Shown one piece after another: positions 1 through 64,000 of a DNA stretch of 64,000 bases. This DNA comes from an uncultured archaeon (GTDB lineage Archaea > Aenigmatarchaeota > Aenigmatarchaeia > QMZP01). The stretch spans positions 6,133 to 70,132 of the forward strand of contig CAZCGK010000002.1 of assembly GCA_964498245.1 (NCBI GenBank). Reading direction: 5' to 3'. The notes under the pieces were generated by a model. That model was not told the origin of the DNA and did no database searches. It was given only the letters and a program-made list of their open reading frames with translations. How positions within the stretch are numbered: position 1 is the first letter of the stretch; every line of letters starts with the position of its first letter. Both the position numbers and the translations under genes were made by a program.

Positions 1-12
1 TATTCACAAAGG

Positions 13-201
13 GTGAAAGAGAACCATGAAATAACAAAAATGATAATTCAGAGAGCACTTTTCTCTACCGATTCTACTATTACACAGGATATAGAGGAAA
101 AGGAGATTGAAGAACTTCTGAAAGAACTCGAAAAGGAAGAAGATGAGGATGTTAAAGAAATAATAAAGGAGATTGAAGATGAAAATAAAAAGGGAGAATG
201 A
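13..201 (+). CDS. hypothetical acidic protein, possibly the 3' part of a gene starting upstream of the window
   Basis: The ORF begins with GTG at 13 and the frame stays open back to position 1. The product is Glu/Lys-rich with no recognisable motif. Confidence 0.25.
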   Translation: MKENHEITKMIIQRALFSTDSTITQDIEEKEIEELLKELEKEEDEDVKEIIKEIEDENKKGE

Positions 202-406
202 CAGAATAATATTACATCTTCACAAAGATCTTTACAAGAGTGATTCCATTGATAAAGCGATAGAAGATTTTGCACACCTTTGTAAAATAAAATCAGGCGA
301 AAACGAAAAGTATTTTTTGATCGAATTTGCAGGGGCAGAGGAATTGGAAGAATTGGTTATGGAGTTTGCAAATTATGTACTATCTCTTTTGAAAATTTCA
401 GGGTGA
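173..406 (+). CDS. small hypothetical protein upstream of the rSAM maturase; possible accessory component (HxsD-like or RRE-like) of the peptide-modification cluster
   Basis: A 77-aa ORF lies 4 nt upstream of the rSAM gene on the same strand. It has no catalytic motifs, so its role is inferred from context only. Confidence 0.3.
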   Translation: MKMKIKRENDRIILHLHKDLYKSDSIDKAIEDFAHLCKIKSGENEKYFLIEFAGAEELEELVMEFANYVLSLLKISG

Positions 407-410
407 GTAA

Positions 411-1820
411 ATGCCAGAAAAATACGGAATACTTCCCTATTCCTCATGTAAAATGAATGATGGTTTTCTGATAACCACAATTACAGGTTCTTGGTGTTAT
501 CTCACCTCTAAGGAATTTGCTATGCTTCAAAAAAAACACATAGAAGCAACACTTTACAGAAAACTTGTTGATAGCGGAATCATCATCACAGAAAAAAATG
601 CCAATGCAATTATAACAGAATACAGGCAGATGAACAGGTTTCTTTTTCAGGGACCTTCACTTCATATAGTGGTTCCAACCTTGAGATGCAATCATGAATG
701 TGTTTACTGTCATGCTAAACCGCCTGATGAAAGATACAGCGATATGGATAAAAAAACGGCAATAAATGTTCTTGATTTTATTTTCAGCACCGAAAGTCCG
801 TGTATAGCAATAGAGTTTCAAGGGGGAGAACCTCTATTAAATTGGGATATGGTAAGGTTCATAATAGATGAAGCTAACAGAATTAACGATGAATACGAAA
901 AAAAGGACCTTGAATTACGTCTTGTAACAAATCTTACCGTGATGGATGATGAAAAACTTGAATTTTTACTGGGTGTGAAGAATGCATATATCTGTACATC
1001 ACTTGATGGTCCGGAGACGGTTCATAACAAGAACAGAAAATATAGAGGAGGTGGTGAGACATACAGCGATGTCGTAAAATGGATTGAAAAAATAAAGGAA
1101 AGGTGTAACAGAATAAATGCAATACCCACAATAACCAGATACTCCCTGCCTTATTGGAGAGAGATAATAGATGAATATGTCAAGCACGGATTTGATACAA
1201 TTCATCTAAGATTTCTCAACAAATTAGGTGCTGCCATGAGAAATTGGAATGAAATTTCATACACACCTGAGGAATTTTTACATTTCTGGAAACAATCTCT
1301 TGAGTATATACTGGAACTTAACAAACAGGGTATAAAACTTAAGGAAAGAACAGCAGAAATAATGCTCACAAAGATTCTGGAAAGAAAAGACCCCGGATAT
1401 ACAGAGCTTATGAGTCCATGTGGTGCAGGAAGAACTCAGCTTCTCTACAACTACAACGGTGATATATATACATGTGATGAGGGTAGAATGCTGGGTAATG
1501 ATCTTTTCAAACTGGGAAATGTGAATAAAAACAAATACAGGGATATTGTAAGAAGCGATAATTTTATTGGTATATGTCATGCATCGATTCTCGATAACTA
1601 TTGCGGAGACTGTGTTTTCAAACCTTACTGCGGAACCTGTCCTGTAATGAACTATGTTGAACAAGGAACGCTCGTACCGAAAATAAGAGAAACGATGAGG
1701 TGCAATATATATAAGGAGCAGTTTTTATATTTATTTAACAAGATAATAAATGATGAAGAAGCTTTAGAAGTATTCAAGGGATGGGTGCATGAAGGAGAAT
1801 GTAAAAAAGAAACTACCTGA
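411..1820 (+). CDS. radical SAM/SPASM-domain peptide maturase-like enzyme (HxsB-like candidate)
   Basis: It has the CNHECVYCH CxxxCxxC motif about 90 aa from the N-terminus, a GGEP motif, and a C-terminal Cys cluster (CGDCVFKPYCGTCP) typical of SPASM/twitch auxiliary clusters. About 90 aa precede the core, which could be an RRE-like recognition domain. Confidence 0.75.
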   Translation: MPEKYGILPYSSCKMNDGFLITTITGSWCYLTSKEFAMLQKKHIEATLYRKLVDSGIIITEKNANAIITEYRQMNRFLFQGPSLHIVVPTLRCNHECVYCHAKPPDERYSDMDKKTAINVLDFIFSTESPCIAIEFQGGEPLLNWDMVRFIIDEANRINDEYEKKDLELRLVTNLTVMDDEKLEFLLGVKNAYICTSLDGPETVHNKNRKYRGGGETYSDVVKWIEKIKERCNRINAIPTITRYSLPYWREIIDEYVKHGFDTIHLRFLNKLGAAMRNWNEISYTPEEFLHFWKQSLEYILELNKQGIKLKERTAEIMLTKILERKDPGYTELMSPCGAGRTQLLYNYNGDIYTCDEGRMLGNDLFKLGNVNKNKYRDIVRSDNFIGICHASILDNYCGDCVFKPYCGTCPVMNYVEQGTLVPKIRETMRCNIYKEQFLYLFNKIINDEEALEVFKGWVHEGECKKETT

Positions 1821-2040
1821 AATAAAAAAAAATATAAAAGATTTTATATCCGATGAAAGTGGTTTTGTTTCCAAGGAGAAGATACTTAAAGCAAGTTTTG
1901 CAGTCGGTTTTGCAACTCTCGCTCTTGTAAATACAGCAGCAGCAGATCATACATCACATACAAACAGCATTTCGGGAAGTTTTTCCGGAAGTACTGTTAC
2001 CGGTTCACATACACATCACGGAAGTCATTCAAGTTACTGA
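1789..2040 (+). CDS. candidate RiPP precursor / His-Xaa-Ser repeat peptide (HxsA-like) with a Sec-type signal segment
   Basis: This 83-aa ORF lies immediately downstream of the rSAM gene and overlaps its stop. It has a Lys-rich N-terminal leader and a hydrophobic stretch ending in AAA|D. The C-terminal core DHTSHTNSISGSFSGSTVTGSHTHHGSHSSY is rich in His-Xaa-Ser/His-Xaa-Xaa triplets. Confidence 0.5.
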   Translation: MKENVKKKLPEIKKNIKDFISDESGFVSKEKILKASFAVGFATLALVNTAAADHTSHTNSISGSFSGSTVTGSHTHHGSHSSY

Positions 2041-2073
2041 ATTTATTTTAATAGAAAAAATAAAAAATAAAAT

Positions 2074-2883
2074 ATGGTTTCGAAAAGGATAAAAGTGATC
2101 ATAAGTTTGATTGTGGTTGTTTTAATTGCTATATTTGTTCTTTTCACTGTAATGAAAAAACCCGAATTGTACAGCAAAGAAGATATAGAGCTTATAATCG
2201 AGAACAACCTTCCTTATATGAAAGAAATTCTTCTTTCTGAAAACCCAGTTTTTGCAGGATGTATTGCATATTCAACTGATAATATTTCGGTTTGCAATGT
2301 ATTGAAAGGAGACGATGAAAAACAAACCTGTCAAAACGATTATTGTATCTATACACTCCTTTCCCATCAGTGCGAAAAAATAGAAAGAAATCAACAAATA
2401 ATGTCCATAAAACCAACAAGTATAATAGCATATATGGAAGTATGTAGAGCACTCAAATCAAAATCCTGTAAAGATCTTTCTGGTGAGATGAAAAAGATAT
2501 GCGAACTACTTATATCACTTAATGCCCAAGATTGTATTTCATTTCCTGAGCTGAACGTGTCAAAATCCGAGTGTAAGAGTTTAGTGTATCTATATGCTGC
2601 TATTTCAAAAAACGATAGTAGTTACTGTGAAAACATACCAAAATTTTATGAAAGAAATGTATGTATATCCCTTGTATCCAAAGGAGAATGTGAAACGGTT
2701 TTGAATGATATTGCAAGAGATTGGATACGCTTTTCTCTCTCCAGAACCTTGTATAATCATACAGATATCTCTTTATGCGACTCCATAAAATATAAGGAAA
2801 TAAAAAAAGCTTGTAAAGATCCATCGATAATTTATGAGGAAATTATAAGAAACTCCGACAATCTGGTTAAGTTAAATCAGTAA
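2074..2883 (+). CDS. Cys-rich membrane-anchored protein (N-terminal TM helix, about 20 Cys in the ectodomain), hypothetical
   Basis: It has the N-terminal hydrophobic helix VIISLIVVVLIAIFVLFTV and many spaced Cys residues. No catalytic motif is recognisable. Confidence 0.45.
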   Translation: MVSKRIKVIISLIVVVLIAIFVLFTVMKKPELYSKEDIELIIENNLPYMKEILLSENPVFAGCIAYSTDNISVCNVLKGDDEKQTCQNDYCIYTLLSHQCEKIERNQQIMSIKPTSIIAYMEVCRALKSKSCKDLSGEMKKICELLISLNAQDCISFPELNVSKSECKSLVYLYAAISKNDSSYCENIPKFYERNVCISLVSKGECETVLNDIARDWIRFSLSRTLYNHTDISLCDSIKYKEIKKACKDPSIIYEEIIRNSDNLVKLNQ

Positions 2884-2898
2884 TTAAAAATATAAAAT

Positions 2899-3999
2899 AT
2901 GATTCGACCTGAAAACAATCGCATAGATAAATATCTCTTAAGGGAGTATCTGAAAGAGATAGCAAAGGTTGTGAATTTTTATCAAGGTATAGACGATTAT
3001 TCGGAATACATAAAAAACTTTGAAAATATATTCTGCAAATATATCAATGCAAAACATGCCAAAGCGGTAAATTCGGGAACGGATGCCCTGCAGATATCGC
3101 TTATTTCTTTGGGTATAAAAAGGGGAGATGAAGTAATAGTTCCGGACCTTACATACATATCTACCGGACTTGCCGTGATATATTCCGGTGCGAAACCTGT
3201 GTTTGTAGATGTTAAAAAGGAAGATTTAACAGTTGATGAAAACAAACTCGAGAATGCAATAACAGAAAAAACCAAAGCAATAATCCCTGTTCATATGTTC
3301 GGACATCCGTGCAATATGAAAGTTATAGCAGAAATAGCAGAAAAGCATGATCTGAAGATTATAGAGGACTGTTGTCAGGCGTTTTCCTGCAAAATAAACG
3401 AAAGAATGGTAGGAACGTTCGGTGATGCATCTGCTTTCAGTTTTTCTTATTACAAACCGCTTTCCTCCCTATCTGGTAACGGAGGGATGATAGTGTTTAG
3501 AGATTCAGGACTTGCAAGAAGTATAGAAGATTTGATAAAACTCTGGAAATGTAATGATTTGCTAAAGGTGAGCGGTAGAAAATTTCACAAAATCTCTCTT
3601 GTAGATGTAGCAACGATCCTTGTAAAATTGAAAAACTTCAGGTTGATAGAAAAATCCAGAAAAGAAGCCCAAAAACTTTACAGAGAAAATCTGGAAGAGG
3701 TAGAAGAAATTGAAATTCCAAGTGAAAGAAAAGGTAGAGCCTCTATAATGGAGAATTTTGTGATACTCGTCGAAAAGAGGGATAAACTGATAGAATATCT
3801 GAACAGGAAGGGAATAAAAATAGAACATCCCTACAGACCACTACATACCATAAAGATGTTCGGTTACAAAGCAAAACCTCAGGAATTTTCTGTAACAGAG
3901 AGGTATTATCAAAAAGGGCTTCATTTGCCTTTGTACAGTCTCATGAAACCAGAAGAGGTTGAAAAGGTAACAGAAGCTATCATACATTTTTATTCCTAA
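2899..3999 (+). CDS. DegT/DnrJ/EryC1/StrS-family PLP-dependent sugar aminotransferase
   Basis: It has the GTDALQ motif, the small-domain SFSYYKP PLP-lysine region, and a length of about 366 aa typical of the family. Confidence 0.8.
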   Translation: MIRPENNRIDKYLLREYLKEIAKVVNFYQGIDDYSEYIKNFENIFCKYINAKHAKAVNSGTDALQISLISLGIKRGDEVIVPDLTYISTGLAVIYSGAKPVFVDVKKEDLTVDENKLENAITEKTKAIIPVHMFGHPCNMKVIAEIAEKHDLKIIEDCCQAFSCKINERMVGTFGDASAFSFSYYKPLSSLSGNGGMIVFRDSGLARSIEDLIKLWKCNDLLKVSGRKFHKISLVDVATILVKLKNFRLIEKSRKEAQKLYRENLEEVEEIEIPSERKGRASIMENFVILVEKRDKLIEYLNRKGIKIEHPYRPLHTIKMFGYKAKPQEFSVTERYYQKGLHLPLYSLMKPEEVEKVTEAIIHFYS

Positions 4000-5143
4000 G
4001 CCTTTGCAATTTCTTGTCTATTTCCTTATTAAATTTTATTAAAGGACAGTATCTGCATTCTATCCAGAAATCGTTATCCGTATTTATTTCATATTTGTAT
4101 TTAATTCTGGCTTGATGAAATTTATCAGAATTCCATATTTCTATCAATCTATTACGGTATATGTTACCTACCAAAAACTGCTGATGGTTGCAACAAGGAA
4201 ACACATTCCCGTTGATATCTATATGAACATAATACCATCCAGTGTAGCACCTTATATTATTGGAGGCAAGTGTATTCAAATAAAAGAATCTATTATAACA
4301 AGCATTCTCAAATTGCACAGTTTTTCTGTCGCAATTTATAGACCTTTTAATAATATCAAGCACTTCATATAAGTTTGTTCTGTATTTATATTCTCTTTGA
4401 GCTTTCAACAATTTCTCTATTAACAATTTTAATTCTTTCATTTCCTTAGGTGAAAGTATTAGTGAAGATGTATCGCTATTAGCTTGCATGAGTTTGAACT
4501 CTACATATTCTATACCAAATTTTGAACATATTTTGAGCATTTTGTCTATATCTTTGAAATTATACTTGTTCAAGATGTATACAATATGAACAACAGGTTT
4601 ATTCAGTTTTAATTTATTCTTGCTTTTAATTTCATAGAGAAACTTCAAATTTTTTAAAACCCTGTAAAACATTTTATCAGAGCCACCTGCTTGTAGAAAC
4701 CCGTGTTTTTTTGGTGAAACTGCAGAAAGATTTACCCTTATTAAATCAATTTCTAGCATATGTTTCAAATGCTTAGGATGAATGCTGAGATTTGTATCTA
4801 TCATTACCCTTATGTCACTTTTCTTTGCATATTTTATCATCTTAAAAATATCTGGATGCAGAGTAGGTTCTCCCTCTCCTAAAATAGATATCTGCTCCAC
4901 TCCCATGATACGGGAATCATCCACAATTTCTTTAAATTTTTCAAAAGGAAGTGCTTTTTTCTTTTTGCTTTTTTTGACAAATTTCGAATGATACCAGCAA
5001 AATACACATTTGAAATTGCAGAATGAATTTACATGGAGCTTTACGCATCTAGGTCCTACAAAAACCTTATCCAGATATGCACCAAGAAGCCTTAGACTTT
5101 CTGGGGATGCATTATATTTTTGATACCTTTCTATAAACTCCAT
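3980..5143 (-). CDS. radical SAM protein with a C-terminal SPASM/twitch-like Cys cluster
   Basis: It has the CNFKCVFCW CxxxCxxC motif and a GEGEP motif. The C-terminal Cys motifs CCNHQ...CRYCP are SPASM/twitch-like. Confidence 0.75.
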   Translation of the reverse strand: MEFIERYQKYNASPESLRLLGAYLDKVFVGPRCVKLHVNSFCNFKCVFCWYHSKFVKKSKKKKALPFEKFKEIVDDSRIMGVEQISILGEGEPTLHPDIFKMIKYAKKSDIRVMIDTNLSIHPKHLKHMLEIDLIRVNLSAVSPKKHGFLQAGGSDKMFYRVLKNLKFLYEIKSKNKLKLNKPVVHIVYILNKYNFKDIDKMLKICSKFGIEYVEFKLMQANSDTSSLILSPKEMKELKLLIEKLLKAQREYKYRTNLYEVLDIIKRSINCDRKTVQFENACYNRFFYLNTLASNNIRCYTGWYYVHIDINGNVFPCCNHQQFLVGNIYRNRLIEIWNSDKFHQARIKYKYEINTDNDFWIECRYCPLIKFNKEIDKKLQRLRNKNV

Positions 5144-6185
5144 ACCACTCCCTTATTTCTCTTTCAGGATTGAAATGCTTTTTAACAGTCATATATCCAT
5201 TCTGTCCAAGGGAATACATTTTTTCTCTGTTATTGTAAATTTCAATTAGTTTTTCATATATTTCTTCACCAGAAAACGGCTCAACAAGCAGACCGTTGTA
5301 TTCGTGTTTTATTATCTCTTCTGTTCCGCCAACCCTTGTGGCTATCACGGGAATGCCAAGAGACATCGCTTCAAGAACCGCATTGGGAAAACCCTCAAAC
5401 AGAGAGACCTGCACATAAACATCAAACATCTGCATCTCCTTCAAAACATCTTCATGTTTCATCACACCTTTTATTACAATTTTGTGTTTGATACCGGTTT
5501 TTTCCACGGCTTTTAAAAAATTAGAATTATCCGTTTTGCTTGCTCCGATCAGGACAAGTCTAGAATCCGGAATCTTGCTTGCAAATACTTTAAATGCATC
5601 CAAAAGATATTTCCAGCCTTTCAGCTTTCTTATATCACCTAAATATGAAACGTTTCCCACGATGAATTCTTTGCTTCTTTTTCTCTTACAATTTGGAATT
5701 TCAACGGAATTGTTTATAACTTCTGTTCGGGTTTTTCTTCCTGTAATTTTTTCAAATATCTTTAGATGCATTTTGCTAACAGAAACAATATATTTAGCAT
5801 TTTTTGCGACAATGTTACAAACATCAGAAATGGTGTTTAAAATATGGGAACCTCTCAAACCCACGATTGAGGGTTTGTCCAATAGGGAAGCTGCCTTTAC
5901 AGCAATCAAACCATCCGGCTCTATATCAAAACCGTGAATCACATCAAAATCCAATCTCTCATCAAGCCTTTTAATCACCTCAACAGCATTGTTTTCGAAA
6001 TGATTTAGTCTGTAGATAAAAACTCTATTGTTCTTCTGAAATTTGCTTCCACCCCTTCCGGTTATAATATGAAATTCGATTCCTTTGTATCTCTTTACCA
6101 TTCCGTTTACAATCCTTTTTAGCGATACGCTCCTTCCACCAAGTGGTTGCGTGCTGAAATCATTGGAGATGATGCATATTCTCAT
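5112..6185 (-). CDS. glycosyltransferase family 4 (GT-B, retaining)
   Basis: The C-terminal EGFPNAVLEAMSLGIPVIAT E-x7-E motif is typical of GT4. Confidence 0.8.
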   Translation of the reverse strand: MRICIISNDFSTQPLGGRSVSLKRIVNGMVKRYKGIEFHIITGRGGSKFQKNNRVFIYRLNHFENNAVEVIKRLDERLDFDVIHGFDIEPDGLIAVKAASLLDKPSIVGLRGSHILNTISDVCNIVAKNAKYIVSVSKMHLKIFEKITGRKTRTEVINNSVEIPNCKRKRSKEFIVGNVSYLGDIRKLKGWKYLLDAFKVFASKIPDSRLVLIGASKTDNSNFLKAVEKTGIKHKIVIKGVMKHEDVLKEMQMFDVYVQVSLFEGFPNAVLEAMSLGIPVIATRVGGTEEIIKHEYNGLLVEPFSGEEIYEKLIEIYNNREKMYSLGQNGYMTVKKHFNPEREIREWYGVYRKVSKI

Positions 6186-6916
6186 TTTATTCCTCCTGCT
6201 TCGCTCAGCCTTAGAAACTCTGCACCAGTTTTTAGCAAGTACTTCAAAAATATTGCAAGATTTTTGAACCCGTCTGCATCAAAGACATGATGATGCATGT
6301 ATATGCCTATTACAGGCATGGTTTCTCTAAGTAAAATGAATTTTGCTATCACATCTCTGATATTTGAATTTTCCAGACAAAGCGATACCGGTACAAAGGA
6401 AAAACCATATTTTTTCATATCGAATTTTGCTGGTTTTTTGGCTGAGAATATTTTGAAGCCCAGAATATCAACAGCCTTTAAAGTGTTCTCATCATATTTA
6501 TGGTATGGCGGTGTGAATGCAGGTATGAAGTCCCTCTTAAAAAAATTTTCCATAATCTCTTTGCCCCTTTCTATCTCCTCTCTCTGTTTTTCATAAATCC
6601 TTCCGAAGAATTCAAACTTTATCATTTCACTGCCGTAATTCTTATGTATGTATCCATGCTGACCATATTCTATCAGCTCAGGATTTTCTTCCTTAATCCA
6701 CCTGAGCCTTTTTGCAGATTCCTCTGTAAGTTTTCCCGGTATTACAGCATGGTGAATTGGTATTTTCTTTTTGATAAAAATTCTGGATAGTGTCATAAAC
6801 TTTTTGTCTGCATCAAACACATCATCATTTCTAAAAAACACCTTGATCGTGTCCATTTCATTCACATATTTTTTTAAGTCCACGATACAAATTCTCGAGA
6901 CCATTATACCATTCAT
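6182..6916 (-). CDS. putative polysaccharide deacetylase-like protein (divergent)
   Basis: It has FRNDDV and HGYIH motifs reminiscent of a NodB-type metal site. The assignment is tentative. Confidence 0.4.
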   Translation of the reverse strand: MNGIMVSRICIVDLKKYVNEMDTIKVFFRNDDVFDADKKFMTLSRIFIKKKIPIHHAVIPGKLTEESAKRLRWIKEENPELIEYGQHGYIHKNYGSEMIKFEFFGRIYEKQREEIERGKEIMENFFKRDFIPAFTPPYHKYDENTLKAVDILGFKIFSAKKPAKFDMKKYGFSFVPVSLCLENSNIRDVIAKFILLRETMPVIGIYMHHHVFDADGFKNLAIFLKYLLKTGAEFLRLSEAGGIK

Positions 6917-8003
6917 TTTTTATCTTTACATGCATATTTTTCTCAATCTGCTTTTTTATTTCCTCAGCTATTTTCTCAGGTGAAAGTTTATCATATCTTA
7001 TCACAGAGGAACCTAACAAATCCTTCATCATTCTTGCACGGGATACCTGCTCCATCTCTTTCATATAGGGAATGAGCACGGCTTTTTTTCTAAACCACAT
7101 TGTTTCAACAGATGTATTGTAACCGCACATGCTTACGGACACATCGCACATACTCAAATAATCTGTAAACTCTGCATTCGGAAGAAAGCTGAAGGTTTTT
7201 ACATTTTTGAATCCTTTTGAAAGTTTATCAAATATATTTATCTCTTTTTTGGTAGATGCAGGACCATAGCATACAAACATGAAATATTCATTTCCCAAAA
7301 ACCTCAGAGACATTATAGATTTTGCTATTATACCGGGATAAACCACACCACCACCTCTACTCACAAGTACAATCTTCTTATGCATTTCACGCTTGATTTT
7401 TTTCTTTTCTTTCTCTGAAAACACATAACCTGTGAAGATAATCTTTCCTTTCAATTTTCTAAAAAAATTGACATATTCCTCTGCTTTCTCTTTTAATGCT
7501 ACTTTCATATATTCGTATTCAATTTCTGGTGTATGAATAAAAAGCCTGTCAAAGCCTTTAGAATATTCAAGTATTTCTTCTGTTCTGTTCAAATCTAACG
7601 CAGGATATCCTATGGATGCGCATATCTTGGTTTCGGGCATGGTTTTTCTCATCCAGAGGATGAAGGGATAAAGCTCATACTTCCCTTCGGATCTTCCGAA
7701 GGGAAAAAACTCTGTTAAGAAAAGATCCGGTTTGAACCTTTTCACAATGCTTTTCATGATAAAAAGCCTTTTTCTTATTTTTCCCGTATCCAAGGGCATT
7801 CCAGCTCTGTAAAACTCCCTTCTATCCCGGAGCGGATAAGGAAGGTTCACAATCTCTATATCCGAAAAATCCACATCCTGCTTCTTTCCGCCGTTGAGAA
7901 TGAGAATTTGAGTTCCTTTGCTTTGCAAACACCTCGCTATTCTCAGTGTTCTTGTGGTATGTCCCAGGGTTTCCCTGTGAGTATAATACATCATTATTTT
8001 CAT
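6858..8003 (-). CDS. GT-B fold glycosyltransferase (GT1/GT28-like)
   Basis: It has a two-domain size of about 380 aa and the N-terminal YYTHRETLGHTTR motif. It is translationally coupled to the flanking genes. Confidence 0.5.
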   Translation of the reverse strand: MKIMMYYTHRETLGHTTRTLRIARCLQSKGTQILILNGGKKQDVDFSDIEIVNLPYPLRDRREFYRAGMPLDTGKIRKRLFIMKSIVKRFKPDLFLTEFFPFGRSEGKYELYPFILWMRKTMPETKICASIGYPALDLNRTEEILEYSKGFDRLFIHTPEIEYEYMKVALKEKAEEYVNFFRKLKGKIIFTGYVFSEKEKKKIKREMHKKIVLVSRGGGVVYPGIIAKSIMSLRFLGNEYFMFVCYGPASTKKEINIFDKLSKGFKNVKTFSFLPNAEFTDYLSMCDVSVSMCGYNTSVETMWFRKKAVLIPYMKEMEQVSRARMMKDLLGSSVIRYDKLSPEKIAEEIKKQIEKNMHVKIKNEWYNGLENLYRGLKKICE

Positions 8004-8959
8004 ATAATATCCCTATTGCAGCCTTTCAAAAAACCATGATAGGATAGGCATTTCGGACATTTTCCCTTTAGTGCTTTTTCGATCACAGCTTTTCTCTTTC
8101 CTTCCTCTACAATTCCGGTATGGATGTTACCTACAGGGTCCTGATAAAGACAGGGAAAAATATTACCTCGGGAATCGATAAATAGGGATGTTTTTGGTGT
8201 GAGGCACTTTTTTATAAAATTCAGGTCTGGGTTTTCTGTAAACTTCACAAGTTGCACAATCCATAAATTGTTTTTACCCTTGTATTTATCCTTTAGAATT
8301 TTTAACAGATCTATTTTGGTGTGTTTCAGTTCTCTTCGAGAAAGCTGTATAATCTTGGTTTCTTTTATACGATGATAATACCTGCTTAAATACTCACCAA
8401 ATTTAGGTTCGAAAAAACAACCAAGTTTTTTAGCTAATTCATAAATACTGTAAAGATCCTTATAATTAAGCTTGGTTATTACTGTTTTTATCGAAATCGG
8501 TATAAAAGGATATCTCCTTTTTATCATTCGAATGGTTTTTACTGTTTTTTGAAATGCATTATTCATACCGCGCTGAAGATTATGGGTCTCCTTTAAACCG
8601 TCAAGGCTTATCCCAAATTCCGTACCATGAAGAATAGCTTTACTGTTTTTCAGAAATTCAAGGATTTTTTCTGTGGCATAACCATTTGTCGTAATGTTTA
8701 TAGATATTACCCTTTTCTTGATATATAAAAAATAGAGATATCTGTATATTTTTTCAAATTCCGGGTGAAGAAAACACTCACCTCCTGTGAGAGAGATAGA
8801 AAGCCTGTTTTCAAATTTGCTGACAAAACTCAAAATATTCACCAAATCCAGATCATTTATTTCCCTTTCCTTCCATATACTGCACATTCTACATTTAAGA
8901 TTACATCTATTGGTTATTTCAAATGTAAGGTTTTTTACATCCTCTAAACATTTACTCAT
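8000..8959 (-). CDS. radical SAM protein with a SPASM/twitch-like C-terminal Cys cluster
   Basis: It has a CNLKCRMCS CxxxCxxC motif near the N-terminus and C-terminal CLYQ...CPKCLSY cysteines. Confidence 0.7.
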   Translation of the reverse strand: MSKCLEDVKNLTFEITNRCNLKCRMCSIWKEREINDLDLVNILSFVSKFENRLSISLTGGECFLHPEFEKIYRYLYFLYIKKRVISINITTNGYATEKILEFLKNSKAILHGTEFGISLDGLKETHNLQRGMNNAFQKTVKTIRMIKRRYPFIPISIKTVITKLNYKDLYSIYELAKKLGCFFEPKFGEYLSRYYHRIKETKIIQLSRRELKHTKIDLLKILKDKYKGKNNLWIVQLVKFTENPDLNFIKKCLTPKTSLFIDSRGNIFPCLYQDPVGNIHTGIVEEGKRKAVIEKALKGKCPKCLSYHGFLKGCNRDII

Positions 8960-10272
8960 TCCACCACCAGCGGATCCTCTGCATAATAGCTACCAAAAAC
9001 CTTTTTTGCCATGGTTCTGCTCCCACCTTTGCATACAGGATAGATTTCGCATACTTTACATCTTTCAGGAAGATACTCAAGATTCCTCAGTTTTTTCATT
9101 AGAGTGCTGTTCCATGCAGCATTTATATTTTTCCACGTACCTGCAACATCATCCGAATAATAAACAGGTTTCACATCACCGTTTACAGATATTACCATTC
9201 TATCCCTTCCATCATCCATAAAACCACCCAGGGAAAACACTCGTGCAGTAAAACCTTCTCCAAGAAAACAAAACGGAAAAGCGTTTGTTATCACACTTCG
9301 TGTTCCAAATTTTTCGTAAAATTTTAATGAATGATTGAAAAAGGAACAGAGAGACTTTTTTTCAGCCTCCGCATGAATTAATCGATAGTTTTCATGAACG
9401 AGCCCGAGCTTTTTCTTGATAAGAAGAAATATATCGAAAAGCGAATCACGATTTTTTTCATTGATAACAGTCCCTGCTCTCAGAAATATCCGAGGATTGA
9501 TTCTTTTTATTTTCAGAACGGTTTTGAGCTTATTTTTGAAACTGTAAGGATTTCCTGTGATTTTGGCTTCCCCTTTGGGTGTAGAGTGATGAAGAGGAAT
9601 GAGAACAGAATCTGTATGTTTTATTATATCAGTGTAATGTTTGTTATCCGTAAATGTTCCGTTGGAATTTATCCATACCTCCATTTTAAGTGATTTTGCA
9701 TATTTAACATAGTTGTATAAATTTGAATCCATAAAAGGTTCTCCGCCGGTGAATCTTATTCTCCTGATACCCATTTTATATGCTTGATTTATTACCGAAA
9801 AAACCACTTCCGAATCTATGAATTCATAATCATGTTTTGGAGAAAAACAAAAAAAGCAATTAAGATTGCATTTTGATGTTATCTCTATTGAAATTTCTTT
9901 AGGCAGATCCTTTACCGGCTCTGGGTTATTAGAAAAATCTTCTGGAAAACCTGCACAAAATCTGTTGAATTTACACTCTTTACACTGTGGAGATTTTGTT
10001 TTGTGGTTGCTCGATATATTTATTATATGCTCTTCTGCATCAGGGAGTATGCAGTAGGGAAGGTTAAAGAATATCATGCTCGTTTTTTCTTCAAATCTAT
10101 TAATGAGTGTATAAAGTACGGACCTGATTTTGAAAAAATCAGGAGGATTCTTGCTATCAAAGATTACATCAACCAGAGGTATATTTCGAGTTTCAAGCAG
10201 CTTGATTAAAGAGATGAGATTTTTCACATTTTTTTTGTTTATTTGCAGTGTGAGTTTTTCGGAATTCAGCAT
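8956..10272 (-). CDS. radical SAM/SPASM protein with an N-terminal extension of about 130 aa
   Basis: It has a CNLNCFFCF CxxxCxxC motif, a GGEP motif, and a C-terminal CKVCEIYPVCKGG cluster. Its N-terminal extension contains a CKECKFNRFC motif. Confidence 0.7.
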   Translation of the reverse strand: MLNSEKLTLQINKKNVKNLISLIKLLETRNIPLVDVIFDSKNPPDFFKIRSVLYTLINRFEEKTSMIFFNLPYCILPDAEEHIINISSNHKTKSPQCKECKFNRFCAGFPEDFSNNPEPVKDLPKEISIEITSKCNLNCFFCFSPKHDYEFIDSEVVFSVINQAYKMGIRRIRFTGGEPFMDSNLYNYVKYAKSLKMEVWINSNGTFTDNKHYTDIIKHTDSVLIPLHHSTPKGEAKITGNPYSFKNKLKTVLKIKRINPRIFLRAGTVINEKNRDSLFDIFLLIKKKLGLVHENYRLIHAEAEKKSLCSFFNHSLKFYEKFGTRSVITNAFPFCFLGEGFTARVFSLGGFMDDGRDRMVISVNGDVKPVYYSDDVAGTWKNINAAWNSTLMKKLRNLEYLPERCKVCEIYPVCKGGSRTMAKKVFGSYYAEDPLVVE

Positions 10273-10289
10273 ACTTAACCAATCTATTT

Positions 10290-10310
10290 TTGGAAAATAT
10301 ATAAGTATTA
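10290..10310. promoter_or_regulatory. candidate bidirectional archaeal promoter (TATA-like AAAATATATAAG) between the divergent rSAM operon and the surface-protein gene
   Basis: An AT-rich TATA-like element sits about 25-30 bp upstream of both divergent start codons (10272 minus strand, 10330 plus strand). This suggests leaderless transcripts. Confidence 0.25.
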
Positions 10311-10329
10311 GAAGTAAAAAATAAAAAGT

Positions 10330-13300
10330 ATGAAACAGGTGACCATTTCACTAATTGTTTGCATATTTTCCTTCCTGATTCTTCTGCAACTGAGCGCTGC
10401 AGAAACTCTGACTTGTTATATAAAAGACCCTTCAGGAACTGCTATACGAAGCAGTCAAACTACCTTTGGATTCTATACAAGTGCAACATATACATGTTCA
10501 GCATCATGCCCTTCTTCGGATTCTTCATGTTGCCAGAAAGAAGGACAATACACTTGGCAGGTGGTTTCAAGTTATGACGGAAGCACAGTTTCAGGAAATG
10601 CATACTATGTCAACTGGGATGGTTCCTCTACCTGGTGCTCTTGTCATGGTGATACTTGGGTAAGCAGCGTTTCCAAGTGCTGTGGTGATGATGGTTCAGC
10701 TGATGATTGGTGTGCTGGTGGATATACAAGTTGTTATGATGGTGTTTACTATACAGATGGTGATTCAAATTCCTATACATGTTCCTGTGGCGGAGGTTAT
10801 TGGAACATAGGTGGTGAAGTTGCTGGAAGTTCTTGTTGCGGTGATGATTCAGGAGAGTACAGAAGAACACGCCAGGCTGGAACAGATTCCACATATTCAT
10901 CCGATTCTAACGATGATGCGTGTTGCAATGCAAACAACAAATGTGTATATAATTCTGTATGTTACGCTTCTACTTCAACGTTAGGCTCGATACCCAATAA
11001 GAATTACTGTGATAACGGTGTTTGGGTAGGCGGAGATGCTTCTGAAACAGCCTGCACAGCAATTGCTGGTTCAGGAAGGTGGAGTATAGGCGGAGAAGTG
11101 GCTGCCACAACATGCTGTGGTGATGATTCTGGTGAAAATTACAGGATATGCCAAGATAATAATGAAGGATATTGCGCCAGATCGAGTGATAATACTGCAT
11201 GTTGCGATTCACAATATGATTGTGTATTTGATGATACATGCTATTCTTCTGGAACTGTGCAAGGACAGTGGAGGTGCGAATCCGGGACATGGCATGATTT
11301 TATACCACCTGTTACAACGGATGATGCAACCAGTACATGGACGAATACGGATCAAATAGTCACATTAACCTGTGATGATGATGCAGGTTCAGGCTGTGAT
11401 ACAGTCAGATACTGTATAGGTTCAAATACATGCACTCCAGAAATAACAGAATATGATATTTCAAGTGGTTCTTACAAGGTCTCTGTGACATGCCCAGCCG
11501 GTTCGGTATGCAAACAGTATGTAAGATACCAGTCAAAGGATAAGGCAGGAAACTGGGAAGATATTAAAACCTCAGCAGAAACGAGAATAGATAAAGAAAA
11601 ACCAACAACTTCCATAAAACTTTCCGGAGTCGAAGGGGATAATGGCTGGTATGTATCTGATGTTACGGTGACACTTTCTTGTGATGACGGTAGCGGTTCA
11701 GGCTGTAGTGAGACTTACTATTGTGTGGACCAATCTGATTCCTGTACACCAAGCGTGAAATACACAGGACCATTTTTAATTTCAAATGAAGATATAAACT
11801 ATGTTCGATATCATTCAAAGGATAATGTTGGGAATGTAGAAGATGTTAAATCCACCGAAGTCAAAATAGATAAGACACCACCAACAGCATGGATAAACCC
11901 TCTTCCTGAATGGACGAATTCAAGTGATGGTTCTGGTGATGTATATTTTGATGTATACTGGAATGGAGATGATGGACCTACCGGTTCAGGAATAACGAGT
12001 TACAGCATTCAGTATATAATATACAACAGAGCAACTGGAAATTATGTCACAAATAACTGCGGAACAGCTGATTGGTGTGATTGGATTACAAGGGATGAAA
12101 CAGATCCGAAACAGGAAATATTTGGTCTTCTGGACAATCCCGAAAATGTAGAGGCATTCAACAATCACACATTTCTTTTCAGAATAAGTGCAAAGGATAA
12201 TGCAGGAAATGTAATGGATTATTCTATAAACCCACCCTGGGAAAATACATCTATCGATGTGGTTTCTCCTGTAAGCGCAATATCTACTGTATCCTATCCA
12301 GGAGAACTCATAGTAGAGGCTTTCTGGCAGGGTTGGGATAATGAATCAGGAGTAGCATACTATGATGTTCAAAGCAATATGAGCGGCTCTTGGGATTATC
12401 TCACAGATACAGACGGAAACAGTACATATCATACTACAAAAACTTCAGGTAATTTCAGTGTTTCATCCGATGGAATTTACTATTTCAGGGTAAGAGCAGT
12501 AGATAGAGCAGGAAATGTAGAAACCCCCTGGAAATACAGCTCGGTTCTTGTGGATGTTTCACCTCCTGTTGCTTGGATGGAAGAGCCCTATAATGAATGG
12601 ATGAAATTTTATAATTTCACTGTAAATTGGTCCGGATACGATACAGGTAGTCCACCTTCTGGAATCAAATGTTACGATGTTCAGTGGAGTAATGATACGA
12701 TAAACTGGAACTATATCCAATACAATGAATTTGGTGATTTGACAGAGTGTGTACTTCTAACGGAAACCATATTCGGCCTTTACGGATTTACTGATTTAAA
12801 AGATGGCATTACATACTATTTCAGAGTTAGAGCTACAGACAATAATGGAAATATCGGTAACTGGAGTGTGAAAAACACAACAATAGATACGTATTCTCCC
12901 GTTATTATAGTTAACGTAACAGACGATAAAGGAAGAGAGATAATAGAAGGCTATGTTCCAGCAGATGTAAAAAACATTACCATAACCTCAATGGCATGGG
13001 ACAACATTTCAGGTATAAAAAAGCATACCATTCACTATTGGCTCACTCAAAACAACAAATACACATACGGTGAAAAGGAATGCGGCGAAGCACTACCATG
13101 GGGAGATTGGAGTAACTGTTCCATAACCTTTGCTTATGATGAAGACACGGTGATCAAATATTATGTGAAGGCAGAGGACAGAGCAGGAAATGTAAATACA
13201 ACACCGATAAGGTTTACAACCTCTCACCCCCTTGCAAATTTTGTAATTCACCAGGCAGCTATCGGTTTGGGAGATTCAATTCTTCTTAAAGTTCAGGTGA

Positions 13301-13662
13301 GAAACATCCAAGAAACCGTGGACAATATAACCATATCCATTGAAAGCACGATCACCTCAGCAAAACCAAAATTTGAAAATATAGGCTCTGGAGATTTTGA
13401 AATTCAGGCAGACGGAAAGGTCTTACAAGTTTATAACTTAAATCCAATGGAAGAAAGAGAATTTTTTGTGAGAATATATTCCAGCGAGATAGGGACCTAT
13501 TATCTGAACATGACAGCTCAATCAAACGTTGCACAGCCGGGTCTTATTGATACAGACAGTGCAAAAATAATTATCGGTTATCCCCCTTCATTCCCCGGTC
13601 TTGCACCATGGAGTATTCTCCTGCTTGTAATACTTTCGGTTACGATTTTCTTAATTATTTAA
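10330..13662 (+). CDS. large secreted Cys-rich surface protein with Ig-like repeats and a C-terminal PGL+TM sorting-like tail
   Basis: It has a signal peptide and N-terminal about 330 aa with repeated CCGDDSGE/CCGDDGS Cys motifs. These are followed by repeated (F/Y)R(V/I)(R/S)A(x)D(x)AGN(V/I) Ig-like/FN3-like modules. The C-terminus is PSFPGLAPWSILLLVILSVTIFLII. Confidence 0.65.
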   Translation: MKQVTISLIVCIFSFLILLQLSAAETLTCYIKDPSGTAIRSSQTTFGFYTSATYTCSASCPSSDSSCCQKEGQYTWQVVSSYDGSTVSGNAYYVNWDGSSTWCSCHGDTWVSSVSKCCGDDGSADDWCAGGYTSCYDGVYYTDGDSNSYTCSCGGGYWNIGGEVAGSSCCGDDSGEYRRTRQAGTDSTYSSDSNDDACCNANNKCVYNSVCYASTSTLGSIPNKNYCDNGVWVGGDASETACTAIAGSGRWSIGGEVAATTCCGDDSGENYRICQDNNEGYCARSSDNTACCDSQYDCVFDDTCYSSGTVQGQWRCESGTWHDFIPPVTTDDATSTWTNTDQIVTLTCDDDAGSGCDTVRYCIGSNTCTPEITEYDISSGSYKVSVTCPAGSVCKQYVRYQSKDKAGNWEDIKTSAETRIDKEKPTTSIKLSGVEGDNGWYVSDVTVTLSCDDGSGSGCSETYYCVDQSDSCTPSVKYTGPFLISNEDINYVRYHSKDNVGNVEDVKSTEVKIDKTPPTAWINPLPEWTNSSDGSGDVYFDVYWNGDDGPTGSGITSYSIQYIIYNRATGNYVTNNCGTADWCDWITRDETDPKQEIFGLLDNPENVEAFNNHTFLFRISAKDNAGNVMDYSINPPWENTSIDVVSPVSAISTVSYPGELIVEAFWQGWDNESGVAYYDVQSNMSGSWDYLTDTDGNSTYHTTKTSGNFSVSSDGIYYFRVRAVDRAGNVETPWKYSSVLVDVSPPVAWMEEPYNEWMKFYNFTVNWSGYDTGSPPSGIKCYDVQWSNDTINWNYIQYNEFGDLTECVLLTETIFGLYGFTDLKDGITYYFRVRATDNNGNIGNWSVKNTTIDTYSPVIIVNVTDDKGREIIEGYVPADVKNITITSMAWDNISGIKKHTIHYWLTQNNKYTYGEKECGEALPWGDWSNCSITFAYDEDTVIKYYVKAEDRAGNVNTTPIRFTTSHPLANFVIHQAAIGLGDSILLKVQVRNIQETVDNITISIESTITSAKPKFENIGSGDFEIQADGKVLQVYNLNPMEEREFFVRIYSSEIGTYYLNMTAQSNVAQPGLIDTDSAKIIIGYPPSFPGLAPWSILLLVILSVTIFLII

Positions 13663-13664
13663 AA

Positions 13665-13790
13665 CGCTGGGAGAGGGACTCGAACCCTCAAGCCCTTGCG
13701 GGCACACGCTGTCTGTTTTTCTATCATCTCACGCTGGGAACCACCCAGCATGACTCCAAGCGTGCTCCTTACCAATTCGGACATCCCAGC
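13665..13790 (-). tRNA. tRNA-Ser (anticodon GGA) with a roughly 42-nt intron after position 37 and a long variable arm
   Basis: Manual fold: acceptor GCTGGGA/TCCCAGC, 3-bp D stem, anticodon stem CACGC/GCGTG with loop TTGGAG[intron]A, variable arm TGCCCGCAAGGGCT, T arm GAGGG-TTCGAGT-CCCTC, discriminator G. No CCA is encoded. Confidence 0.65.
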
Positions 13791-13863
13791 ATCTGCTTAT
13801 AAATTTTTTATGGAAGATATGAAACCTTCGAATAAATATGATTCCGCTTTGAATATAAAAGAT

Positions 13864-16302
13864 TTATCTTTTCTTTCTACCCTTCTTTGATGTTCTCTTT
13901 CTGTGTCTCTTTGTATTCTTCCTTCTTTTAGTTTCCTTCTCCTTTACAATTTCCAGTTTCACACCATTCATGAGGTTTATGAGGCTTTCCCTTGTATACG
14001 TTCCTGTATCTCTTCTCTTGTTTTTGAGCCTTATCGTGAGAAATGATATTATCAAGATTGATATAAACAGGGAAGCGGTGTTCACTATGGTTGAAGAATT
14101 TGTTGCGAGATAGGAACCTATAAAATCTGTGAACTGCGATTGTGTTGATGATCTTATTTCTCCACTAATCCCTTCAGGTTTTATATTCAGAACAAAACTG
14201 TCAGCGTTTTTCTTTTCCAGTTCATCACACTCCACCTTCATGGTCACAGTATAACTATTCTTTTCCGGAGATATTGGAGTTATATGAATGTATATCTTCT
14301 TCTCATCTCCCGGGGCAATCTCAGTTATCTCCTTTGGTTCAAAATCAAACCATTCGGAAGGAATTCCTTCTACATTTATTCTAAGATTGTGCATCGTCTC
14401 CTGACCGGTGTTTATTATCGATACCTCGATTGTGGATTCTCCTTTCTCAGGAATCTGTGTCTTGATTGGGAGCGCCCACATCAGTTCCCTCTTTTTCACA
14501 ATCGAAATATCCTTGGTAATACCCGTTGATCTGAATAACGATTTACTGACATTTATATAGAGTATATGCATACCCTCTTTGTCAGGGGCTCTCAAAGTTG
14601 CAGAAAACACACCATCAGAGTTTGTTCTGGTCTCCCCGGAAACGTCACCCAATCTGTATTTCACTATTGCATTGTCCACCACTCTTCCGTCACCTCGCCT
14701 TACAGTCCCTCTGAGTTTTATAATATCATTGAGATAATACTCCTCCCTGTCAGTTCCTGCTTCAATCTCCAGTGTTTCCCTTTCTCCAACAACAAAAGCT
14801 GAGAGGTGGGTTGAATCAAACCTTACAACATTTCTTGTTACATCAACATCCGAATCAATTCTTTCCCATACACCCGAACAGATTCTCGCATCAAGATTCC
14901 AGTTACGACAGGTGTAAACCTCGATATTTGTTTCATCAACAATCTTTGATGCATCGTACTTTATCTGCATAAACACCCTGTCAAACTCCAGTGCAAACTC
15001 CAACGCAATACCAACAGCAATCTTAAGTCCTTCAATTTCCGCATTCTGGAATGAATCATATCTTATCACATTTTTCACATTCTGATCAATCATTACGTTA
15101 TAGAAATCTGCTGTAACACCTGGAAGATTAACTGTTACGGAGTAATTTCCCTTCGGAAGATAACCAGAGTATCTCCCACCACCGAGGTTTATCGTCTTTG
15201 ACCAGCCATTTCTATAAAACTTAATATTCCCTGAAACTGTCTTTCCGTTTGCATTGAACAGTTCTCCGCTGAAGGAAACAACATATTCTATCACCTTCTT
15301 TGATGAAAATTTAATCTCTTCATTATCTCCATCATCATCAACATCTCCTGTATAATCAACCGAGACGATCAATTCATATGATCCAGGAGCCAGATCAGGC
15401 GCCTTTATAACAATCTCATCAGTGCCTGTTCTCTGGAATTCAATATCCTGATTATTCAATCTTACCGAAACACGGTTTATTATGCGACTCAGTATTGGAG
15501 AATCATGATAGAATGCATCGAGTTTTATGGTTATGTTCTCGTTTCCTCTTATTTCACTCGGAGTTATAGAGGAAATACGGAACACAGAAGACGGAAAAAC
15601 ATCTATATATCTCTTATCAGAAACTGTTTTGTTCTCAAAACTAACTCTCAGCGTCAGCGATATGCTTCCATACATTTTCAGTTCAGGAAGGTTTATCACC
15701 CAGTGTCTGTTTATATTATCAAAAAAAATCCTGTTTGATGGTATGATTACATAATCCCCATCATTAACTGAATAGGAGAAACTTACATCCCTTGGACTGG
15801 TTATGATACTTTCCGAATCATCCGTCTTGGTTATTTCTGCAGTTATTTCTAGGGACGAGTCATCATAAATAACGTCTGGATGAACATCAAGAATATTAAT
15901 GTCAAGCCTTTGCACAGTGAGTTTCAGGTATTCCTCTTTCCTGACATTATTTTCAGATTCATCAGCTTCACAGACAACTGTTATGTTATATGTTCCGAGA
16001 TGCTGGGGAATAAAACTATTGGAATACAAATCTTCTGATTTTTCCAGCGGAATGAAAAATGATACAGCAGGGTGGTCAACAAGAGCATAAACCCTTTCTA
16101 CCGTTCCGTTGGTGGTTTCACATTTGCACGATATGGTTACAGATTCACCAACCCATACTTTTGGACCGGGATGCAGTACGATATTACTCAGAAGAACTTC
16201 AGCCCTGACAGAAAGGGGGCATACAATCATTACAACACATATTATCAAAAACAGAGCAGAATTCTTACAAACAAACTCCTTTAATCTCTTCCTGCCCTCC
16301 AT
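13864..16302 (-). CDS. large secreted/membrane-anchored surface protein (signal peptide, C-terminal TM helix and basic tail)
   Basis: It has an N-terminal hydrophobic signal and a C-terminal TM helix followed by an Arg/Lys-rich tail. Sequons are abundant. Confidence 0.55.
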   Translation of the reverse strand: MEGRKRLKEFVCKNSALFLIICVVMIVCPLSVRAEVLLSNIVLHPGPKVWVGESVTISCKCETTNGTVERVYALVDHPAVSFFIPLEKSEDLYSNSFIPQHLGTYNITVVCEADESENNVRKEEYLKLTVQRLDINILDVHPDVIYDDSSLEITAEITKTDDSESIITSPRDVSFSYSVNDGDYVIIPSNRIFFDNINRHWVINLPELKMYGSISLTLRVSFENKTVSDKRYIDVFPSSVFRISSITPSEIRGNENITIKLDAFYHDSPILSRIINRVSVRLNNQDIEFQRTGTDEIVIKAPDLAPGSYELIVSVDYTGDVDDDGDNEEIKFSSKKVIEYVVSFSGELFNANGKTVSGNIKFYRNGWSKTINLGGGRYSGYLPKGNYSVTVNLPGVTADFYNVMIDQNVKNVIRYDSFQNAEIEGLKIAVGIALEFALEFDRVFMQIKYDASKIVDETNIEVYTCRNWNLDARICSGVWERIDSDVDVTRNVVRFDSTHLSAFVVGERETLEIEAGTDREEYYLNDIIKLRGTVRRGDGRVVDNAIVKYRLGDVSGETRTNSDGVFSATLRAPDKEGMHILYINVSKSLFRSTGITKDISIVKKRELMWALPIKTQIPEKGESTIEVSIINTGQETMHNLRINVEGIPSEWFDFEPKEITEIAPGDEKKIYIHITPISPEKNSYTVTMKVECDELEKKNADSFVLNIKPEGISGEIRSSTQSQFTDFIGSYLATNSSTIVNTASLFISILIISFLTIRLKNKRRDTGTYTRESLINLMNGVKLEIVKEKETKRRKNTKRHRKRTSKKGRKKR

Positions 16303-17075
16303 ATGTTCAATTTTATTTTATAGCTTAAATAGATTATTAGAAGAATGATAAGCATTAAAATGATAATAAACGGAGCAAAAGCATCAGACCGAGATTTTTC
16401 CTTTTTCAGAAGGACTGTTTTCTTTTGAATGAAATTTCCGTCCTCTGTGATTAAAGTAAATTCAACAGAGGATTCCTTCCAGATCGATGGTCTGTACGGT
16501 ATTCTTGCTTTTTTTATCTGTCCGGAGTTCATGAAATCTATCCTTGCTGATTCCATTATCCAACCAACAGGGTATTTACTGGGAATTACAATCAGATTTT
16601 TGACATCCTGATTACTTCTTATGTAAATATCTATATAATCATCGAATGTATGAACATCTACTATTTCAAAATTACCGGCTTTGCTTTTCTTTGGTTTTCC
16701 TTCAAAATAATATGGACCGAATTTAAAAATCTCGTTGCAAAAATATATTCTTACATATACTGTATAGTTTCCCTCAGGCAGATTCGAGTAAATATCCATA
16801 TCAGCATGGCTCCCTGGCCATAAAGGCTTTGCCCTGCTCCAGCCTGTGTACACAAGTTTAGAAGTATTATAGAAATCTGCTCTTGCTCTTACCTCGCATC
16901 CAACAGAACCGATATTTTCCCATGTAATTGAGATTTTCTGGGGAGGCTTTGTGCTTATGTTTATCCATGCAAGACTTCCCTGTATTACACTTTCTACATT
17001 CACATCAACATCCAGAGCCGCAACTGCAGGTATTAAACCCATAACCAATAGAACAGTAAAAAATCTCACATTCAT
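16281..17075 (-). CDS. secreted protein with a C-terminal membrane anchor, hypothetical
   Basis: It has a signal peptide and a C-terminal TM segment. Confidence 0.45.
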   Translation of the reverse strand: MNVRFFTVLLVMGLIPAVAALDVDVNVESVIQGSLAWINISTKPPQKISITWENIGSVGCEVRARADFYNTSKLVYTGWSRAKPLWPGSHADMDIYSNLPEGNYTVYVRIYFCNEIFKFGPYYFEGKPKKSKAGNFEIVDVHTFDDYIDIYIRSNQDVKNLIVIPSKYPVGWIMESARIDFMNSGQIKKARIPYRPSIWKESSVEFTLITEDGNFIQKKTVLLKKEKSRSDAFAPFIIILMLIILLIIYLSYKIKLNIWRAGRD

Positions 17076-17103
17076 TTCACCACCCTTAACTTTTGATCTT
17101 TTT

Positions 17104-18084
17104 TCATTTTTTCCACCAGTAGATTCCTATAAATATAATCAAAATTATCATTGAGATTACCCAAAAAGGAAAAACCCCCGGTGCCTGTTGTGCAACAACC
17201 GCTCCTGTAGTTTCCATTTCAGGTGGATGAATTTGAATTTCACCTGTATCCTGATAATCTCCTGTTTCCCATGAAACCCTTGCCGATATGTTGTATATAC
17301 CGGGATTGATATTTGCAGTGTCCAAGTATGCATGTAATGCCACTATCTGTCCAGGTCTGATAAACTCTGATGTTGTTTTAAGCCTTGCTATTATATCACT
17401 CTCATTGTTGCCGTATATTCTTATATCACTTGCCTTCACTCTCATGGTCACAGTCCCGTTATTTTTAAAAAACACATCAATAACCTCCATACCTCCTGCA
17501 CGCCTCGAACCGAATCCTGCTATATAACCGGATCGCACAGCATTTCCAGAAACTCTGAAGATTATTCTGAATTCCACTGATGCTATTGTTCCTATACCAA
17601 GTCCTGCTCCCTGAATACCGGACCTCGGTTTAAACCTTATAACACTTGAATGGTATCCTGGTTCTGCATTTTCAGGAATATTCAATATAACTGTCACCCT
17701 TTTATTCGCAAGCAGTGTTCTGCCAGCTTTTGTCCTAAAATTTTTCTTGTGAGGGGGGAGAAGAACAGGATTTTCGATGAACTCCACCCATCTATGAGAA
17801 TATTCCTCCGAAGCCTCAGAGAGATTGAAATCATAACCAGTTCTCGGTCTTGAGGAACTGAAGAAATCAGGATTTCCCGGGGATGATATCATATCCACTA
17901 CGAGGTTGGTATTACTATCTGTTATGAGGAAAAACTCTATGAGATGGGTTGAACCCGGTCTCACTTCTCCCAAATCAACAAAACCCGGCGAAACTCCTAT
18001 TGAAAGCGACTGTGCACTACCTGTAAAAATACACAGAAACGCAATAGAACTCAAGAAAAAAACACGAAGTTTACCATCCAACAT
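17104..18084 (-). CDS. secreted protein with a C-terminal membrane anchor, hypothetical
   Basis: It has a signal peptide and the C-terminal TM helix VFPFWVISMIILIIFIGIYWWKK. Confidence 0.45.
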   Translation of the reverse strand: MLDGKLRVFFLSSIAFLCIFTGSAQSLSIGVSPGFVDLGEVRPGSTHLIEFFLITDSNTNLVVDMISSPGNPDFFSSSRPRTGYDFNLSEASEEYSHRWVEFIENPVLLPPHKKNFRTKAGRTLLANKRVTVILNIPENAEPGYHSSVIRFKPRSGIQGAGLGIGTIASVEFRIIFRVSGNAVRSGYIAGFGSRRAGGMEVIDVFFKNNGTVTMRVKASDIRIYGNNESDIIARLKTTSEFIRPGQIVALHAYLDTANINPGIYNISARVSWETGDYQDTGEIQIHPPEMETTGAVVAQQAPGVFPFWVISMIILIIFIGIYWWKK

Positions 18085-18195
18085 AGAATTATATACGAAT
18101 CAAATCAATAAAAATCTTGGAGACGGTTTTTTAAAGTTAACAAAGCAATCACTTACATGAAGATTTAAATATCACCTCGCCACTATATATATAAC

Positions 18196-19047
18196 ATGAA
18201 ACAAAGAATTGTTTCACTATTATTCGTTTCTGCCATGCTTCTGTGTTTTGTAGGATTGGTGATTGCAGCTACTGATACCGATACAGCAACATTCGATGTA
18301 ACAGTTTCTTCCATAGTGATGATTGATATACAGCCAAACTCAACCAGCTGGACTGCATATCCAGGAAATACAACATCTGCAGTTGATTTTTCTTTGGTAA
18401 ATATAGGTTCATCAAACATAACAAGTATCTATCTTACTGCCACAGAGCCAAGCTCCATGCCCTTCGGAACAACCACAGCAACAAACTGGGATGCAGGAAA
18501 CTTTCTAGAAGTAAGCAATGATACAGGAACTACATATTATTTTGTCAACAGAGTAGAGTTTAATGAAAGCGATTGGCCGGATTATTTAACCTTACCATCG
18601 AATGCTAAGGCTGTAGGAAGATTCAGGATAGCGGATAATGAATACTTCTGGGCTCTCGAAAGCGGTTTGGTGAACTGCAGCAACGGAACAATATATATAG
18701 GAACCACACCGCATACACCATCAGATAGTGGTGATACAAATCTTACAGATAATTCCCATACATTACAACAAGACGGAAGCTTGACTCATGGTCTGGTTGA
18801 TGCAAAGATAGGCAACCAGTGGTACTGCATCGTAGTAGATGCGGATTGCACCAAGGTGAGGATGGTTAAGTGGAACATCCAATATGATGAGGATGCTGGA
18901 AAGTGTACAAACGATGGATATGTTTACACAGGAACATTGTTACCAGGAGAGAGCTTTGAAATAAAGGTAAGGGCAAGAATACCCTTGGGTGTTGCAAGCG
19001 GTGATGTCACTACAGGAACACTCACGGTTACAGCAAGCGATACATAG
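18196..19047 (+). CDS. secreted protein, hypothetical
   Basis: It has an N-terminal signal peptide and a Thr/Asn-rich product. Confidence 0.45.
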   Translation: MKQRIVSLLFVSAMLLCFVGLVIAATDTDTATFDVTVSSIVMIDIQPNSTSWTAYPGNTTSAVDFSLVNIGSSNITSIYLTATEPSSMPFGTTTATNWDAGNFLEVSNDTGTTYYFVNRVEFNESDWPDYLTLPSNAKAVGRFRIADNEYFWALESGLVNCSNGTIYIGTTPHTPSDSGDTNLTDNSHTLQQDGSLTHGLVDAKIGNQWYCIVVDADCTKVRMVKWNIQYDEDAGKCTNDGYVYTGTLLPGESFEIKVRARIPLGVASGDVTTGTLTVTASDT

Positions 19048-19137
19048 GCAAGTAGAACGGTAATGACAAAACTGTTTATTTTATTCGTTAATTAGTTCAT
19101 TTATTTTTTTGTTTACTAAATAATTATTAGTGAAAAA

Positions 19138-20511
19138 ATGTCAGAAAGTTCCTCCGGCTTCTGTTTATTCCAAAAATCAAAAATCTCTGTTTTACTTTTG
19201 ATACTGATTTTGTTGATATTTATCATTTTTTTTCACCAATTCACGGGTTTTGTGACAAATGTTATTAGATTTGCTATTGAAATATTCCCTTTGACAAAGG
19301 CTTGCATGTGTTTCACATCATATCCTGATGTAGTTGTGCAGGGCACGCAGAGTTATTTCACTGTGAACACCGAAAATTGTGGTAATAGAAATTTATCTGG
19401 AAGGGTTGTTTTCAGCATAATAAATTCATCCAACAATACTGTGCATCAAGAAGTTTCAGATCCATTTTCCCTTTCTGTTTCCGAAGCCAAGAGGATTACC
19501 TTTGGATGGACAGCTGATGTTCCTACTGGTAGTTACAGTGCACATGCAAAATATGTTGTTAACGGAACCGTCTTATCAGAGATACAATACAATTTTGAGG
19601 TTGTTCTGATAATCTGCATTCCAGGTGAAACAAAATGTTTCGATAATGAGGTAAGAGTGTGTTCCTATGATGGAACCAGATGGTTATTTTTAGAATACTG
19701 TGAATATGGATGTAGCAATGGTGCTTGTATTCAACCTCCACCAGCCCCACAACCTGGAATACAGGTGTCCAAACCTGTAGCAAATATTTATGTTGAATAT
19801 CCTGACACTGTTGAAATACCCCAGGGAGTGAACTATACAATCCCGCTGAAAGTCGTAAACATCGGTGATGTTATCCTGCATAATCTTAACCTCTCGGTAA
19901 AGCACTCAGGAAACATGTCGGTTTCAATAACATCTTCGTTCGTACCAGTTCTTGATATCAACTCCTCTGTGATTTTTTCTATTGAAGTCAGTGTGCCATA
20001 TAATATGCCGATTGGAGAGTACTGGATTGACTGGGAAATATCCGCAGAAGAGATATCCAAGAAAGGTAGAATAATCGCAAATATAACTGTAACATCCTTG
20101 AAAGCGAAATGCGAAGAGCTCATATCTCATTATTCCTGGCTTTTGGATTATATGGAAAAGGAGATAAAGATTGCAGAGTTTGAAGGGGCAGACGTAACAA
20201 AACTGAAAAAACTGATTGATGAAGCGAGGGATGATTTCGACATAGCAAAGAAATTCTACTCCTTTGGCATGTATTTAGAATCTCTCGAGAAACTGGAGTC
20301 CGTCAGAAAAAAGATAGAGTATATTGTTATTGAATTAAAGAAAGCCAAAATAGAAGCAATTCCGTTAAAAAAAGAGATTGAGATGCGGCTTCCACTGATA
20401 TCTCTTTATATACTTATAGCATCAGTTTTTGTATGTGCAGCAGTGTTCATAACAGTAAAGAAGTTAAGAGAAAGGAAAAGGCGTACTGAGTTAATCCTTC
20501 CGAAGGTTTAG
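19138..20511 (+). CDS. membrane protein with an extracellular domain and a C-terminal TM helix, hypothetical
   Basis: It has an N-terminal TM helix, a C-terminal TM helix plus basic tail, and an internal coiled-coil segment. Confidence 0.45.
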   Translation: MSESSSGFCLFQKSKISVLLLILILLIFIIFFHQFTGFVTNVIRFAIEIFPLTKACMCFTSYPDVVVQGTQSYFTVNTENCGNRNLSGRVVFSIINSSNNTVHQEVSDPFSLSVSEAKRITFGWTADVPTGSYSAHAKYVVNGTVLSEIQYNFEVVLIICIPGETKCFDNEVRVCSYDGTRWLFLEYCEYGCSNGACIQPPPAPQPGIQVSKPVANIYVEYPDTVEIPQGVNYTIPLKVVNIGDVILHNLNLSVKHSGNMSVSITSSFVPVLDINSSVIFSIEVSVPYNMPIGEYWIDWEISAEEISKKGRIIANITVTSLKAKCEELISHYSWLLDYMEKEIKIAEFEGADVTKLKKLIDEARDDFDIAKKFYSFGMYLESLEKLESVRKKIEYIVIELKKAKIEAIPLKKEIEMRLPLISLYILIASVFVCAAVFITVKKLRERKRRTELILPKV

Positions 20512-20513
20512 TA

Positions 20514-21344
20514 TTATTTATTTTTTCCAGCATACCAGAGAGCTGCTGAAATAACAGCGGTTATTATAAGAATTATTATTGAGGATGAATACGGACCATT
20601 AATTATATTACTGACCGCACCTATCATTCCTGTGATGGTGTTTTCTGGGTTCTCTATATCAATCGGTTCTCTTCTGTCTGATTGCTCCTCTCTGTCCCTC
20701 CTGACCGGTTTATTCTTCACACTTCTCTCAATTTCTGATGATGTATTATCATTCAAGCCAACTGAAAAATTCTCTGCATTTATATAAGTATTGCTTTTTT
20801 CTGCATTTTCCTGATAAATTCCTGTAATATTCTGGTCTCCCATTACATTAACTTCAAATTTAAAGCTTCTTAACTGAGAGGTTGTCAGTATGTTTTCAGG
20901 ACCCTTTACCACTGCAGATAATCTTATATAATACTTCCCTGGTTCTATGTTTTGCGGTGTTTTGACCATAACCCTGACCACTCTTGCTTTGATATCACCA
21001 TGACCCGTTCCGAGAAACTCGTATCCTTCCTCCAGTTCTGAACTTCCAGGCTCTGAATAAGGGAGATAGAAGTTTTTTGGGGTTATTGTTATGTTAAACC
21101 CCTTTGGCAACTCTGTAACATTCATGCTGACATATATTCCAGGTTTTTCATGAATGTTGAAAAGGAGTATTTTGAAGCTTGTTACATCCCCTGGCAGAAT
21201 ATCTATAGATTTCTTTCCATAAGCACTACCAAGAGGTATCACTGCATGGATATTCTGTATTGATAGAATCAAGAAGAATACTAACATTACCAAAAATATC
21301 ACTGCATATCTTCCGTTTAAGTTCACTTTATGGTTCTTCACCAC
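20514..21344 (-). CDS. secreted protein with a C-terminal membrane anchor, hypothetical
   Basis: It has a signal peptide and a C-terminal TM helix. Confidence 0.45.
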   Translation of the reverse strand: MVKNHKVNLNGRYAVIFLVMLVFFLILSIQNIHAVIPLGSAYGKKSIDILPGDVTSFKILLFNIHEKPGIYVSMNVTELPKGFNITITPKNFYLPYSEPGSSELEEGYEFLGTGHGDIKARVVRVMVKTPQNIEPGKYYIRLSAVVKGPENILTTSQLRSFKFEVNVMGDQNITGIYQENAEKSNTYINAENFSVGLNDNTSSEIERSVKNKPVRRDREEQSDRREPIDIENPENTITGMIGAVSNIINGPYSSSIIILIITAVISAALWYAGKNK

Positions 21345-24300
21345 TTTCCACCCCTTCTATATATAGAGTTCCGGTATAGTTATCCGCAGTTATTCCGAAC
21401 GGAATATCTATCCAGTAGTACATGGTTACATTTGTGGATGGCGAAACGGCCTCTTTGAGCAGATTCCAGGAATAACCCAGTCTGTAACCACTGCTGTATT
21501 CATTCGTTGCATTATTCCATGTTATGTTTCCAACCTGAATATAATAATTATCGTTTAATGATCTGTTCAGGTCTGTTCCCTTTATATAAAGATCAACATT
21601 ACATGTTGTTACGGACTCCACTGTAATGTTGTAGTTGTCATTGACATTCCCAGGAGCTGAATTGTTGGTTGTTCCTGGTTGGAGGTTTCCAAAATCTATA
21701 CTATCCCACTGAAGGGTTATGTCAAGAATACAGGACACTATCTGAATGGTATTATTATCTGTGGTGTTATCATCCAGATATGACATGTTTGATTCAAGAA
21801 GCGCGCCGATTTTGTAGCTCGATCCTATGGTGCCTGTAGCATTCACATTCCATACCAGTTCACAGTATTCATCCTTGTCCAAAGGATTTCCGGAGCAGTT
21901 CTGGGGATTGGGATTGTCCGTAATGTAAAAAGGAGTGTCACCTTCAGTTGTGCTTATATCCGTGTCAGGATTACTTGATGTGGAGTTGTATCTGATTCTG
22001 CCTGTTACATTTCCGCAGTAACCCTTTCTACAGTAGACAGTCACGTTTACCAAGAATGTTGTGTTCTGTGCAACATTTTTCTGATCTACAGGCTCCACAA
22101 GCATGACCTCGAGATAGCCCTGTTTTATTGTTATAGAATCATTTGCGCTGAGGGGCTCATAATCCTGTACAGATCCGTTGCAGGTAACATTCCAGGAATA
22201 GAAACCACCCAGGGAGAAAGACCTGTTGTATTCATAAAGAAGGCTGGAGGAATTGAATGTCATGTTGAAGGGACCGTATGGACTTACATTGAAGGATATC
22301 TCACAGTAAACCCCTGATCCATTGATAGGCTCTCCGGAGGTCAGGTTGGTGTAGTTCGCAAAGAATGTAACATTCTCGTTCACATAAACCGTCCTGGATC
22401 CACCTTCAGGATCTGTTTGATCCCATATACTCAGATTGGAATTTGCTGAGGAGGAATAATTGGTGAAATGGGTTACGTTGAATGAAAGGGTTCCAGAGGA
22501 ATAGCTTGTTATAACGCAGTCAGGAGGATTGCATATTTTCCCATCCCTTAATATTACAGGGGTGTGGAGATAGCTTAAACCATAAAATGTGATGTTTGCA
22601 GAGGTATTGAATGTGTCATTCAGGTTTGCAGAATCCACATCCACGAAATTATATCCGAAGGTTATGTAGGTATCAAAATCCGCCCAGCTTGCATTCACGC
22701 AACCGTACCACACAATCCTGAACACGCCCACCTTTCCTAACAAGGGCTGGCACACATTGGTTATATCCTCCACACTCTCAAAGTCTGTGGTTTCAGGATC
22801 ATCGAAGTTTGCATAGGATGGGGAGGGGAATCTTATTGAGAGGCTTCTCTTTTCAGATTCCTTTTCGTTTGCACCATCAGAGCATGTTATCCACCACTCG
22901 TAATCCCCATCAGCAAGAGTTTCATTCACCTGAATGGTTGTTGAGCTATCATTCAGAGCATTCACCGTTCCATAGGGTTTAGGTATTCCGGTTCCTGTAT
23001 CCGTTCTGTTGAGGAAAATCTCGCAGCTCAGGGTTGATGCCCTGTCATCACTGGTATTAAATATGAACTTTGGCACTCTTGTAGTTGTATTTATTGTATT
23101 GTTTGGAGGATATTCAAGATTTACACTTGGCGAGGTCGAATCAATTATAAGGGTTCTGTTTGTATCAGACCAGTCCTCATTCCCTGATGTATCATTGCAG
23201 TACACTCCCCATTTCCATTCTCCTTCAGGAATGCCACTAACGGTTACATACCATACTGTATTGTTTATCGGGCTTGAATTGGTCTGGTTTGCTGACCACA
23301 CACCAGACCAGTCTGACCAGAGCTGGAGATAATCGGGCTGAACATCATCCCAGCACTTTAGTTCGAATGTAATTGTGGACGAAGAGGAGATGTAGTTATC
23401 AGGCGGGTTCGTTCCGAACTTTGCCACAGGTGGGCTGGCATCGGATAGATATGCAAATATTACATCTATGTATGGAGGGAGGTTACTTTCGTTGCTGAAC
23501 GATACGGTTACGTTATGGTTGTGATACTCGTCTGCTACGCTTACCTGCTGTCCTATCGACCTTCCCCTGTCCCAGCTATCAGATGCCCAACTTACTGATA
23601 TGACAAGGTTGTCATGTGTGTGATTTTCCGATCCTCCGGTTGCTCCGTATGCTGTTGAACCAACTATGAACCTCTTGTAGAAATCCCCTCCAGGATTGGA
23701 CATCACTATCCAGTTGGAGGGTGGTGTGCCATCGAACATTCCTATCAGGCCTGTAGGTATTTCTGTATCAGATTCTGCCTTCGCAAGGGTGACATTTATA
23801 AACGGAGGTCTGTGATCTGCTGTGCTTGTTGGTCCTCCAGAACCTGTGTGGGTATGATCACTGATTGCTGCATCTGTCGAATATACCTCAGTACCCACTG
23901 TCCCTTTCGCTATGCTGAGCGTTATCTTCACTGTAGAATGGTAGTGTGTATTATTACCTCCTGTGGATATGCTCGCGTTGCCCATGACAAAATATCCATC
24001 CTGTGCTATGTATAAACTCCAGCCAGGGGGAATGCTCTCATTGAATATTGCTATGGCCCCTGCAGGTATGGTTGTCGGGATTCCGCTGTCATACACTATC
24101 ACCTTCAGGCTTCTGTAAGAGGGCAGGGATGTTGCGTTTGAAACCGAATAGGAACTTATGCCTCCATGGGTGTGGTTTGCGCTTGATGGGTGAGACTCAG
24201 TACCTTCCCTTGCTGATAACGTATCCACACATGCAGTTTCGTTTACGTAAATCACGGCATGTGTGTGTGTCTCAGAACCACCTGTTGCTCCATATTTCTC

Positions 24301-26451
24301 ATTACCTCTGGGAAACCTTTCGTAGAATGGGTCTCCTGGAGAGCAGGATATGCATGTCCAGCCCTCTGGTGCATCAACAGTTTCGTTATCCCAGAATAAT
24401 ATTAAATGTGTTGGAAGGATTATCCTTCTGATCTCTGATTGGTTTTGCTTTGCATAGGCATTGGCACAGCTTATCCACCAATCGTAACTACCCTTTAGAA
24501 GACTTGAGTTGGCTGTAAGGGTTGTGAGGGTGTTATTAAGCACTGAAGTATTTTCATCATAGGGCTGAGGTGTTCCTGAGCCTGTATCTGTTCTGTTTAT
24601 CCAGAGTGTGCAGGAAAAGGTTGTGGAGTAGACATCGTATACTGTGAAGGTAAAGCTGGGTGTTGTGGTGGTGATTTCTGCATTGTCTTCTGGGGAGTGC
24701 AGTTCTATGTGGATTGGTGTGGGTGAAAGAGGAAGGTAATCCTTTGCCCAGGAATAATCAGCAGAGATATTGTATTCTGAGTCGCAGATGCCGTTGCCAT
24801 CCTGGTCTTGGCATGTATCAGAGAAGTTTCCATCCGGATCTGTCCAGTAGTTTCCTCCTATGCAGGGACCTCCTATTATGTTGGTTTGACCTGAGCAGTT
24901 AAGGCTGGTGTTGAAAAAGTTCGGGTTATCTATGTGGTCACCTATCTCTATGTTTTGCGTGTTGTTGAAAAAGTTATTATAGATGCAATTGTATTCTGGG
25001 TCCCAGTTTACATCACCACTTGCAGCCTTAAGACCTATACCTTCAGCATTGTTTGTTATAATGGAAGAGGTTATGTTATTGTAGTCAGAATCCCCATAAA
25101 GGAGGATTCCTTCATCATAGTTATAATTTGCTGTGATATTGGTGAGACTGTTATTGTTACTCTGGCATATGTAGATTCCACGATCGTTGTAATTTACTGT
25201 GATGTTAGTAAGAATATTGGAGGAAGAAGAGTCGAGGCAGATTCCACGATAGTTGTAACTTGAATTGATTTGGGAGAGAGTTGTGTTTTCTGTTCTCAGA
25301 AGGTAGAGCATGTTATTTTTCTTTGTTGGAGAACCGAGGATTGTTATGTTTGTTAGGTTGGAATTGTCTGCGTTGCAGAGGATAAGTTCTGAGAGGGTTT
25401 TATCCTGAAGGTTTACGGAGTAGTTGTAGTATTCTATGGGTCTTCCTCCTGAGCCTGTGATGTTCTGGAGGAGGTTGTTGCAGTGGGAGTCTTCAGAGGT
25501 AGATATAGCGAAATCATATACATCATTTTCCTGCAGGGTTATGTTGTGAAGGGTGTTAAAGGAGGAGGAATAGAGGTAGATTCCATCCTCGCTATTGTAA
25601 TTTGCTGTGATGTTGGTGAGGATGCTATTGTTGCTGGAATATAGGTAGATTCCGTGATAATTGTAATTTGCTGTGATGTTGGTGAGGGTGTTGGAGGATG
25701 ATGAATCAAGATATATTCCATTCCAGAAATAACTTATGTTCCCGCAGTTTTTGATTGTATTATTATCCGAAGAATCATTGAGCCAGATTCCGTAGCCGTA
25801 AGAGTCTCCGTCTCCTGAGATTGTGTGGCCTGCGCAGTCAAAGGTTAGATTGTCTGCTCCTCCGAATTTTATGCAGGATTCTCCGGAGTCTGTGTTATCA
25901 TTTGCGCCTGCATAATTGGTTATGTCTGCTGTAAGCTTTAGAATGTCTCCTGAAATCATGGTTCCGTTCTGGAGGTAGGAAGAGCATTCTTCGCAGGAGG
26001 AGCATGTGTAGACAGCGAAGTTTTCTGTATATTCTATATCCTCACCAAAGCGGAATTCCAATTTATGCATCTGGGATGTGAGAACCCTGAATGTTGCATA
26101 TCCAGTTTTACTGCATGCATAATCCCTCACAAGAATCGAATCCGTTCCATTCAGCCATGTATAATTTAGCATGAGATTCCCGCACCTTATTTCCACAAAT
26201 CTCAAATCATAACCAGAATCAGCATGATTGCTTAAAGTTGTACCCACAGGTGAGATTATGAGATCTGTTCGACCCTTCGTGATAAATGCCACAGTCCAGT
26301 TTCCACCCACAACAGGATAGCTCTGAGGATTCAGTATCTCTATCTCCGGCTGATGTAGAAGAGCCTTATCAGAAGAAATCTGAGACATTCCAAGAATCAC
26401 TATCAATGCTCCAAGCAAAGCCTTGTGAAAAAAACAGACATCCAAACTCAT
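21328..26451 (-). CDS. giant (1707 aa) secreted surface protein with right-handed parallel beta-helix (PbH1/NosD-like) repeats and duplicated His-rich modules
   Basis: It has a signal peptide and repeated NITANYNYxGIYL beta-helix repeats. Two copies of a YGATGGSE(T/N)HTH ... H(T/N)H module are present, and NxS/T sequons are very dense. Confidence 0.65.
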   Translation of the reverse strand: MSLDVCFFHKALLGALIVILGMSQISSDKALLHQPEIEILNPQSYPVVGGNWTVAFITKGRTDLIISPVGTTLSNHADSGYDLRFVEIRCGNLMLNYTWLNGTDSILVRDYACSKTGYATFRVLTSQMHKLEFRFGEDIEYTENFAVYTCSSCEECSSYLQNGTMISGDILKLTADITNYAGANDNTDSGESCIKFGGADNLTFDCAGHTISGDGDSYGYGIWLNDSSDNNTIKNCGNISYFWNGIYLDSSSSNTLTNITANYNYHGIYLYSSNNSILTNITANYNSEDGIYLYSSSFNTLHNITLQENDVYDFAISTSEDSHCNNLLQNITGSGGRPIEYYNYSVNLQDKTLSELILCNADNSNLTNITILGSPTKKNNMLYLLRTENTTLSQINSSYNYRGICLDSSSSNILTNITVNYNDRGIYICQSNNNSLTNITANYNYDEGILLYGDSDYNNITSSIITNNAEGIGLKAASGDVNWDPEYNCIYNNFFNNTQNIEIGDHIDNPNFFNTSLNCSGQTNIIGGPCIGGNYWTDPDGNFSDTCQDQDGNGICDSEYNISADYSWAKDYLPLSPTPIHIELHSPEDNAEITTTTPSFTFTVYDVYSTTFSCTLWINRTDTGSGTPQPYDENTSVLNNTLTTLTANSSLLKGSYDWWISCANAYAKQNQSEIRRIILPTHLILFWDNETVDAPEGWTCISCSPGDPFYERFPRGNEKYGATGGSETHTHAVIYVNETACVDTLSAREGTESHPSSANHTHGGISSYSVSNATSLPSYRSLKVIVYDSGIPTTIPAGAIAIFNESIPPGWSLYIAQDGYFVMGNASISTGGNNTHYHSTVKITLSIAKGTVGTEVYSTDAAISDHTHTGSGGPTSTADHRPPFINVTLAKAESDTEIPTGLIGMFDGTPPSNWIVMSNPGGDFYKRFIVGSTAYGATGGSENHTHDNLVISVSWASDSWDRGRSIGQQVSVADEYHNHNVTVSFSNESNLPPYIDVIFAYLSDASPPVAKFGTNPPDNYISSSSTITFELKCWDDVQPDYLQLWSDWSGVWSANQTNSSPINNTVWYVTVSGIPEGEWKWGVYCNDTSGNEDWSDTNRTLIIDSTSPSVNLEYPPNNTINTTTRVPKFIFNTSDDRASTLSCEIFLNRTDTGTGIPKPYGTVNALNDSSTTIQVNETLADGDYEWWITCSDGANEKESEKRSLSIRFPSPSYANFDDPETTDFESVEDITNVCQPLLGKVGVFRIVWYGCVNASWADFDTYITFGYNFVDVDSANLNDTFNTSANITFYGLSYLHTPVILRDGKICNPPDCVITSYSSGTLSFNVTHFTNYSSSANSNLSIWDQTDPEGGSRTVYVNENVTFFANYTNLTSGEPINGSGVYCEISFNVSPYGPFNMTFNSSSLLYEYNRSFSLGGFYSWNVTCNGSVQDYEPLSANDSITIKQGYLEVMLVEPVDQKNVAQNTTFLVNVTVYCRKGYCGNVTGRIRYNSTSSNPDTDISTTEGDTPFYITDNPNPQNCSGNPLDKDEYCELVWNVNATGTIGSSYKIGALLESNMSYLDDNTTDNNTIQIVSCILDITLQWDSIDFGNLQPGTTNNSAPGNVNDNYNITVESVTTCNVDLYIKGTDLNRSLNDNYYIQVGNITWNNATNEYSSGYRLGYSWNLLKEAVSPSTNVTMYYWIDIPFGITADNYTGTLYIEGVESGEEP

Positions 26452-26481
26452 ATTAGGAAATTACAAGGATGATTAATAAAA

Positions 26482-27228
26482 CTAAGCGATCCTGAAAAGC
26501 CTTCTTATTCTCAAAAATCTCGGTGGTTTGTATTCCTCCCCCACAAGCTCTGCAGCAATTTTCATGAATGCAAGGGAAGCAGGAGAATATTCGTCAAGTC
26601 CGACAATGGGTGTTCTCCTGAAAACACTCTTCTTTACGTTCCTATCTTCCGGTATTTTGCCAAGTATTTTTGACTCACATAACGATTCTATTTCTTCGGG
26701 CAGCAGTTCATACGAATCTGTGCAGCGATTAATGACTATGCTTATATTTCTCTTTCCTAATTTTCTGGCGAGTTTTATCACCTTCATGGCATCGGTGACA
26801 GCTGGAATTTCAGGATTCGTTACCACGATTACTTCTTCACATGCCTTCAAAATCTGGGAAACATTCCTTCCTATACCCGGAGGGGAATCTATCAGCACGA
26901 TATCATCGAGCTTCTGCACGGTATTTTTAAACCTGTTTTGATTATACGTCTGGATATAGTTCATTGAGAGATACGAAGGCAGAACCCTGAGTCCTGAAGG
27001 ATGAATGTATATTGCATCTTCTATATCAATATCACCTGAAAGGACATCCTGTAATGCAGAGGGAAACTGATACATGCCGAGCTGCAGTCCGAGATTTGAT
27101 GTTTCCATATCCGCATCAACCACCGTAACACTCTTCTTCATTATTGTAAGAGCCAGACCTACATTAGAAACAAAGGTTGTCTTTCCAGCACCACCCTTTC
27201 CTGAGACGACCCCAATCAACCGCTTCAT
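26482..27228 (-). CDS. MinD/ParA-family P-loop ATPase
   Basis: It has the deviant Walker A motif GKGGAGKTT. Confidence 0.8.
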   Translation of the reverse strand: MKRLIGVVSGKGGAGKTTFVSNVGLALTIMKKSVTVVDADMETSNLGLQLGMYQFPSALQDVLSGDIDIEDAIYIHPSGLRVLPSYLSMNYIQTYNQNRFKNTVQKLDDIVLIDSPPGIGRNVSQILKACEEVIVVTNPEIPAVTDAMKVIKLARKLGKRNISIVINRCTDSYELLPEEIESLCESKILGKIPEDRNVKKSVFRRTPIVGLDEYSPASLAFMKIAAELVGEEYKPPRFLRIRRLFRIA

Positions 27229-27269
27229 GATAAATCTATCTTACCCGGATATAAAAATCTTCTTTCAAA

Positions 27270-28049
27270 TCACCGGCGTTTTTTTACAATGCTTATTTTC
27301 TCAAGCCCTTCTTTTACATCCTTTTTCATTCTTTCAAATCTTTTTTCATACACAGAAACAAGGTCATTTATATAGCTTATCACATACTCCTTAAACTTTT
27401 TTATCTCTTCTCTATTTTCCTTTATTTTTTCTGATTGTTTGCTTATCGCATTTCTCAGCTTCTTTACAGTTTCCATTACATCAGCATCTCTCATTTTCTG
27501 GCTGTTAATATAGTTTTCAATGTTTTTTACTTTTCCCTTGACTACCGCATCAAAGGCTCTCTCATGTGATTTGATCACACTGTCCACATAGGACTCCATG
27601 TTTTGCTTGAATCTTTTTATATCCGTCCTGCTTTCTATCATGTCAACATCCCTTTTTAATCTCTCAACAACCATTCCCAGGTCTCTGAGCTGAAATTCTA
27701 CCAATTTTTTCAATTCCTGTATATTGTTTTTATTAGTTTTCAGATTCTTTGATATATTTTGGATATCAAGAATGAGTTCATGCATTTTTTCTTCAAGAGT
27801 GTTGAGTCTATCAGAGTCGGTTAAAGTCCTCTTATTTATATCCTCCACACTCTCTCTGAGATTTTTCAAGGAGGATTCAATGGCATTTATTTTGCTGGTA
27901 TTTCTCTCTATGGAATCAGAAAACCTGCGAACAAGATTTTCATAACGTCTTCTCCACTCCTCCCTTTCTTTTTTCAGCAGGATTATTCTTTCCCTCATAC
28001 CCTTTAAATTCATATTATCACAATCTCCTTTATTCCAGAAACAATCCAC
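27270..28049 (-). CDS. coiled-coil protein, hypothetical
   Basis: It is highly charged with heptad-like composition and has no enzymatic motifs. Confidence 0.45.
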   Translation of the reverse strand: MDCFWNKGDCDNMNLKGMRERIILLKKEREEWRRRYENLVRRFSDSIERNTSKINAIESSLKNLRESVEDINKRTLTDSDRLNTLEEKMHELILDIQNISKNLKTNKNNIQELKKLVEFQLRDLGMVVERLKRDVDMIESRTDIKRFKQNMESYVDSVIKSHERAFDAVVKGKVKNIENYINSQKMRDADVMETVKKLRNAISKQSEKIKENREEIKKFKEYVISYINDLVSVYEKRFERMKKDVKEGLEKISIVKKRR

Positions 28050-28109
28050 ATTATCCTTCTCAATCTCTCACCGAGCGAATCAGAGGTACATAATTATTGT
28101 TATCGGGAT

Positions 28110-28316
28110 TTATAAATTCTGTTTTTGTTTTCTTTTTGCCTCACATATTCTGCACAATCCTGTTTCCACAGAAAAATCCTTTGCACAAACTATAGCACCA
28201 CACAGTCTGCATGTATATGCAGGCAGTGCAGGACCTCCACATATCGCACACAAGGCTCCTCTTTCCATAAGTAAAAGAATGGTGAGGGTATTTAAAAACT
28301 TACTTTTCATACCCAT
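28110..28316 (-). CDS. small zinc-ribbon protein (4-6 Cys)
   Basis: It has the CAICGG...CRLCG...CAK...CRIC Cys pairs. Confidence 0.35.
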   Translation of the reverse strand: MGMKSKFLNTLTILLLMERGALCAICGGPALPAYTCRLCGAIVCAKDFSVETGLCRICEAKRKQKQNL

Positions 28317-28627
28317 TTGGTGTTTGTAGCATCGAAGAGAACGGTTTTATAGGCTAGGAAAACATCGCAATTAAGAGAAGTTGAGGCAAACCATAAAAAT
28401 TCAATTTGAGAAATACCTAAAGGTACATAATTTTTTATAGAGCTAACTACAACGCATTTTATTAAAGAGATAGGCAAAAAGATTTCGCCAACAATAAATT
28501 TACAGAACCAGAAGAGATAGAATTAAGTAAGAGACTTGCCCGAGAAGGTTGTTTCTTCTCACCTATCGGAAAGCTTTCCTATCAGGGAAATAAATATCCA
28601 GAATATCCTCATTGGTTCGTCCTTATT

Positions 28628-29671
28628 TTAATGAATATAAAAAGTTGCATCTAGTAGAAATGGATCTGCTCTGAAGTAGAGGTTTTCCCTTCTCATAATA
28701 AAGGAATATTTCATGAGCCTTTCAAGTGCCTGTGTTAGAGTGTTGGGATTTATCTTCTTTCTCATATCCTTACTCACGTAATAATAGAGCTGAGACCATG
28801 TAACGTGATTGGAGTTTCTGATGATTGTAATGTAGAGTTTTTTATTTCTAATCCTTTGGAGGAAACTCTGAAGCTCTGATGCAACGACTTTGGTCGCTAT
28901 TTTCTTGGTCTTCTCAAGCGCGTTACTGTTTTTAAGAACAGCCCTTTCGTATCCATAAAGAGTCAGCCATCCTATCAGTCCGTCCAACTCTTCCACTACA
29001 TGTCTTATCTCCTCCTCGGAAATCCTGAATTTGAGTTGTCGGAAACCCATGGATAGGTACTCTCTCGCCCTTTCCTTATCCAGCCTTTTCATTTCAATCT
29101 TCACTATGTGCCTTCCGAAAAGTGGATGTGCTGCCGCATCCCTCTCGCCTAGGACATCCTCTATTACACCTACCTCGCTTCCAGAGATTATGAAACTCAC
29201 GTTCGGAATCCTGTCATAGAAATAGGAAATGACATCGGCCAACTGAAGGGGACCTATTCGCTGTGCTTCATCAATGAACACATGTATTCTTCCGGCCTTT
29301 CTTATCACTTCCTCCATCTTCAAGAAACTCTCATCAACCTTCCTTATTATTCTCATGCCCACATTTCCTACAGAAAGATCAACAGATTCTATTTTTCCAA
29401 ATATTTTTGATTTTTTCTCCTTAGCTATATCATATATTATGGAAAACAATTCCTTTTTTGGATCCGAGATGATTCTTCCATCAATCCAGACTTTCAGACC
29501 CGAAAGCTCGTGGTAAAGCACATTAAGAAGGCTTGTTTTTCCAACCCTTCTCACACCTATTAATGAGATTATTTTCTCTCCCCTCTTAAGGGCACTTTTT
29601 ATCTCTTCGTATTCTGTTCTGTAATTAAAAAAATCCTTAATCCGACTCTTGGGTTCTATATTGAAATACAT
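28628..29671 (-). CDS. archaeal ATPase (AAA-like, Arch_ATPase family)
   Basis: It has the Walker A motif GVRRVGKTSLL and the characteristic length of about 350 aa. Confidence 0.65.
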   Translation of the reverse strand: MYFNIEPKSRIKDFFNYRTEYEEIKSALKRGEKIISLIGVRRVGKTSLLNVLYHELSGLKVWIDGRIISDPKKELFSIIYDIAKEKKSKIFGKIESVDLSVGNVGMRIIRKVDESFLKMEEVIRKAGRIHVFIDEAQRIGPLQLADVISYFYDRIPNVSFIISGSEVGVIEDVLGERDAAAHPLFGRHIVKIEMKRLDKERAREYLSMGFRQLKFRISEEEIRHVVEELDGLIGWLTLYGYERAVLKNSNALEKTKKIATKVVASELQSFLQRIRNKKLYITIIRNSNHVTWSQLYYYVSKDMRKKINPNTLTQALERLMKYSFIMRRENLYFRADPFLLDATFYIH

Positions 29672-29743
29672 GATTATTCATTTATATCTGTTCTATAAAA
29701 ACTTAACTTAAATTGAAATTTTACTTAAGTTTACTTAACTTCG

Positions 29744-30934
29744 CTAAACAATATCCTTCTTCACGATTTCTCCAGGCAATGTAAACCTTCCAGGCCAGAT
29801 TTTTCTTCCTGGATAGAAAACCGTATTAACACCGGTTTTCACATTATCACCTATAACAGCACCGAATTTTCTTCTTAAGGTATCGATCTTTTCTCCCTTC
29901 ACAAAGGATTTTACCGTCTGTCCATCATGTCTGAGATTTGCTATTATCGTTCCTCCACCTATGTTTACATTGCATCCTATTATCGAATCTCCTATATAGG
30001 AGAGATGGTTTATTTTACTGCCATGCATAACAATGGAATTCTTCACCTCCACACCATTTCCTATTCTGCAATCGTTGCCTATCGCAGTATAAGGTCTTAT
30101 AAAACAATTAGGTCCTATCCTGCAGTTCTTTCCAATAACAACAGGACCCTTTATATACGCTCCGCTCTTCACAAGAGTTCCCTTTCCAATAACAACAGGA
30201 CCCTTTATTTTTACATGCTCTTCAACCTCTCCTTCTATCTTTGTTTCATTAAGATTTTCCAGAATCTTTTCATTCGCTTCAAGCAGATTCCATGGATAGC
30301 TGACCGGAAACCAGCAACCATCTGCATTAACAACATATACATCCCGGGATTTCGCTAAAGAATTCACAGCCTCATTAAGCTCGTATTCACCTCGAGGAGA
30401 TTTTTCAAGTTTTTTTATCTCCTGAAAAATTTCCTCATCAAGAACATAGCAACCGGTATTTGCAAGGTCAGACACGAATTCCTTCGGCTTCTCTGCAAAT
30501 CCACAAACCTTTCCCTCCTTCTCAATCCACACACCGAATCTCTCCGGGTCATTAACTCTGTGAGCGGTCACGCAGAGATCATGTTCAACACATTCTTCCA
30601 GAAGCTTTCTACTGTATATATCATCACCCATCAGAACCAGAAACCTGCCTGAAACATATCCTTCTGCATGAAGAAGGGCATGCCCTGTACCCAGCTGCTC
30701 TCTCTGCTCCACATATGTGAGCTTAATTCCCTGAAACTCTTCACCGAATTTTTCTTTTATCATCTCCTTTCGGTATCCAACCACAAGAATTACTTCATCT
30801 ATCAGGCCTGACAAGGATTCGAGATTGTGTTGAAGAATGGGCTTGTTTGCAACCTCAAGAAGCGGTTTCGGTCTGGTCAATGTCAAAGGATACGTTCTTG
30901 TTGATTTTCCTGCAGCAAGTACAACCGCTTTCAT
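29744..30934 (-). CDS. bifunctional sugar-1-phosphate nucleotidyltransferase / left-handed beta-helix acetyltransferase (archaeal GlmU-like)
   Basis: It has the N-terminal LAAGKSTR nucleotidyltransferase motif and C-terminal hexapeptide repeats. Confidence 0.8.
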   Translation of the reverse strand: MKAVVLAAGKSTRTYPLTLTRPKPLLEVANKPILQHNLESLSGLIDEVILVVGYRKEMIKEKFGEEFQGIKLTYVEQREQLGTGHALLHAEGYVSGRFLVLMGDDIYSRKLLEECVEHDLCVTAHRVNDPERFGVWIEKEGKVCGFAEKPKEFVSDLANTGCYVLDEEIFQEIKKLEKSPRGEYELNEAVNSLAKSRDVYVVNADGCWFPVSYPWNLLEANEKILENLNETKIEGEVEEHVKIKGPVVIGKGTLVKSGAYIKGPVVIGKNCRIGPNCFIRPYTAIGNDCRIGNGVEVKNSIVMHGSKINHLSYIGDSIIGCNVNIGGGTIIANLRHDGQTVKSFVKGEKIDTLRRKFGAVIGDNVKTGVNTVFYPGRKIWPGRFTLPGEIVKKDIV

Positions 30935-32704
30935 TTATTTCACCGTGACGCTTTTACTGAGATTTCTTGGATAGTCCGGATCGTGTCCGTTGAGAATGGC
31001 AAGATGATAGGCCAGTATCTGAACAGGTATTATATTCACTATAGGTGATGCATTGCCAACATCCGGAACCTTTATCCAGTAATCGAAAATCTCATTGTTT
31101 TCAGGTGAAACACCTATTATATAGCCTCCTCTTGCTTTAACTTCCATTGCATTGCTTATTATATCCTGCTTTGCCTCATCATTAGCAACCAAAACAATGC
31201 AAGGCACACCTTCATGTATCAGAGCCAGAGGTCCGTGCTTGAGCTCACCTCCGGCAAAACCCTCAGCATGTATGTAGGAGACTTCCTGTATTTTTATTGC
31301 CGCCTCCAAAGCCATCGGATAGTTCAGGGACCTTCCGATTATATAAATATTTTTCTGTTTGTATATCTTCTCCGCAAGTTTTCGTATACGATCTTCATAC
31401 CTTGGATTCAGCATGTCGTTAACTTTTGCTGCAGTCTCTATCAGGAGCCTTTTTCCCTCTTCGAGTTTTCCTGCACAGGCATATGCGAGAAGCATAACCA
31501 AGGCAAGCTGGGAGGTGGTTGCTTTGGTTGATGCCACAGCTTTTTCAGGACCCGCATTTATAAGAAATGTATAATCCGATTCCCTGTCCAAAGTTGAGCC
31601 CTTTACGTTCACAAGGGATATTATTTTTACCCCCTTCTTCTTTGCAATTCTCACAGCCTCAAGAACATCAGCGGTTTCACCGCTCTGCGATATGGGTATG
31701 AGAAGCGTTCTTTCGGTTAAGAAGTGATGATAGTTTGGAAACTCTGAAGAAAACACTGCATTCACATGTTTTTTTGCTATTTTGGAGAAGAAATATTCCG
31801 CAGCCATGCAGACCTTTCCTGCGGTTCCACAGCCTGTGAAAAATGTTCCATAAGCCTTATTTATCTCCTCTGCAATTCTCATTATTTCTTCTTCTGGCTG
31901 GTTTATGGCTCTGGCTATCGTATCTTTCTGTTCCATTATCTCCTTTATCATGAAATGCTTATATCCTCCCTTCTCTGCCTGCTGGGCATCCCAGTCTATG
32001 GTTATGAGCCTTTTCCAAACCTCTTCGTTTTTCACAAAATTGATAAACTTCGGTTTTTTATCTATAATTACCATTTCATCATCATCTATATACATAACAT
32101 TTTTCGTCTGATCAAGAAAAGCCAGAACATCCGAAGCGAGAAAATATTCCGTGGTTTCGCCTGCAGACTTCACACCCACAATGAGAGGAGAACCCTTTCT
32201 TATGCCTATCATTTTATCCGGATGCTCTGTTGATATCATTACTATTGCATATCTTCCCTCGAGCATTAATGCTGTTTTCTTTGCAGCCTCCTCAAAGCCT
32301 AAATGAAGGTTTTCCTCCATCAAATGTGCTATTATTTCACTATCGGTCTCGGATTTGAAAACGTGTCCTTTATCCATCAACATTTTTTTGAGTTCCTGAA
32401 AATTCTCTATGATTCCATTGTGAACTATCGCTATAGAATTTTTGCAATCTACATGAGGGTGTGCATTTTCTTTTGTAACACCACCATGAGTTGCCCACCT
32501 TGAATGCGCTATACCCACATTTCCTGGAAGATTTATTTCCTTTGCTTCGCTTATTTTTCCTGTATTCTTTTCCAAAAACAATCGGTTTTCCTTCACCGTT
32601 GCAAATCCGTAAGAATCGTAACCTCTGTATTCGAGTTTTTTCAGTGAATTAAAAATTATAGGTGCAGCATCCCTTTTTCCGATATATCCAACTATACCGC
32701 ACAC
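30935..32704 (-). CDS. glmS: glutamine--fructose-6-phosphate aminotransferase
   Basis: It has the N-terminal nucleophile CGIVGY, two SIS domains, and the C-terminal KSVTVK-type end. The start is probably the GTG giving fMet-Cys, as explained in the findings. Confidence 0.9.
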   Translation of the reverse strand: MCGIVGYIGKRDAAPIIFNSLKKLEYRGYDSYGFATVKENRLFLEKNTGKISEAKEINLPGNVGIAHSRWATHGGVTKENAHPHVDCKNSIAIVHNGIIENFQELKKMLMDKGHVFKSETDSEIIAHLMEENLHLGFEEAAKKTALMLEGRYAIVMISTEHPDKMIGIRKGSPLIVGVKSAGETTEYFLASDVLAFLDQTKNVMYIDDDEMVIIDKKPKFINFVKNEEVWKRLITIDWDAQQAEKGGYKHFMIKEIMEQKDTIARAINQPEEEIMRIAEEINKAYGTFFTGCGTAGKVCMAAEYFFSKIAKKHVNAVFSSEFPNYHHFLTERTLLIPISQSGETADVLEAVRIAKKKGVKIISLVNVKGSTLDRESDYTFLINAGPEKAVASTKATTSQLALVMLLAYACAGKLEEGKRLLIETAAKVNDMLNPRYEDRIRKLAEKIYKQKNIYIIGRSLNYPMALEAAIKIQEVSYIHAEGFAGGELKHGPLALIHEGVPCIVLVANDEAKQDIISNAMEVKARGGYIIGVSPENNEIFDYWIKVPDVGNASPIVNIIPVQILAYHLAILNGHDPDYPRNLSKSVTVK

Positions 32705-32864
32705 CAGAAACACCTGTAGGATAGATAGCTTTAGCCTATTTAAATGCTTTATTGAAAATATTTTCACAAGACGGGGTTTCAACACCGCAATAAGAAAGGA
32801 AATTTTATAAAAATTTCTAAAATATTTTTTGTAATATTATAAATTTTTTACTAAGGGTGAAGAA

Positions 32865-33797
32865 ATGAAAGCAAAATACTTTCTTCTAAAAAATATTAAA
32901 AAAAGAAGTGTGCTCATGCCCATAAAAATATTTAAAAATCCGGAAGATTTGAAGGTTCTTGCTAATCCTCTTGGATGGAAAATATTTCAGGAGATGAAAG
33001 TTCCTGCATGTCCTAAGGATGTGGCGAAAAAGTTGGGCATTCATGAGCAAAAAGTTTATTACTATATAAACAGATTCAGAGCTTCAGGACTTATAGAGGA
33101 AGTAAAAACCGAAGCAAGGCACGGAACAATTGCAAGATTTTACAAAGCAAAAAATCATGCGTTTGGTATGTGCATAGACGGAGGAGAAAGCATCAAAATA
33201 AATATACATCCTCCACAGCAATATAAACTTCTTGAACCTTTTATTGCTGAAGGTAGATTCAATGCAAAAATTATAGTGGGCTCACCCGATCCTCATGGTC
33301 CTTGGAAGGCAAGGGGAAGCGATTCCTGCTGTGCAATAGACTTTGCCCTTTTCATGGGCACATTCAGTGCTCATACAAAACTACCAAATTATATGCTGGA
33401 TGTTGAGATAAGAGAAAAGGATTTGAAAGATAACCTTGTGCTTTTTGGCGGTCCTGTTGTGAACATGATCACGAAAAAAATAAACAGCAAGTTACCGATA
33501 TACATAGATATAAAGGAAAATTTTGATATAAAATCCAAAATTTCGGGAAGGGTTTACAAGGACGATGAATGCGGATTCATTGCTATAATAGATAATCCTT
33601 GGAAGAAAGAGAAAAAAATTCTTGTGCTTGCGGGAAAAAGATTTCAGGGAACAAAATCCGCGGTTCTCGCATGGATAAAATATCTGGAAAAAATAATGGA
33701 AGGTAACAAATTTGATAAAAAAATCGTTGCAAAAGTTGTGAGAGGCTATGATATGGACGGTGACGGAGTTATAGACAGTGTGGATATTCTTGAGTAA
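32865..33797 (+). CDS. hypothetical protein with an N-terminal winged-helix-like segment
   Basis: An HTH-like region spans about residues 40-80, and the C-terminus has the Asp-rich DMDGDGVID motif. No close family is recognised. Confidence 0.4.
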   Translation: MKAKYFLLKNIKKRSVLMPIKIFKNPEDLKVLANPLGWKIFQEMKVPACPKDVAKKLGIHEQKVYYYINRFRASGLIEEVKTEARHGTIARFYKAKNHAFGMCIDGGESIKINIHPPQQYKLLEPFIAEGRFNAKIIVGSPDPHGPWKARGSDSCCAIDFALFMGTFSAHTKLPNYMLDVEIREKDLKDNLVLFGGPVVNMITKKINSKLPIYIDIKENFDIKSKISGRVYKDDECGFIAIIDNPWKKEKKILVLAGKRFQGTKSAVLAWIKYLEKIMEGNKFDKKIVAKVVRGYDMDGDGVIDSVDILE

Positions 33798-33835
33798 AAA
33801 TAAAAATTAATAGTTGTAAATTAAAGAAGACTAAT

Positions 33836-33975
33836 GCCGGTGTAGCTCAGCGGTTAGGTTGAAACCACGTGAAGAGCGCCAGACTCATAACATGAAGTGC
33901 AAAGGTTATGAGTGTTGAGGGTTTTAAACCCTGTGAGAAATCTGGAGGTCGCGGGTTCAAATCCCGCCACCGGCA
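33836..33975 (+). tRNA. tRNA-Met/Ile2 (anticodon CAT) with two introns (D-loop and 37/38)
   Basis: Manual fold: acceptor GCCGGTG/CACCGGC, D stem GCTC/GAGC interrupted by a 16-nt insert, anticodon stem CCAGA/TCTGG with loop CTCATA[about 50-nt intron]A, T arm GCGGG-TTCAAAT-CCCGC, discriminator A. G1-C72 argues for an elongator. Confidence 0.65.
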
Positions 33976-33995
33976 TCATTTCTATTCAGGTTGCT

Positions 33996-34274
33996 TTAAA
34001 ATACCCATGCAAAGATTTTATCGTTCATCACAACATAACTCATTTTGGTTTTAACATCGCTTCTCTCCAACATACATGTAATCTCAATACCCTGAGGTAT
34101 CCGTGCATACATTCCAGTATCGTATCCCTTTTCTCTGCAGAAATTTTTTACAAGCACATTAAGACTGTTATCAGATGAGAATATACCAGCATGAGATAAT
34201 ATTGCTATCACAAGGAATGCTGCAATCATTCCCATAACAAATCCTGCGATTAGAGAGATTTTTGTTTCTTCCAT
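33996..34274 (-). CDS. small membrane protein, hypothetical
   Basis: It has one TM helix. Confidence 0.3.
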   Translation of the reverse strand: MEETKISLIAGFVMGMIAAFLVIAILSHAGIFSSDNSLNVLVKNFCREKGYDTGMYARIPQGIEITCMLERSDVKTKMSYVVMNDKIFAWVF

Positions 34275-34299
34275 ATGGAAAAATAGAAGGGTAAGATTT

Positions 34300-34749
34300 T
34301 TAAGGGAATAGGTTACCTAAAAAACCTCCTAAATATCCCACAATAATCGGTGCGAAGAAAAGTGTAATTACATAGAAAATAAGGGCTACAGCTATTGAAT
34401 GAACAAGGCTTAAATCTCCAAAAAAGAGCTTTATAAACACAATCCACACAAGAAGTGGTAGAATAACATTCCCAAAGGGTATCGCAATAACAAACGGAAG
34501 AAGTAATCCCATAAAACCAAACATGTTAATCAGATTTACAATAAGCACCACCAAGAATGCATTTTTTACTGAGACGTTTTCTCCAAATTTATGACCGAAT
34601 ATTTCCAGAATTATCGATAGAATAATTCCTCCAATAAGGGTGGATAAAATAATATTTATACCCATGCTTATCCAGAATTCAAATGAATGTGCAGTTGCGA
34701 GGTCGTAAATGGCTTCTGGATTGAATAAAAAATTAAGGAACTCAACCAT
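34300..34749 (-). CDS. integral membrane protein (4 TM), hypothetical
   Basis: It is a polytopic hydrophobic ORF. Confidence 0.4.
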   Translation of the reverse strand: MVEFLNFLFNPEAIYDLATAHSFEFWISMGINIILSTLIGGIILSIILEIFGHKFGENVSVKNAFLVVLIVNLINMFGFMGLLLPFVIAIPFGNVILPLLVWIVFIKLFFGDLSLVHSIAVALIFYVITLFFAPIIVGYLGGFLGNLFP

Positions 34750-34806
34750 ATTTTATTTTTTGAATAAATAATATTAATAATTGAGAGTTGGGAGGGACTT
34801 CTGTCT

Positions 34807-36840
34807 ATGTACGAGGAAGCAAAAAACGAAATGACATCTTTGGATATAAGATTTCTTGTAAGAGAGCTTAGAAAAATAATTACTGGAGGATTTATAAGGA
34901 AAATCTATCAATACGGTGATTCGCGTTCAAAAAATCTGTTTTTTGAGATTTTTGTTCCAAATAAAGGTGCTTTCTGGCTTTACATGGATAAGAATAAAAT
35001 ATTTCTTACCAAGCACAAAAAACCCGCTCCTCAGGAACCTCCAAGTTTCTGCATGTTTCTCCGAAAACACCTGATGAACAAAAAAATAAAGAATATAACA
35101 CAGGCAGGGTTCGACAGGATAGTGGAAATAGAAACAGAGCAATGTGTTTTTGTTGCAGAGCTTTTCCACTCAGGCAATTTCATACTCTGCGACTCCTTGA
35201 AAAATATTATAATGCCTCTGGAGATTCAGAAATGGAAGGATAGAGAAATAAAACCAAAAATACCCTACAGATATCCTCCAAAACCATTAAATCCTTTCGC
35301 AATGGACATTGAAACCTTTATCTCTTCCTTTTTTAGAACAGAAAAAAAGCTTATAGCCTATCTTGCCTCGAGTCTGGGATTTGGTTCGGTTTATGCTCAG
35401 GAAATCTGCGCGCGGTGCGGTGTGGATGGAAATATACTTTGTAAAGAAATAAAGACCGATGATATTGTTGCAATATATAACACCATTCAGGAAATAGATA
35501 AAGAGTTTAGTCCATGTGTGTACGAGAATTTTGTCTCACCGTTTCCTCTAAAAATTTATGGAAATAGAGATGTGATTTTTAAGCCCAGTTTTTCAGAAGC
35601 ATTAGATGAATATTTTTCCAAACGTGAGGTGGAAACAGTAAAGGAGAGTATTGAGAAGCAAATAAAGGAAGAAAAGGAAAAACTTGAAAGAATAGTTAAA
35701 CAGCAAGATGAGGCATTAGAAAGATGGAAAAAAATAGAAAAGCAATCAAGGGAAATGGGAGATAGAATTTACAGTTATTATTCTGTTGTGGAAGGGGTTA
35801 TTGAGGGTATAAGAAAAGCAAAAGAATCCGGTCTTTCTTGGACCGAGATAAAGGAAAAGATATCGCAGGAATCCTCTCCCGAAGCGGAAGCCATAAAGGA
35901 AATAAGAGAAGGTGATAATGTTGTGGTGCTGAATTTGGGCGGTATTGATGTTGAAATAGATATTACAAAAACACCAGAAGAAAACGCTGCAAAATATTAT
36001 GAAGATGCTAAATGGGCAAAGAAGAAGCTTGAAGGTCTTGTGGAAGCGAAGAGTCTGCATGAGAAAAAGCTTGAGGAGACACAAGAAGAAAGGAAAAAAT
36101 TGGAAACATCAGATTTTGAAAAGTTTGTGTTTGCCAAAGAAAAGGAAAGCATTACAGTGCAGAAGTCTCAAGAACCTGAACAGAAAAAACCGAGAAGGAA
36201 ATGGTATGAAAAATTCAGATGGTTCCTTTCTTCAGATGGCTTTCTTGTTGTGGGCGGAAAGGATGCAAACCAGAATGAAATGCTGATTAAAAAACATACT
36301 GAGCCTAAAGACTTTGTATTTCATGCTGCTACCCATGGAGCAGCATTCGTGGTCATAAAAACTCAGGGCATGGAGGTTCCCGATGAAACGAAAAAAGAGG
36401 CAGCTGAATTTGCGGCCGCACATTCGAAAGCCTGGAGCATGGGTTTGGCAACCATTGATGTTTACTGTGTACGAAGAGAACAGGTTTCCAAGTCACCACC
36501 TTCAGGCGAGTATCTACCCAAAGGCTCGTTCATGATTTACGGAGAAAGAGAATGGTACAGAGATATCGAGCTCAAGCTTGCCATTGGAGTAAAAATAGAC
36601 AGAGAAAATAATACAGCCAAAGTACTTTCAGGTCCGGTAATGGCCATGAGAAAGAATTCCGATTATTTCATCACAATAAAACCGGGATTCAAAAAATCCC
36701 ATGAACTTGCAAGAACCATAAAAGACAAAATCCTCATACGTTCAAGCCCAGAGGATCGGTTTCTGATAGAGAAAATACCTCTGGATGAATTTCAGGTGGT
36801 TATACCTTCAGGCACGGGAGATATTGCAGAATATGTGTAA
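34807..36840 (+). CDS. NFACT-family RNA-binding protein (Rqc2/FbpA homolog, DUF814)
   Basis: It has the N-terminal LDIRFLVRELRKII NFACT-N motif, a central coiled coil, and a C-terminal DUF814-like region. Its length is about 677 aa. Confidence 0.8.
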   Translation: MYEEAKNEMTSLDIRFLVRELRKIITGGFIRKIYQYGDSRSKNLFFEIFVPNKGAFWLYMDKNKIFLTKHKKPAPQEPPSFCMFLRKHLMNKKIKNITQAGFDRIVEIETEQCVFVAELFHSGNFILCDSLKNIIMPLEIQKWKDREIKPKIPYRYPPKPLNPFAMDIETFISSFFRTEKKLIAYLASSLGFGSVYAQEICARCGVDGNILCKEIKTDDIVAIYNTIQEIDKEFSPCVYENFVSPFPLKIYGNRDVIFKPSFSEALDEYFSKREVETVKESIEKQIKEEKEKLERIVKQQDEALERWKKIEKQSREMGDRIYSYYSVVEGVIEGIRKAKESGLSWTEIKEKISQESSPEAEAIKEIREGDNVVVLNLGGIDVEIDITKTPEENAAKYYEDAKWAKKKLEGLVEAKSLHEKKLEETQEERKKLETSDFEKFVFAKEKESITVQKSQEPEQKKPRRKWYEKFRWFLSSDGFLVVGGKDANQNEMLIKKHTEPKDFVFHAATHGAAFVVIKTQGMEVPDETKKEAAEFAAAHSKAWSMGLATIDVYCVRREQVSKSPPSGEYLPKGSFMIYGEREWYRDIELKLAIGVKIDRENNTAKVLSGPVMAMRKNSDYFITIKPGFKKSHELARTIKDKILIRSSPEDRFLIEKIPLDEFQVVIPSGTGDIAEYV

Positions 36841-36939
36841 AATTTACATTTCAATAAAATTCCTTAAGTATATACCGATTCAACACGCGTTTCCTTTTTA
36901 ACCAAATATTTAAATAGGTCTAAAACCAATAATAAAAAG

Positions 36940-37416
36940 ATGCGTATGAAGATGAAAGCACAATCCGCAATGGAATATTTGATGACATATGGATGGGCGA
37001 TTTTAATTGTCATAATAGTGGCTGCAGCGCTTTATGCTTTAGGTGTTTTCAACCCAGCAACATACACAGGAAGCCAGGCAACAGGTTTTCCTAACCTAGG
37101 AGCTCCAAGAGAGTGGCAGTTTGACAGTGCATCAAACCAGCTAACAGTGATTCTCCAGAACCAGAAGGTAGGAAGACAGATCACAGTGAACAATGTTTCT
37201 GCAACCTGCGGATCAGGAGGATCTGCTGTTGAATCCTCTGAAACCGCAGCAGGAACTGTAACAATCTCAGCCGGAGGAACATCTCAATTTACCTTTACCT
37301 GTGATAACCTGAATGCAGGTGACCCCTATAGTTACGAAATCGTTGTAAAATACGTTCCCAGTGGCCTGACACTTGAACAGGTAGATAGAGGAAGAATAAC
37401 AGGAACCGCCCAATAA
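36940..37416 (+). CDS. archaeal type IV pilin-like protein (class III signal peptide, DUF361-like N-terminus)
   Basis: Its N-terminal sequence is KAQSAMEYLMTYGWAILIVIIV. Confidence 0.6.
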   Translation: MRMKMKAQSAMEYLMTYGWAILIVIIVAAALYALGVFNPATYTGSQATGFPNLGAPREWQFDSASNQLTVILQNQKVGRQITVNNVSATCGSGGSAVESSETAAGTVTISAGGTSQFTFTCDNLNAGDPYSYEIVVKYVPSGLTLEQVDRGRITGTAQ

Positions 37417-37464
37417 AAGCATAAAACACAAATATTTAATTTTTCGGTTTTTTTATTTTTATCT

Positions 37465-37806
37465 ATGTATAAACAAGTAATCGTAATACGGAAGGACCTT
37501 AAACTCAGTAAAGGAAAACTTGCAGCTCAAGCAGCCCACGCTTCTTTAGAAGCATATAGGCAATCAAGCAGAAGCATAAGAATTAAATGGGAAAGGGAAG
37601 GTTCAAAAAAGGTGATTTTAAAGGTTGGGAATCTGAAAGAGCTTATGCAGATATTCAGAAAAGCAAAAGCTTCTGGTTTGCCGTGCTGTATTATAAGAGA
37701 TGCAGGAAAAACGGAAGTAAGACCGGGAACGATAACAGCTTTGGGAATAGGCCCGTCGGAAGAGGAAAAAATCGATGCTGTTACAGGCCATTTAAAAATG
37801 CTATAA
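37465..37806 (+). CDS. pth2: peptidyl-tRNA hydrolase, PTH2 family
   Basis: It has the VIVIRKDLKLSKGKLAAQAAHAS signature. Confidence 0.85.
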   Translation: MYKQVIVIRKDLKLSKGKLAAQAAHASLEAYRQSSRSIRIKWEREGSKKVILKVGNLKELMQIFRKAKASGLPCCIIRDAGKTEVRPGTITALGIGPSEEEKIDAVTGHLKML

Positions 37807-37871
37807 AACAATAAAACTTTATAAACCTCTCTTCACTAACCTTTAAAATTCTCTTGCAAATAAGTGAAAGA

Positions 37872-38300
37872 ATGGATGAAAAGAAAACTCAACAAATAGA
37901 ACCAAAAGACCAAGAAAAAATTATTGTTTATCAGCTCTTGCAAAATCAACTCGAAGAGCTTAAGCAGCAAATGATAATGGTAGAGGAACGAATTGCAGGG
38001 TTAAACCTTGCAAGAGAAATTATCGATGAACTCGGGGGAAAAGAAAGAGAAACCCTCATACCTTTGGGGAGCGGATTTTATGCTCATGGCAAACTTATAG
38101 GAGAAAAAATAATAACAGATATTGGTGCAGGAGTTATGATAGAAAAGAGCAAGCTCCATGCAAAGGAAATAATCGAGAAAAGAAGAGATGAACTCAAAGA
38201 GGTAAAAGAAAAACTTCAGGCTAATATTAATGAAGTTATGGAAAACATTAACGAAATTCTTCCTGAAATACAGAAAATAGCAGAGAAATTGAATAAGTAA
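37872..38300 (+). CDS. pfdA: prefoldin alpha subunit-like coiled-coil chaperone
   Basis: It is about 142 aa with two long coiled coils around a central beta-hairpin region. Confidence 0.6.
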   Translation: MDEKKTQQIEPKDQEKIIVYQLLQNQLEELKQQMIMVEERIAGLNLAREIIDELGGKERETLIPLGSGFYAHGKLIGEKIITDIGAGVMIEKSKLHAKEIIEKRRDELKEVKEKLQANINEVMENINEILPEIQKIAEKLNK

Positions 38301-38302
38301 AA

Positions 38303-38640
38303 TCCGTGGTCGGTGAGTGTTCCCGAATTTTAAAGGATTACGCTCCTTGAGCTTTGGTGGGAACACCGAGACCGACCACGACTCTCTCGTTCTCATCTCC
38401 GGGAAGTGTATTTAATTTTCTCTTTACACCCCCCGGAGCGAGAATGATCTGGGGTTGTTATAAAGGGTTCGAGCCGAGAGAGAATGACGCTCAGGGTCGT
38501 CCGTTAGAACCAGAACGGAGTCATCCCCACTTATGAACATGTAATAATGGGGAGTACCTTAAATCCATACACTCCTTTGAGCCAAAGAACCAGACTTCTC
38601 CAACAATTACTCAAAGGAGTTCTCATACTGAATATATTTT
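38303..38640. ncRNA. GC-rich structured RNA candidate (identity unresolved: SRP RNA, RNase P RNA or other)
   Basis: It is a local GC-rich island of about 330 nt with no ORF. A 19-bp near-perfect stem (GTGGTCGGTGAGTGTTCCC / GGGAACACCGAGACCGACCAC) and further hairpins are visible. Confidence 0.3.
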
Positions 38641-38692
38641 ATTTTTTACTATTTAAAAAACTTTCTGAACGATATTTGTCGAATTTTTAGAA

Positions 38693-39028
38693 TCAGTGAT
38701 GCTCGTATTTCTCTTTCATCTCTATATCTATCTTTACTCCTTCGGGAATGGGAATTCTCACAACCTGTTTTAAAGCTCTTTCATTGGAGCCTATATCTAT
38801 AACCCTCCTGTGAATTCTCATTTCCCATCTATCCCATGTAGCATTTCCGTGTCCTGTACCGTCACCGCAGGGTGTTTTCAGTGTGTAAACCCTGAGCTTT
38901 TTTGTAGGAAGCGGAACAGGACCTCTAACAGAAATACCGTATTTTTTTGCAATTTCCTTTATCTGTCTGCAAATTTCATCCAGCTCTTTATAATTCCTTC
39001 CCGCGAGCTTGATTCTTGCAAATTCCAT
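38693..39028 (-). CDS. rps10: 30S ribosomal protein S10 (uS10)
   Basis: It has the ARIKL...GPVPLPTK...WDRWEMRIHRR signature. Confidence 0.9.
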   Translation of the reverse strand: MEFARIKLAGRNYKELDEICRQIKEIAKKYGISVRGPVPLPTKKLRVYTLKTPCGDGTGHGNATWDRWEMRIHRRVIDIGSNERALKQVVRIPIPEGVKIDIEMKEKYEHH

Positions 39029-39061
39029 ATTATTCACCTTTGTTTTCTCTTTAAATATTTT

Positions 39062-39499
39062 TTATCTCTTGCTCCTTTGCTTGTATCTTCTTGATCCCTG
39101 TGAAGATCTGGGAGGTTTGTGGGGTTCGGTTCTTCTAGGATCGTAGACTATTAGATTTCTATCATATTCTATAAATTTCTTTTTCACATTTTCTCCCAGG
39201 ATTTCCACCAGACCCCTGGCTATGGCCTGTCTGGCAGCTTCAGCTTGACCCATTATACCTCCACCAATGACGTTTACCTTTATATCATATCCTTTCCATC
39301 CATCCCCTGCAAGCACAAGAGGCTCATTTATTAAAAGTCTTACCATGTCAGGTTTTACGATTTCAAGAGGAATTGAATTTATTTTTACCCTTCCAGAACC
39401 CGGTCTAAATGTTGCTCTGGCAACTGCTCTTTTCCTTTTACCTGTGGTGAATACGATTTTCTTTTCAACACCCTTCTCTTTTTTCATACTTCTCCCCAT
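39062..39499 (-). CDS. rps9: 30S ribosomal protein S9 (uS9)
   Basis: It has the GGGIMGQAEAARQAIARGL motif and a basic C-terminal tail. Confidence 0.9.
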   Translation of the reverse strand: MGRSMKKEKGVEKKIVFTTGKRKRAVARATFRPGSGRVKINSIPLEIVKPDMVRLLINEPLVLAGDGWKGYDIKVNVIGGGIMGQAEAARQAIARGLVEILGENVKKKFIEYDRNLIVYDPRRTEPHKPPRSSQGSRRYKQRSKR

Positions 39500-39500
39500 A

Positions 39501-39920
39501 TCACCATGTTTTCTTCACACCAAGACTTTCAGATATTTTCTCTAAGGTTATATATTTACATTTTAATTTATTTTCAGCTTCTTCAATTTTTTTTGGTGTA
39601 CCAGAAAGACCTTCAGGAATAGAAACATATACCTTTAATCTTTTCAGAGCTTCTCTTCCCCTGGATTTCTTTGGAAGCATCCCCTTTACAACCCTTTTAA
39701 CTATATCATCAGGTCTTCTCGGATAAAAAGGTCCGTGATACGGATCACCTCTGCTTATCTTTTCACGGAACACCTGTATGTTGTAACCGGGGTTTCCTGA
39801 AACCACAGCCTTTTCAGCGTTTATAACAATTACCTTTTTACCCTTCAAAAGCTCTTTTGCTATTCTTGAGGCCATCCTTCCCAGCACATGATTCTCAGCA
39901 TCTATTATAAGCTCTTCCAT
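39501..39920 (-). CDS. rpl13: 50S ribosomal protein L13 (uL13)
   Basis: It has the IIDAENHVLGRMASRIAK N-terminus. Confidence 0.9.
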   Translation of the reverse strand: MEELIIDAENHVLGRMASRIAKELLKGKKVIVINAEKAVVSGNPGYNIQVFREKISRGDPYHGPFYPRRPDDIVKRVVKGMLPKKSRGREALKRLKVYVSIPEGLSGTPKKIEEAENKLKCKYITLEKISESLGVKKTW

Positions 39921-39925
39921 ACCTA

Positions 39926-40285
39926 TTACCCTATTATTCTTATTTTTTCTCTCCCCTTGTAATTCTCAACAAATTCCCAAATACTCATACATTTTCCACC
40001 AGCGTTTTTTATTTTTTCTCTTGCTGATTTTGAAAATTTATCCGCCACAATTGTTATGTTTTTTGTTATTTCTCCTCCGCCAAGGACCACTCCGGGAACA
40101 ATCACGATCTCATCCGGTTTTGCATACTTTTCAATACGATAAAGATTTACTTCATGTTGTTTTCTTCTAGGCCTGTTTAAAGCCCTTGCTACAGCTTTCC
40201 ATACAGGCATGTCTTCCTCTATTCCTTTTCTATACAGGTTCTTTATCAACTCTGCTTTTACAGGGTTTTTGCTTCTGATTTTCAT
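39926..40285 (-). CDS. rpl18e: 50S ribosomal protein L18e (eL18)
   Basis: It is a basic protein of about 119 aa with the PVWKAVA...RPRR signature, in the conserved L18e-L13-S9 order. Confidence 0.85.
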   Translation of the reverse strand: MKIRSKNPVKAELIKNLYRKGIEEDMPVWKAVARALNRPRRKQHEVNLYRIEKYAKPDEIVIVPGVVLGGGEITKNITIVADKFSKSAREKIKNAGGKCMSIWEFVENYKGREKIRIIG

Positions 40286-40341
40286 GGTTTCACTCTTTTG
40301 AATATTACATCTTTCTGATGATTAGAATATTTAAATATTAA

Positions 40342-40561
40342 TGCGGGGGGCCGGATTTTCGGATTCAAGCTTCTTTTCCAAAGAAGGCTTGTTTTCGAAC
40401 CGGCGAAGGCACTTCCCACTCTTCACACACTTCCATATTTTAGGAAGTGTTAGCTCCTGTGAAGAGTTCTAAGCCACAGGATTTCTCAATCATCATCCTC
40501 TATCAGCTCTCAAGCTTTTCATTCTTGAGTCCTGCCCCTTTAACCACTCGGGCACCCCCGC
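40342..40561 (-). tRNA. tRNA-Leu (anticodon CAA) with three insertions (37/38, variable arm, 59/60)
   Basis: Manual fold: acceptor GCGGGGG/CCCCCGC, 3-bp D stem, anticodon stem CAGGA/TCCTG with loop CTCAAG[intron]A, V-arm GGC...[insert]...GCC, T arm GCCGG-TTCGAA[intron]T-CCGGC, discriminator A. Confidence 0.55.
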
Positions 40562-40574
40562 ATCTAAAGGAAAA

Positions 40575-40720
40575 TGCGGAGGGGAGGATTCTCTTAAAGG
40601 GAGGACATTCTCCCTTAATTCGAACCCCCGAAGGCAATTCTCACCCTCCGTGAGACATCGAAAGGGTTCTAAGCCACAGGGTCCTAAGCCCTGCCCCTTT
40701 GACCGCTCGGGCACCTCCGC
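40575..40720 (-). tRNA. tRNA-Leu (anticodon TAG) with insertions in the variable arm and at 59/60
   Basis: Manual fold: acceptor GCGGAGG/CCTCCGC, anticodon arm CAGGG-CTTAGGA-CCCTG, V-arm TGGCTTAGAAC[insert]GCCTTC, T arm GGGGG-TTCGAA[intron]T-CCTCC, discriminator A. Confidence 0.55.
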
Positions 40721-40732
40721 ATTCCCAAGATA

Positions 40733-40920
40733 TGCTCCCGGCGGGAGTTTCATCCACTACAGGCAAAACCTGCTTGAATTTTGAACCCGCGTCACAGGCT
40801 TTCTTTGATCTTTCATAGACCTTACGGTCTCAACTCTTTCGAGTGATATCTCGAAAGGCCTGTATCCATAGTCACCACTCCTCACGCGGATGTGGTTTGA
40901 CCGGGCTAGACGACGGGAGC
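40733..40920 (-). tRNA. tRNA-Glu-like (anticodon TTC) gene with at least two to three insertions; D-arm not cleanly resolved
   Basis: Manual fold: acceptor GCTCCCG/CGGGAGC, anticodon stem CAGGC/GCCTG with loop CTTTCG[intron]A, T arm GCGGG-TTCAAA[intron]T-CCCGC, discriminator A. The D region has an extra insert. Confidence 0.4.
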
Positions 40921-40962
40921 ATATCCCAACATCCCAGAATATGTATGTACACATTCTGGGAG

Positions 40963-41035
40963 TGGGCCGGGCAGGATTCGAACCTGCGACCCCCGCCACG
41001 TCAAGGCGGTGTCATAACCACTAGACCACCGGCCC
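40963..41035 (-). tRNA. tRNA-Val (anticodon GAC)
   Basis: It folds as a canonical 73-nt cloverleaf with no intron and no encoded CCA. Confidence 0.85.
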
Positions 41036-41101
41036 ATTGGGAAGTTTTAGTTTTATCATATTTATAAATATAGTGATCTGCTCTTAAAGAAGTAAAATTC
41101 A

Positions 41102-41174
41102 TGGGTCGGCCCGGATTCGAACCGGGGATCTCCGCCGTGTGAAGGCGGCGTCCTAACCGCTAGACCACCAACCC
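41102..41174 (-). tRNA. tRNA-Val (anticodon CAC)
   Basis: It folds as a canonical 73-nt cloverleaf with no intron. Confidence 0.85.
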
Positions 41175-41239
41175 TCTCAAAATTGAATTTATAATCAGCA
41201 TTTATTAAGCTTTTGTGATATTTCCTGAGATATCAAAAG

Positions 41240-41407
41240 CGCCGGGGGCAGGATTTTCTATTCCTCGCAGAGACAGTGAGATGAACATAATGAATAGCTT
41301 ATTCTAATTCTCTGCGAAGATTCGAACCTGCACGGGGCAAAGCCCCACGTGGTTTCTTGCAGGAAATTAACTCGAGCCACGCGCGTTAGCCGTTCCGCCA
41401 CCCCGGC
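41240..41407 (-). tRNA. tRNA-Ser (anticodon CGA) with two introns (37/38 and 59/60)
   Basis: Manual fold: acceptor GCCGGGG/CCCCGGC, 3-bp D stem, anticodon stem CGTGG/CCACG with loop CTCGAG[intron], long V-arm GGGGCTTTGCCCC, T arm GCAGG-TTCGAA[about 65-nt intron]T-CCTGC, discriminator G. Confidence 0.6.
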
Positions 41408-41480
41408 AATTGTTACACTGCTTCTCTATATTCCATTGAAAAAGAAATATTTATAAAACAACCTCTGTTAATTTTTCACC

Positions 41481-41846
41481 ATGTTTGAGGAATATTGCAA
41501 TAAGTGCGGAGAGTGCTGCAAAAACCAGAAAGGAATTCTTGTAACCCCCGAAGATCTGGAATTATGGAAGGCGCTAGGCAGGAATGATATAATAGATGCT
41601 GTGGAGGAGATTGAAGAAGATTATTATACAGAAAGCGGAATACTTTTGTTCAGAAAGGGAGAGATGATTTTACCTACAGATAAGAACGAGAGATGTATAT
41701 TTTTAACAAAGGATAATAAATGCTCAATATACAATATCAGACCTAAATTATGCTGGATGTTTCCATACAGAGGAGACGGATTAATGATTTATCCTAAGTC
41801 CTGCAATGTTATAAAACATCTCTACTTTACAGAGGACGGATTATGA
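41481..41846 (+). CDS. YkgJ-family putative zinc/iron-sulfur cluster protein (CxxCxxCC)
   Basis: It has the N-terminal CNKCGECC motif and further conserved Cys residues. Confidence 0.55.
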   Translation: MFEEYCNKCGECCKNQKGILVTPEDLELWKALGRNDIIDAVEEIEEDYYTESGILLFRKGEMILPTDKNERCIFLTKDNKCSIYNIRPKLCWMFPYRGDGLMIYPKSCNVIKHLYFTEDGL

Positions 41847-42046
41847 TAGCGATCGAGGTATCGTATCGGGGAAAAAAGAAAAATCTCAAGATAAAAAACA
41901 CCTCTACTATAGAAGAGGTCCTCGAAAACTTGGGAATAAATCGAGAGGCGGTGATAGTAAGCAAAAACGGAGAGATCGTCCCCGAAGATGAAAGAATAAA
42001 AAATGGAGATAAATTAAAAATCATGGATGTGGTTTCAGGAGGATAA
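41843..42046 (+). CDS. ThiS/MoaD-like ubiquitin-fold sulfur carrier (SAMP-like) ending in Gly-Gly
   Basis: It is a 67-aa beta-grasp-sized protein with C-terminus VVSGG. It sits directly upstream of a PP-loop thiolase and overlaps the stop of the preceding gene. Confidence 0.7.
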   Translation: MIAIEVSYRGKKKNLKIKNTSTIEEVLENLGINREAVIVSKNGEIVPEDERIKNGDKLKIMDVVSGG

Positions 42047-42075
42047 TTTAAATTCTTTCCTCTATAAAAAAGACC

Positions 42076-43005
42076 ATGAAATGCAGATGCGGAAGAAGAG
42101 CTGTCTATTACAGAAGATTTGAGGGAAGCGCTCTTTGCAAAAAATGTTTTCTGAAATCGATAGAGAAAAAAGTAAAAAGAACCGTTAGAAATAACAAGCT
42201 CATAAGACCTGGAGATAGAATAGCTTTTGCACTTTCCGGTGGCAAGGATTCTTCTGCTGTTCTGTATTTGATGCATGAGATTATTTCTCCCAGAAGGGAT
42301 ATGGAAATGTTCGCAATAACGATAGATGAAGGCATATCCTCTTACAGACCCAAAACGATAAAAGCTGCAAAGAAACTCTGCAAAGAACTCGGAATCGAAC
42401 ATTATGTTTTTTCTTTTAAAGATTTTTTTGGTAAAACTCTTGATCAGAAGGTAAAGGAAATAAAGAATTGTGAAATAAAGGAACCGTGCACCTATTGCGG
42501 TGTGGGAAGAAGATATGTGTTGAATCTGAAAGCAAGGGAGTTGGGAGCAACAAAGATATGCACAGGACACAATCTCGATGATGAGGTCCAGAGTATAATC
42601 ATGAATTACATTCGTGGAGATATTCTCAGAGCAGGCAGACTCGGTCCTGTAACAGATTTTTCAATAAGAAAAAAGCATGGCAAGATGTTCATTCCCAGAA
42701 TAAAACCCTTAAGAGAGATACCGGAAAAGGAGATAGCGCTTTATATAATGCTGAAAAACATGGATATATCCTGGGATGAATGTCCCTATGCCTCAGGTAT
42801 AAGATTTGATGTCAGAGATTTTATAAACAATCTTGAGAAAAAATATCCAGGAACAAAATATACAATACTTTACGCGTTTGATAAAATCGTACCATACATA
42901 AGAAAAGCCTCCGTGTTCAAAGAAGGAGAGATATTGAAATGCAAAAAGTGTGGAGAACCCGCGTCAGGAGAGGTATGCAAAGCATGCGAACTATGGAAAG
43001 CATGA
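42076..43005 (+). CDS. ncsA: tRNA 2-thiolation PP-loop ATPase (NcsA/Ncs6/TtuA family)
   Basis: It has the SGGKDS PP-loop motif and CxxC pairs at both the N-terminus (CRCG...CKKC) and C-terminus (CKKCGEP...CKAC). Confidence 0.8.
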   Translation: MKCRCGRRAVYYRRFEGSALCKKCFLKSIEKKVKRTVRNNKLIRPGDRIAFALSGGKDSSAVLYLMHEIISPRRDMEMFAITIDEGISSYRPKTIKAAKKLCKELGIEHYVFSFKDFFGKTLDQKVKEIKNCEIKEPCTYCGVGRRYVLNLKARELGATKICTGHNLDDEVQSIIMNYIRGDILRAGRLGPVTDFSIRKKHGKMFIPRIKPLREIPEKEIALYIMLKNMDISWDECPYASGIRFDVRDFINNLEKKYPGTKYTILYAFDKIVPYIRKASVFKEGEILKCKKCGEPASGEVCKACELWKA

Positions 43006-43391
43006 AAAACAAATCCCAAGCTTCTGTCGAGTATGTGATACTTCTTCTGCTGTTCATGACAGCTTTTTCAATAGCGGTTTTTTTCAGCGTGAATCAAATA
43101 CAATTTGATAACATGCTGAGAATGGATATGGAAGCAGGCAAGGTTGTCAATGAGATTTCCAGAAAAATAAATCTGGTTGTTGTTGAAGGAAACGGTTTTC
43201 AAGCAAATCTGACACTTCCTGAAAAAATTTTGGGAAACAACTATAGTGTTTTCATTCAATCAAATTTTGTTGTTCTTACTGTGCAAAACAAAACCTATTT
43301 TAAACCGCTTCTCACATCGAATATTACGGGAACTATAAAAAAAGGCATGAACACTCTTTACAACAGCAATGGCATGATAATAATTCTGTAG
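43002..43391 (+). CDS. pilin-like protein with class III signal peptide
   Basis: Its N-terminal sequence MKNKSQASVEYVILLLLFM resembles the QxSxEY archaeal prepilin motif. The start is chosen at the internal Met overlapping the ncsA stop. Confidence 0.45.
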   Translation: MKNKSQASVEYVILLLLFMTAFSIAVFFSVNQIQFDNMLRMDMEAGKVVNEISRKINLVVVEGNGFQANLTLPEKILGNNYSVFIQSNFVVLTVQNKTYFKPLLTSNITGTIKKGMNTLYNSNGMIIIL

Positions 43392-43892
43392 GTGAAGGGA
43401 AACATGAAAGCACAGATATGGTCCACTGATTTCATAGCTTCTGTCATAGTATTCTTTCTTATTTTTACCACACTTATGATATCTTGGAACTATTTGAATC
43501 AGAAGAATGCAGAAAGAATGACAATGGAAGAAATGGAAACTGCTGCACTTCTTGTGTCCGATACACTTCTCAGAATCCCCGGATTTCCGGAAAACTGGAA
43601 CGAAAGCACAGTTCAGTCTCTCGGACTCGCAATGAAAGAAAATGTGCTCAATGAAAGTAAAGTAAAAATGTTTTTTTCTTTAGATTATGAAAAAATAAAA
43701 GAACTTCTTGGTCTAAAAGAAAGCGAATTTTATCTGAAAATAACGGAACTCAATGGATCAATCATTATGCTGAACGGAACATATCTTGAAAAAGGTGTGT
43801 ATCCAGAGAATAAAAGTATAATAGTACCCGTAGAGAGATATGTACTGCTGAACAGCACCATAGCAAAATTTTCCCTCGTTCTTTACAGGTGA
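43392..43892 (+). CDS. pilin-like protein with class III signal peptide
   Basis: Its N-terminal sequence is MKGNMKAQIWSTDFIASVIVFFLIF. Confidence 0.45.
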   Translation: MKGNMKAQIWSTDFIASVIVFFLIFTTLMISWNYLNQKNAERMTMEEMETAALLVSDTLLRIPGFPENWNESTVQSLGLAMKENVLNESKVKMFFSLDYEKIKELLGLKESEFYLKITELNGSIIMLNGTYLEKGVYPENKSIIVPVERYVLLNSTIAKFSLVLYR

Positions 43893-44905
43893 GTTTCATG
43901 TTGTGTTTGGGTATAGAGAGCACCGCACACACATTCGGAGCAGGTGTGGTTTCCGAAAAAGGCAAAATTCTCTCGAATGTTCTTGACACTTATAGACCAC
44001 CACAGGGGTGGGGAATAAAACCAATCGATGCAGCAGAGCATCATAAAAAAGTTTTTCGGAATGTAATTGAAACCTCATTGAAGAAGGCAGATGTGAATAT
44101 GAAAGATATAGATGTTATTTCTGTTTCACACGGTCCTGGACTTCCACCCTGTCTTCATGTTGGCGTGAACATTGCCAAAAAACTTTCACAGGAGAATGCT
44201 TTGCCCCTTATTGGGGTCAACCATTGTATTGCCCACATAGAGATATCACGCCTTGCCACAGAGGCGAGGGATCCTGTCGTACTTTATGTTTCCGGAGGCA
44301 ATACCCAGATTATTTCTTTTGTTGAAGGAAGATATAGGTGCTTCGGAGAATCCATGGATATCGGTGTTGGTAACGCCCTGGATAAATTCGGAAGAGCAGC
44401 CGGTCTTGAATTTCCAGCAGGTCCCAAGATAGAAGACTTGGCAAGAAGGGTTGAGAAAAAAAGAAAATTCCAAGGCTATCATGGATATATTGAACTTCCT
44501 TATACCGTAAAAGGCATGGATCTTTCCTTTTCAGGTATCGTTACAGATGCGATAAGAAAACTGGAGAGGGGCGAAAAGCTGGAAGATTTATGCTTTTCAT
44601 TCCAAGAAACCCTATTTTCCATGCTTACCGAGGTTACCGAACGTGCTCTGGCACATACCAGAAAAGAAGAGGTTATCCTGACGGGTGGTGTTGCAGCAAA
44701 TTCACGTCTGAGAGAAATGCTATCGATAATGTGTAAAGAAAGGGGAGCAAAATTTTATACGGTTCCTAAAGAACTCGCTGGTGATAACGGTGCGATGATA
44801 GCATGGACGGGAATCTTGATATATAAATCTTCTGGCTGCAAAGAGCCTGTAGATATAAAACCAAGAGAAAGAACAGATGAAGTAGATGTAACATGGATAA
44901 AATAG
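43889..44905 (+). CDS. kae1: tRNA N6-adenosine threonylcarbamoyltransferase Kae1
   Basis: It has the N-terminal LGIESTAHTFGAGVV ASKHA signature and a length of about 338 aa. Confidence 0.9.
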   Translation: MSFMLCLGIESTAHTFGAGVVSEKGKILSNVLDTYRPPQGWGIKPIDAAEHHKKVFRNVIETSLKKADVNMKDIDVISVSHGPGLPPCLHVGVNIAKKLSQENALPLIGVNHCIAHIEISRLATEARDPVVLYVSGGNTQIISFVEGRYRCFGESMDIGVGNALDKFGRAAGLEFPAGPKIEDLARRVEKKRKFQGYHGYIELPYTVKGMDLSFSGIVTDAIRKLERGEKLEDLCFSFQETLFSMLTEVTERALAHTRKEEVILTGGVAANSRLREMLSIMCKERGAKFYTVPKELAGDNGAMIAWTGILIYKSSGCKEPVDIKPRERTDEVDVTWIK

Positions 44906-45000
44906 CCTGCCAGACCATGTTTCTGACTCAACTGACCCAATAATTTAAATATATATATGTAGAATATACATTGCATACAAAAATCAAACAGGCGATAAAC

Positions 45001-45798
45001 ATGAAAATACCTGTGTACAGCCTTAAAGGAGAGGTAAAGAAAAATGTAGACATTGCCAGAGTTTTCTCTGAAACCGTAAGGGAAGACCTGATAAGAAGGG
45101 CTGTGAGTGCGGAGCAAGCAGCCAAGAGACAACCCTATGGTGTTGATCCACTTGCAGGTAAAAGAACCTCTGCTCACTACCATGGAAGAAGGGGAATAAG
45201 GCACAGTATGATGAACAGAGAGATGGCAAGAATGAAAAGGATTCACCATCCAGGATTTCTTTACATGACCGCAAGATTTGTCCCCCAGGCTGTAAAGGGA
45301 AGAAAGGCTCATCCTCCAAAGGCAGAAAAGATATGGAAAAAGAAAATAAACAAAAAGGAAAGGCTTAAAGCCTTATTTTCAGCTCTTTCAGCCACAATAA
45401 AAAAGGATCTCGTGCTCTCTCGAGGCCATAAAATAAAATCGATAAAACACTTACCCCTCGTGCTTGAAGATAAATTTCAGGAAATAAAAAGAGTAAAGAA
45501 GGTTCGTGAAGTACTCGAAAAATTCGGTTTTTCCGAAGAACTGGAAAGAATCAAAGAAAAAAAGGTAAGAGCGGGAAAAGGAAAGAACAGAGGCAGAAAA
45601 CACAAAAAGAAAAGAGGACCTCTCATTATTATTAGTGAGGATAAAGGCATATTCAGAGCAGCGAGAAACATTCCGGGTATCGAAGTTACTGAGGTAGAGA
45701 ATTTAACGGTGGAAAAACTTGCACCTGGAAGCAAGCCCGGAAGGCTGTGTATATGGACAGAATCTGCATTAACAAAACTTGAGAATATAGGTGAATGA
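45001..45798 (+). CDS. rpl4: 50S ribosomal protein L4 (uL4)
   Basis: It has the MKIPVYSLKGE N-terminus, a basic extended loop, and sits upstream of L23. Confidence 0.85.
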   Translation: MKIPVYSLKGEVKKNVDIARVFSETVREDLIRRAVSAEQAAKRQPYGVDPLAGKRTSAHYHGRRGIRHSMMNREMARMKRIHHPGFLYMTARFVPQAVKGRKAHPPKAEKIWKKKINKKERLKALFSALSATIKKDLVLSRGHKIKSIKHLPLVLEDKFQEIKRVKKVREVLEKFGFSEELERIKEKKVRAGKGKNRGRKHKKKRGPLIIISEDKGIFRAARNIPGIEVTEVENLTVEKLAPGSKPGRLCIWTESALTKLENIGE

Positions 45799-46081
45799 TA
45801 TGAATAAAAAGATTCTGAAACAGAAAGGATGGAACGTGCTCATGTATCCGCATCTTGCAGAGAAATCGATGAACACAATAGAGACTGAAAATAAACTGGT
45901 GTTTATAGTAAAGAGAAATGCCCGCAAAAAGGATATAAAGGAAGAAGTGGAAAAGTTGTTCGATGTAAGGGTTAAAAAGGTGAATGTGGAGATAACACGG
46001 GAGGGTCAGAAGAAAGCATATATTAAGCTCCATCCCGATCACTCCGCAGCTGAGATAGCATCCAGATTAGGAATAATATGA
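45791..46081 (+). CDS. rpl23: 50S ribosomal protein L23 (uL23)
   Basis: It has the expected size and the conserved L4-L23-L2 order. Confidence 0.85.
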   Translation: MNDMNKKILKQKGWNVLMYPHLAEKSMNTIETENKLVFIVKRNARKKDIKEEVEKLFDVRVKKVNVEITREGQKKAYIKLHPDHSAAEIASRLGII

Positions 46082-46082
46082 G

Positions 46083-46763
46083 GTGTTTGATATGGGAAAG
46101 CGTATAATTCAGCAGAGAAGAGGAAGAGGGTCACCGACATACAGGATTCCAAACTACAAATTCAAACCCGTTCTTAGCTATAAGAACATGAAAGGCAAGG
46201 TTGTGGATATAGTTAATAATCCTATAAGCACCGCACCAATTGCTGAAGTAGTCTATGAAGACAACAGCACAGGTTATGTAATTGCTCCAGAAGGTCTGAA
46301 AGTTGGGGAAAATGTAGAAAAATATATCATGCCTCTTTCTCAGGTGCCTGAAGGAACAACGGTTTTCGCAATAGAAACGTATCCAAGCTCAGGACCTAAA
46401 CTTTGCAGAGCCGCAGGTTCAGCGGCTATTGTGGTTTCAAAAACCGAAAAAGAATGTATAGTACAACTGCCCTCAAAGAAAATCAAGAAGTTGCACCCGG
46501 ACTGCATGGTAACTGTAGGCATACCAGCGGGTGAGGGAAGAAAGGAAAAACCAATATTGAAGGCTGGTAAGAAATGGATAATGATGCACAGAAGAGGAAA
46601 ACTGTACCCAAGAACATCCGGAGTTGCAATGAACGCTGTTGATCACCCATTTGGTGGTGGATACACGGGATTAGGAAAACACAAAACAGTTTCGAGAAAT
46701 GCTCCTCCAGGAAGAAAGGTGGGTTCACTTGCCGCGAGAAGAACCGGAAGGAAGAAGAGGTAA
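46083..46763 (+). CDS. rpl2: 50S ribosomal protein L2 (uL2)
   Basis: It has the GKRIIQQRRGRGSPTYR N-terminus and the AMNAVDHPFGGG motif. Confidence 0.9.
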   Translation: MFDMGKRIIQQRRGRGSPTYRIPNYKFKPVLSYKNMKGKVVDIVNNPISTAPIAEVVYEDNSTGYVIAPEGLKVGENVEKYIMPLSQVPEGTTVFAIETYPSSGPKLCRAAGSAAIVVSKTEKECIVQLPSKKIKKLHPDCMVTVGIPAGEGRKEKPILKAGKKWIMMHRRGKLYPRTSGVAMNAVDHPFGGGYTGLGKHKTVSRNAPPGRKVGSLAARRTGRKKR

Positions 46764-46808
46764 AAGTTTTTATAATACTTATATAAGGTTTGATAAGGGG
46801 GTTTAAAA

Positions 46809-47189
46809 ATGGCAAGATTCGTGTATAAGGGAAAAACACTGGAAGAACTCAAGCAGATGTCCTTAGAGGAATTTGCCGAGTTGATACCCGCAAGAAGTAG
46901 AAGAGCGCTTAAGAGAGGGCTCACAGAAATCCAGAAAAAACTCCTCCTCAAAATAAGAAAAAACCCCCAAAAGTTCCATCGAACACATTGCAGAGACATG
47001 GTTATAATACCAGAAATGGTAGGAGTAAAAATCGGTGTTTATAACGGAAAGGAATTTGTACCCGTGGAGATAAAACCTGAAATGCTCGGCCACCGCCTTG
47101 GAGAGTTTGCTCTTACAAGAAAGCGTGTGAAGCACTCAGCTCCAGGATTCGGTGCAACAAGGTCATCCAAATATGTTCCACTTAAGTAA
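46809..47189 (+). CDS. rps19: 30S ribosomal protein S19 (uS19)
   Basis: It has the [11 protein letters not shown] and IPEMVG signatures. Confidence 0.9.
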
Positions 47190-47202
47190 TTAAAGTGATA
47201 TT

Positions 47203-47586
47203 ATGGCAAAGTACACATTCAATCCCAATCCTGCAAAGTGTGTAAAGGCGTACGGAAGGGCATTGAAGATATCCACTAAATATTCCAAAATCGTATGCAG
47301 AAAAATCACAGGCATGACTCTGGAAAAGGGTAAAAAACTCCTGGAAGACCTGATAAATCAAAAGAGGAGTCTTGATGGAAAATACTATACAAAAATTTCA
47401 AAGGAACTTCTTTCCCTTTTGAAACACGCTGAAAACAATGCGGAATATAAGGGTATGGATGTATCCAGAATGATCATTCACGCATCCGCGCACAAGGGAT
47501 TTACATTTAGAAGACCGAGAAACCTTAAAAGAAGGGGAGAAAAAATGAAAATGACAAATATACAGATAGTTTTGATGAAAAAATGA
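47203..47586 (+). CDS. rpl22: 50S ribosomal protein L22 (uL22)
   Basis: It occupies the L22 position between S19 and S3 and is a basic protein of about 127 aa. Confidence 0.85.
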   Translation: MAKYTFNPNPAKCVKAYGRALKISTKYSKIVCRKITGMTLEKGKKLLEDLINQKRSLDGKYYTKISKELLSLLKHAENNAEYKGMDVSRMIIHASAHKGFTFRRPRNLKRRGEKMKMTNIQIVLMKK

Positions 47587-48308
47587 GGCTGATGAGTATG
47601 TTGCTGAAAAGATATTTCATCCAGCAGGTAATCAAAGAAGTAGAAATAGAGGATTTTATAAGAAAGCAGTTTCCGCAGGGTGATTATTCGAGAACAGAAC
47701 TGCAAAGAACACCCTTGGGCATAAAAGTGATAATTTACACACATAAACCCGGAAGGATTATAGGAAGAGGTGGAAAAAACATAGCGGAAATGACAGAGGC
47801 GATAAAAAGAAAATTCGGTTTGGAGAATCCGCAGATTGATGTGAAAGTGGTGGCAAATCCCAACCTGGATGCGAAAATCGTTGCAAAACAGATAGCTTCT
47901 GCAATAGAGAAAGGTTATAATTACAAGAAAATAGGCAATATTATGCTTAAGAGGATAATGGATGCGGGTGCTGTGGGAGCAGAAATTATAATATCAGGAA
48001 AACTTACCGGAGGAAAAGCAATGACAGCAAAGTTCACAGATGGATACATAAAGCACTGCGGTCAACCTGCAAAGGAACTTGTGGATTACGGTTTTGAAGA
48101 AGCGGACACCAAACCAGGAAAAATAGGAGTAAAGGTAAGGATAATGAAGAAGTTCCAGGAAATCACAGGAGAGGTCGTTGAGAAAAGAGAAGAAGAAAAG
48201 AAAACAGAGGAGGATATAGAAAAAGAACTGGAGAAAGAACTTGAAACAGCATCCGAAGAAGAGAAAACAGAAGAGTTTGAGGAAAGAGATAAAGAAAAAA
48301 GGAAATAA
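47583..48308 (+). CDS. rps3: 30S ribosomal protein S3 (uS3) with an acidic C-terminal extension
   Basis: It has a KH-domain GRIIGRGGKNI motif. Confidence 0.9.
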   Translation: MRLMSMLLKRYFIQQVIKEVEIEDFIRKQFPQGDYSRTELQRTPLGIKVIIYTHKPGRIIGRGGKNIAEMTEAIKRKFGLENPQIDVKVVANPNLDAKIVAKQIASAIEKGYNYKKIGNIMLKRIMDAGAVGAEIIISGKLTGGKAMTAKFTDGYIKHCGQPAKELVDYGFEEADTKPGKIGVKVRIMKKFQEITGEVVEKREEEKKTEEDIEKELEKELETASEEEKTEEFEERDKEKRK

Positions 48309-48345
48309 TTTTTTAAATACTTCAATTCAATATTAAGGTGAGCAG

Positions 48346-48558
48346 ATGACTGTGATGAAAGTCAGGGATATAAGAAAGCTTGATATGAAAACACTACAGG
48401 CAAAACTTAATGAGATTGAATTAGAGCTGGCAAAGGAAAAGGCAAACATATATATAGGTGCAAATGCCACTTCTCCAGGAAAAATCCGAGAAATGAAAAA
48501 AACAATAGCCCGTATTCTTACGGTTATTCGTGAAAAACAAAGGGGGGAAAATAACTAA
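48346..48558 (+). CDS. rpl29: 50S ribosomal protein L29 (uL29)
   Basis: It is a 70-aa coiled-coil protein with the LQAKLNEIELELAKEK signature. Confidence 0.85.
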   Translation: MTVMKVRDIRKLDMKTLQAKLNEIELELAKEKANIYIGANATSPGKIREMKKTIARILTVIREKQRGENN

Positions 48559-48863
48559 TGGCAACAATATGTGAAAAGTGTGGCTTACCGAAGGACCTTT
48601 GTGTATGTGAAACGATAGCAAAGGAAGGAGAGAAAATAAAGATTTCTACAACAAATAAAAGATACGGAAAAACCATAACAATAATAGAAGGTATAGGAAA
48701 GGATGTGAACACCAAAAAAATATTAAAGGAACTTAAAACAAAGCTCGCATGCGGCGGAACCATAAAAAATAGTGTGATAGAACTTCAGGGAAATCATAAA
48801 CAAAAAGCAAAACAACTTCTCGTAAAACTCGGATTTACAGAGGATCAAATAGAAGTAATTTAA
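48558..48863 (+). CDS. sui1: translation initiation factor SUI1 (aSUI1/eIF1)
   Basis: It has an N-terminal Zn-ribbon-like CEKCG...CVC motif and a SUI1 fold with the GGTIKN signature. Confidence 0.9.
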   Translation: MATICEKCGLPKDLCVCETIAKEGEKIKISTTNKRYGKTITIIEGIGKDVNTKKILKELKTKLACGGTIKNSVIELQGNHKQKAKQLLVKLGFTEDQIEVI

Positions 48864-48894
48864 AATATAAATCTCATTTGCAAATCAAAATACT

Positions 48895-50106
48895 ATGAAA
48901 ATTGCTGTATTTTCCGATATACATCTCGGATTCGGTACAAACACAGAATTATGGTATGATGCGTTCGATTCTTTTAAAGAAGCTATGAAAAAAAGTCTGG
49001 ACTGTGACGTAATTCTCATAGCAGGAGACATGTTCGATTCAAGAAATCCGGGAACTGATGTTTTGGCAAGGGCGATGGAAATACTTATGGAATCGCTTCT
49101 TGTAGATAATGATGTGAAAATTGTGGAAGGTATAAATAAAGATGTAAAAGAACTCTCTCCTATACATGAAAAAGGTATTCCTGTTATTGCGATTCACGGA
49201 ACACATGAAAGAAGGGTAAAAGGATTTATCAACCCAGTAGAAGCTTTGGAGAAAGCCGGATTTCTCATTCATCTGCATTGCAGTAGCATAATTCTGGAAA
49301 AGAATAATGAAAGAATTTGCGTTCACGGAATGTCTGGTGTTCCTGACCACTACACCGAATCCGTCCTTCAGAACTGGAATCCGAAACCGGTAAGGGGATG
49401 TTTCAATATTTTGATGCTTCACCAATCCTTAAAACCATTTATGTATGCAGAGCATCTTACAGACATAGAAAAATTACCAAAAGGATTTGATATTTACATT
49501 TGCGGTCATATTCACGAAGCCATGAAATACAAGCATCGCGATTCCCTGTTTCTCATTCCCGGATCATTTATAGTAACTCAGATAACAAAAGAAGCACTAA
49601 AGCCCAAGGGTTTCTGGAAGTTTGATACGCGTGATCCGGAAAAAACACTGGAATTTGTGGAGTTTGAGAATCAGAGAAAAATACACATAGAAGAAATAAA
49701 TGAAGAGGCCACAGAGGAGAAAATCACATCGATTATAAAAAACATCATCTCCCAGAACCATGCAAAAAAACCTGTGATAAGAATAAAATTGCTCAAAGAC
49801 AGCAGTATAGATTTGAATTACATTGCAAAAAGATACAGCAATCATGCAATACTTTCGTTTAAAAAATCCCCTTCTTGTAAGGAAGGGTTCGGTTTCAAAA
49901 CTGTTGAGGAGCACAAACTTTCTGTTGAAGAGCTGGGAAAAAAACTTTTGAGAGAAAACATAGCACGATCAGGACTGGATATTCCTGTGTTTGAAAATGT
50001 TTTTGAGTTTTTGCTGGAGGGCAAAGCAGAAGAAGCATTAAATATTTTAAAATCAAAAATTAAAGTGAATGAAGGACGAAACCATGACCAAAACATTTCT
50101 GGATAA
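48895..50106 (+). CDS. calcineurin-like metallophosphoesterase (Mre11/SbcD-like)
   Basis: It has the phosphoesterase motifs DIHLG, GDMFD, and GHIHE/GTHE. Confidence 0.6.
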   Translation: MKIAVFSDIHLGFGTNTELWYDAFDSFKEAMKKSLDCDVILIAGDMFDSRNPGTDVLARAMEILMESLLVDNDVKIVEGINKDVKELSPIHEKGIPVIAIHGTHERRVKGFINPVEALEKAGFLIHLHCSSIILEKNNERICVHGMSGVPDHYTESVLQNWNPKPVRGCFNILMLHQSLKPFMYAEHLTDIEKLPKGFDIYICGHIHEAMKYKHRDSLFLIPGSFIVTQITKEALKPKGFWKFDTRDPEKTLEFVEFENQRKIHIEEINEEATEEKITSIIKNIISQNHAKKPVIRIKLLKDSSIDLNYIAKRYSNHAILSFKKSPSCKEGFGFKTVEEHKLSVEELGKKLLRENIARSGLDIPVFENVFEFLLEGKAEEALNILKSKIKVNEGRNHDQNISG

Positions 50107-50377
50107 GGAAACTGTGGAAAGAATCGCCTCCCTTGCAAGATTAACACTCTCTGAGGATGAAGTAAAAAGGTTTTCTAAGGAGCTCTCTGCTGTACTTGAG
50201 GCTTTTAGAGTTCTTCAAAGAGTTGATACTTCCGGCATATCACCTTCATTTCACCCAATAAATCTCAAGGAAAAAACAAGAGAGGATAAAATAGAAAAAA
50301 GTCTCTTGCAAAGGGAAGCCCTATCGAACACGAGAAACAAAGAAGAAGGTTATTTCAAAGGTCCGAAAGTAGTGTGA
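50084..50377 (+). CDS. gatC: aspartyl/glutamyl-tRNA amidotransferase subunit C-like
   Basis: It has the IASLARLTLSEDEV motif typical of GatC and a length of about 98 aa. Confidence 0.6.
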   Translation: MTKTFLDKETVERIASLARLTLSEDEVKRFSKELSAVLEAFRVLQRVDTSGISPSFHPINLKEKTREDKIEKSLLQREALSNTRNKEEGYFKGPKVV

Positions 50378-50438
50378 TAATTCTTTTTTAAAGCATCGAA
50401 AGCTTAATATTACCTAAAATTTTTACAAGGTGTTATTT

Positions 50439-52187
50439 ATGGAAGATAAAACACGTTCGCCCATATTGGTAAATTTGGGTCATGTTGATCACGGAAAAAC
50501 CACACTGCTAGATAAAATAAGAGGAAGTGCTGTTGCAAAATCCGAACCAGGTCTTATAACCCAGCACATCTCTGCAAGCTATATCCCGATGGATGTTATA
50601 AGAAAAATATGCCAACCACTTCTTCAAAAAATCAAGATCGATCTTAGCCTCCCGGGATTTTTATGGATAGATTCTCCAGGACACGAAGCATTCACAACTT
50701 TGAGAAAGCGTGGTGGTGCGATAGCCGATCTTGCAGTTCTTGTTATTGATATCAATGAAGGATTTAAACCGCAAACAGATGAATCCATAAATTTTTTGAA
50801 ACAGTTCAAAACACCTTTTATTGTGGCAGCAACAAAGATAGATAAGATTTCTGGATGGATTCCACATAACGATGCATGCTTTATAGATTCAATAAATCTA
50901 CAGCCTTCTAGGGTTGTAGAGGAACTTGAAAACAAAGTTTACACACTCGTGGGTCAGCTTGCTGAAAGAGGTTTTCAGTCAGAAAGATATGACAGGGTTA
51001 GGGATTTCACAAAGCAAGTAGCAATAGTCCCTGTTTCTGGTGTTACAGGAGAGGGCATTCCGGATCTTCTTGTAACAATAGAAGGGATATCAGAAAAGTT
51101 TCTCAAAGACAGGCTTGAGATTCAAAGCGATAGGGGAAAAGGAACAATTCTTGAGGTTAAGGAATACCGGGGATTGGGAACAACAATAGATGTTATTCTC
51201 TATGATGGTGAGATGAAAAGAGGGGATTACATTATCATAGGTGGAAGGGAAACAATTGTTACAAAAATAAAGGCTCTTCTGGAACCAAAACCCCTGAGAG
51301 AATTAAGATCAGAAAAGGACTTCATTTCAGTGGAAAGGGTACGCGCTGCTGCTGGTGTAAAAGTAGCAGCACCCAATTTGGATAAAGCAATAGCAGGTTC
51401 TCCCATCAGAGCCACAGGCAAGGAAGGGGACATAGAAGAATGTATAAGAGAGGTTGAAAGCGAGGTTTCTGAGGTTGAAATACAGACAGAGAAAGAAGGT
51501 GTGATACTCAAAGCGGACACACTTGGAAGTCTTGAGGCACTGATAAAAACATTCAGAGAGATGAACATTTCAATAAGAAAGGCGCTTGTAGGTGATGTGA
51601 ATAAAAGCGATATCATGGAGATAAAGGCTTTCTCAGAGCCCTTGATTTTTGCTTTTGGTGTAAAAATTCCGCCGGAAGTTGAGAAAATAGCAAAGGATAA
51701 TAATGTGAAGATATTCAAATCCAACGTGATATACAAGCTTGTGGAAGATTTTGAAAGGTGGCAGAAAGAAAAGCAGAAAAGAAAAGAAGAAATGCTTTTG
51801 GCTTCGGTTACGAGACCTGGAAGGATAAGAGTTCTTCCGGGCTATATCTTCAGACAGAGCAAACCTGCTATCTTCGGTGTTGAAGTTCTGAAAGGCATTA
51901 TAAAGCCAAGGTATAAACTGCGAAAGGGAAAAGAGCTCATAGGAGAAATAAAGGAGATCCAGTTCAGTGGTGAAAATATAAATGAAGCAAAAACCGGAGA
52001 TAAGGTTGCCATTTCAATGGATGATGTGGTTATGGGAAAGGATATAAATGAAGGTGATATTCTGGAAACAGCGGTAACCCCTGAAGATATGGAAAAACTC
52101 GAAGAGCTCAAACCAAGACTCAGGAAAGACGAGATCGAACTTCTGGAGGAATGGAAAAATGAGCAGGAACAGAATTTGCGCTGTTGA
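50439..52187 (+). CDS. infB: translation initiation factor aIF5B (IF2 homolog)
   Basis: It has the GHVDHGKTTLLD P-loop and the DSPGH motif. Its four-domain length is about 583 aa. Confidence 0.9.
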   Translation: MEDKTRSPILVNLGHVDHGKTTLLDKIRGSAVAKSEPGLITQHISASYIPMDVIRKICQPLLQKIKIDLSLPGFLWIDSPGHEAFTTLRKRGGAIADLAVLVIDINEGFKPQTDESINFLKQFKTPFIVAATKIDKISGWIPHNDACFIDSINLQPSRVVEELENKVYTLVGQLAERGFQSERYDRVRDFTKQVAIVPVSGVTGEGIPDLLVTIEGISEKFLKDRLEIQSDRGKGTILEVKEYRGLGTTIDVILYDGEMKRGDYIIIGGRETIVTKIKALLEPKPLRELRSEKDFISVERVRAAAGVKVAAPNLDKAIAGSPIRATGKEGDIEECIREVESEVSEVEIQTEKEGVILKADTLGSLEALIKTFREMNISIRKALVGDVNKSDIMEIKAFSEPLIFAFGVKIPPEVEKIAKDNNVKIFKSNVIYKLVEDFERWQKEKQKRKEEMLLASVTRPGRIRVLPGYIFRQSKPAIFGVEVLKGIIKPRYKLRKGKELIGEIKEIQFSGENINEAKTGDKVAISMDDVVMGKDINEGDILETAVTPEDMEKLEELKPRLRKDEIELLEEWKNEQEQNLRC

Positions 52188-52581
52188 TCCGGTAATTGTT
52201 AAGGAGAATAAGATACTTCTCATAAAAAGGGCATTTGGAATCTTTAAAGGATATTGGGTCCTTCCAGGAGGTAAAATAAAACCAGAAGAAACTGCAGAAT
52301 CAGCATGTATAAGAGAAGCCAAGGAGGAAACAGGACTGGATGTAGAGGTTGTAAAATTCTTGGGCTTTTATGATAGCCCTGAAAGAGATCCGGAAAAACA
52401 TGCAATATCTCTCGCATTTCTCTGCAAACCCTTGAAGGGAGACCTCAAAACCAATTCAGAAGCAACAGAAATAAAATTCTTTTCCTTTCAAAACCTCCCA
52501 GAAAAAATGGGATTTGATCACAGAAAGATAGTAGAGGATGCGATGAAGGTTTTGGGACTATCGAAAGAGCATCTTCGATAA
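52159..52581 (+). CDS. NUDIX hydrolase
   Basis: It has the Nudix box GGKIKPEETAESACIREAKEETGL. Confidence 0.75.
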   Translation: MSRNRICAVDPVIVKENKILLIKRAFGIFKGYWVLPGGKIKPEETAESACIREAKEETGLDVEVVKFLGFYDSPERDPEKHAISLAFLCKPLKGDLKTNSEATEIKFFSFQNLPEKMGFDHRKIVEDAMKVLGLSKEHLR

Positions 52582-52583
52582 AT

Positions 52584-52826
52584 TTATTTCGATTTCTTAA
52601 TCTCCTCCAAAATTCTCTTAACGTCCCACACTTCTATTTCTTCAGGCTTTCTCTCTAAAATCTTTTTTTCAGGCACGATTAGAATTTTTTTGCAATCCTT
52701 AAATTTTCCTAATCTCTCCTCTATTTTTCTTATTTCACCTCTGTTGACATTTTCCTTCCATTTGACCTCTCCTACTATCTCTTTCATCAATAAGTTCCAT
52801 TTTGAATTCAGAAAACTTTTTTGCAA
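52584..52826 (-). CDS. hypothetical small protein
   Basis: It is an 80-aa charged ORF with no recognisable motifs. Confidence 0.25.
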   Translation of the reverse strand: MQKSFLNSKWNLLMKEIVGEVKWKENVNRGEIRKIEERLGKFKDCKKILIVPEKKILERKPEEIEVWDVKRILEEIKKSK

Positions 52827-52899
52827 TCCATAAAGTCGATGAAATCGCGATTAAATTTCCTTTGATCCCAAACGCATGCAATCTATCATGAAACTCTTT

Positions 52900-53433
52900 C
52901 TATACTTTTAAAGAAAACCACCTAAGCCATGCAAACCACAATCCAAGAACAAGCGATATAAGCCCGAACTGCCACAGAAAATCATGAAGAAACGAGGCTG
53001 TCTCCGGTCCGTAGGCAAGCCCTGCAAGGACCGCGCTAAATATTCTGAAAAGATTTGCAACCCAGATAACAGGCAACCCTGCAGCTATACCGTAAAATCT
53101 TTTCTTATTTTTCACAGCCGGAACCGCAAAAACCAGTGCTGAAAAAAACAGAAGGGACTTCCATCCAGTACAATCTTGATCTATCACAAAGGCAAAACCC
53201 ATATTATTCTCAGAAAACACTGAAAGATATGCGCCTTCTCTGGAAACATTCAAACCCGATACTCTCAACATAAACTCAATCTGTCCCGCAACGGTTAATT
53301 GCAGAGGATTCAGAATTTGAGAAAAGGTCAAAACTGCATACAGCGGAATAGAAAGAACAAGAAGACGCAAAAGAAAGATTAGTGTAAGTAGCATTCTTTT
53401 CTGAAGAGATGTGAGTTCAATTTTTTTCCACAT
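52900..53433 (-). CDS. exosortase/archaeosortase-family membrane protein
   Basis: It is polytopic with a candidate catalytic Cys in IDQDCTGWKS and a conserved Arg in NLFRIFS. Its size matches the short archaeosortases. Confidence 0.55.
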   Translation of the reverse strand: MWKKIELTSLQKRMLLTLIFLLRLLVLSIPLYAVLTFSQILNPLQLTVAGQIEFMLRVSGLNVSREGAYLSVFSENNMGFAFVIDQDCTGWKSLLFFSALVFAVPAVKNKKRFYGIAAGLPVIWVANLFRIFSAVLAGLAYGPETASFLHDFLWQFGLISLVLGLWFAWLRWFSLKV

Positions 53434-53435
53434 GT

Positions 53436-53960
53436 CTATATTTTTGTTTTGAGTTTAATATTTATGAATCGATTTATGCTATTTGCTATGTTTTCTCCAT
53501 GAAGCAGTACGCTGGTTTTTACATGATTCTCTGCATCTGCATTTCCTGAAAGACCATATTTACAAAGGCTTGTATTTATTCTTCTCATTAATTGCCGTAT
53601 CCTTTTTCCTGCAAATACAGCAGAAGCCAGAGCATCCCTTTCATGATGATTTGAGAATATATTATCCTCCGTGTATTTTTTTGTCAATTTTATCTTTTCG
53701 TTCACGCTCAATGTCTTTTTCGGTATGATAAGCCTTGCTGAAAATGAGGATGCAATCTTTTCAACCATTTTGCAGGGAGGATTTGTATCCCCTGAAATTA
53801 TAACAGGAATACCGTGCTTTGAGATCTCCTTTGCAATTCTCGATCTGGAGAGATTTTTCTCACTGAAAACAGAAATAACATTTCCTTCAAGATCAAGAAG
53901 AGCGATTCCGGTTGTTGTTCCAGGGTCTATACCAACAATGAGAAGTTTTTTGGAAACCGT
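53436..53960 (-). CDS. RNase H-fold (YqgF/RuvC-like) nuclease-family protein, putative; start codon unresolved
   Basis: The frame is open from 53960 and encodes KLLIVGIDPGTTTGIALLDLEG...ISGD. There is no ATG/GTG/TTG upstream of the conserved N-terminus; the first ATG lies at 53768, inside the conserved region. Confidence 0.4.
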   Translation of the reverse strand, partial: TVSKKLLIVGIDPGTTTGIALLDLEGNVISVFSEKNLSRSRIAKEISKHGIPVIISGDTNPPCKMVEKIASSFSARLIIPKKTLSVNEKIKLTKKYTEDNIFSNHHERDALASAVFAGKRIRQLMRRINTSLCKYGLSGNADAENHVKTSVLLHGENIANSINRFINIKLKTKI

Positions 53961-53972
53961 TTAACCACCTCA

Positions 53973-54287
53973 ATGAGAAATTTAAATCAAACGAATTTAA
54001 ATATTTTCATGGAATATCCGGAATGCGTAATTACTATAAACAGAAAGGGCGAGAGGGAAGTTCGAAGACTGCTTCGCAGAGGAGAGTTTGTGGAATATGA
54101 TTACATAGACCCGGAAACAGGAAGGGTTAAAGAGGGAGGAAAGAAAAGCATAATATTGAAAACCCGGGAGGGAATGCAGCATTACTTTCTCATACCCCTA
54201 AAAACCGAAGGAAGGTTTCTTGCTGTACTGGATAAAGAGACCAAAGAAATAAAATTATGGGATGGAAAAAAAGCGGTTGATGTGTAG
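53973..54287 (+). CDS. hypothetical protein
   Basis: It is a 104-aa ORF with no motifs. Confidence 0.3.
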   Translation: MRNLNQTNLNIFMEYPECVITINRKGEREVRRLLRRGEFVEYDYIDPETGRVKEGGKKSIILKTREGMQHYFLIPLKTEGRFLAVLDKETKEIKLWDGKKAVDV

Positions 54288-54305
54288 TTTTAAATAGAGT
54301 TTTGT

Positions 54306-54923
54306 TTATTTTTCTAATCTTCCCAAAATCTCTTTCTTCCAGAGTTTGATTTTTCTTGGATTCTGAATTCCCAGGTATTGGAATTCTTTTGAAGCAGACA
54401 AGATGATTTCTTTCAGCCTGTTTCTGTAAGAAATGAGTTTAAATTTTTGTAGAAGTTTCAGATATCTTTTCAAATTAATTTCTGAATTCATAAGCAAATT
54501 AATAATATCCACTCTATCTTTTTGACCCTTTACAGAATCCTTTCTTGCAAGTTCTGCTTGCTGTTTCAGTATTAAAAGGATCTCTGGTTCGGGAATTCGA
54601 AAGCCCTCGATTAGAATGGAAGATTTCTGTATTTCCTCCGGAGGAACAGCGAGATCTGAATAAAAGGGAACATAAATATCTATGGATATACCTTCAATGA
54701 GGGCTTCGTATTTTTTCAGGAAGGGTGTTTTTTTAAGGGAATATTTCCTTCTCAGGATTTCAAGTTCTTCAAAACCCACAATTATATCAATATCCTTACT
54801 TTTTATGGTACGGGTTAGCAGATAGCAAGCCCAGCCTCCTATCAGAATGAAATCTATTTCCTTTTTCAACCCTATCAAAACCTTCCAGGATTTTTCTATT
54901 GCAATATCATTCCAGAACTCCAT
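54306..54923 (-). CDS. nucleotidyltransferase-fold protein, putative (AbiEii-like?)
   Basis: It has an ILIGGWA motif resembling the GG(T/S)A of minimal nucleotidyltransferases. The assignment is tentative. Confidence 0.35.
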   Translation of the reverse strand: MEFWNDIAIEKSWKVLIGLKKEIDFILIGGWACYLLTRTIKSKDIDIIVGFEELEILRRKYSLKKTPFLKKYEALIEGISIDIYVPFYSDLAVPPEEIQKSSILIEGFRIPEPEILLILKQQAELARKDSVKGQKDRVDIINLLMNSEINLKRYLKLLQKFKLISYRNRLKEIILSASKEFQYLGIQNPRKIKLWKKEILGRLEK

Positions 54924-55507
54924 CTTACTCCCTCCATAATCTTTTTTTCCAATGCTTTCAAAAACTCATCTGCATACCAAGTATTCAAATTCCAGAGGTC
55001 AACAAAGAGTTGGGCTATAGGAACTTTTCGGAAAGATTGAAGATGAGGGTCGGGTTTAAGGATAAAAAGGTTCGGTCTTCCGGGTTTGGGAGGAAATCTT
55101 TCCATGATAAGATTCCTCTCTCCGTAAACCCAAACCTCTGAGTAATCCGAAGGAGTGGAATCAAATCTAAATTTATACCCTGAGTACGCAGTGAAGAGAA
55201 CCGGAGGAAGCTCTTTCTCTATTTCCTCCACCCTTTGATTTACCCTGGTCTGATAAACTATATCCTTTTCCAGATTTCTAATGCTTGCCCAGTAAAGAAG
55301 GATTTTCTTTGGATTTATCACGTAGAACCCCATGGGTTTTTTCTCTATGGAGTTCATTTTTTCTAAGGGCTTCAAGGCTTTGTGGACATTGCCTGTGGAG
55401 GTTTTACAGATCTTGGCTAAAGAGGATTGTTTAAAAAAATTCTCCTTCTTTTCCAAAACCCTGTAAAGGATCTCCCTGTAAACCCTTTCGGATTTCTTCA
55501 TTTTCAA
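54896..55507 (-). CDS. HTH-domain protein, putative transcriptional regulator (AbiEi-like?)
   Basis: It has an N-terminal winged-helix-like segment and overlaps the downstream gene. Confidence 0.35.
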   Translation of the reverse strand: MKMKKSERVYREILYRVLEKKENFFKQSSLAKICKTSTGNVHKALKPLEKMNSIEKKPMGFYVINPKKILLYWASIRNLEKDIVYQTRVNQRVEEIEKELPPVLFTAYSGYKFRFDSTPSDYSEVWVYGERNLIMERFPPKPGRPNLFILKPDPHLQSFRKVPIAQLFVDLWNLNTWYADEFLKALEKKIMEGVRWSSGMILQ

Positions 55508-55652
55508 TTTTTATGATTTAATATTTATAAATCTTTCACTTTTTGGTGAAAATCTGACTACGAAATATCTTACCGCTTTATTTAGTTCCGATATATGAAT
55601 TCGGAAAAATCTTATCAAGAGAACTCTCAAAAAAAGAATTCAAAAAGCATAG

Positions 55653-56102
55653 CTATTTTTTATTAGCAGGAACAAGTTTTTCATCAACAATTTTGAAGTG
55701 CTTATATTTCTCAAACATATCAAGAATCATATGATATTGGGTTTGATATTTTTTGACCATTTCCTCAACAGTTATCCCGGATTTTAAATTCTTCATTTCT
55801 TCAGTAAAATCAATGACAATCTCTTCCAGATGGTTTTGCAATTCACTATCTATTGGAATGTATTTTAAATAAGAAGGTGGAATTTTTTTACCATTATGCT
55901 TAAATTGGTTACAGCCTCTAAGTTCCTGTTCGAATGTTAACTCAGTACCAATCAAAGAAGGGCAGGACTTGTCATAATAAGGGCTTTTTTCATTTTGACA
56001 AAAATAACCTGCACCATGTCTTCCAACTTCTCGATAATGAACACAATATGAGCACGCCATTACATCTGCCCAACACAAGGGTTGTTGCTTTTTATCTGTC
56101 AT
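55653..56102 (-). CDS. Cys-rich hypothetical protein
   Basis: It has about 9 Cys in the N-terminal 70 aa. Confidence 0.35.
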   Translation of the reverse strand: MTDKKQQPLCWADVMACSYCVHYREVGRHGAGYFCQNEKSPYYDKSCPSLIGTELTFEQELRGCNQFKHNGKKIPPSYLKYIPIDSELQNHLEEIVIDFTEEMKNLKSGITVEEMVKKYQTQYHMILDMFEKYKHFKIVDEKLVPANKK

Positions 56103-56398
56103 AAGATTTATATTAGATACAAAATTATTAAAATTTCCAACAACCGTTCTATTAACTTATTTTTCGTAAAACAACAACATAAAACCGAGAGATAAAACTA
56201 TGGGACCAGAAATTACGAAAATCTCTTTTGGCATCATCATACAAAACTGGAATTGAATAAAGTTTACTGTTAAACCTCTGATTCTCCAAGTGAAACGAGA
56301 ATTTCAGAATACGATTATATAGATCAAGAAACAGAAAAACAGTATTGATATATAATTTTTAATAATTAACCATAAACACATTAAGAGGAGTGTGAAAA

Positions 56399-57682
56399 AT
56401 GCTGGATATAAAACTTATTCGTGAAAGGCCGGAGGTTGTGAGAGAAAATCTCATCAAGAGGAATGAAAAAGAAAAGCTTGAATGGATCGATAAAATTATA
56501 GAATATGATAAGAAGTGGAGAGAATCCCTTCAAAAACTAGAATCCCTTCGGCACAGAAGAAACATTATCACAGAGAAAATAGCGAAATTCAAAAAGGAAG
56601 GAAAAGATACAAGCAGCCTGATAAAAGAGGTTAAAAGCATCCCAGAGAAAATAAAAGATCTGGAAGAAAAAACCCAGAAATACAGAGAAATGATAGATTT
56701 TTATCTTAAAAATCTTCCCAACCTGCTTCATGAATCTGTTCCCTTGGGTAAGGACGAAAATGATAATATTGAAATAAGAAGATGGGGGAGGCCGCCTAAA
56801 TTCGATTTCAAACCCAAAAACCACCTTGAAATTGCAGAAGGACTGGGTCTGATAGATGCAGAGAGAGCAGCAAAGGTCTCTGGATCCAAATTTTTCTATA
56901 TCAAGGGTGAACTCGTTCTTTTGGATATTGCAATTCAGAAATACGCCATAGATTTCCTAATAAAAAAAGGTTTTACACCAGTGGAACCTCCATTCATGCT
57001 GAGAAGGAAACCATACGAAGGTGTGACCGATCTGAAGGATTTTGAAAATGTGATGTACAAAATAGAAAACGAAGACCTTTATCTCATAGCTACATCTGAA
57101 CATCCTATAGCAGCTATGTTTATGAACGAGGTTCTGGAAAAGGATAAGCTACCTCTGAAATTCTGCGGAGTTTCTCCCTGCTTCAGGAAAGAGGCAGGTT
57201 CTCATGGTAAGTACACAAAAGGTCTTTTCAGAATGCATCAGTTCAACAAGATAGAGCAATTTGTTTTCTGTCTTCCAGAAGAAAGCTGGAAAATTCACGA
57301 AGAATTGCAGAAGAATTCCGAAGAGCTTTATCAGGGTTTGGGTTTGCATTACCGTGTGGTAAACGTTTGTACAGGAGATATAGGTCCTATAGCAGCAAAG
57401 AAATACGATATAGAGGTATGGATGGCTGATGGAAAGTTCAGAGAGAGCGGAAGCAATTCCAATTGCACCGACTATCAGGCAAGAAGACTGAATATACGAT
57501 ACCGGGAAAAGGAAGGTCTTCCACCCGCAGGTTTTGTCCACACCCTTAACAACACCGCCCTGGCCACAAGCAGAATAATGGTTGCAATTCTTGAACAGTA
57601 TCAGCAGGAAGATGGATCTGTGGTAATACCCAAGGTTTTAAGACCGTATATGAATGGAATGGATGTTATATCAAAATGGTGA
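56399..57682 (+). CDS. serS: seryl-tRNA synthetase
   Basis: It has an N-terminal coiled-coil arm and class II motifs. Its length is 427 aa. Confidence 0.9.
   Translation: MLDIKLIRERPEVVRENLIKRNEKEKLEWIDKIIEYDKKWRESLQKLESLRHRRNIITEKIAKFKKEGKDTSSLIKEVKSIPEKIKDLEEKTQKYREMIDFYLKNLPNLLHESVPLGKDENDNIEIRRWGRPPKFDFKPKNHLEIAEGLGLIDAERAAKVSGSKFFYIKGELVLLDIAIQKYAIDFLIKKGFTPVEPPFMLRRKPYEGVTDLKDFENVMYKIENEDLYLIATSEHPIAAMFMNEVLEKDKLPLKFCGVSPCFRKEAGSHGKYTKGLFRMHQFNKIEQFVFCLPEESWKIHEELQKNSEELYQGLGLHYRVVNVCTGDIGPIAAKKYDIEVWMADGKFRESGSNSNCTDYQARRLNIRYREKEGLPPAGFVHTLNNTALATSRIMVAILEQYQQEDGSVVIPKVLRPYMNGMDVISKW
57513..57676 (+). repeat. direct repeat copy 1 (164 bp; 3' end of serS)
   Basis: It is identical to 58413-58576. 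Confidence 0.9.
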
Positions 57683-57689
57683 AGAAGTG

Positions 57690-58037
57690 TTACTCTGTTC
57701 CTTCTTCTTTTACGATTTTCTGAAGTTTTTCTTTTAGCGATGGTATATCCTTCATTATTGTATCCCAAACAGCCTCTATATCCACCCCAAAATATGCATG
57801 TATCAATTTATCTCTCATCCCAGCTATTTGTCTCCATGGTATATTTGAATGTTTATTTCTGAAACCTGTTGAAAGATTTTTGGTGGCTTCCCCGATTATC
57901 TCTATTTCCCTTATCACCGCATCTTGGAGCATACGATTATTCCTAAACTCATCATAATCTCTATCTCTCAAATATTCTTCTATTAAATTAATAGCGTCCA
58001 ACATGTGCCTAAGAAATACCAGGTCATCTTTCCTCAT
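57690..58037 (-). CDS. hepT: HepT-family (DUF86) toxin, RNase of a HepT/MNT toxin-antitoxin pair
   Basis: It has the Rx4HxY motif RDKLIHAYF. Confidence 0.8.
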   Translation of the reverse strand: MRKDDLVFLRHMLDAINLIEEYLRDRDYDEFRNNRMLQDAVIREIEIIGEATKNLSTGFRNKHSNIPWRQIAGMRDKLIHAYFGVDIEAVWDTIMKDIPSLKEKLQKIVKEEGTE

Positions 58038-58321
58038 CCAAACACCACTTTCGATTCCTTTTCAATTCTTTTTATTAAATACGGGCTAATAGATGCCTTT
58101 GTAAGCAGATCTACTTTCATGTTCAATGTGTCTTCCAATTCTTGCTCTATTCCCACAAGTTCAAGCAGACTTTTCCTTTTTTCAAACTCCACAATAATAT
58201 CCAAATCACTTCTCTTAGTATGCTCACCTCGGGCATAAGAACCAAATATCTCAATTTTTTTGGCACCGTGTTTTTTTAAGATTGATACCAATTTATCTAT
58301 AATCTTATTCATCTTCTTCAC
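58034..58321 (-). CDS. mnt: MNT-family minimal nucleotidyltransferase antitoxin
   Basis: It has the GSYARGEHTKRSDLDIIV (GSx10DxD) motif and overlaps hepT by 4 nt. Confidence 0.8.
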   Translation of the reverse strand: MKKMNKIIDKLVSILKKHGAKKIEIFGSYARGEHTKRSDLDIIVEFEKRKSLLELVGIEQELEDTLNMKVDLLTKASISPYLIKRIEKESKVVFG

Positions 58322-58390
58322 CTTTTATGAACACATGGTATGTCATAATTTTCAGTTTATGTATTTTATTTCAGTTTGAAAGCTAAATAA

Positions 58391-58579
<189 letters not shown>

Positions 58580-58647
58580 TGAGGATTTTTTACCAATAAT
58601 TGCTTTTCTAATTCAAAGTTCATAACAAGTTATCCAAGCAGCCATTT

Positions 58648-59022
58648 TCAAAGCGGAATAAACTTTATCTTTTTTCCTTCAGTGCTTTCCTCATCTTCAT
58701 AATCCCAAGTTATAACAAGCAGGTTTTTGCATGCGAGCTCCTTGCTCGCTTTCAACAGGGTTTTGATTTCTCTTTTTTCAATTTCATCTCTGGCATTTGC
58801 ATGTGTGACTTGGATGAGCTGCTTAATCCTCAAACCTTCCCTAACAACAAAATCGATTTCTTTGCTCTGGTAATCTTTCCAGTAGTAAACCTCAGAAATA
58901 CCTGCAAGCTCTTTCTTTTTTAGTTCGAGGAAAACCAAGTTTTCCATGAATTTGCCCGTATCAGAAGAAAAGCTGACCAGATTTGAAGCCAGACCACTGT
59001 CATTTATATAAATCTTAGGCAT
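58648..59022 (-). pseudogene. C-terminal (DUF4143-like) fragment of an AAA-family ATPase; likely a truncated remnant
   Basis: Only the C-terminal domain of about 124 aa is present. No upstream ATPase domain is found in frame. Confidence 0.4.
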
Positions 59023-59074
59023 GGAGAGCAGTGATTTTTTATAGGAAAAATGGAATTTTCAGGGATAAATTTTC

Positions 59075-59473
59075 TCAAATTGATGACACATATCTCCTAT
59101 ACATCTCATTAACAGTTTTTTTGTTCACATATGGTCTGTGATGTCTGAAGCCTCCGGCAAAAGATTTGGGTATATGAAGAAGCTCATGAATCAGTGTTTT
59201 TGTTTTTTCCTCTTCAGAAAGCCTATCAAAACGTTCTGATATGACCTCTATTATATAGAAGGCTTGCATACTTAGAGCTTTTTGAAATATTTTCGGTAAA
59301 CTGTGACATCGTGCAATAACATATCTGCTTTTTGAACCGAAACTTCTTATGCATACCAGCCTCGAAAGATCGATGTGGTGCATTTCAAGCTTTAAAACAA
59401 TATCACGAACCTTTCTATCTATATCCCGGGCTCTTTTATACTTTATCATGGTTTTATATTCTTTGAACATCAT
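59075..59473 (-). CDS. putative zinc metallopeptidase (HExxH, YgjP/DUF45-like)
   Basis: It has the LIHELLHI motif. Confidence 0.45.
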   Translation of the reverse strand: MMFKEYKTMIKYKRARDIDRKVRDIVLKLEMHHIDLSRLVCIRSFGSKSRYVIARCHSLPKIFQKALSMQAFYIIEVISERFDRLSEEEKTKTLIHELLHIPKSFAGGFRHHRPYVNKKTVNEMYRRYVSSI

Positions 59474-59482
59474 TTAATTTTT

Positions 59483-60376
59483 ATGGAAAAAGAAATTCTG
59501 GAAAAATACAGAAAAGCCGGAAGAATCGCCGCTGAAGTCAGAAGGGAAATAGAAAAAAAGCTCAGACCCGGAGTTAGAATACTGGATCTTGCCGAAGAAA
59601 TAGAAAGAATGATTTTGGAAAAAGGAGGCAAACCAGCTTTTCCGGTTAATATATCCATAAATGAGATAACGGCTCACTATACACCCTGTATAGGAGATAC
59701 GAGAGAAATCAAAGAAGGAGATCTTGTTAAAATAGATATAGGTGTTCATGTTGATGGATATATAGGAGATATGGCATTCACATACTGTTCTGAAAAAAAC
59801 CCTCTGGTAGAAGCCAATGAAAAAATTCTCAGGGATGTTGAAAAGATCATTCGTCCCGGTGTAACCGTTGCTGAAATCGGAAAAGAAATAGAATCCTGTG
59901 CGAAAAAATACGGTGTGGGTTTAATTGTAAATCTAACAGGTCATGGACTGGAAAGATACGTGTTTCATGCAAATCCCTCCATACCGAATGTTGCAAACAA
60001 TTCTTCCTATACTCTCAGAGAAGGCGAAGTGATCGCATTAGAACCCTTCGTTGTGGAAAGTAACGGCTATGTAAAGGAATCCTCACATACAGAAATTTAC
60101 CGATACCTTCAGGATAAGCCTGTAAGACTTCCAGAAGCAAGGGAAATCCTGCGCATGGCAAGAGAAAAATACAAATCCCTGCCATTCTGCAGGAGATGGC
60201 TATGTAAATCTTTCTCACCTGTAAAGGTTTCCCTGGCATTAAAACAGCTTGAACAGGCAGGAGCAATAGAAACCTATCCCGTGCTTAGAGAGGCAAAAAA
60301 CAGACCTGTTTCCCAGGCAGAGCATACCTTTATAGTTATGGACAAACCTATTGTGACAACAAAACTCGGTGATTAG
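59483..60376 (+). CDS. map: methionine aminopeptidase, type 2 (archaeal)
   Basis: It has the EKYRKAGRIAAEV N-terminus and pita-bread fold motifs. Confidence 0.9.
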   Translation: MEKEILEKYRKAGRIAAEVRREIEKKLRPGVRILDLAEEIERMILEKGGKPAFPVNISINEITAHYTPCIGDTREIKEGDLVKIDIGVHVDGYIGDMAFTYCSEKNPLVEANEKILRDVEKIIRPGVTVAEIGKEIESCAKKYGVGLIVNLTGHGLERYVFHANPSIPNVANNSSYTLREGEVIALEPFVVESNGYVKESSHTEIYRYLQDKPVRLPEAREILRMAREKYKSLPFCRRWLCKSFSPVKVSLALKQLEQAGAIETYPVLREAKNRPVSQAEHTFIVMDKPIVTTKLGD

Positions 60377-60856
60377 ATGAGTATAACAATATGCACAGTT
60401 CTTGCTATTATGAAAGACAACAAAATTCTTTTAATAAGAAGAGAAAAAGAACCCTTCAAGGGAATGTGGGCACTTCCTGGAGGAAAACTCGAACATAGTG
60501 AACATGTAGAAGATTGTGCCTTAAGAGAATGCAAGGAGGAAACCGGGCTGAATGCAAGATTTGATAGGATATGCGGAATTGTTAATGAGCATATATTGAG
60601 CAATGGTTTAGTGGAGAATCACTTCCTACTTCTTGTATGCAAGCTTGAACCCGAACATGAAAACTACATCGAAGGAAATGAAGGTGAACTCAGATGGTTT
60701 ACCGTTGAAGAAATATTTAACATGCATGAAAAGATCGTGCCTAGTGATTTGCATATGATAAAAGATATAATTATTGAAAACAAGGGATATGTATTCAAAA
60801 GCGTTATGGAGAGAATACGGGATAACTATATACAAAGCGCATTTGAGCCGATATGA
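60377..60856 (+). CDS. NUDIX hydrolase
   Basis: It has the Nudix box GGKLEHSEHVEDCALRECKEETGL. Confidence 0.75.
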   Translation: MSITICTVLAIMKDNKILLIRREKEPFKGMWALPGGKLEHSEHVEDCALRECKEETGLNARFDRICGIVNEHILSNGLVENHFLLLVCKLEPEHENYIEGNEGELRWFTVEEIFNMHEKIVPSDLHMIKDIIIENKGYVFKSVMERIRDNYIQSAFEPI

Positions 60857-61194
60857 AATTTTCCGAAGCTGTTTACGAAATTGTGAAGAGGATTCCAAAA
60901 GGAAGAGTGAGCACGTATTCAGAAGTAGCAAAAGCAATCGGAAAACCAAAAGCTTTCCGTGCTGTGGGACAGGTTCTGAAAAGAAACAAAAACCCTGATG
61001 TTCCCTGCCACAGAGTTGTCATGTCTTCAGGCTGTTTGGGCGGCTTCAAAGGCAGGAAATCAAGCAGGGAGAAGGAAATTCTTTTGAAAGGAGAAGGTAT
61101 AAGTATTCGCGATGGCAGGGTGGATCTGAAAAAATACGGTTTCCGGTTTTCAAAAAATAAAAAAATAAAGGAGATTAATTCCAGAAGGTTATGA
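60853..61194 (+). CDS. ogt: methylated-DNA--protein-cysteine methyltransferase (C-terminal domain only)
   Basis: It has the VPCHRVV active-site motif. Confidence 0.75.
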   Translation: MKFSEAVYEIVKRIPKGRVSTYSEVAKAIGKPKAFRAVGQVLKRNKNPDVPCHRVVMSSGCLGGFKGRKSSREKEILLKGEGISIRDGRVDLKKYGFRFSKNKKIKEINSRRL

Positions 61195-61324
61195 TTTCTT
61201 CCTCGGATTCAAGCACAAACCCAAATTCCGAATAGATTGTTGAACAGTTGGGACACTGAAAAACCAGTGGATTTTTGTTCCATACTTTTCCATGCGTTCC
61301 GCACATCGGACATCTTTTGGACAT
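61175..61324 (-). CDS. small zinc-ribbon ORF (49 aa), speculative
   Basis: It has CPMCG...CPNC motifs and overlaps the 3' end of ogt antisense. Confidence 0.2.
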   Translation of the reverse strand: MSKRCPMCGTHGKVWNKNPLVFQCPNCSTIYSEFGFVLESEEEIITFWN

Positions 61325-61352
61325 AGTAAAAACCAAGGATTGTTTCATAAAT

Positions 61353-62180
61353 TTAAAGGTTTTTTATAATTTTAAATTTTTCGGAATTTAAAGCTGATCT
61401 GAAAAAAATTCGCTCAATCTCTTTCGATAAAGAGAGTGACGGTGGAGTATTTTTATCTTTTTCTTCATAAAAGGAGAGACCAAAGACCATGTTTTGAGTA
61501 TGATAAAGAAGCAATACGCGAGGCTGAAGCCATTCGTCCAGTTCGGAAATTATGTACCATGATCCTTTTTCGAGCGGATCTTTTCTTCCCATTATTTCAT
61601 TTGCAATCTCTTTATAAAAACTTGACACTTCAGGATTCTTTATTATTTCCTCACCTCCGCACATATTTGTTAATACCCTGTACAAGAGCTCTCCTGTCCG
61701 AAAGTTATCAGAATTGACGGTATATATGGTTATTAATCCAGACGGGTTTAGTTCATAATTTCTGCCCATTTCTTGGAAAGCATTAACAAGAACCTTCCTC
61801 TTTTCATCAATTTCTTTGCAGAGCGCTTCCTTTGATGATTTAAAAAAATTCACTACATCTTTCAGAGAAAGGTTGTCTTCCGCAAGCATATCTCTTGACC
61901 ACAATTTCCATTTCGGGGTCTTATCCCCTTTTTTGCCACGGACCAGAACATGGGTCTTCCGATATATGTTTTCTCTTCTTTCTTCAGGAAAGAGAAGATC
62001 AGTGCAGCAGGGATATTCAGGATTCAATTTCACATTCCATTTCTTTGCAACAACATCTGCAACATCCATTGCATCAGAATATTCTAATTCAGGAGAATCC
62101 AATAATTTACCAAGTCTAACCACAGGATAATTGTAACCCATGTTGATACTTTTGAACGAAAATTTTTTATAAATTCGCAA
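61353..62180 (-). CDS. hypothetical protein (275 aa)
   Basis: It has no recognisable motifs and occupies the position where L19e would be expected. Confidence 0.35.
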   Translation of the reverse strand: MRIYKKFSFKSINMGYNYPVVRLGKLLDSPELEYSDAMDVADVVAKKWNVKLNPEYPCCTDLLFPEERRENIYRKTHVLVRGKKGDKTPKWKLWSRDMLAEDNLSLKDVVNFFKSSKEALCKEIDEKRKVLVNAFQEMGRNYELNPSGLITIYTVNSDNFRTGELLYRVLTNMCGGEEIIKNPEVSSFYKEIANEIMGRKDPLEKGSWYIISELDEWLQPRVLLLYHTQNMVFGLSFYEEKDKNTPPSLSLSKEIERIFFRSALNSEKFKIIKNL

Positions 62181-62553
62181 TCTTTATCTTCATCTCCTCA
62201 GCTTTTTTGAGTATTTCCGTTCTCTTTTTCTTTCCCACACCTCCAGCTATTACTGCCATTTCTTTTTCCGGATCTATCTTTTCAAGATCTCTGGCATTAA
62301 ATACCCTTACTTCTCTGTATCCAAGTCTGTTCAAGCCTCTCACTTCTTTTGGAGAAGAATAGCCTACAGAAGGACGCTTTCCCCTCGCCTTTTCTCCTTT
62401 TCTTAATTTAGAGTGCCTTCCTCTAGGTCTTCTCCAGGATTCCCCAAGCCTTGAATGTTTGAAACTCTCCTGTCTCTTAAAACCCGGTTTTTTTCTTTTT
62501 AATCTTTTTCTTATCTTCAGTAAAGTGGAAAGCTTCTTCTTTATACTCATCAT
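62167..62553 (-). CDS. rpl32e: 50S ribosomal protein L32e (eL32)
   Basis: It has the GESWRRPRG...GY...VRG signature. Confidence 0.85.
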   Translation of the reverse strand: MMSIKKKLSTLLKIRKRLKRKKPGFKRQESFKHSRLGESWRRPRGRHSKLRKGEKARGKRPSVGYSSPKEVRGLNRLGYREVRVFNARDLEKIDPEKEMAVIAGGVGKKKRTEILKKAEEMKIKIANL

Positions 62554-63101
62554 CCCTCACCGTCTTCGATTGGTGTGCATTTTTGAATAAGATGAATACC
62601 GTCCTGGAAAACCCTTCTATCAAAACCTTTAACCTTAGCAGCACTTTCTATATTTGCTGCGGTTTGACCGACATGTTCCTTATTTATTCCAGTGACAACA
62701 ACCACATCCTTTTTCAACTCCACTCTAACATCATCATATATTCTTGCAGTTCTACCATCCCTTTCTCCCAAAAAGTTCTGGATAACAGCTTTGTTACCCT
62801 CCACACTGAATTTTATAGGAAAGTGAGAATAAACTATCTTTAATTTTGCCTGCCACCCCTTTGTAACACCGATCATCATGTTTTTCACATGAGCGGCCCA
62901 TGTTCCAACTATTGCTTTTATTTTTCTCCTGTTGTTTTCAGAAGAAACCACTATTTTATTATCCTTTACTTCCATTTTAACAGCATGGTGCTGAAACTTT
63001 CTTTTCAGTTCACCCTTCGGTCCTCTGACAGTTAATTCATTCCCTTCCAATTTAACCTCAACACCTTCCAGGATCGGAACCTCTTTTATCATTCCATACA
63101 C
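62550..63101 (-). CDS. rpl6: 50S ribosomal protein L6 (uL6)
   Basis: It has a two-domain L6 fold with the VPILEGVEVKLEGNELTVRGPKGEL N-terminus. Confidence 0.9.
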   Translation of the reverse strand: MYGMIKEVPILEGVEVKLEGNELTVRGPKGELKRKFQHHAVKMEVKDNKIVVSSENNRRKIKAIVGTWAAHVKNMMIGVTKGWQAKLKIVYSHFPIKFSVEGNKAVIQNFLGERDGRTARIYDDVRVELKKDVVVVTGINKEHVGQTAANIESAAKVKGFDRRVFQDGIHLIQKCTPIEDGEG

Positions 63102-63236
63102 CCAGTATTATCAAATGAAAGCCCTTCGGGGTCTGAATAGTTAATTAAAGGCAATAGATATTTAAATGTTCTTCAAGTATTGAAAATAAAAGCATGCTAA
63201 GGAATAATTATATAAACTCGACTTCAAATTTTCCAT

Positions 63237-64000
63237 ATGATACGTCTCAATTTTCATCCAGAAAGGGGAATTTGGTGTGAAGACAGACAGAGCCTTGATA
63301 AATTAAGAAAAAACTTTTTTGGAATAGAGAGAGGCGGAAAGATTTTTCTCTATCCAGAAGAAACACTTTATATTTTAAATTTCATGAACGGTGTATGCAT
63401 CTACAAAAACAGAAAAATGAGCTTTAGCGATCTGGCCACATTTTTTTCAAAGGAAGATCCGAGACTTTTTATACATTACAATGCCTTCAGAGACTGGAGG
63501 GATAGAGGACTTATAATAAAAAGAATAGATTCCGTTCAGGTTGAGCCTAAAAAAAGGAAAAAAGAGAAAAAATATCCGGCAAAAAGCATCGAAAAAGTGG
63601 AAATAAAAGCAAAGGCTTACTGGTATCCGAAATCAATGTTTTCTATTATAGATGATAAACAGACAGGAAAAAGATTGTTTCAAAACTACTGGTTTGGACA
63701 GTATGGTGTGTACAAACAGGACAGAGGAGACCTTTTGAAGCTGGATTTTTTCGAAACTGTGTTTTTAGCAAAGCATTTCGGGATGAAGGTGATAAATACA
63801 AACACAGGAAAAGAAATAAGCTGGGAGGAAGTATTCAGAAGTGTGGTGAAAGAGAGAGACTATGCAAAACAACACTACAATGTTTATGAGGATTGGAGGC
63901 TGAAGGGGTACGTAGTGAAAACAGGCTTCAAGTTCGGATCGCATTTCAGAATATATTTTCCCGGTGCATCACCTGGAAGAACCGGTGAAAAATGGATACA
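63237..64000 (+). CDS. endA: tRNA-splicing endonuclease (EndA), partial at the window end; catalytic domain after about residue 230
   Basis: It has the catalytic signature GYVVKTGFKFGSHFRIYFPG near the 3' end of the window. The long N-terminal region suggests a duplicated or multi-unit form. Confidence 0.7.
   Translation, partial: MIRLNFHPERGIWCEDRQSLDKLRKNFFGIERGGKIFLYPEETLYILNFMNGVCIYKNRKMSFSDLATFFSKEDPRLFIHYNAFRDWRDRGLIIKRIDSVQVEPKKRKKEKKYPAKSIEKVEIKAKAYWYPKSMFSIIDDKQTGKRLFQNYWFGQYGVYKQDRGDLLKLDFFETVFLAKHFGMKVINTNTGKEISWEEVFRSVVKERDYAKQHYNVYEDWRLKGYVVKTGFKFGSHFRIYFPGASPGRTGEKWI

Follow-up and report, generated by a model that had tools for sequence, protein, structure and literature searches.

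The stretch of DNA analysed here, hereafter the window, comprises 64,000 nucleotides from an uncultured archaeon, and between positions 13864 and 26451 it holds seven consecutive open reading frames (ORFs), all found at the coordinates given by an initial annotation of the same DNA, which had described a cell-surface protein island including a giant beta-helix protein. Both descriptions hold, as do the flanks then proposed, namely a ParA/MinD gene, a gene for a coiled-coil protein, a glmU-like gene and glmS. The island, however, does not start at 13864: a 1110-aa gene of the same design, with a signal peptide and a C-terminal transmembrane (TM) segment, adjoins that range on its upstream side and extends the island. 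The genes are the following:

10330-13662 (+): eighth island gene, 1110 aa, 47 Cys, Ig/fn3-like, signal peptide and C-terminal TM
13864-16302 (-): envelope ORF, 812 aa
16281-17075 (-): envelope ORF, 264 aa
17104-18084 (-): envelope ORF, 326 aa
18196-19047 (+): envelope ORF, 283 aa
19138-20511 (+): envelope ORF, 457 aa
20514-21344 (-): envelope ORF, 276 aa
21328-26451 (-): giant surface protein, 1707 aa, predicted to be secreted (ORF, hydropathy, sequon shuffles)
26482-27228: ParA/MinD, flank
27270-28049: coiled-coil protein, flank
29744-30934: glmU-like gene, flank
30935-32785: glmS, flank

The island genes lie on both strands and therefore belong to at least three transcription units. Signal peptides had been attributed to all of the seven proteins; a hydropathy scan reveals an N-terminal hydrophobic segment in six of them, while the seventh, of 326 aa, is signal-like by eye only. 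The same scan detects a C-terminal TM segment followed by a basic tail in five of the seven, in agreement with the claim that most carry such anchors; it is absent from the 283-aa protein and from the giant, which hence has no anchor of its own. Among the six smaller envelope proteins, five are type-I-like, combining a signal peptide with a C-terminal TM anchor, and two contain Ig-like domains of the CARDB/NPCBM_assoc type. N-x-S/T sequons, previously reported as extremely dense, are so in the giant alone (88 observed against 35.9 ± 5.1 in composition-preserving shuffles), whereas enrichment is moderate in the 457-aa (9 against 2.7 ± 1.6) and the 283-aa (8 against 3.9 ± 1.7) proteins, and the remaining four match the shuffle expectation. 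A comparison of base composition and codon usage, which bears on horizontal acquisition, gives mild support for it in the giant gene only, with a GC3 of 0.446 versus 0.28-0.43 in all of the other genes of the window and a codon-usage distance of 0.134 despite the length of the gene; the rest of the island appears native.

In the 44 genome loci with relatives of the giant's histidine modules (see below), none of the other island proteins was found near the module, save for one weak match to the 326-aa protein (locus L032), and metagenome scans with the 326-aa and 812-aa proteins as queries returned nothing, or only one 97%-identical fragment. In UniRef, the name DUF916 is attached to a fragment that shares at least 90% identity with the 326-aa protein. 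The suggested link between the UDP-GlcNAc genes and a glycosylated envelope has gene proximity as its one basis. A tie between the histidine modules and a His-Xaa-Ser radical-SAM system at the start of the window was also considered and dropped, as the HxS repeats of the latter belong to a small peptide encoded about 20 kb away, with no connection to the giant.

Three tandem histidine modules in the giant protein

The initial annotation had described a duplicated His-rich module in the giant, and the two motifs that it quoted are present, YGATGGSETHTH at aa 720-731 and YGATGGSENHTH at aa 935-946. The modules are in fact three in tandem, the middle copy at aa 795-896 (STGGNNTHYH...DHTHTG) having been overlooked, and this triplication, with three as the key feature, sets the frame for what follows. 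The features of the protein are:

26371-26451 (-): signal-peptide-like N-terminus, aa 1-27, with a hydrophobic segment at aa 5-23
25972-26337 (-): N-terminal domain, aa 39-160, common to Woesearchaeota proteins that also bear the triple module
24829-25893 (-): right-handed parallel beta-helix (PbH1/NosD-like), aa 187-541 (Pfam, NCBIfam)
24079-24417 (-): His module 1, aa 679-791, HxH at aa 729-731 and 760-762 (hmmsearch with a module HMM built from alignment A4, single-target E 3e-35)
23764-24069 (-): His module 2, aa 795-896, HxH at aa 836-838 and 866-868 (hmmsearch E 6e-31)
23440-23760 (-): His module 3, aa 898-1004, HxH at aa 944-946 and 977-979 (hmmsearch E 8e-41)
24259-24267, 23938-23946 and 23614-23622 (-): triplets of putative site A, HTH (module 1), HYH and HTH (from the translations)
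24166-24174, 23848-23856 and 23515-23523 (-): triplets of putative site B, HTH (module 1), HTH and HNH (from the translations)
22849-23088 (-): Ig-like domain, aa 1122-1201 (Pfam Big_13, E 4.6e-4, under the gathering threshold)

The beta-helix is recognised by Pfam as Beta_helix (aa 187-318, E 8e-16, 58.5 bits against a cut-off of 25.9) and NosD (aa 361-541, E 4e-25, 88.9 bits against 23.6), and by the NCBIfam model para_beta_helix TIGR03804 (E 7e-10, 38.4 bits against 19.45). The N-terminal domain shares 47-49% identity with loci L002 and L004 (tblastn), in which the match adjoins, and partly overlaps, the start of the module match. By eye, aa 1122-1201 seem to repeat an Ig-like domain (aa ~577-680) that directly precedes the triple module.

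All six of the HxH motifs of the giant fall within aa 729-979, two per module, and each module has exactly four conserved histidines, with linkers of 0-3 residues between one module and the next. The protein also has N-H-T sequons in overlap with HxH motifs. The triple occupies an internal position (aa 679-1004 of 1707) and not the end of a fibre. The histidine repeats are conserved in homologues: in 72 related units the six histidines of site B are all intact in 66 cases and those of site A in 41. Of the 31 units in which site A is incomplete, 30 lack one or two histidines and one retains a single histidine; the loss of one or two in so many units indicates that a full His6 at site A is not obligatory. 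The tip between the two HxH motifs is, by contrast, hypervariable (2.9-3.0 bits versus about 1.5 bits), at a nearly constant length of 23-37 residues, and some relatives carry insertions of 140-200 residues precisely at this point.

One conserved unit related to phage tail-collar and fibre-tip proteins

The three modules form one conserved unit. Relatives of the whole triple were found in 44 genomes of other phyla, scanned with a 9-sequence alignment, and in 36 database proteins, at 30-54% identity, and the modules are far beyond what chance would produce; the database matches mostly span about 93-97% of all three modules. Among the 34 well-matched host ORFs of the 44 genome loci, 31 have three modules and three have six, and a similar picture comes from the best 147 of 3661 cluster representatives, with three modules in 117, six in 23, four in two and 150 tandem runs of exactly three, in a list of the top 150 sorted by summed score, which favours multi-module proteins, so that runs of four or five would score higher and yet are nearly absent. 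Furthermore, 213 of 216 modules have their nearest relative in another protein at the same position of the triple, and each position therefore has its own conserved signature; such position-specific orthology predicts that the triplication arose once.

Structure prediction points in the same direction. The AF2 model of the triple is compact and confident (pLDDT 91.3, pTM 0.86), whereas module 1 alone, modelled from a different alignment, reaches only a pLDDT of 71.4 and a pTM of 0.50; the HxH hairpin, again with different alignments, scores 51-63 in the single module and mostly 91-98 in the triple, with one block at 81. Module counts of three or six, the pTM of the triple and the poor model of the single module fit a pseudo-trimer.

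The affiliation of the module is not evident from direct searches. Scans of the triple against Pfam, NCBIfam and PHROGs gave no match even at E <= 1, the PF07484 Collar HMM did not match the giant even at E <= 0.1, and a Pfam scan of 37 family members revealed no family in common and no PF07484 match at E <= 0.01. Against PDB sequences, phmmer with the triple and hmmsearch with the module profile gave chance-level matches only, and the best Foldseek match in PDB had an E of 0.3 with a TM below 0.1. The module is nevertheless a remote homologue of the phage tail-collar and HxH tail-fibre-tip family. In fact, in a database of 5.8e9 sequences the module profile A4 matches a protein (P0195, E 7e-7) in which a Pfam Collar domain (PF07484, E 3.8e-23, 81.6 bits) is followed by GGSIDHTHT...THTHDV...NPPFISLNYIIKT. 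All 120 of the listed relatives of this protein, among 2245 with E <= 0.001, contain PF07484, and those named by their source are called "microcystin-dependent protein". A direct profile-profile alignment (hhalign) of A4 with the collar-family profile A5 has a probability of 98.4% and an E of 6e-15 over 101 of 109 columns, with both HxH motifs and the PPY strand aligned; a gap in it corresponds to about 30 residues within the span of the Pfam Collar model (CDG...Y..LF..iGt.yG.GDGsttFnLPDlRgR), which sit between the first strands of the collar family and are missing from the module.

The A5 profile in turn matches solved fibres, namely 8kec (3e-12), T4 gp12 (1ocy, 1.7e-6), the T4 gp37 tip (2xgf, 1.2e-3) and 9nxk (2.5e-3), and the HxH motifs of the module align with those of the collar family and of gp37. 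Fold comparison of the model leads to the same family: the best Foldseek matches in BFVD are Pas28 (E 1.3e-15, TMq 0.59) and Pas29 (E 3e-13, TMq 0.61) of Actinoplanes phage phiAsp2, followed by a "Phage tail collar domain containing protein" (E 1e-3) and an Aeromonas phage tail fibre. At the sequence level, the archaeal triple had no match at E <= 0.01 in 50,697 phage genomes (tblastn), and Pas29 was reached in these genomes solely from a single-module query of CPR origin. Profile-profile and fold comparison thus place the module in a known superfamily, which Pfam, NCBIfam and PHROGs miss.

The module occurs in 3661 (about 3,700) protein clusters, many of which are giant surface proteins of little-understood lineages. 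Hosts of the triple unit include archaea (Methanocellales and Woesearchaeota among them), CPR bacteria, Chloroflexota, Actinobacteria and Geobacter. Most relatives are giant cellular surface proteins, some of them fused to cell-wall-binding repeats or to multihaem cytochromes; in particular, extracellular multihaem cytochromes carry the triple in four of the fetched loci, one from Methanocellales, one from Actinobacteria and two from Geobacter. Where relatives have a single module, it forms the very C-terminal end, be the protein fibre-like, a PilV-like pilin or a viral protein resembling a tail fibre; this arrangement was seen in loci L035-L044 and L046-L048, and in the one from Saccharibacteria (L037) a Shufflon_N domain (E 2e-14) is followed by one module as the C-terminal end.

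A proposed single-chain binding head and its alternatives

In the tail-fibre-tip family, the HxH triplets of three chains bind Zn or Fe on a threefold axis (PMC3004832, PMC11705849). T4 gp12 has a Zn ion on this axis, in octahedral coordination by His445 and His447 of all three chains (PMC3004832), and in T4 gp37 seven iron ions are held by HxH motifs (PMC11705849). By analogy, aa 679-1004 of the giant would consist of three tandem copies of a shortened tail-fibre tip unit, each running from a collar-like base through an outgoing HxH strand to a hypervariable tip of about 27 residues and back through a returning HxH strand to a closing PPY strand. Phages and fibre-like cell proteins have one such unit at the chain end, and three chains come together around the threefold axis; in the giant the three protomers are fused in one polypeptide, which most likely folds into one compact pseudo-threefold knob. 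From the pTM, the module counts and the homology we infer that the first HxH motifs of the three modules cluster in one His6 metal site and the second ones in another. The metal would be Fe2+ or Zn2+, as in gp37 and gp12, with a structural role, and ligand binding would fall to the variable tips, the partner probably being a glycan or protein carried by another cell or surface. Considering also its signal peptide, its PbH1 beta-helix and its Ig-like spacers, the whole protein may be an adhesin, heavily glycosylated and either secreted or associated with the surface, that was assembled from parts of phage receptor-binding proteins. We therefore consider it probable that aa 679-1004 form a pseudo-trimer within one chain, which has two His6 metal sites as well as a variable tip and serves as the binding head of a surface adhesin.

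Alternatively, the three modules might be independent metal-binding beads, each folding on its own, in which each metal is held by the four histidines of one module (two HxH on adjacent strands) and the number three is incidental. The four conserved histidines per module would suit such an arrangement, and tandem independent domains are common in surface proteins, the giant itself having several Ig-like repeats. Solved homologues, however, are all obligate trimers with the HxH side chains pointing to the axis (PMC3004832, PMC11705849). Counts of three or six in 34 of 34 well-matched genome loci and in 140 of the best 147 of 3661 representatives, the position-specific signature, the pTM of the triple with its very short linkers and the poor model of the lone module also speak against beads, and make this arrangement unlikely.

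The triple could also be mainly a rigid spacer or an S-layer-associated scaffold, stabilised by metal and devoid of a specific ligand, as its internal position between Ig-like spacers on both sides and the lack of an anchor in the giant might suggest. Metal-stapled needles of the gp12/gp37 type are very stable, a property that would suit a scaffold. The tips, however, combine the highest variability of the module with a fixed length, as is typical of surfaces that bind a partner and evolve under diversifying pressure; the long insertions of some relatives fall exactly there, and in PilV-like pilins and phage fibres the single module stands where the tip that determines specificity is located. 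A role as spacer appears quite improbable to us.

A viral origin of the gene as a whole deserves mention, since beta-helix and fibre tip are both characteristic components of phage receptor-binding proteins, phage proteins give the closest fold matches, and the gene has atypical GC3 and codon usage. It would then code for a tail fibre or receptor-binding protein of an archaeal virus, integrated or defective, or of a tailocin-like element, and its place in the island would be fortuitous. This is very unlikely, because the protein has an N-terminal signal peptide and a strong sequon enrichment, typical of archaeal secreted glycoproteins, its neighbours encode membrane-anchored envelope proteins, ParA and sugar-nucleotide enzymes, and capsid, portal, terminase, integrase and tail genes are absent from the annotated neighbourhood. 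Moreover, the prevalence of giant cellular surface proteins among the relatives argues for a cellular gene, and the patterns used found just three matching contigs among 2.9 million viral ones, all of them single-module.

The initial annotation had left open a metal-binding or catalytic site of unknown type; of these, metal binding is likely and catalysis is not, and the type can be assigned to the tail-collar/HxH family. Metal-dependent enzymes can carry HxH motifs, and many polysaccharide lyases and hydrolases contain PbH1 beta-helices, which would allow an extracellular metalloenzyme (hydrolase or oxidase) with the HxH clusters as catalytic centre and the beta-helix binding a polymeric substrate, although the Pfam matches show a fold and no activity. 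Such an enzyme is very unlikely. Neither aa 675-1015 nor the module profile matched an enzyme family or a solved enzyme in Pfam, NCBIfam or PDB sequences, and the homologues that could be detected are all fibre tips devoid of enzymatic activity; in these the metal is buried on the axis with six histidines filling all coordination positions and leaving no substrate site (PMC3004832). The region beside the histidines, moreover, is hypervariable, unlike a conserved active site.

Significance and comparison with known systems

With the single-chain pseudo-trimer as the preferred reading, a broader and more tentative scenario can be outlined. Cells may perhaps have taken up a metal-stapled trimeric phage fibre tip and fused its three protomers into a monomeric head suited to insertion at any point of a polypeptide chain, and this head may have spread across the domains of life as a widespread, unrecognised determinant of cell-cell or cell-surface recognition. 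If so, its role would include the attachment of CPR and DPANN symbionts to their hosts and the contact with partners or minerals in extracellular electron transfer, and the fusions to multihaem cytochromes in Geobacter and Methanocellales suggest candidate targeting heads for extracellular electron-transfer proteins. Protein engineers deliberately convert homotrimers to single chains; the giant would be a natural case of an obligate homotrimer turned into a single chain by triplication, with the fibre-tip fold freed from its trimeric shaft. It would also extend the phage-type HxH metal sites, which are of interest for environmental iron binding (PMC11705849), to cellular envelopes. In any case, a domain absent from all of the four libraries searched (Pfam, NCBIfam, PHROGs, PDB sequences) gains a testable identity.

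Among known systems, the PbH1/NosD archaeal surface proteins resemble the giant at aa 187-541, above Pfam thresholds, and this likeness covers only its N-terminal third and not the His modules. PilV-type pilus tip adhesins (Shufflon_N) are connected to it through L037, in which a pilin domain precedes a C-terminal module; in PilV the segment that determines recipient specificity is the exchangeable C-terminal end. Unlike these adhesins, the giant lacks a pilin domain and carries the module in triplicate, at an internal position. With the collar family (PF07484; COG4675 MdpB; gp12, 1ocy) the likeness is profile-profile homology across the whole module, and the motifs G.I..F/W, P.GW, RF..G, TGG..H.H, H.H and PP[YF]...I are common to both, whereas the segment of about 30 residues CDG-sAVSRTTY..GDGSTTFNLPD of that family is missing from the module. 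Collar-family members, furthermore, have a single module and are presumably trimeric, while the giant has the triple in one chain.

The T4 gp37 tip (2xgf) is a homotrimer with seven HxH motifs per chain and seven Fe, whereas the giant has two HxH per module and its three "chains" are fused. Related tips have been solved from a Bizionia prophage (C24, 6ov6), cyanophage A-1(L) (8kec) and Pseudomonas phage Pa223 (9nxk). Unlike these gp37-type tips, the module of the giant is internal, its host is cellular and archaeal, and the long collar insert is absent. We found no report in the literature of a pseudo-trimeric tail collar, nor of a tail collar in Patescibacteria. Among annotated proteins, the same arrangement of three modules in one chain was found only in Pas28 and Pas29 of phiAsp2, the latter with three tandem modules, encoded in a tail gene block and annotated as a possible receptor-recognising protein with HXHY motifs. 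They differ from the giant in being viral, with more HxH motifs per module, longer loops and an identity of about 20%.

Architecture and composition of the surface-protein island

The seven ORFs assigned to a cell-surface protein island (13864-26451) in the initial annotation are all present, exactly as listed, together with the flanking ParA/MinD ATPase, coiled-coil protein, glmU-like gene and glmS; an archaeal ATPase is also found among the flanking genes. The window is archaeal and encodes aIF-2/5B, Kae1, an archaeal RqcH and a type II MetAP. MAGs labelled Aerophobetes and Spirochaetes (DRJ04_ and DRP54_ locus tags) contain fragments that share 90% identity or more with the 1707-aa giant protein (21328-26451, minus strand), its neighbours and the archaeal-type MetAP; since the window is clearly archaeal, these contigs are probably mis-binned.

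In line with the signal peptides and C-terminal TM anchors noted before, a hydropathy scan detected an N-terminal hydrophobic segment in six of the seven proteins, one is visible in the seventh, and five carry TM anchors. The gene upstream of the island (10330-13662, plus strand), outside the range first stated, encodes a 1110-aa protein with a signal peptide and a C-terminal TM anchor; it contains 47 cysteines and matches Ig, fn3 and Big_13 models weakly. Since its design is that of the island genes, it brings the island to eight genes or more, distributed over both strands. The dense N-x-S/T sequons attributed to most of these proteins hold for the giant (88 vs 35.9 +/- 5.1 in shuffles) and moderately for the 457-aa and 283-aa proteins, with no enrichment in the remaining ones. 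The proposed comparison of base composition and codon usage singles out the giant alone: its GC3 of 0.446 is the highest in the window (0.28-0.43 elsewhere) and its codon-usage distance from housekeeping genes, 0.134, is large for the longest gene of the window, while the other island genes look native. This pattern fits the acquisition of that gene alone.

Elsewhere in the window, a 310-aa protein adjoining glmS (32865-33797, plus strand) matches, in its C-terminal part, the TIGR01564 model for S-layer proteins of Methanococcales type, with a whole-protein score of 27.1 bits (E 1.6e-6; cut-off 25) and no single stretch passing alone, and two adjacent tRNA-Val genes (40962-41035 and 41102-41174, minus strand) have anticodons GAC and CAC.

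The triple His module and its distribution

The giant contains the PbH1/NosD parallel beta-helix previously recognized (Pfam NosD E 4e-25, Beta_helix E 8e-16, TIGR03804 E 7e-10). Of the His-rich modules, two had been reported and there are actually three in tandem, which together hold all six HxH motifs of the protein:

aa 679-791, His module 1, two HxH
aa 795-896, His module 2, two HxH
aa 898-1004, His module 3, two HxH

A radical SAM maturase of the His-Xaa-Ser system, HxsB, is encoded at 411-1820, plus strand, and scores above the TIGR03978 cut-off (E 1e-137); nothing was found to connect it with the HxH modules.

Searches of Pfam, NCBIfam, PHROGs and PDB sequences gave no match to the module, whether made with the triple sequence, with a single-module profile or with any of 37 homologues; by the usual annotation route it is therefore an unknown domain. 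A word-indexed search returned 36 proteins, most covering ~93-97% of all three modules, and 44 loci with the module were identified when one genome was scanned for each species, both in archaea (Methanocellales, Woesearchaeota, Methanobacteriota) and in bacteria (Chloroflexota, Actinobacteria, Geobacter and many CPR bacteria, including Saccharibacteria and Paceibacteria). No other island genes were found adjoining the module in other genomes; their relatives are too few for a synteny test. When 1.84 billion cluster representatives were searched exhaustively with the single-module HMM profile, 3661 proteins matched at E <= 1e-3, 1397 of them at <= 1e-10 and 472 at <= 1e-30. The proteins that carry the module are architecturally very diverse, reaching 6807 aa and including fn3 arrays and cell-wall-binding repeats, which fits a portable binding head. 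In Chloroflexota homologues of ~500 aa (P0002-P0022 and locus L007), the N-terminus F.D.E.S...W.S..W.QTSQ.DFEAG, which may resemble SipW-type signal peptides, is conserved after a hydrophobic segment, as is a C-terminal beta domain, RYKQWRATL...EVRVYYY. At four loci the triple is borne by extracellular multihaem cytochromes, and it may serve as a targeting head for electron-transfer proteins:

L001 (Methanocellales), 9890-17482, 37 CxxCH, triple at or near the N-terminus
L030 (Geobacter), 11 CxxCH, triple at or near the N-terminus
L036 (Geobacter), 11 CxxCH, triple at or near the N-terminus
L013 (Actinobacteria), 15 CxxCH, triple internal

The number three is almost always kept. At the genome loci, 31 ORFs have exactly three modules, three have two separate triplets and none has four or five; among the best 147 of the 3661 representatives, 117 have three, 23 six and two four, and runs of exactly three in tandem number 150. 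In 213 of 216 cases, the module of another protein to which a module is closest stands at its own triple position, and mean identity is 38-40% for the same position in different proteins vs 28-32% for different positions within one protein. It follows that the triplication is old and that each position is separately constrained, as expected if the three copies pack together in fixed places.

Kinship with phage tail-fibre tips

The module that the initial annotation read as a possible metal-binding or catalytic site "of unknown type" is a member of the phage tail-collar/HxH fibre-tip superfamily, on several converging lines of evidence. Against predicted viral structures, Foldseek retrieved Pas28 (E 1.3e-15) and Pas29 (E 3e-13) of Actinoplanes phage phiAsp2, with TMq ~0.6, followed by a "Phage tail collar domain containing protein" and an Aeromonas phage tail fibre (E ~1e-3, probability 0.99-1.0). 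Like the giant, Pas29 has three tandem modules; its gene belongs to the tail gene block, and its annotation, which mentions HXHY motifs, names it as a possible receptor-recognising protein. Searched against 5.8 billion sequences, the module profile matched P0195 (E 7e-7), a 141-aa protein in which a Pfam Collar domain (E 3.8e-23) is followed by TGGSIDHTHT...THTHDV...NPPFISLNYIIKT; PF07484 is present in 120 of the 120 relatives listed (of 2245 with E <= 0.001), several of which are named "microcystin-dependent protein". Finally, hhalign aligned the module with the P0195 collar family over 101 of 109 columns (probability 98.4%, E 6e-15), with both HxH motifs and the PPY strand in register. Where the collar family has CDG..Y..LF..GDGSTTFNLPD, the module has a gap of ~30 residues; the absent segment falls inside the 57-position stretch covered by the Pfam model, which is probably why Pfam misses the module.

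Proteins of the weaker genome matches and of three IMG/VR contigs have one insert-less module, with which the chain ends (...LPPY..V.FCKK[ND]). Among them are fibre-like proteins of CPR bacteria, with GNVGIGT repeats, and a 274-aa Saccharibacteria protein (L037, 9503-10324) that joins PilV/Shufflon_N (E 2e-14) to one C-terminal His module, a sequence arrangement that points to an adhesin at the tip of a pilus in this episymbiotic CPR bacterium. The viral tail-fibre-like proteins end in IPSGMIAMF...PPY..VV.C.KD and have 3-6 HxH each:

L046, 7101-8402, viral tail-fibre-like protein
L047, 7676-8335, viral tail-fibre-like protein
L048, 6462-8450, viral tail-fibre-like protein

The usual form is thus a single module that ends a presumably trimeric fibre; the fused triple is derived. 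The module of the giant is a previously unannotated, insert-less, triplicated single-chain form of the superfamily, widespread in cellular surface proteins, and no description of this form was found in the searchable literature. The reported feature is real, and its His-rich module can be identified more specifically than in the initial annotation.

Predicted structure, presumed metal sites and proposed function

AF2 models the triple (37 sequences) as all-beta with pLDDT 91.3 and pTM 0.86, compared with 71.4 and 0.50 for module 1 alone (30 module sequences). The HxH hairpin of module 1 is unstructured alone (pLDDT 51-63); in the triple, where four strands form, one block scores 81 and most of it 91-98. 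We infer a pseudo-threefold symmetry.

In the T4 short tail fibre gp12, a Zn on the threefold axis is octahedrally coordinated by one HxH from each chain (PMC3004832), and the long tail fibre tip gp37 holds seven iron ions by seven HxH motifs per chain (PMC11705849). Homology suggests that the first HxH motifs of the three modules (site A) would together form one His6 site and the second ones (site B) another, so that a knob would bind two metals. At site B, 66 of 72 units retain all six histidines; at site A, 41 of 72 do and 25 more keep five of six. The giant keeps all twelve. N-x-T sequons overlap HxH motifs at aa 759-761 (24166-24177, A-N-H-T-H) and 943-945 (23614-23625, E-N-H-T-H; both minus strand), and in module 2 another comes immediately before HYH (N-N-T-H-Y-H). 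Glycosylation, if it occurs at these sequons, would place sugars beside the presumed metal ligands.

The triple module would be a monomeric, metal-stapled binding knob of presumed metal, geometry and ligand, and the giant a putative secreted, heavily glycosylated adhesin, in which a beta-helix and a fibre tip, typical of phage receptor-binding proteins, are joined with Ig-like spacers. Within the module, variability peaks in the stretch of 23-37 residues that separates the two HxH motifs (~2.95 vs ~1.5 bits) and is nearly fixed in length. In P0074, P0121 and P0180, 140-200 extra residues split some modules between the first and second HxH, at a point that matches the position of the receptor-binding head of gp37.

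Follow-up and report, generated by a model that had tools for sequence, protein, structure and literature searches.

A DPANN tRNA-Met(CAU) gene with introns in the D-loop and the anticodon loop, the latter most likely a cis-acting guide for wobble methylation

Reviews already include position 20/21 among the sites of archaeal tRNA introns (PMC4090602), and the occurrence of a D-loop intron and a canonical intron in one tRNA is a documented layout. For example, in Methanopyrus kandleri, pre-tRNA-Glu(UUC) carries a canonical intron at 37/38 together with a relaxed HBh' intron at 20b/21, and mature reads obtained by RNA-seq have been reported (PMC5829648). In addition, the D-loop intron of Aeropyrum pernix pre-tRNA-Thr2(UGU) is cleaved in vitro by an (alpha-beta)2 splicing endonuclease (EndA) with a Crenarchaea-specific loop; a broad-specificity endonuclease is needed, and the cut is slower than that of an anticodon-loop intron (PMC3241643). 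The splicing endonucleases of DPANN archaea are mostly of the alpha4 type with an "L3" loop (PMC5829648).

Other precedents concern RNA guides. The elongator tRNA-Met of Nanoarchaeum equitans contains a 66-nt intron, a stable RNA with a box C, a box D, and a GC hairpin, that has been termed "potentially guiding RNA methylation," with no target named in the passages of the report drawn on here (PMC3491384). In the euryarchaeal pre-tRNA-Trp, an intronic box C/D RNA guides formation of Cm34 and Um39 (Clouet d'Orval 2001; Singh 2004; as summarized in PMC4090602 and PMC11408192). Finally, a C/D RNP is responsible for Cm34 in archaeal elongator tRNA-Met (PMC4033218, PMC6601510), and Haloferax volcanii encodes a stand-alone box C/D RNA, sR-tMet, that methylates C34 of the intron-containing pre-tRNA-Met (Joardar 2011, as summarized in PMC4033218 and PMC6601510).

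Our analysis concerns a tRNA(CAU) gene in a 64-kb stretch of DNA, which we refer to in its entirety as the window. The DNA belongs to a DPANN archaeon, probably a member of the Aenigmarchaeota. The gene matches Rfam family RF00005 from end to end (55.6 bits, E 2.8e-9 with 64 kb searched) in an alignment that requires insertions of 19 nt in the D-loop and 52 nt in the anticodon loop. ARAGORN made no call on the unspliced gene. When the two introns were removed in silico, it called the resulting 73-mer as tRNA-Met(cat); the fold computed for this product is a cloverleaf (-33.4 kcal/mol). A preliminary description had proposed a tRNA(CAT) gene with two inserts at this locus, which the Rfam match and the ARAGORN call bear out. 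Furthermore, the stems and the bases of the tertiary interactions are all intact (U8, A14, G18 G19, A21, and the T-loop UUCAAAU), and an identical gene sequence is found in an independent Logan assembly of SRR7051320. Taken as a whole, it is likely that this is a functional gene for elongator tRNA-Met(CAU) from which two introns have to be removed, the longer of them most probably serving as a guide in cis for methylation of the wobble nucleotide C34. The features are collected in Table 1, where the A/T-rich stretch upstream of the gene is a possible archaeal BRE/TATA promoter.

Table 1. Features of the tRNA-Met(CAU) locus and of a second multi-intron tRNA gene, in window coordinates
Feature	Position	Strand	Description
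A/T-rich stretch	33800..33813	+	ATAAAAATTAATAG; 23-36 nt upstream of tRNA gene; read from sequence
tRNA precursor	33836..33975	+	Elongator-type tRNA-Met(CAU), 140 nt, 3' CCA not encoded; Rfam RF00005 and ARAGORN on spliced 73-mer
Exon 1	33836..33855	+	Acceptor 5' strand, U8 A9, D-stem 5' strand, D-loop A14 to U20a
D-loop intron	33856..33872	+	17 nt (AGGTTGAAACCACGTGA = AGGUUGAAACCACGUGA), between U20a and A21; predicted relaxed BHB
Exon 2	33873..33889	+	A21, D-stem 3' strand, G26, anticodon-stem 5' strand, C32 to A37
Anticodon	33886-33888	+	CAU; within exon 2
Canonical 37/38 intron	33890..33939	+	Exactly 50 nt; strict hBHBh'
Antisense element	33905..33913	+	GUUAUGAGU; 9 bp with A31 to A37 and first two intron nt
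D'-box-like element	33915..33918	+	UUGA; predicted non-bulged kink-turn strand
Hairpin	33919..33931	+	GGGUU-UUA-AACCC; predicted canonical stem of kink-turn
Bulge and C'-box-like element	33932..33939	+	3-nt bulge UGU plus GAGAA (read as GUGAGAA)
Exon 3	33940..33975	+	A38, anticodon-stem 3' strand, variable loop, T-arm, acceptor 3' strand, discriminator A73
tRNA-Glu(UUC)	40733-40920		Multi-intron, including a third, T-loop intron

The anticodon CAU is common to tRNA-Met and tRNA-Ile2, in which C34 is converted to agmatidine and AUA is read, so the gene might be tRNA-Ile2 with its two-intron structure unchanged. We consider this assignment unlikely. The acceptor stem (GCCGGUG/CACCGGC) and the T-arm resemble those of archaeal elongator tRNA-Met, and the tRNA(CAU) genes with a GGGCC(C/U)G acceptor and an ACCGG/CCGGU anticodon stem, which turned up in a pattern scan of GTDB genomes, look like tRNA-Ile. 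An initiator can be set aside as well. Initiator tRNA-Met is marked by A1:U72 and by three G:C pairs closing the anticodon stem, and these hallmarks are absent here (G1:C72; anticodon stem CCAGA/UCUGG). The putative guide in the intron also speaks against tRNA-Ile2, in that its target is the 2'-OH of C34, and Cm34 has been described in elongator tRNA-Met (PMC4033218, PMC6601510), and the N. equitans precedent is likewise an elongator tRNA-Met (PMC3491384).

The canonical intron is straightforward. Its bulge-helix-bulge (BHB) motif was found by a strict scan, with a central helix CUCA/UGAG formed by C32-A35 and UGAG (4 of 4 pairs), bulges of 3 nt each (UA|A and AA|A) on opposite strands of that 4-bp helix, an outer helix of 5 bp supplied by the anticodon stem, and an inner helix of 2 bp. 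Its excision restores a 7-nt anticodon loop, CUCAUAA. The intron of about 50 nt at 37/38 in the preliminary description is thus confirmed, at exactly 50 nt and with a textbook motif.

The D-loop intron required other evidence. Together, the D-loop and its insert span 25 nt. Excision of 17 nt leaves an 8-nt D-loop, AGCGGUUA, that has G18 G19 and A21 and is identical to that of an intron-less relative (L080); shifting the excision by +1 or +2 nt yields the same product. The predicted central helix, GCGG/ACGU, draws on G15-G19 and consists of three pairs (G·U, C-G, G-C) plus G19·A. It is flanked by the bulges UU|A and GA|A, the second of which abuts the D-stem, and by an inner helix GGU/ACC, while the D-stem acts as an outer helix that is offset, or interrupted, by A14. 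With a G·A in the helix and the A14 offset, this intron was not reported by the strict BHB scan of the gene, and a relaxed, position-anchored scan was therefore needed. Folding did not single the motif out either. The BHB register lies 0.5 kcal/mol above the minimum free energy with pair probabilities near 0.3, and the fold energy of the D-arm is no better than that of shuffles (z = -0.37). As modeled, the D-arm motif taken alone is thermodynamically marginal, and we accordingly dropped energy as evidence and turned to comparative data. In a shuffle test specific to the geometry, the 17-mer had a P of about 0.002.

Comparison with related genes is what carries the case for splicing. The layout [NNGG] UU|N ... 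[NNNN] RR|A GAGC is common to the window gene and seven other archaeal tRNA(CAU) genes, whose D-loop introns range from 13 to 34 nt and whose excision always leaves ...GGUUA. Across the eight introns, 91.7% of cells in the helix are paired versus 27-50% when the partner strand is slid. Two pairs of the central helix have been altered on both sides, although the eight genes are a small sample of related sequences, and the observed covariation was reached by 4 of 500 shuffles. In the closest relative (L028/L083), 70 of 73 exon positions are identical to the window gene, and the differences include a compensatory change from C28-G42 to U28-A42. Identity between its introns and those of the window is just 65% and 53%, a pattern suggesting that selection acts on the exons and not on the introns. 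Finally, L080, which has no D-loop intron, shares 70 of 73 positions with the predicted spliced tRNA, and its D-loop, AGCGGTTAGAGC, is exactly that of the predicted product.

These comparisons bear on the argument that the insert is no intron at all, being either a mark of a decaying pseudogene or part of a tRNA that retains a 25-nt D-loop. The marginal energy and the failure in the strict scan are what such an argument would expect, and a long D-loop without a BHB motif had been raised in the preliminary description as the fold that would count against splicing. Yet the stems and tertiary bases are intact, exon identity to L028 is 96%, the differences including a compensatory stem change, whereas the introns have diverged, the same site and the same bulge and helix layout recur in all eight genes, and an intron-less relative carries the predicted product. 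A D-loop of 25 nt is not known from any functional cytosolic tRNA. We therefore regard this explanation as very improbable. Support for two introns, one of them in the D-loop, comes from the strict hBHBh' motif at 37/38, the recurrent D-loop geometry, the intron-less L080, and the canonical spliced product.

The exact boundaries can be addressed with the same relatives. The preliminary description recognized the insert in the D-arm correctly but gave its length as 16 nt, which is off by one when judged by motif geometry and by intron-less relatives. Excising those 16 nt (GTTGAAACCACGTGAA) would leave a 9-nt D-loop, AGCGGUUAG, a size that is possible for a tRNA. However, the implied cut sites fit no BHB register, the intron-less L080 and L073 have AGYGGTTA followed by GAGC, that is, an 8-nt loop, and all eight homologous introns leave ...GGUUA directly 5' of the D-stem. 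We give those boundaries almost no credence.

With a 17-nt intron, the gene is a further example of a known arrangement. As in the tRNA-Glu of M. kandleri, a canonical strict BHB is combined with a predicted relaxed D-loop motif just 5' of position 21, and removal of the intron would restore the D-loop; the tRNA is Met rather than Glu, and the archaeon belongs to DPANN rather than Methanopyri. A closer analogue of the M. kandleri gene is the tRNA-Glu(UUC) of the window, albeit with an additional intron in the T-loop. The A. pernix tRNA-Thr is similar in having a BHB intron in the D-loop, but that intron is a canonical BHB placed in the D-loop, whereas the motif predicted here is relaxed, with a G·A in the helix and an offset outer helix. 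When GTDB species representatives were searched with a single pattern scan, tRNA(CAU) genes with D-loop inserts came up in about 35 species of archaea, distributed over DPANN, Asgard, Thaumarchaeota, and Bathyarchaeia, so that the earlier view of such introns as rare and confined to a few lineages was overstated.

More useful than the two-intron layout is a conserved module inside the 50-nt intron, in which an antisense element is combined with a potential kink-turn. The antisense element occupies positions 2 to 10 upstream of UUGA, and its position 5 pairs with C34, following the "N+5" relation of box C/D guides. Downstream, UUGA, the hairpin, the bulge UGU, and GA are predicted to form a kink-turn with tandem sheared G·A pairs. 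The same layout (antisense, 2 nt, xUGA, hairpin, 3-nt bulge, GA) occurs in seven distinct tRNA-Met introns, that of the window and six from other DPANN archaea, in Aenigmarchaeota-like, Woesearchaeota, and Micrarchaeota genes. Their hairpin stems all differ and covary, and the probability of meeting the full module by chance does not exceed 8e-4 per intron. Within the window, the module is also found in introns of tRNA-Glu(UUC) and tRNA-Leu(CAA), where it is again aimed at nucleotide 34. Nucleotide 34 is at N+5 in all nine cases, but the motif search had fixed the spacing between antisense and D' for the seven tRNA-Met introns, which leaves tRNA-Glu and tRNA-Leu(CAA) as the independent instances. 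Furthermore, position 1 of D' covaries with position 6 of C', as A-U and U-A and, in tRNA-Leu, as G-C. Because MAFFT misaligned the modules, these pairs were tabulated by explicit parsing.

The most likely interpretation is that the 50-nt intron contains a cis-acting, single-guide RNA of box C'/D' type aimed at C34. It is possible, though we doubt it, that antisense and kink-turn serve some other end, such as L7Ae binding or intron stability alone, that they hold the anticodon loop until it is spliced, or that they are a side effect of BHB pairing with that loop. The intron has only one kink-turn and one guide, and efficient archaeal C/D RNPs normally use two C/D motifs. A second, terminal pair of boxes is absent from the window intron: the sequence AUGAAGU at 33892-33898 resembles a C box but lacks a D partner and shows no conservation among relatives, and when we considered a second kink-turn made from it with either the GUGA of the D-loop intron or the 3' end of its own intron, no closing stem or conservation was found. 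The boxes are also degenerate, GUGAGAA matching 5 of 7 positions of RUGAUGA and UUGA matching 3 of 4 of CUGA. In addition, UGAG is the complement of C32-A35, so that some UGA motifs could stem from BHB constraints; alternative BHB registers were in fact seen in the strict scan of tRNA-Met. Lastly, a Pfam scan of the 45 ORFs in the 64-kb window found no gene for L7Ae, Nop5, or fibrillarin, nor one for EndA.

Against a side effect of BHB pairing, the C' boxes AUGAUAG, AUGAUUA, and AUGAUGA (in L027, L028, L029, and tRNA-Leu(CAA)) are not complementary to the anticodon loop, and the D' UUGA of tRNA-Glu is unrelated to the anticodon complement. In tRNA-Leu(CAA) of the window, the boxes AUGAUGA and CUGA match the consensus perfectly. 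The position of nucleotide 34 in tRNA-Glu and tRNA-Leu(CAA), the covariation of D' position 1 with C' position 6 as in true box C/D motifs, and the low probability of the module by chance also favor a methylation guide. With its single kink-turn, however, we describe the element as working like a half-mer C/D guide and do not file it as a canonical C/D sRNA.

No Rfam family was found for the intron at a permissive E-value. Covariance models of the module built from 2 and 6 sequences recovered L028/L083 and the tRNA-Glu module of the window, but not L004, L029, or L074. The tRNA-Met module of the window reached only E about 1 with these models, its score being 13.8 bits with the one built from two relatives. 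A further match, at 42269-42309, was rejected, as it lies inside a coding gene and has no GA pairs.

The guide reading can be compared with the three described systems in so far as the sources cited above present them. By description, the N. equitans intron shares tRNA species, superphylum, and intron site with the window gene, as well as one C motif, one D motif, and a hairpin, and in both cases the length of the intron would follow from the C/D-like RNA held inside it. To what that description contains, our analysis adds a predicted target (C34), a kink-turn geometry, and conservation across lineages. The euryarchaeal pre-tRNA-Trp is similar in that its intron embeds a methylation guide directed to the wobble nucleotide of the tRNA itself; as summarized, that intron has full C, D', C', and D boxes and one guide each for C34 and U39, whereas in the Met intron of the window there is one putative guide and one D'/C' kink-turn, with a hairpin closing it. 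H. volcanii sR-tMet, as reviewed, has the same target nucleotide in the same tRNA and acts on the precursor, but it is encoded separately and works in trans, whereas the putative guide of the window is inside the intron and would act in cis.

The proposed order of events begins in the precursor, where the antisense element would pair with the anticodon loop and the adjacent kink-turn would recruit L7Ae, Nop5, and fibrillarin, so that the wobble C34 would become Cm34 before splicing. The C'-box-like strand overlaps the BHB strand UGAG (33934-33937), and the kink-turn fold and the splicing fold are thus mutually exclusive, as is reportedly the case for the guide and splicing folds of pre-tRNA-Trp. 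Given this overlap, the precursor would have to refold from the guide form into one competent for splicing. EndA would then cut at the four bulge sites, an RtcB-type ligase would join the three exons into the 73-nt tRNA, and CCA would be added afterward. Such a precursor would have to adopt a modification fold and a splicing fold in turn, with the module as a compact natural half-mer box C/D substrate.

Whether this extends to DPANN archaea in general is, in our judgment, an even bet: their canonical tRNA introns may commonly hold a minimal single-guide D'/C' kink-turn module that methylates nucleotide 34 of its own tRNA in cis before refolding exposes the splice sites. If so, long tRNA introns would be self-contained guides for wobble methylation, and modification would give a testable reason for their retention in tiny DPANN genomes. 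The supposedly unique case of tRNA-Trp would then be joined by several other tRNAs and by a half-mer RNP architecture. The window alone holds three introns with the module, in tRNA-Met(CAU), tRNA-Glu(UUC), and tRNA-Leu(CAA).

The gene itself is an ordinary but well-preserved multi-intron archaeal tRNA, of a kind on which standard finders fail. Both ARAGORN and Rfam missed neighboring multi-intron tRNAs in the window, three in number; the module-bearing tRNAs for Glu and Leu(CAA), which are multi-intron, escaped both finders. These misses imply that tRNA sets of DPANN archaea are under-called. At 11 loci with homologues of the S-layer-like protein encoded upstream or of the 149-aa membrane protein encoded downstream, no tRNA(CAU) was found beside them; the homologues of these two proteins are annotated as Aenigm(at)archaeota.

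The preliminary description had proposed a tRNA(CAT) gene with two introns, one of them in the D-loop, and our results bear this out. The Rfam tRNA model covers positions 33836-33975 (+) end to end (55.6 bits, gathering score 29; E = 2.8e-9 for the 64-kb window), and its alignment opens two insertions, 19 nt in the D-loop and 52 nt in the anticodon loop. ARAGORN, which reported only two intron-less tRNA-Val genes in the window, missed the gene, in which 25 nt separate the D-stem strands GCTC and GAGC. When the three exon pieces were joined in silico, however, the 73-nt product was recognized by ARAGORN as tRNA-Met(cat), and its cloverleaf was its minimum-energy fold (-33.4 kcal/mol). In addition, the locus is identical base for base in the Logan assembly of run SRR7051320. 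Taken together, the Rfam match, the spliced cloverleaf, and the second assembly establish that the feature is real, lies where it was placed, and is far beyond chance. With G1:C72 and an anticodon stem of CCAGA/UCUGG, the tRNA is not an initiator. It is very probably an elongator tRNA-Met rather than tRNA-Ile2, given its GCCGGUG acceptor stem as opposed to the GGGCC(C/U)G type of other tRNA(CAU) genes in the same scan, the predicted direction of its intronic guide toward Cm34, and the precedent of Nanoarchaeum equitans.

Coordinates of the introns, intron elements, and clustered tRNA genes
Feature	Position in window	Strand	Remark
D-loop intron of tRNA(CAU), 17 nt	33856-33872	+	D-arm-anchored BHB scan
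Canonical intron of tRNA(CAU), exactly 50 nt	33890-33939	+	between A37 and A38
Antisense GUUAUGAGU	33905-33913	+	ends two nt upstream of UUGA
UUGA, D'-like box	33915-33918	+	
Hairpin GGGUU-UUA-AACCC	33919-33931	+	predicted canonical stem of kink-turn
3-nt bulge UGU	between hairpin and GAGAA	+	
GAGAA, within C'-like GUGAGAA	33935-33939	+	
tRNA-Leu(CAA) gene, at least three inserts	~40340-40561	-	downstream of tRNA-Glu
tRNA-Leu(UAG)-like gene, 146 nt	40575-40720	-	variable-arm and T-loop inserts; no anticodon-loop intron
tRNA-Glu(UUC) gene, three introns, unannotated	40733-40920	-	missed by ARAGORN and Rfam
tRNA-Glu T-loop 59/60 intron, 33 nt	40747-40779	-	strict BHB
tRNA-Glu 37/38 intron, 51 nt	40801-40851	-	strict BHB
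tRNA-Glu D-loop intron, 27 nt	40869-40895	-	relaxed BHB, H = GUCA/UGAC

The two introns differ in how readily they are recognized. An exhaustive scan for strict bulge-helix-bulge (BHB) motifs, defined by flanking helices, a 4-bp central helix, and a 3-nt bulge on each strand that is cleaved after its second nucleotide, found one motif at 37/38, where an intron of about 50 nt had been suggested, and reported none at the D-loop insert. At 37/38, C32-A35 pair with UGAG at the 3' end of the intron. This helix is flanked by bulges UA↓A and AA↓A (arrows mark cleavage), with the 5-bp anticodon stem as outer helix and 2 bp as inner helix, features predicted to make a textbook substrate of hBHBh' type for EndA, the splicing endonuclease of archaea. 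A scan anchored on the D-arm did find a BHB in the D-loop, GCUC A [GCGG] UU↓A GGU-UGAA-ACC [ACGU] GA↓A GAGC. Its central helix has three pairs (G.U, C-G, G-C) and a G19·A mismatch, its inner hairpin has 3 bp, and its outer helix is the D-stem, which adjoins the 3' bulge directly and is separated from the central helix by A14 on the 5' side. This register sets the intron at 17 nt, one more than the 16 nt of the preliminary description, which would leave AGCGGUUAG instead of AGCGGUUA; the spliced product is unchanged if the boundary is shifted by +1 or +2 nt. By itself, the motif is weak. The minimum-energy fold of the D-arm is 0.5 kcal/mol more stable than this register, whose pairs have probabilities of about 0.3, and the D-arm is no more stable than shuffled sequences (z = -0.37). 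When the shuffle comparison is limited to the BHB geometry, P is about 0.002. No separate function is evident for the D-loop intron. The sequence CGUGA stands just 5' of the 3' splice site both in this intron and in the canonical introns of two related loci (L028 and L081).

Comparison with relatives is more telling. When tRNA(CAU) genes with over-long D-loops were scanned in one genome per GTDB species, about 35 of the 68 loci were archaeal tRNA genes with D-arm inserts. Their hosts include Woesearchaeota, Micrarchaeota, unclassified archaeal MAGs, Hod-, Heimdall-, Odin-, and Baldrarchaeota, Thaumarchaeota, and Bathyarchaeia, so that the rarity of D-loop introns and their confinement to a few lineages were overstated. 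Seven of these genes (L028, L033, L049, L068, L058, L057, and L047) share the insert site and layout of the window gene, in which [NNGG] UU↓N leads into a hairpin or loop and then a partner strand of 4 nt, with RR↓A abutting GAGC on its 5' side; their introns span 13-34 nt and excision always yields ...GGUUA. Across the eight aligned D-arms, the two variable helix pairs show substitutions on both strands (C-G and U-A; A-U, U-G, and C-G), and 91.7% of cells are paired as opposed to 27-50% with the partner slid by 1-3 columns. Only 4 of 500 shuffles matched this covariation. Five of the eight genes have G19·A as the mismatch beside the 5' bulge. Two further informative relatives came from a metagenome scan: L083, a second copy of the L028 gene, and L080, which lacks the D-loop insert. 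Exons of L028/L083 are identical to those of the window at 70 of 73 positions, including a compensatory change from C28-G42 to U28-A42, as opposed to 65% identity for the D-loop intron (14 nt) and 53% for the anticodon intron (46 nt). L080 also matches at 70 of 73 exon positions, and its D-arm, AGCGGTTAGAGC, matches the predicted spliced product exactly. That exons are conserved, introns diverge, and the insert is present in some genes and absent from another is what an intron would predict; a decaying pseudogene would not give this pattern.

The D-loop introns of L033 (167-218), L049, and L068 (AGGUUGAAA...), in GGGCCC-type tRNA(CAU) genes of Odin- and Baldrarchaeota, start with AGGUUGAAAA(A)CC, almost identical to the AGGUUGAAACC of the window despite the other tRNA and other phylum; candidate explanations are common ancestry, transposition of the intron, and convergent evolution of a minimal hairpin. 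Four DPANN tRNA-Met loci (L027, L085, L081, and L029) carry a third insert, in the T-loop (e.g., GGTTCAAATGAAATTGG...), so that tRNA-Met has one to three introns depending on the DPANN lineage. The bacterial matches are tandem or partial tRNA copies. Among them, tRNA(CAU)-like sequences from Bacteroidota, Patescibacteria, Planctomycetia, and an unclassified bacterial MAG (L015, L016, L056, L060, and L063) have a D-loop split by a GC-rich hairpin, CCCGCCCG...CGGGCGGG, with a complete second tRNA copy downstream in L015, L016, and L060. These hairpins are unrelated to BHB introns and may be repeats or terminators that were inserted in duplicated tRNA fragments.

The two-intron architecture is of a kind already documented in archaea. 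Intron positions 20/21 and 22/23 appear in a review (PMC4090602), and pre-tRNA-Glu(UUC) of Methanopyrus kandleri, for which mature tRNA sequences were reported from RNA-seq, combines a canonical intron with a relaxed HBh' intron at 20b/21 (PMC5829648). In vitro, the D-loop intron of Aeropyrum pernix pre-tRNA-Thr2 was cut, though more slowly than an anticodon-loop intron (PMC3241643). The greater disruption of tRNA genes in DPANN has been tied to endonucleases with an "L3" loop (PMC5829648); no EndA gene was found within the 64-kb window. Homologues of a neighboring S-layer-like protein are annotated as Candidatus Aenigm(at)archaeota, and the window (33-45% G+C) encodes archaeal ribosomal proteins, aIF5B, Kae1, and NFACT, which together identify the host as a DPANN archaeon, probably an Aenigmarchaeote. 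The original observation and its interpretation stand, with the one-nucleotide correction and a softer claim of rarity.

Our analysis points to a possible further role for the 50-nt intron. In the minimum-energy fold of the precursor, the anticodon BHB is not formed; nine intron nucleotides pair with A31-A37 and the first two intron nucleotides, and this antisense conformer is favored by 8 kcal/mol over the fold that has both BHBs (-48.4 vs -40.2). The order UUGA-hairpin-UGU-GAGAA is that of a kink-turn, in which the bulge is followed by tandem G·A and A·G pairs (GA of UUGA with GA of GUGAGAA) and next by G.U and A-U. Read as a box C/D motif, these elements would correspond to D' box, linker, and C' box, with the antisense at the place of the D' guide and the fifth nucleotide upstream of the D' box facing C34. 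The kink-turn and splicing folds are mutually exclusive, because both draw on UGAG (33934-33937), which in the BHB pairs with C32-A35. With a single box pair and a single guide, the module departs from canonical archaeal C/D sRNAs, and we suggest that it works like a half-mer C'/D' guide instead of filing it as a standard C/D sRNA. A C-box-like AUGAAGU (33892-33898) at the start of the intron lacks both a D-box partner and conservation.

The same arrangement recurs elsewhere. A search for an antisense ending in UGAG, 2 nt, xUGA, a hairpin, 3 nt, and GA recovered seven distinct tRNA-Met introns: those of the window, L028/L083, L027/L085, L081, L074, L004 (Micrarchaeota), and L029 (Woesearchaeota). 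Their hairpin stems all differ (GGGUU/AACCC, GC/GC, AUCC/GGAU, ACCC/GGGU, UCCCU/GGGGA, GCUUU/GAAGC, and GGA/UCC), and for each intron the full module arose in at most 8 of 10,000 shuffles. D' position 1 and C' position 6, a G-C pair in consensus box C/D, form A-U in three introns, U-A in two, and a mismatch in two. A covariance model built from only L027 and L081 recovered L028/L083. In the window it ranked the tRNA-Met module third (13.8 bits, E about 1), and, unexpectedly, its best match (40808-40837, minus strand; E 0.04 with filters off) fell in the canonical intron of the tRNA-Glu(UUC) gene, whose in silico spliced 77-mer ARAGORN calls tRNA-Glu(ttc). That intron reads CUCGAAAGAG-UUGA-GACC GUAA GGUC-UAU-GA, and its N+5 nucleotide pairs with U34. 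In the tRNA-Leu(CAA) gene, introns lie at 37/38 (41 nt, strict BHB) and 59/60 (38 nt), and the variable arm holds a long insert. The 37/38 intron, GCUUGAG-AG-CUGA-UAGAGG-AUGAUGA, has perfect consensus D' (CUGA) and C' (AUGAUGA) boxes with a 6-nt loop between them, and its N+5 partner is C34. Since the C' boxes of L027, L028, L029, and tRNA-Leu(CAA) and the D' box of tRNA-Glu lack complementarity to their own anticodon loops, BHB pairing does not explain the module. Both genes belong to a minus-strand tandem cluster of five: tRNA-Val (40963-41035), tRNA-Val (41102-41174), Glu, Leu(UAG)-like, and Leu(CAA).

Cm34 is a known modification of archaeal elongator tRNA-Met, and in Haloferax a separate box C/D RNA, sR-tMet, directs it on the intron-containing precursor (PMC4033218, PMC6601510). 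Intron-embedded box C/D guides are classically known from tRNA-Trp only, "a unique example" according to a review (PMC4090602). In N. equitans, also a DPANN archaeon, elongator tRNA-Met has a 66-nt intron described as a stable RNA, "potentially guiding RNA methylation", with a GC hairpin, a box C, and a box D (PMC3491384); the window module fits that portrayal and would add a target, a geometry, and breadth. Under the mechanism we propose, the gene would be transcribed, possibly from an A/T-rich stretch (33800-33813), and the precursor would fold with the antisense on the anticodon loop. L7Ae could then bind the kink-turn and Nop5-fibrillarin methylate C34; none of the three genes was found within the 64-kb window. 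Refolding, probably protein-aided, would expose both BHBs, after which four EndA cuts, ligation of three exons, and CCA addition would follow, as in established archaeal tRNA splicing. It is this candidate embedded wobble-methylation guide, seen at the sequence level in three tRNAs of the window and in DPANN tRNA-Met genes, that deserves follow-up rather than the two-intron architecture.

Elsewhere in the window (411-10272 and 21328-26451), four radical-SAM/SPASM proteins are clustered with glycosyltransferases, a polysaccharide deacetylase, and a DegT-type aminotransferase, and a 1707-aa NosD/beta-helix protein is encoded further along. These genes are likely to supply machinery for cell-surface glycans and surface proteins.

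Follow-up and report, generated by a model that had tools for sequence, protein, structure and literature searches.

A predicted dual RNA of Aenigmatarchaeota that joins a small open reading frame to a putative L7Ae-type kink-turn

A GC-rich stretch between the prefoldin and S10 genes in 64,000 nucleotides of DNA from an uncultured member of the Aenigmatarchaeota (the whole stretch analysed, here called the window) appears to be a separate RNA gene on the minus strand, which is also the strand of S10. We put the odds on this reading at slightly better than even (about 0.55). The gene would have its own TATA promoter and would specify an RNA of about 330 nt, the representative of a new family in Aenigmatarchaeota, consisting of a small ORF, a kink-turn and a 3′ domain and acting as an RNP that couples translation to protein binding. 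The gene is assigned to the minus strand because its own TATA box, the ORF and the kink-turn are read on that strand only. Neither Rfam 15 nor the searchable literature contains the family. Positions of the individual features are collected in Table 1.

Table 1. Predicted features of the element and its flanking genes, numbered from the first nucleotide of the window.
Feature	Position	Strand	Basis
Prefoldin gene	37872-38300	+	
Predicted transcript, ~331 nt, from ~3 nt 5′ of the ATG to the U-tract	38299..38629	-	ends inferred from TATA position, ATG and U-tract
Short U-tract AUUUU directly after D3; possible archaeal termination site	38299..38303	-	sequence only
D3, 3′ domain: outer helix CGUGGUCGGU..GGUGUUCCC / GGGAACAC..ACCGACCACG around M3	38305..38380	-	
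M3 hairpin AAGGA-GCGUAA-UCCUU, best-conserved 3′ motif	38333..38348	-	
P4, CUCUCUCG (38482-38475) / CGAGAGAG (38389-38382), enclosing P5 (38444-38425 / 38410-38390)	38382..38482	-	predicted, MFE and centroid
Single-stranded motif AUAACAAC, preceded by the conserved block (G)CUCGAAC	38454..38461	-	sequence
Kink-turn hairpin: C-stem GGG/CCC, 3-nt bulge GAU, tandem G.A/A.G, C.C at 3b.3n, NC stem UCCG/CGGA	38494..38528	-	sequence, covariation
Kink-turn strands	bulged 38528-38516, non-bulged 38503-38494	-	
P2 hairpin: CCCCAUU (38552-38546) / AGUGGGG (38531-38525)	38525..38552	-	MFE
Small ORF, 31 codons + UAA (MRTPLSNCWRSLVLWLKGVYGFKVLPIITCS), leaderless or with a leader of at most about 9 nt	38531..38626	-	sequence comparison
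P1 hairpin within the ORF: ACUCCUUUGAG(U)/(A)CUCAAAGGAGU and a 7-bp apical stem	38571..38620	-	MFE, covariation
TATA-box-like element UUUUUUAAAUA with A-rich, BRE-like bases upstream	38650..38660	-	sequence, predicted promoter
S10 gene	38693-39037	-	

The region differs from its flanks in base composition (GC 0.50–0.51 at 38300–38499, against 0.27 at 38200–38299 and 0.25 at 38600–38699), and both strands fold more stably than dinucleotide-shuffled sequences: −116.5 kcal/mol for the plus strand (z −5.35) and −121.5 kcal/mol for the minus strand (z −5.58). The 331-nt transcript model reaches −120.8 kcal/mol (z −4.82), a stability equalled by none of 100 shuffles. A preliminary description of this DNA, which saw here a GC-rich, structured, ORF-free candidate ncRNA, was correct about the composition, the structure (z about −5 on both strands) and the location between prefoldin and S10, which are convergent. 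Its 19-bp stem lies where it was placed (38305–38324 / 38359–38380; 10 bp, an internal loop and 9 bp) and is the outer helix of D3, and its hairpin ACTCCTTTGAG/CTCAAAGGAGT was recovered at 38571–38581 / 38610–38620. The strand was left unassigned in that description; promoter, ORF and kink-turn consensus are legible on the minus strand only. The region holds no credible ORF of at least 40 aa, and the claim that it is ORF-free fails on a minus-strand ORF of 31 codons (38626–38531) whose frame is kept in every homolog. What survives of the ncRNA proposal is a conserved structured RNA gene; the non-coding label is not supported, as the 5′ third is a small ORF with a conserved frame. The element is better described as a dual RNA, with a coding frame and a structure, bearing an L7Ae-type kink-turn.

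Homologs occur at about 45 Aenigmatarchaeota loci and share one architecture: a TATA box, an ATG, an ORF of 27–56 codons, a kink-turn hairpin 2–3 nt past the stop codon, and a 3′ helix around M3. An nhmmer search with the window alone matches the S10-downstream gaps of L024, L014 and L027; profiles of families A and B find each other (E 1e-10 to 1e-6); and the family-A profile, built without the window, matches it at 38534–38468 (E 8e-5) and 38358–38326 (E 3e-4). Homology of the predicted transcript with family B and with L113 extends over its length. Every full-length member found in the DNA pattern scan sits between S10 and prefoldin. In other clades the elements lie near oapABC, away from S10 and prefoldin, and one copy was retrieved independently of the pattern scan; the GTPase homologs of oapABC are labelled Aenigmatarchaeota. 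The S10–prefoldin gap, whose length runs from about 0 to 2.3 kb, is occupied by unrelated genes in some genomes, and at many loci the element is absent from it. Only the kink-turn hairpin is conserved across clades. A single covariance model of all subfamilies was dropped on account of large variable insertions, and tests were made domain by domain instead. The OapB and OapC neighbours of group C were considered as OLE-associated proteins and rejected: the name is a coincidence, and Pfam defines the archaeal proteins as origin-associated. The neighbouring genes (ribosomal proteins; oapABC elsewhere) may hint at a translation- or ribosome-related housekeeping role, which is not in itself evidence of function.

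The promoter and the ORF keep a fixed layout. In nearly all full members, a distance of 132–158 nt separates the kink-turn from an upstream TTT[AT]TA[AT][AG] box, which the divergent groups and L174 have as well; its 5′ edge is 29–39 nt from the ATG in about 40 copies. At the 3′ end, the U-tract, which overlaps the prefoldin stop codon on the opposite strand, could conceivably serve as an archaeal termination site; U-tracts are inconsistent among the relatives. A scan for bacterial sigma-70 promoters and intrinsic terminators was empty, bacterial models being uninformative for an archaeon. Each of the 25 complete A/B/W copies has an ORF of 31–41 codons that begins at the first ATG past the TATA box and stops 2–3 nt before GGGAUGA, and 15 divergent copies have the same layout with 27–56 codons. 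Frame 0 is free of stops in 40/40 copies, while stops occur in frame 1 in 40/40 and in frame 2 in 32/40; the joint shuffle probability of the open frame is about 1e-23, with an estimate of roughly 1e-11 for the 13 A/B/W clusters. All indels within the ORF, across about 25 sequence clusters, preserve the frame. Read-through of the stop codon, with coding continued into the kink-turn hairpin, was rejected because the hairpin lengths vary out of frame.

The peptide itself has few marks of constraint. Minimum changes at codon positions 1/2/3 are 31/32/35 in family A, 36/24/36 in B and 27/35/42 in C; third positions are not enriched, and this even spread could also stem from the overlapping constraint of RNA structure and does not by itself prove that the peptide is dispensable. 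Shared patches consist of an N-terminal M-x-T/S-P-L in the window, L113, L174 and group C, and F-P-I / T-W-E near the C-terminus. The 31-aa peptide belongs to no Pfam family and has no word-sharing homolog among 5.8 billion proteins; an exhaustive phmmer search with it returned only two multi-stretch matches, both in long proteins and by their look low-complexity noise. These sequence comparisons indicate that the frame is maintained and the peptide weakly constrained. As the frame is kept while the amino-acid sequence drifts, selection probably keeps the act of translation (ribosome transit or occupancy), not the peptide. The predicted transcript carries a selected small ORF on a structured RNA, as a dual-function small RNA does.

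Covariation is seen in the kink-turn C-stem, in the helices inside the ORF and in the 3′ helix. Between the window and its closest relative, L113, P1 differs by two compensatory pair changes, both of which are synonymous in the ORF, and in the homologous helix of family A two pairs are changed on both sides and 98.8% of cells are paired. The 3′ strand of P2 shares bases with both the stop codon and the G's that the C-stem of the kink-turn requires. P2 is 97% paired in family A, and the upstream partner equivalent to it tracks sequence changes in group C, group B and the window-like copies. For the family-A helices taken together, 95.4% of cells are paired, compared to 31–51% with slid partners, and six pairs are changed on both sides (0/500 shuffles).

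The kink-turn starts 3 nt after the stop codon of the window copy and fits the simple K-turn consensus; judged by sequence it is a K-turn structural motif, with sheared-pair geometry predicted. It agrees with the L7Ae-bound K-turn of the l7ae 5′ UTR (PMC5539422) in the GAU bulge, the two G.A pairs and the 4-bp stem, and by this analogy it is a putative L7Ae site. The window C-stem is just 3 bp long (GGG/CCC), and the 3b.3n position is C.C, not U.U. The core K-turn bases of the metagenome set were fixed by the search pattern, and the unbiased evidence comes from the flanking pairs and the L174/L175 copy: in the extension of the C-stem, x1–y1 is paired in 31/33 copies with four pair types (0/2000 shuffles) and x3–y3 in 25/33 (1/2000), and L174/L175 yielded a kink-turn variant without use of the search pattern. 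In family A, both the C-stem, with one compensatory change, and the NC stem are 100% paired.

In the 3′ part, the AUAACAAC motif is found at equivalent positions in the window, L113, L022, L024, L025 and L027. P4 and P5 of the window copy are without covariation support, and the corresponding region is a duplicated M3 domain in L113 and different in family B. Each member, when folded alone, forms a long helix around M3, and the sequences of these helices are unrelated. Measured against shuffled flanks, the D3 duplex energy has a z of −7.5 in the window and of −3 to −7.5 in 13 of 16 lineages. M3 has the form NGGA-[GCGUAA / GCGUUA / ACGUAA / GCGCAA]-UCCN′ in all A/B/W members, and its closing pair, read directly, is A-U in the window, U-A in family A and G-C in family B, L140 and L161.

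The segment next to the stop codon can pair upstream, within the ORF, or downstream, within the kink-turn, and since it has two alternative partners, the folding models suggest a switch linking translation to L7Ae binding. The two conformers of the window differ by 5.6 kcal/mol. In family A there is no overlap between P2 proper and the C-stem, and two cells of the upstream alternative are broken; support for the switch is therefore unequal among the subfamilies. In the proposed mechanism, the RNA would form an RNP with L7Ae and couple translation to protein binding. The G-rich segment beside the stop codon would alternate between P2, formed with a segment of the ORF, and the C-stem, formed past the second kink-turn strand. 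A ribosome on the last ~10 codons would free this segment for kink-turn formation, the kink-turn would have to be melted by the ribosome to reach the stop codon, and L7Ae binding would open P2. We propose only tentatively, as a conjecture that could well prove wrong, that this is a new class of archaeal RNP RNA, with a leaderless micro-ORF as an integral module, both structural and regulatory, in which ribosome transit and L7Ae toggle mutually exclusive folds, so that translational activity (or free L7Ae) would be reported by the RNA or coupled to the activity of its 3′ domain.

Comparison with known RNAs separates the element from the established classes. The preliminary description had weighed SRP RNA, RNase P RNA or a different RNA, and the last of these prevailed, there being no match to SRP or RNase P models: in searches of Rfam 15, the window copy has no match that reaches the gathering score, and even with lax filters and a limit of E ≤ 10 no match appears for it, for the family-A copies L005 and L013 or for the group-C-type copy L174. 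RNase P RNAs have a universal core in which CR-I and CR-V form P4, and their 5′ and 3′ ends are paired (P1/P2). RNase P RNA was rejected: RNaseP_arch, RNaseP-T and their relatives give no covariance-model match in the window copy, L005, L013 or L174; when the window and 175 loci were searched for the strings, CR-I (GGAAAGUCC) and CR-V (ACAGAA..GGCUUA) were absent from every copy of the element; and 5′–3′ terminal pairing is absent from the MFE and centroid structures, which consist of tandem local domains, as do those of the relatives. SRP RNA is marked by a helix 8 with a GNAR tetraloop and a GGAAGGGAGCA-type motif; SRP (7S) RNA was rejected as there is no Archaea_SRP match and the helix-8 string is absent from the element.

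The smaller guide RNAs fit no better. Box C/D sRNAs, of about 50–70 nt, have boxes C (RUGAUGA) and D (CUGA), usually C′ and D′, and guides of 10–12 nt. This class was rejected, since the K-turn strands GGGGAUGACUCC / CGGACGACC include no CUGA D box; the loop of the K-turn hairpin is variable and not guide-like, and the Rfam C/D matches are at noise level only (L005/L013, L174). In H/ACA sRNAs, a hairpin with a K-turn or K-loop in its upper stem carries a pseudouridylation pocket and is followed on the 3′ side by an ANA box. This class was rejected, as no ACA/ANA box follows either the K-turn hairpin (where CCCUGAGCG is next) or D3 (GGAUUUU), and there is no Rfam match. OLE RNA was rejected for lack of an Rfam match, and a tmRNA or tRNA-like element was rejected because ARAGORN sees only two tRNA-Val genes in 33000–42000. 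The idea that a second GC-rich stretch, at ~40290–40960, is a large companion ncRNA was rejected, since it reads as intron-containing tRNA genes. A repeat, MITE or mobile element was rejected: there is no repeat family and no second copy in the 64-kb window, each locus has one copy without terminal repeats, and synteny is strict within clades. A phage or viral origin was rejected since blastn finds no match to phage records; 16 pattern matches on viral contigs fail the family profile, their number being about that estimated by chance.

The element might instead be an ordinary leaderless mRNA, in which the 31-aa micro-protein is the effector and the rest is a structured 3′ UTR with an L7Ae-bound kink-turn that stabilises or regulates it. 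The frame conserved in all 40 copies, the patches shared at both ends of the peptide and the existence of archaeal sRNAs encoding small proteins (PMC11456600; bioRxiv 10.1101/2025.10.28.685009) speak for such an mRNA. However, third positions are not enriched, the peptide is barely alignable between subfamilies and has no homolog or Pfam family, the patches coincide with paired RNA in which P-to-S changes (CC to UU) keep the pairing, and the 3′ part makes up two-thirds of the transcript and is better conserved than the peptide. We consider this reading unlikely, though still a serious contender. The strong structure and the covariation running through the ORF, together with the weak amino-acid constraint, could also be taken to indicate a non-coding L7Ae RNP RNA (a scaffold or guide) in which the open frame is idle or a side effect, for example of ribosome loading at a 5′ AUG that protects the RNA. 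Such an RNA is improbable in our judgement: the AUG at the predicted start, the 40/40 copies without an in-frame stop and the frame-preserving indels would be very unlikely without selection, and the stop codon keeps a fixed place beside the kink-turn in all groups.

The element might be a housekeeping RNA, RNase P RNA or SRP RNA, so divergent that the Rfam models miss it. Its size of 330–560 nt, apparent single copy and kink-turn, as in P12 of archaeal RNase P RNA, would fit; Rpp29 is present in Aenigmatarchaeota loci and L7Ae is encoded too; an RPR must exist because DPANN archaea lack the protein-only HARP (PMC6380272); and a string search of 1.45 Mb of fetched loci finds no canonical RNase P or SRP RNA. 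Yet four copies searched with lax filters and a limit of E ≤ 10 match neither RNase P nor SRP models, and the element has local hairpins without terminal pairing and without a CR-I/CR-V or helix-8 signature. Moreover, what is conserved across clades is a kink-turn hairpin and no catalytic core, and a conserved translated frame is foreign to both RNAs, making this identity highly improbable. We give equally little credence to the idea that there is no gene at all and that the region is a 3′ UTR or terminator of prefoldin on the plus strand, a read-through tail of the S10 operon on the minus strand, or an insertion or mobile relic. The convergent genes, the gap as a hot spot of variation and a D3 hairpin that forms on the plus strand too speak for it; the TATA box at a fixed distance, the strand-specific motifs, the presence in clades away from S10 and prefoldin, the one copy per locus without terminal repeats, the lack of similarity to phage records and the viral pattern matches that fail the profile speak against it. 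The prefoldin 3′ UTR or terminator, which the preliminary description had named as the outcome that would overturn its candidate, is not supported: the element lies on the opposite strand behind a TATA box of its own, and copies in other clades have no prefoldin nearby.

Read as a dual RNA, the element resembles several known systems in part. Archaeal RNase P RNA, whose P12 and P16 K-turns are bound by L7Ae, is similar in size range, K-turn, housekeeping-like single copy and ribosomal-protein neighbourhoods; unlike it, the element lacks the P4/CR-I/CR-V core and the terminal P1 pairing and has a conserved reading frame. Bacterial tmRNA is likewise a structured RNA with a short frame, for which being translated matters above the peptide sequence, but the element has no tRNA-like domain (ARAGORN) and its frame begins with an AUG at the 5′ end, compared to the internal resume codon of tmRNA; tmRNA is not known from archaea. 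L7Ae binds a K-turn with a GAU bulge in the l7ae 5′ UTR and thereby regulates its own expression (Daume et al. 2017, PMC5539422). Both have a simple K-turn beside a translation signal, built from a GAU bulge, two G.A pairs and an NC stem of ~4 bp, and by analogy the element is expected to link L7Ae occupancy with translation. The l7ae K-turn lies in a 5′ UTR and masks the Shine-Dalgarno sequence, whereas that of the element is 3 nt downstream of a stop codon; the element is also leaderless, with a drifting frame of 27–56 codons, a large conserved 3′ domain and no linkage to l7ae. OLE RNA of Bacillota has a K-turn bound by YbxF/OapC, and binding displaces the alternative helix P6 (PMC9723947). 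OLE is likewise large, ornate and confined to one lineage, and its K-turn, the binding site of an L7Ae-family protein, competes with a helix; it is, however, bacterial, ~600 nt long, non-coding and membrane-associated via OapA, and it has no sequence or structure match to the element. The dual-function RNAs SgrS/SgrT, RNAIII/hld, SR1/SR1P, AzuCR and the Methanosarcina mazei spRNAs (PMC12612679, PMC8915982, bioRxiv 10.1101/2025.10.28.685009) similarly combine a small ORF and conserved structure in a short transcript. Their peptide is usually a conserved product and their RNA acts by base-pairing; in the element, by contrast, constraint on the peptide is weak, the ORF itself forms helices, the RNA part looks like an RNP domain that binds protein through a K-turn, and no complementarity to a target was identified.

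The design is unusual in that an open frame with a drifting peptide is itself folded and ends 3 nt before a kink-turn that competes with an ORF helix. If the proposed mechanism is true, it would be a translation-gated RNA switch without a described counterpart, and a concrete case of coupling between translation and RNP assembly in archaea. The element also adds a new kind of predicted natural L7Ae target. The GC-rich “spacers” of AT-rich archaeal genomes can conceal small ORFs overlooked by gene callers. The motif set (TATA box, ATG, frame, stop codon plus 3 nt plus GGGAUGAUUCC...GGAUGACC, and the M3 hairpin) could be converted to a covariance model for annotation. In small DPANN genomes, such as those of the Aenigmatarchaeota, a conserved structured RNA of ~330–560 nt at fixed sites is likely to be important.

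The region between the S10 and prefoldin genes contains a predicted minus-strand RNA gene (the element) and, as the preliminary description had it, is flanked by these two genes, which are convergent. Positions 38300–38640 have ∼50% G+C compared to 25–27% in the immediate flanks, and the fold is far stronger than dinucleotide shuffles on both strands (z of −5.35 and −5.58), in agreement with the earlier view of a GC-rich, structured region whose named stems are indeed present where they had been placed. The region had also been called ORF-free, an otherwise real observation to which a small minus-strand ORF is the sole exception.

Coordinates of the element, its features and the adjacent genes in the window
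Feature	Position	Strand	Details
Prefoldin gene	37872–38300	+	Convergent neighbour on one side
Element	38299–38629	−	Predicted RNA gene, ∼331 nt
K-turn	38528–38494	−	(GU)GGG-GAU-GA-CUCCG ... CGGAC-GA-CCC
Small ORF	38626–38531	−	31 codons plus UAA
TATA box	38660–38650	−	UUUUUUAAAUA
Ribosomal protein S10 gene	38693–39037	−	Convergent neighbour on the other side

A search with the S10 protein returned 80 loci with up to 91% identity, nearly all labelled Aenigmatarchaeota (a DPANN phylum), in which the genes keep the order S10 → ← prefoldin ← Pth. Between S10 and prefoldin lies a gap of about 4 to 2305 nt, which in 12 of the 80 loci holds conserved non-coding sequence of two subfamilies, A and B. 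The window sequence alone matches the gaps of relatives by nhmmer, profiles A and B find each other (E of 1e-10 to 1e-6), and the window, which did not contribute to profile A, is matched by it at 38534–38468 and 38358–38326. On sequence comparison, A, B and the window copy are judged to be one family. A metagenome scan with an exact pattern for the most conserved hairpin identified 73 stretches, 39 of which match a family profile; about 20 are full-length, all located between S10 and prefoldin. The same pattern gave 16 hits in viral contigs, approximately the number estimated by chance, with none matching the profile. Divergent copies, among them group C, lie near a GTPase/OapB/OapC operon and a conserved protein of 125–130 residues. 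The Oap proteins are origin-associated according to Pfam; a link to the like-named OLE-associated proteins was rejected, as the two are unrelated by Pfam definition. These neighbourhoods, and the mostly Aenigmatarchaeota labels of the GTPase homologs at 72–79% identity, therefore place the family in several clades of the phylum and at two or more syntenic sites. The element is missing from many S10-prefoldin loci, considering that gap only.

The gap itself is an insertion hot spot, occupied by unrelated genes in some genomes (L011, L018, L022, L029, L036 and L038); two ORFs in L036 resemble, by eye only, a MazF/PemK-type toxin and an AbrB-type antitoxin. Downstream of the RNA, on the same strand, family A has a small Cys-rich ORF (e.g. 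...FTDCSKCGNYALCMKDNYIKCPLLNL; L005, 2882–3091; L013, about 5155–5370), as does L002; the window and family B lack it. An Rfam RT-16 RNA, a reverse-transcriptase-associated motif, lies ∼5 kb upstream of S10 in one Aenigmatarchaeota MAG (L027, 825–1037, plus strand; 60.9 bits). Three named Aenigmatarchaeota MAGs (L170, L171 and L173) encode the RNase P protein Rpp29 within the ribosomal-protein operon, directly followed by the origin-associated oapABC genes.

The first ATG opens an ORF of 31–41 codons, ending 2–3 nt before GGGAUGA, in all 25 complete copies of A, B and window-like (W) type. The same layout, with a TATA-like box, an ATG and 27–56 codons, is seen in 15 divergent copies matched by the hairpin only, where the stop lies exactly 3 nt before GGGAUGA. 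Frame 0 is free of stops in 40/40 copies, while stops occur in frame 1 in 40/40 and in frame 2 in 32/40. The joint shuffle probability of the open frame is about 1e-23 over 25 sequence clusters and, by our own estimate, roughly 1e-11 for the 13 A/B/W clusters, where ORFs were read forward, beginning at the first ATG. ORF length differences are all frame-preserving, minimum substitutions differ little between codon positions 1/2/3 (31/32/35 for A, 36/24/36 for B and 27/35/42 for C), and the peptides are barely alignable between subfamilies. This combination argues for a reading frame that is maintained and for weak constraint, at most, on the amino-acid sequence. Searches with the peptide yielded neither a Pfam family nor a credible homolog.

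A TTT[AT]TA[AT][AG] box is located 132–158 nt upstream of the hairpin on the S10 strand in all copies, with 29–39 nt between its 5′ edge and the first ATG (two scans combined). Archaeal TATA boxes are centred about 26–27 nt upstream of the start site. Given this spacing, we infer a leaderless or near-leaderless transcript, with the ATG at the start or within about 9 nt. In family A (L005, L007, L012, L013 and L014), a conserved non-coding block (UCUGUCCCUGAAAAACUCCCAUUUAGUGAAUCG...) about 20–80 nt upstream of the box may serve as a regulatory site or mark where another RNA ends.

The sequence directly after the stop codon fits a simple K-turn, which reads GUUGG-GAU-GA-UUCCG ... CGGAU-GA-CCAAC in family A. 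The search pattern fixed the core bases and left the flanking C-stem positions free, and these free positions covary: x1–y1 pairs in 31/33 copies, using four pair types (0/2000 shuffles as good), and x3–y3 in 25/33 (1/2000). A copy found through its neighbouring protein, and not through the pattern (L174/L175), has a TATA-like box, an ORF of 31 codons and a variant K-turn, UAG-UUU-GGGAUGAUUCUG...CGGAGGACCAAC. In Sulfolobus, L7Ae binds a K-turn in the l7ae 5′-UTR, which the element resembles in its GAU bulge, two G.A pairs and 4-bp stem (PMC5539422); by analogy, the K-turn of the element is probably bound by L7Ae. Group C loci (L103, L110, L126, L129, L141, L155 and L166) have an invariant 5′ end, AUGUCAUCCC, that is complementary to each of the two K-turn strands, GGGAUGA and GGAUGAC, and is paired with the second by RNAalifold, which could add a clade-specific layer of start-codon/K-turn competition.

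Across an 11-sequence alignment of family A from the ATG through the K-turn, the proposed ORF-internal hairpins P1 and P2, the C-stem and the NC-stem have 95.4% of cells paired, compared to 31–51% with the partners slid, and six pairs changed on both sides (0/500 shuffles). P1 of the window copy and that of L113, its closest relative, are separated by two compensatory changes, each synonymous in the ORF. A segment that includes the stop codon, immediately 5′ of the K-turn bulge, has two complementary partners: a stretch farther upstream within the ORF, with which it forms P2, and a nearly identical stretch beyond the second K-turn strand, with which it forms the C-stem. The upstream, middle and downstream segments are CCCCAUU, AGUGGGG and CCC in the window, CCCAAUCAU, AUGAUUGGG and CCAAUC in L161 (L140, GUGAUUGGG), and UUCGGACUAG, UUAGUUCGGG and CCGAA in group C. 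The upstream partner changes with the middle segment in group C (UCCACACUAG/UUAGUGUGGG; CGCACUGG/UUAGUGCG), and the downstream partner likewise tracks x1. Family A has perfect downstream pairing and an upstream alternative with two broken cells. Protein-free, the P2 form of the window copy is predicted at −120.8 kcal/mol versus −115.2 kcal/mol for the K-turn-constrained form, a gap of 5.6. A precedent for such competition is OLE RNA, in which an alternative helix gives way to a K-turn when an L7Ae-like protein binds (PMC9723947).

All members, each folded separately, have a common 3′ domain architecture, with a long outer helix of unrelated sequence around the hairpin NGGA-GCGUAA-UCCN′ (M3) and optional extra branches. 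Compared with shuffled controls, 13/16 lineages have a stronger outer helix (z −3 to −7.5); that of the window (z −7.5) is the 19-bp stem noticed originally. Helices P4 and P5, which occupy the centre of the window copy, are energy predictions only and are not conserved in L113 or family B. L113 (Ga0116200_10054369) has two copies of the M3 domain (AAGCCCAAGGAGCGUAAUCCUUCAGA twice, about 100–330 nt after the K-turn), and since the first replaces P5 of the window, this represents a domain duplication within the RNA.

Other parts of the window contain tRNA-like stretches. A second GC-rich, ORF-poor stretch (40290–40960 and 41240–41405, minus strand) reads as several tRNA genes broken up by at least one intron, and the position of some introns is apparently not the canonical one in the anticodon loop (e.g. 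GCGGGGGUGCCCGAGUGGUUAAAGGGGCAGGACUCAAG...CCGGUUCGAA...UCCGGCCCCCCGCA); standard callers miss them, with a weak Rfam tRNA match at 40627–40720 (22 bits) and none by ARAGORN. A tRNA gene at 33836–33975 (plus strand; Rfam, 55.6 bits) has two insertions relative to the tRNA model, of 19 nt (D-loop) and 52 nt (anticodon loop), presumably introns. A 181-nt direct repeat, 97% identical, occurs at 57513–57693 and 58413–58593 (900-nt spacing).

The size of the region had suggested SRP or RNase P RNA. At gathering score, Rfam 15 recognises only three tRNAs in the whole window, and lax filters (E ≤ 10) gave only noise across 38200–38750. Homologous copies in relatives likewise have no credible Rfam match, and ARAGORN finds no tRNA- or tmRNA-like element. 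Both candidates are considered very unlikely: their covariance models do not match the element, which lacks the CR-I/CR-V and helix-8 signatures and terminal pairing, is conserved across clades only in the K-turn hairpin and, unlike either RNA, has a conserved reading frame. Since these archaea encode Rpp29, and since DPANN archaea lack the protein-only HARP enzyme (PMC6380272), their genomes must contain an RNase P RNA; neither a canonical RNase P RNA nor a canonical SRP RNA was found in the 1.45 Mb of fetched loci. Membership of the box C/D, H/ACA, tmRNA, OLE or mobile-element classes fails in each case on a defining feature. The main rival explanation is that the micro-protein is the effector and the remainder of the RNA a regulatory 3′ UTR.

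We consider the element most likely to be a translation-coupled L7Ae RNP, with the conserved 3′ domain as the effector. The sequence comparisons show homology and synteny, a conserved frame, and covariation that extends over the K-turn C-stem, the helices inside the ORF and the 3′ helix. The RNA would be transcribed from its own promoter, ribosomes would translate the 5′ frame, and L7Ae would occupy the K-turn. Translation and L7Ae binding may be coupled, as a ribosome at the stop codon would cover the K-turn with its footprint and as the K-turn has a strand in common with P2. Neither Rfam 15 nor the searchable literature describes such an element; dual-function RNAs and L7Ae/K-turn elements are known kinds, and their combination and geometry here are new.
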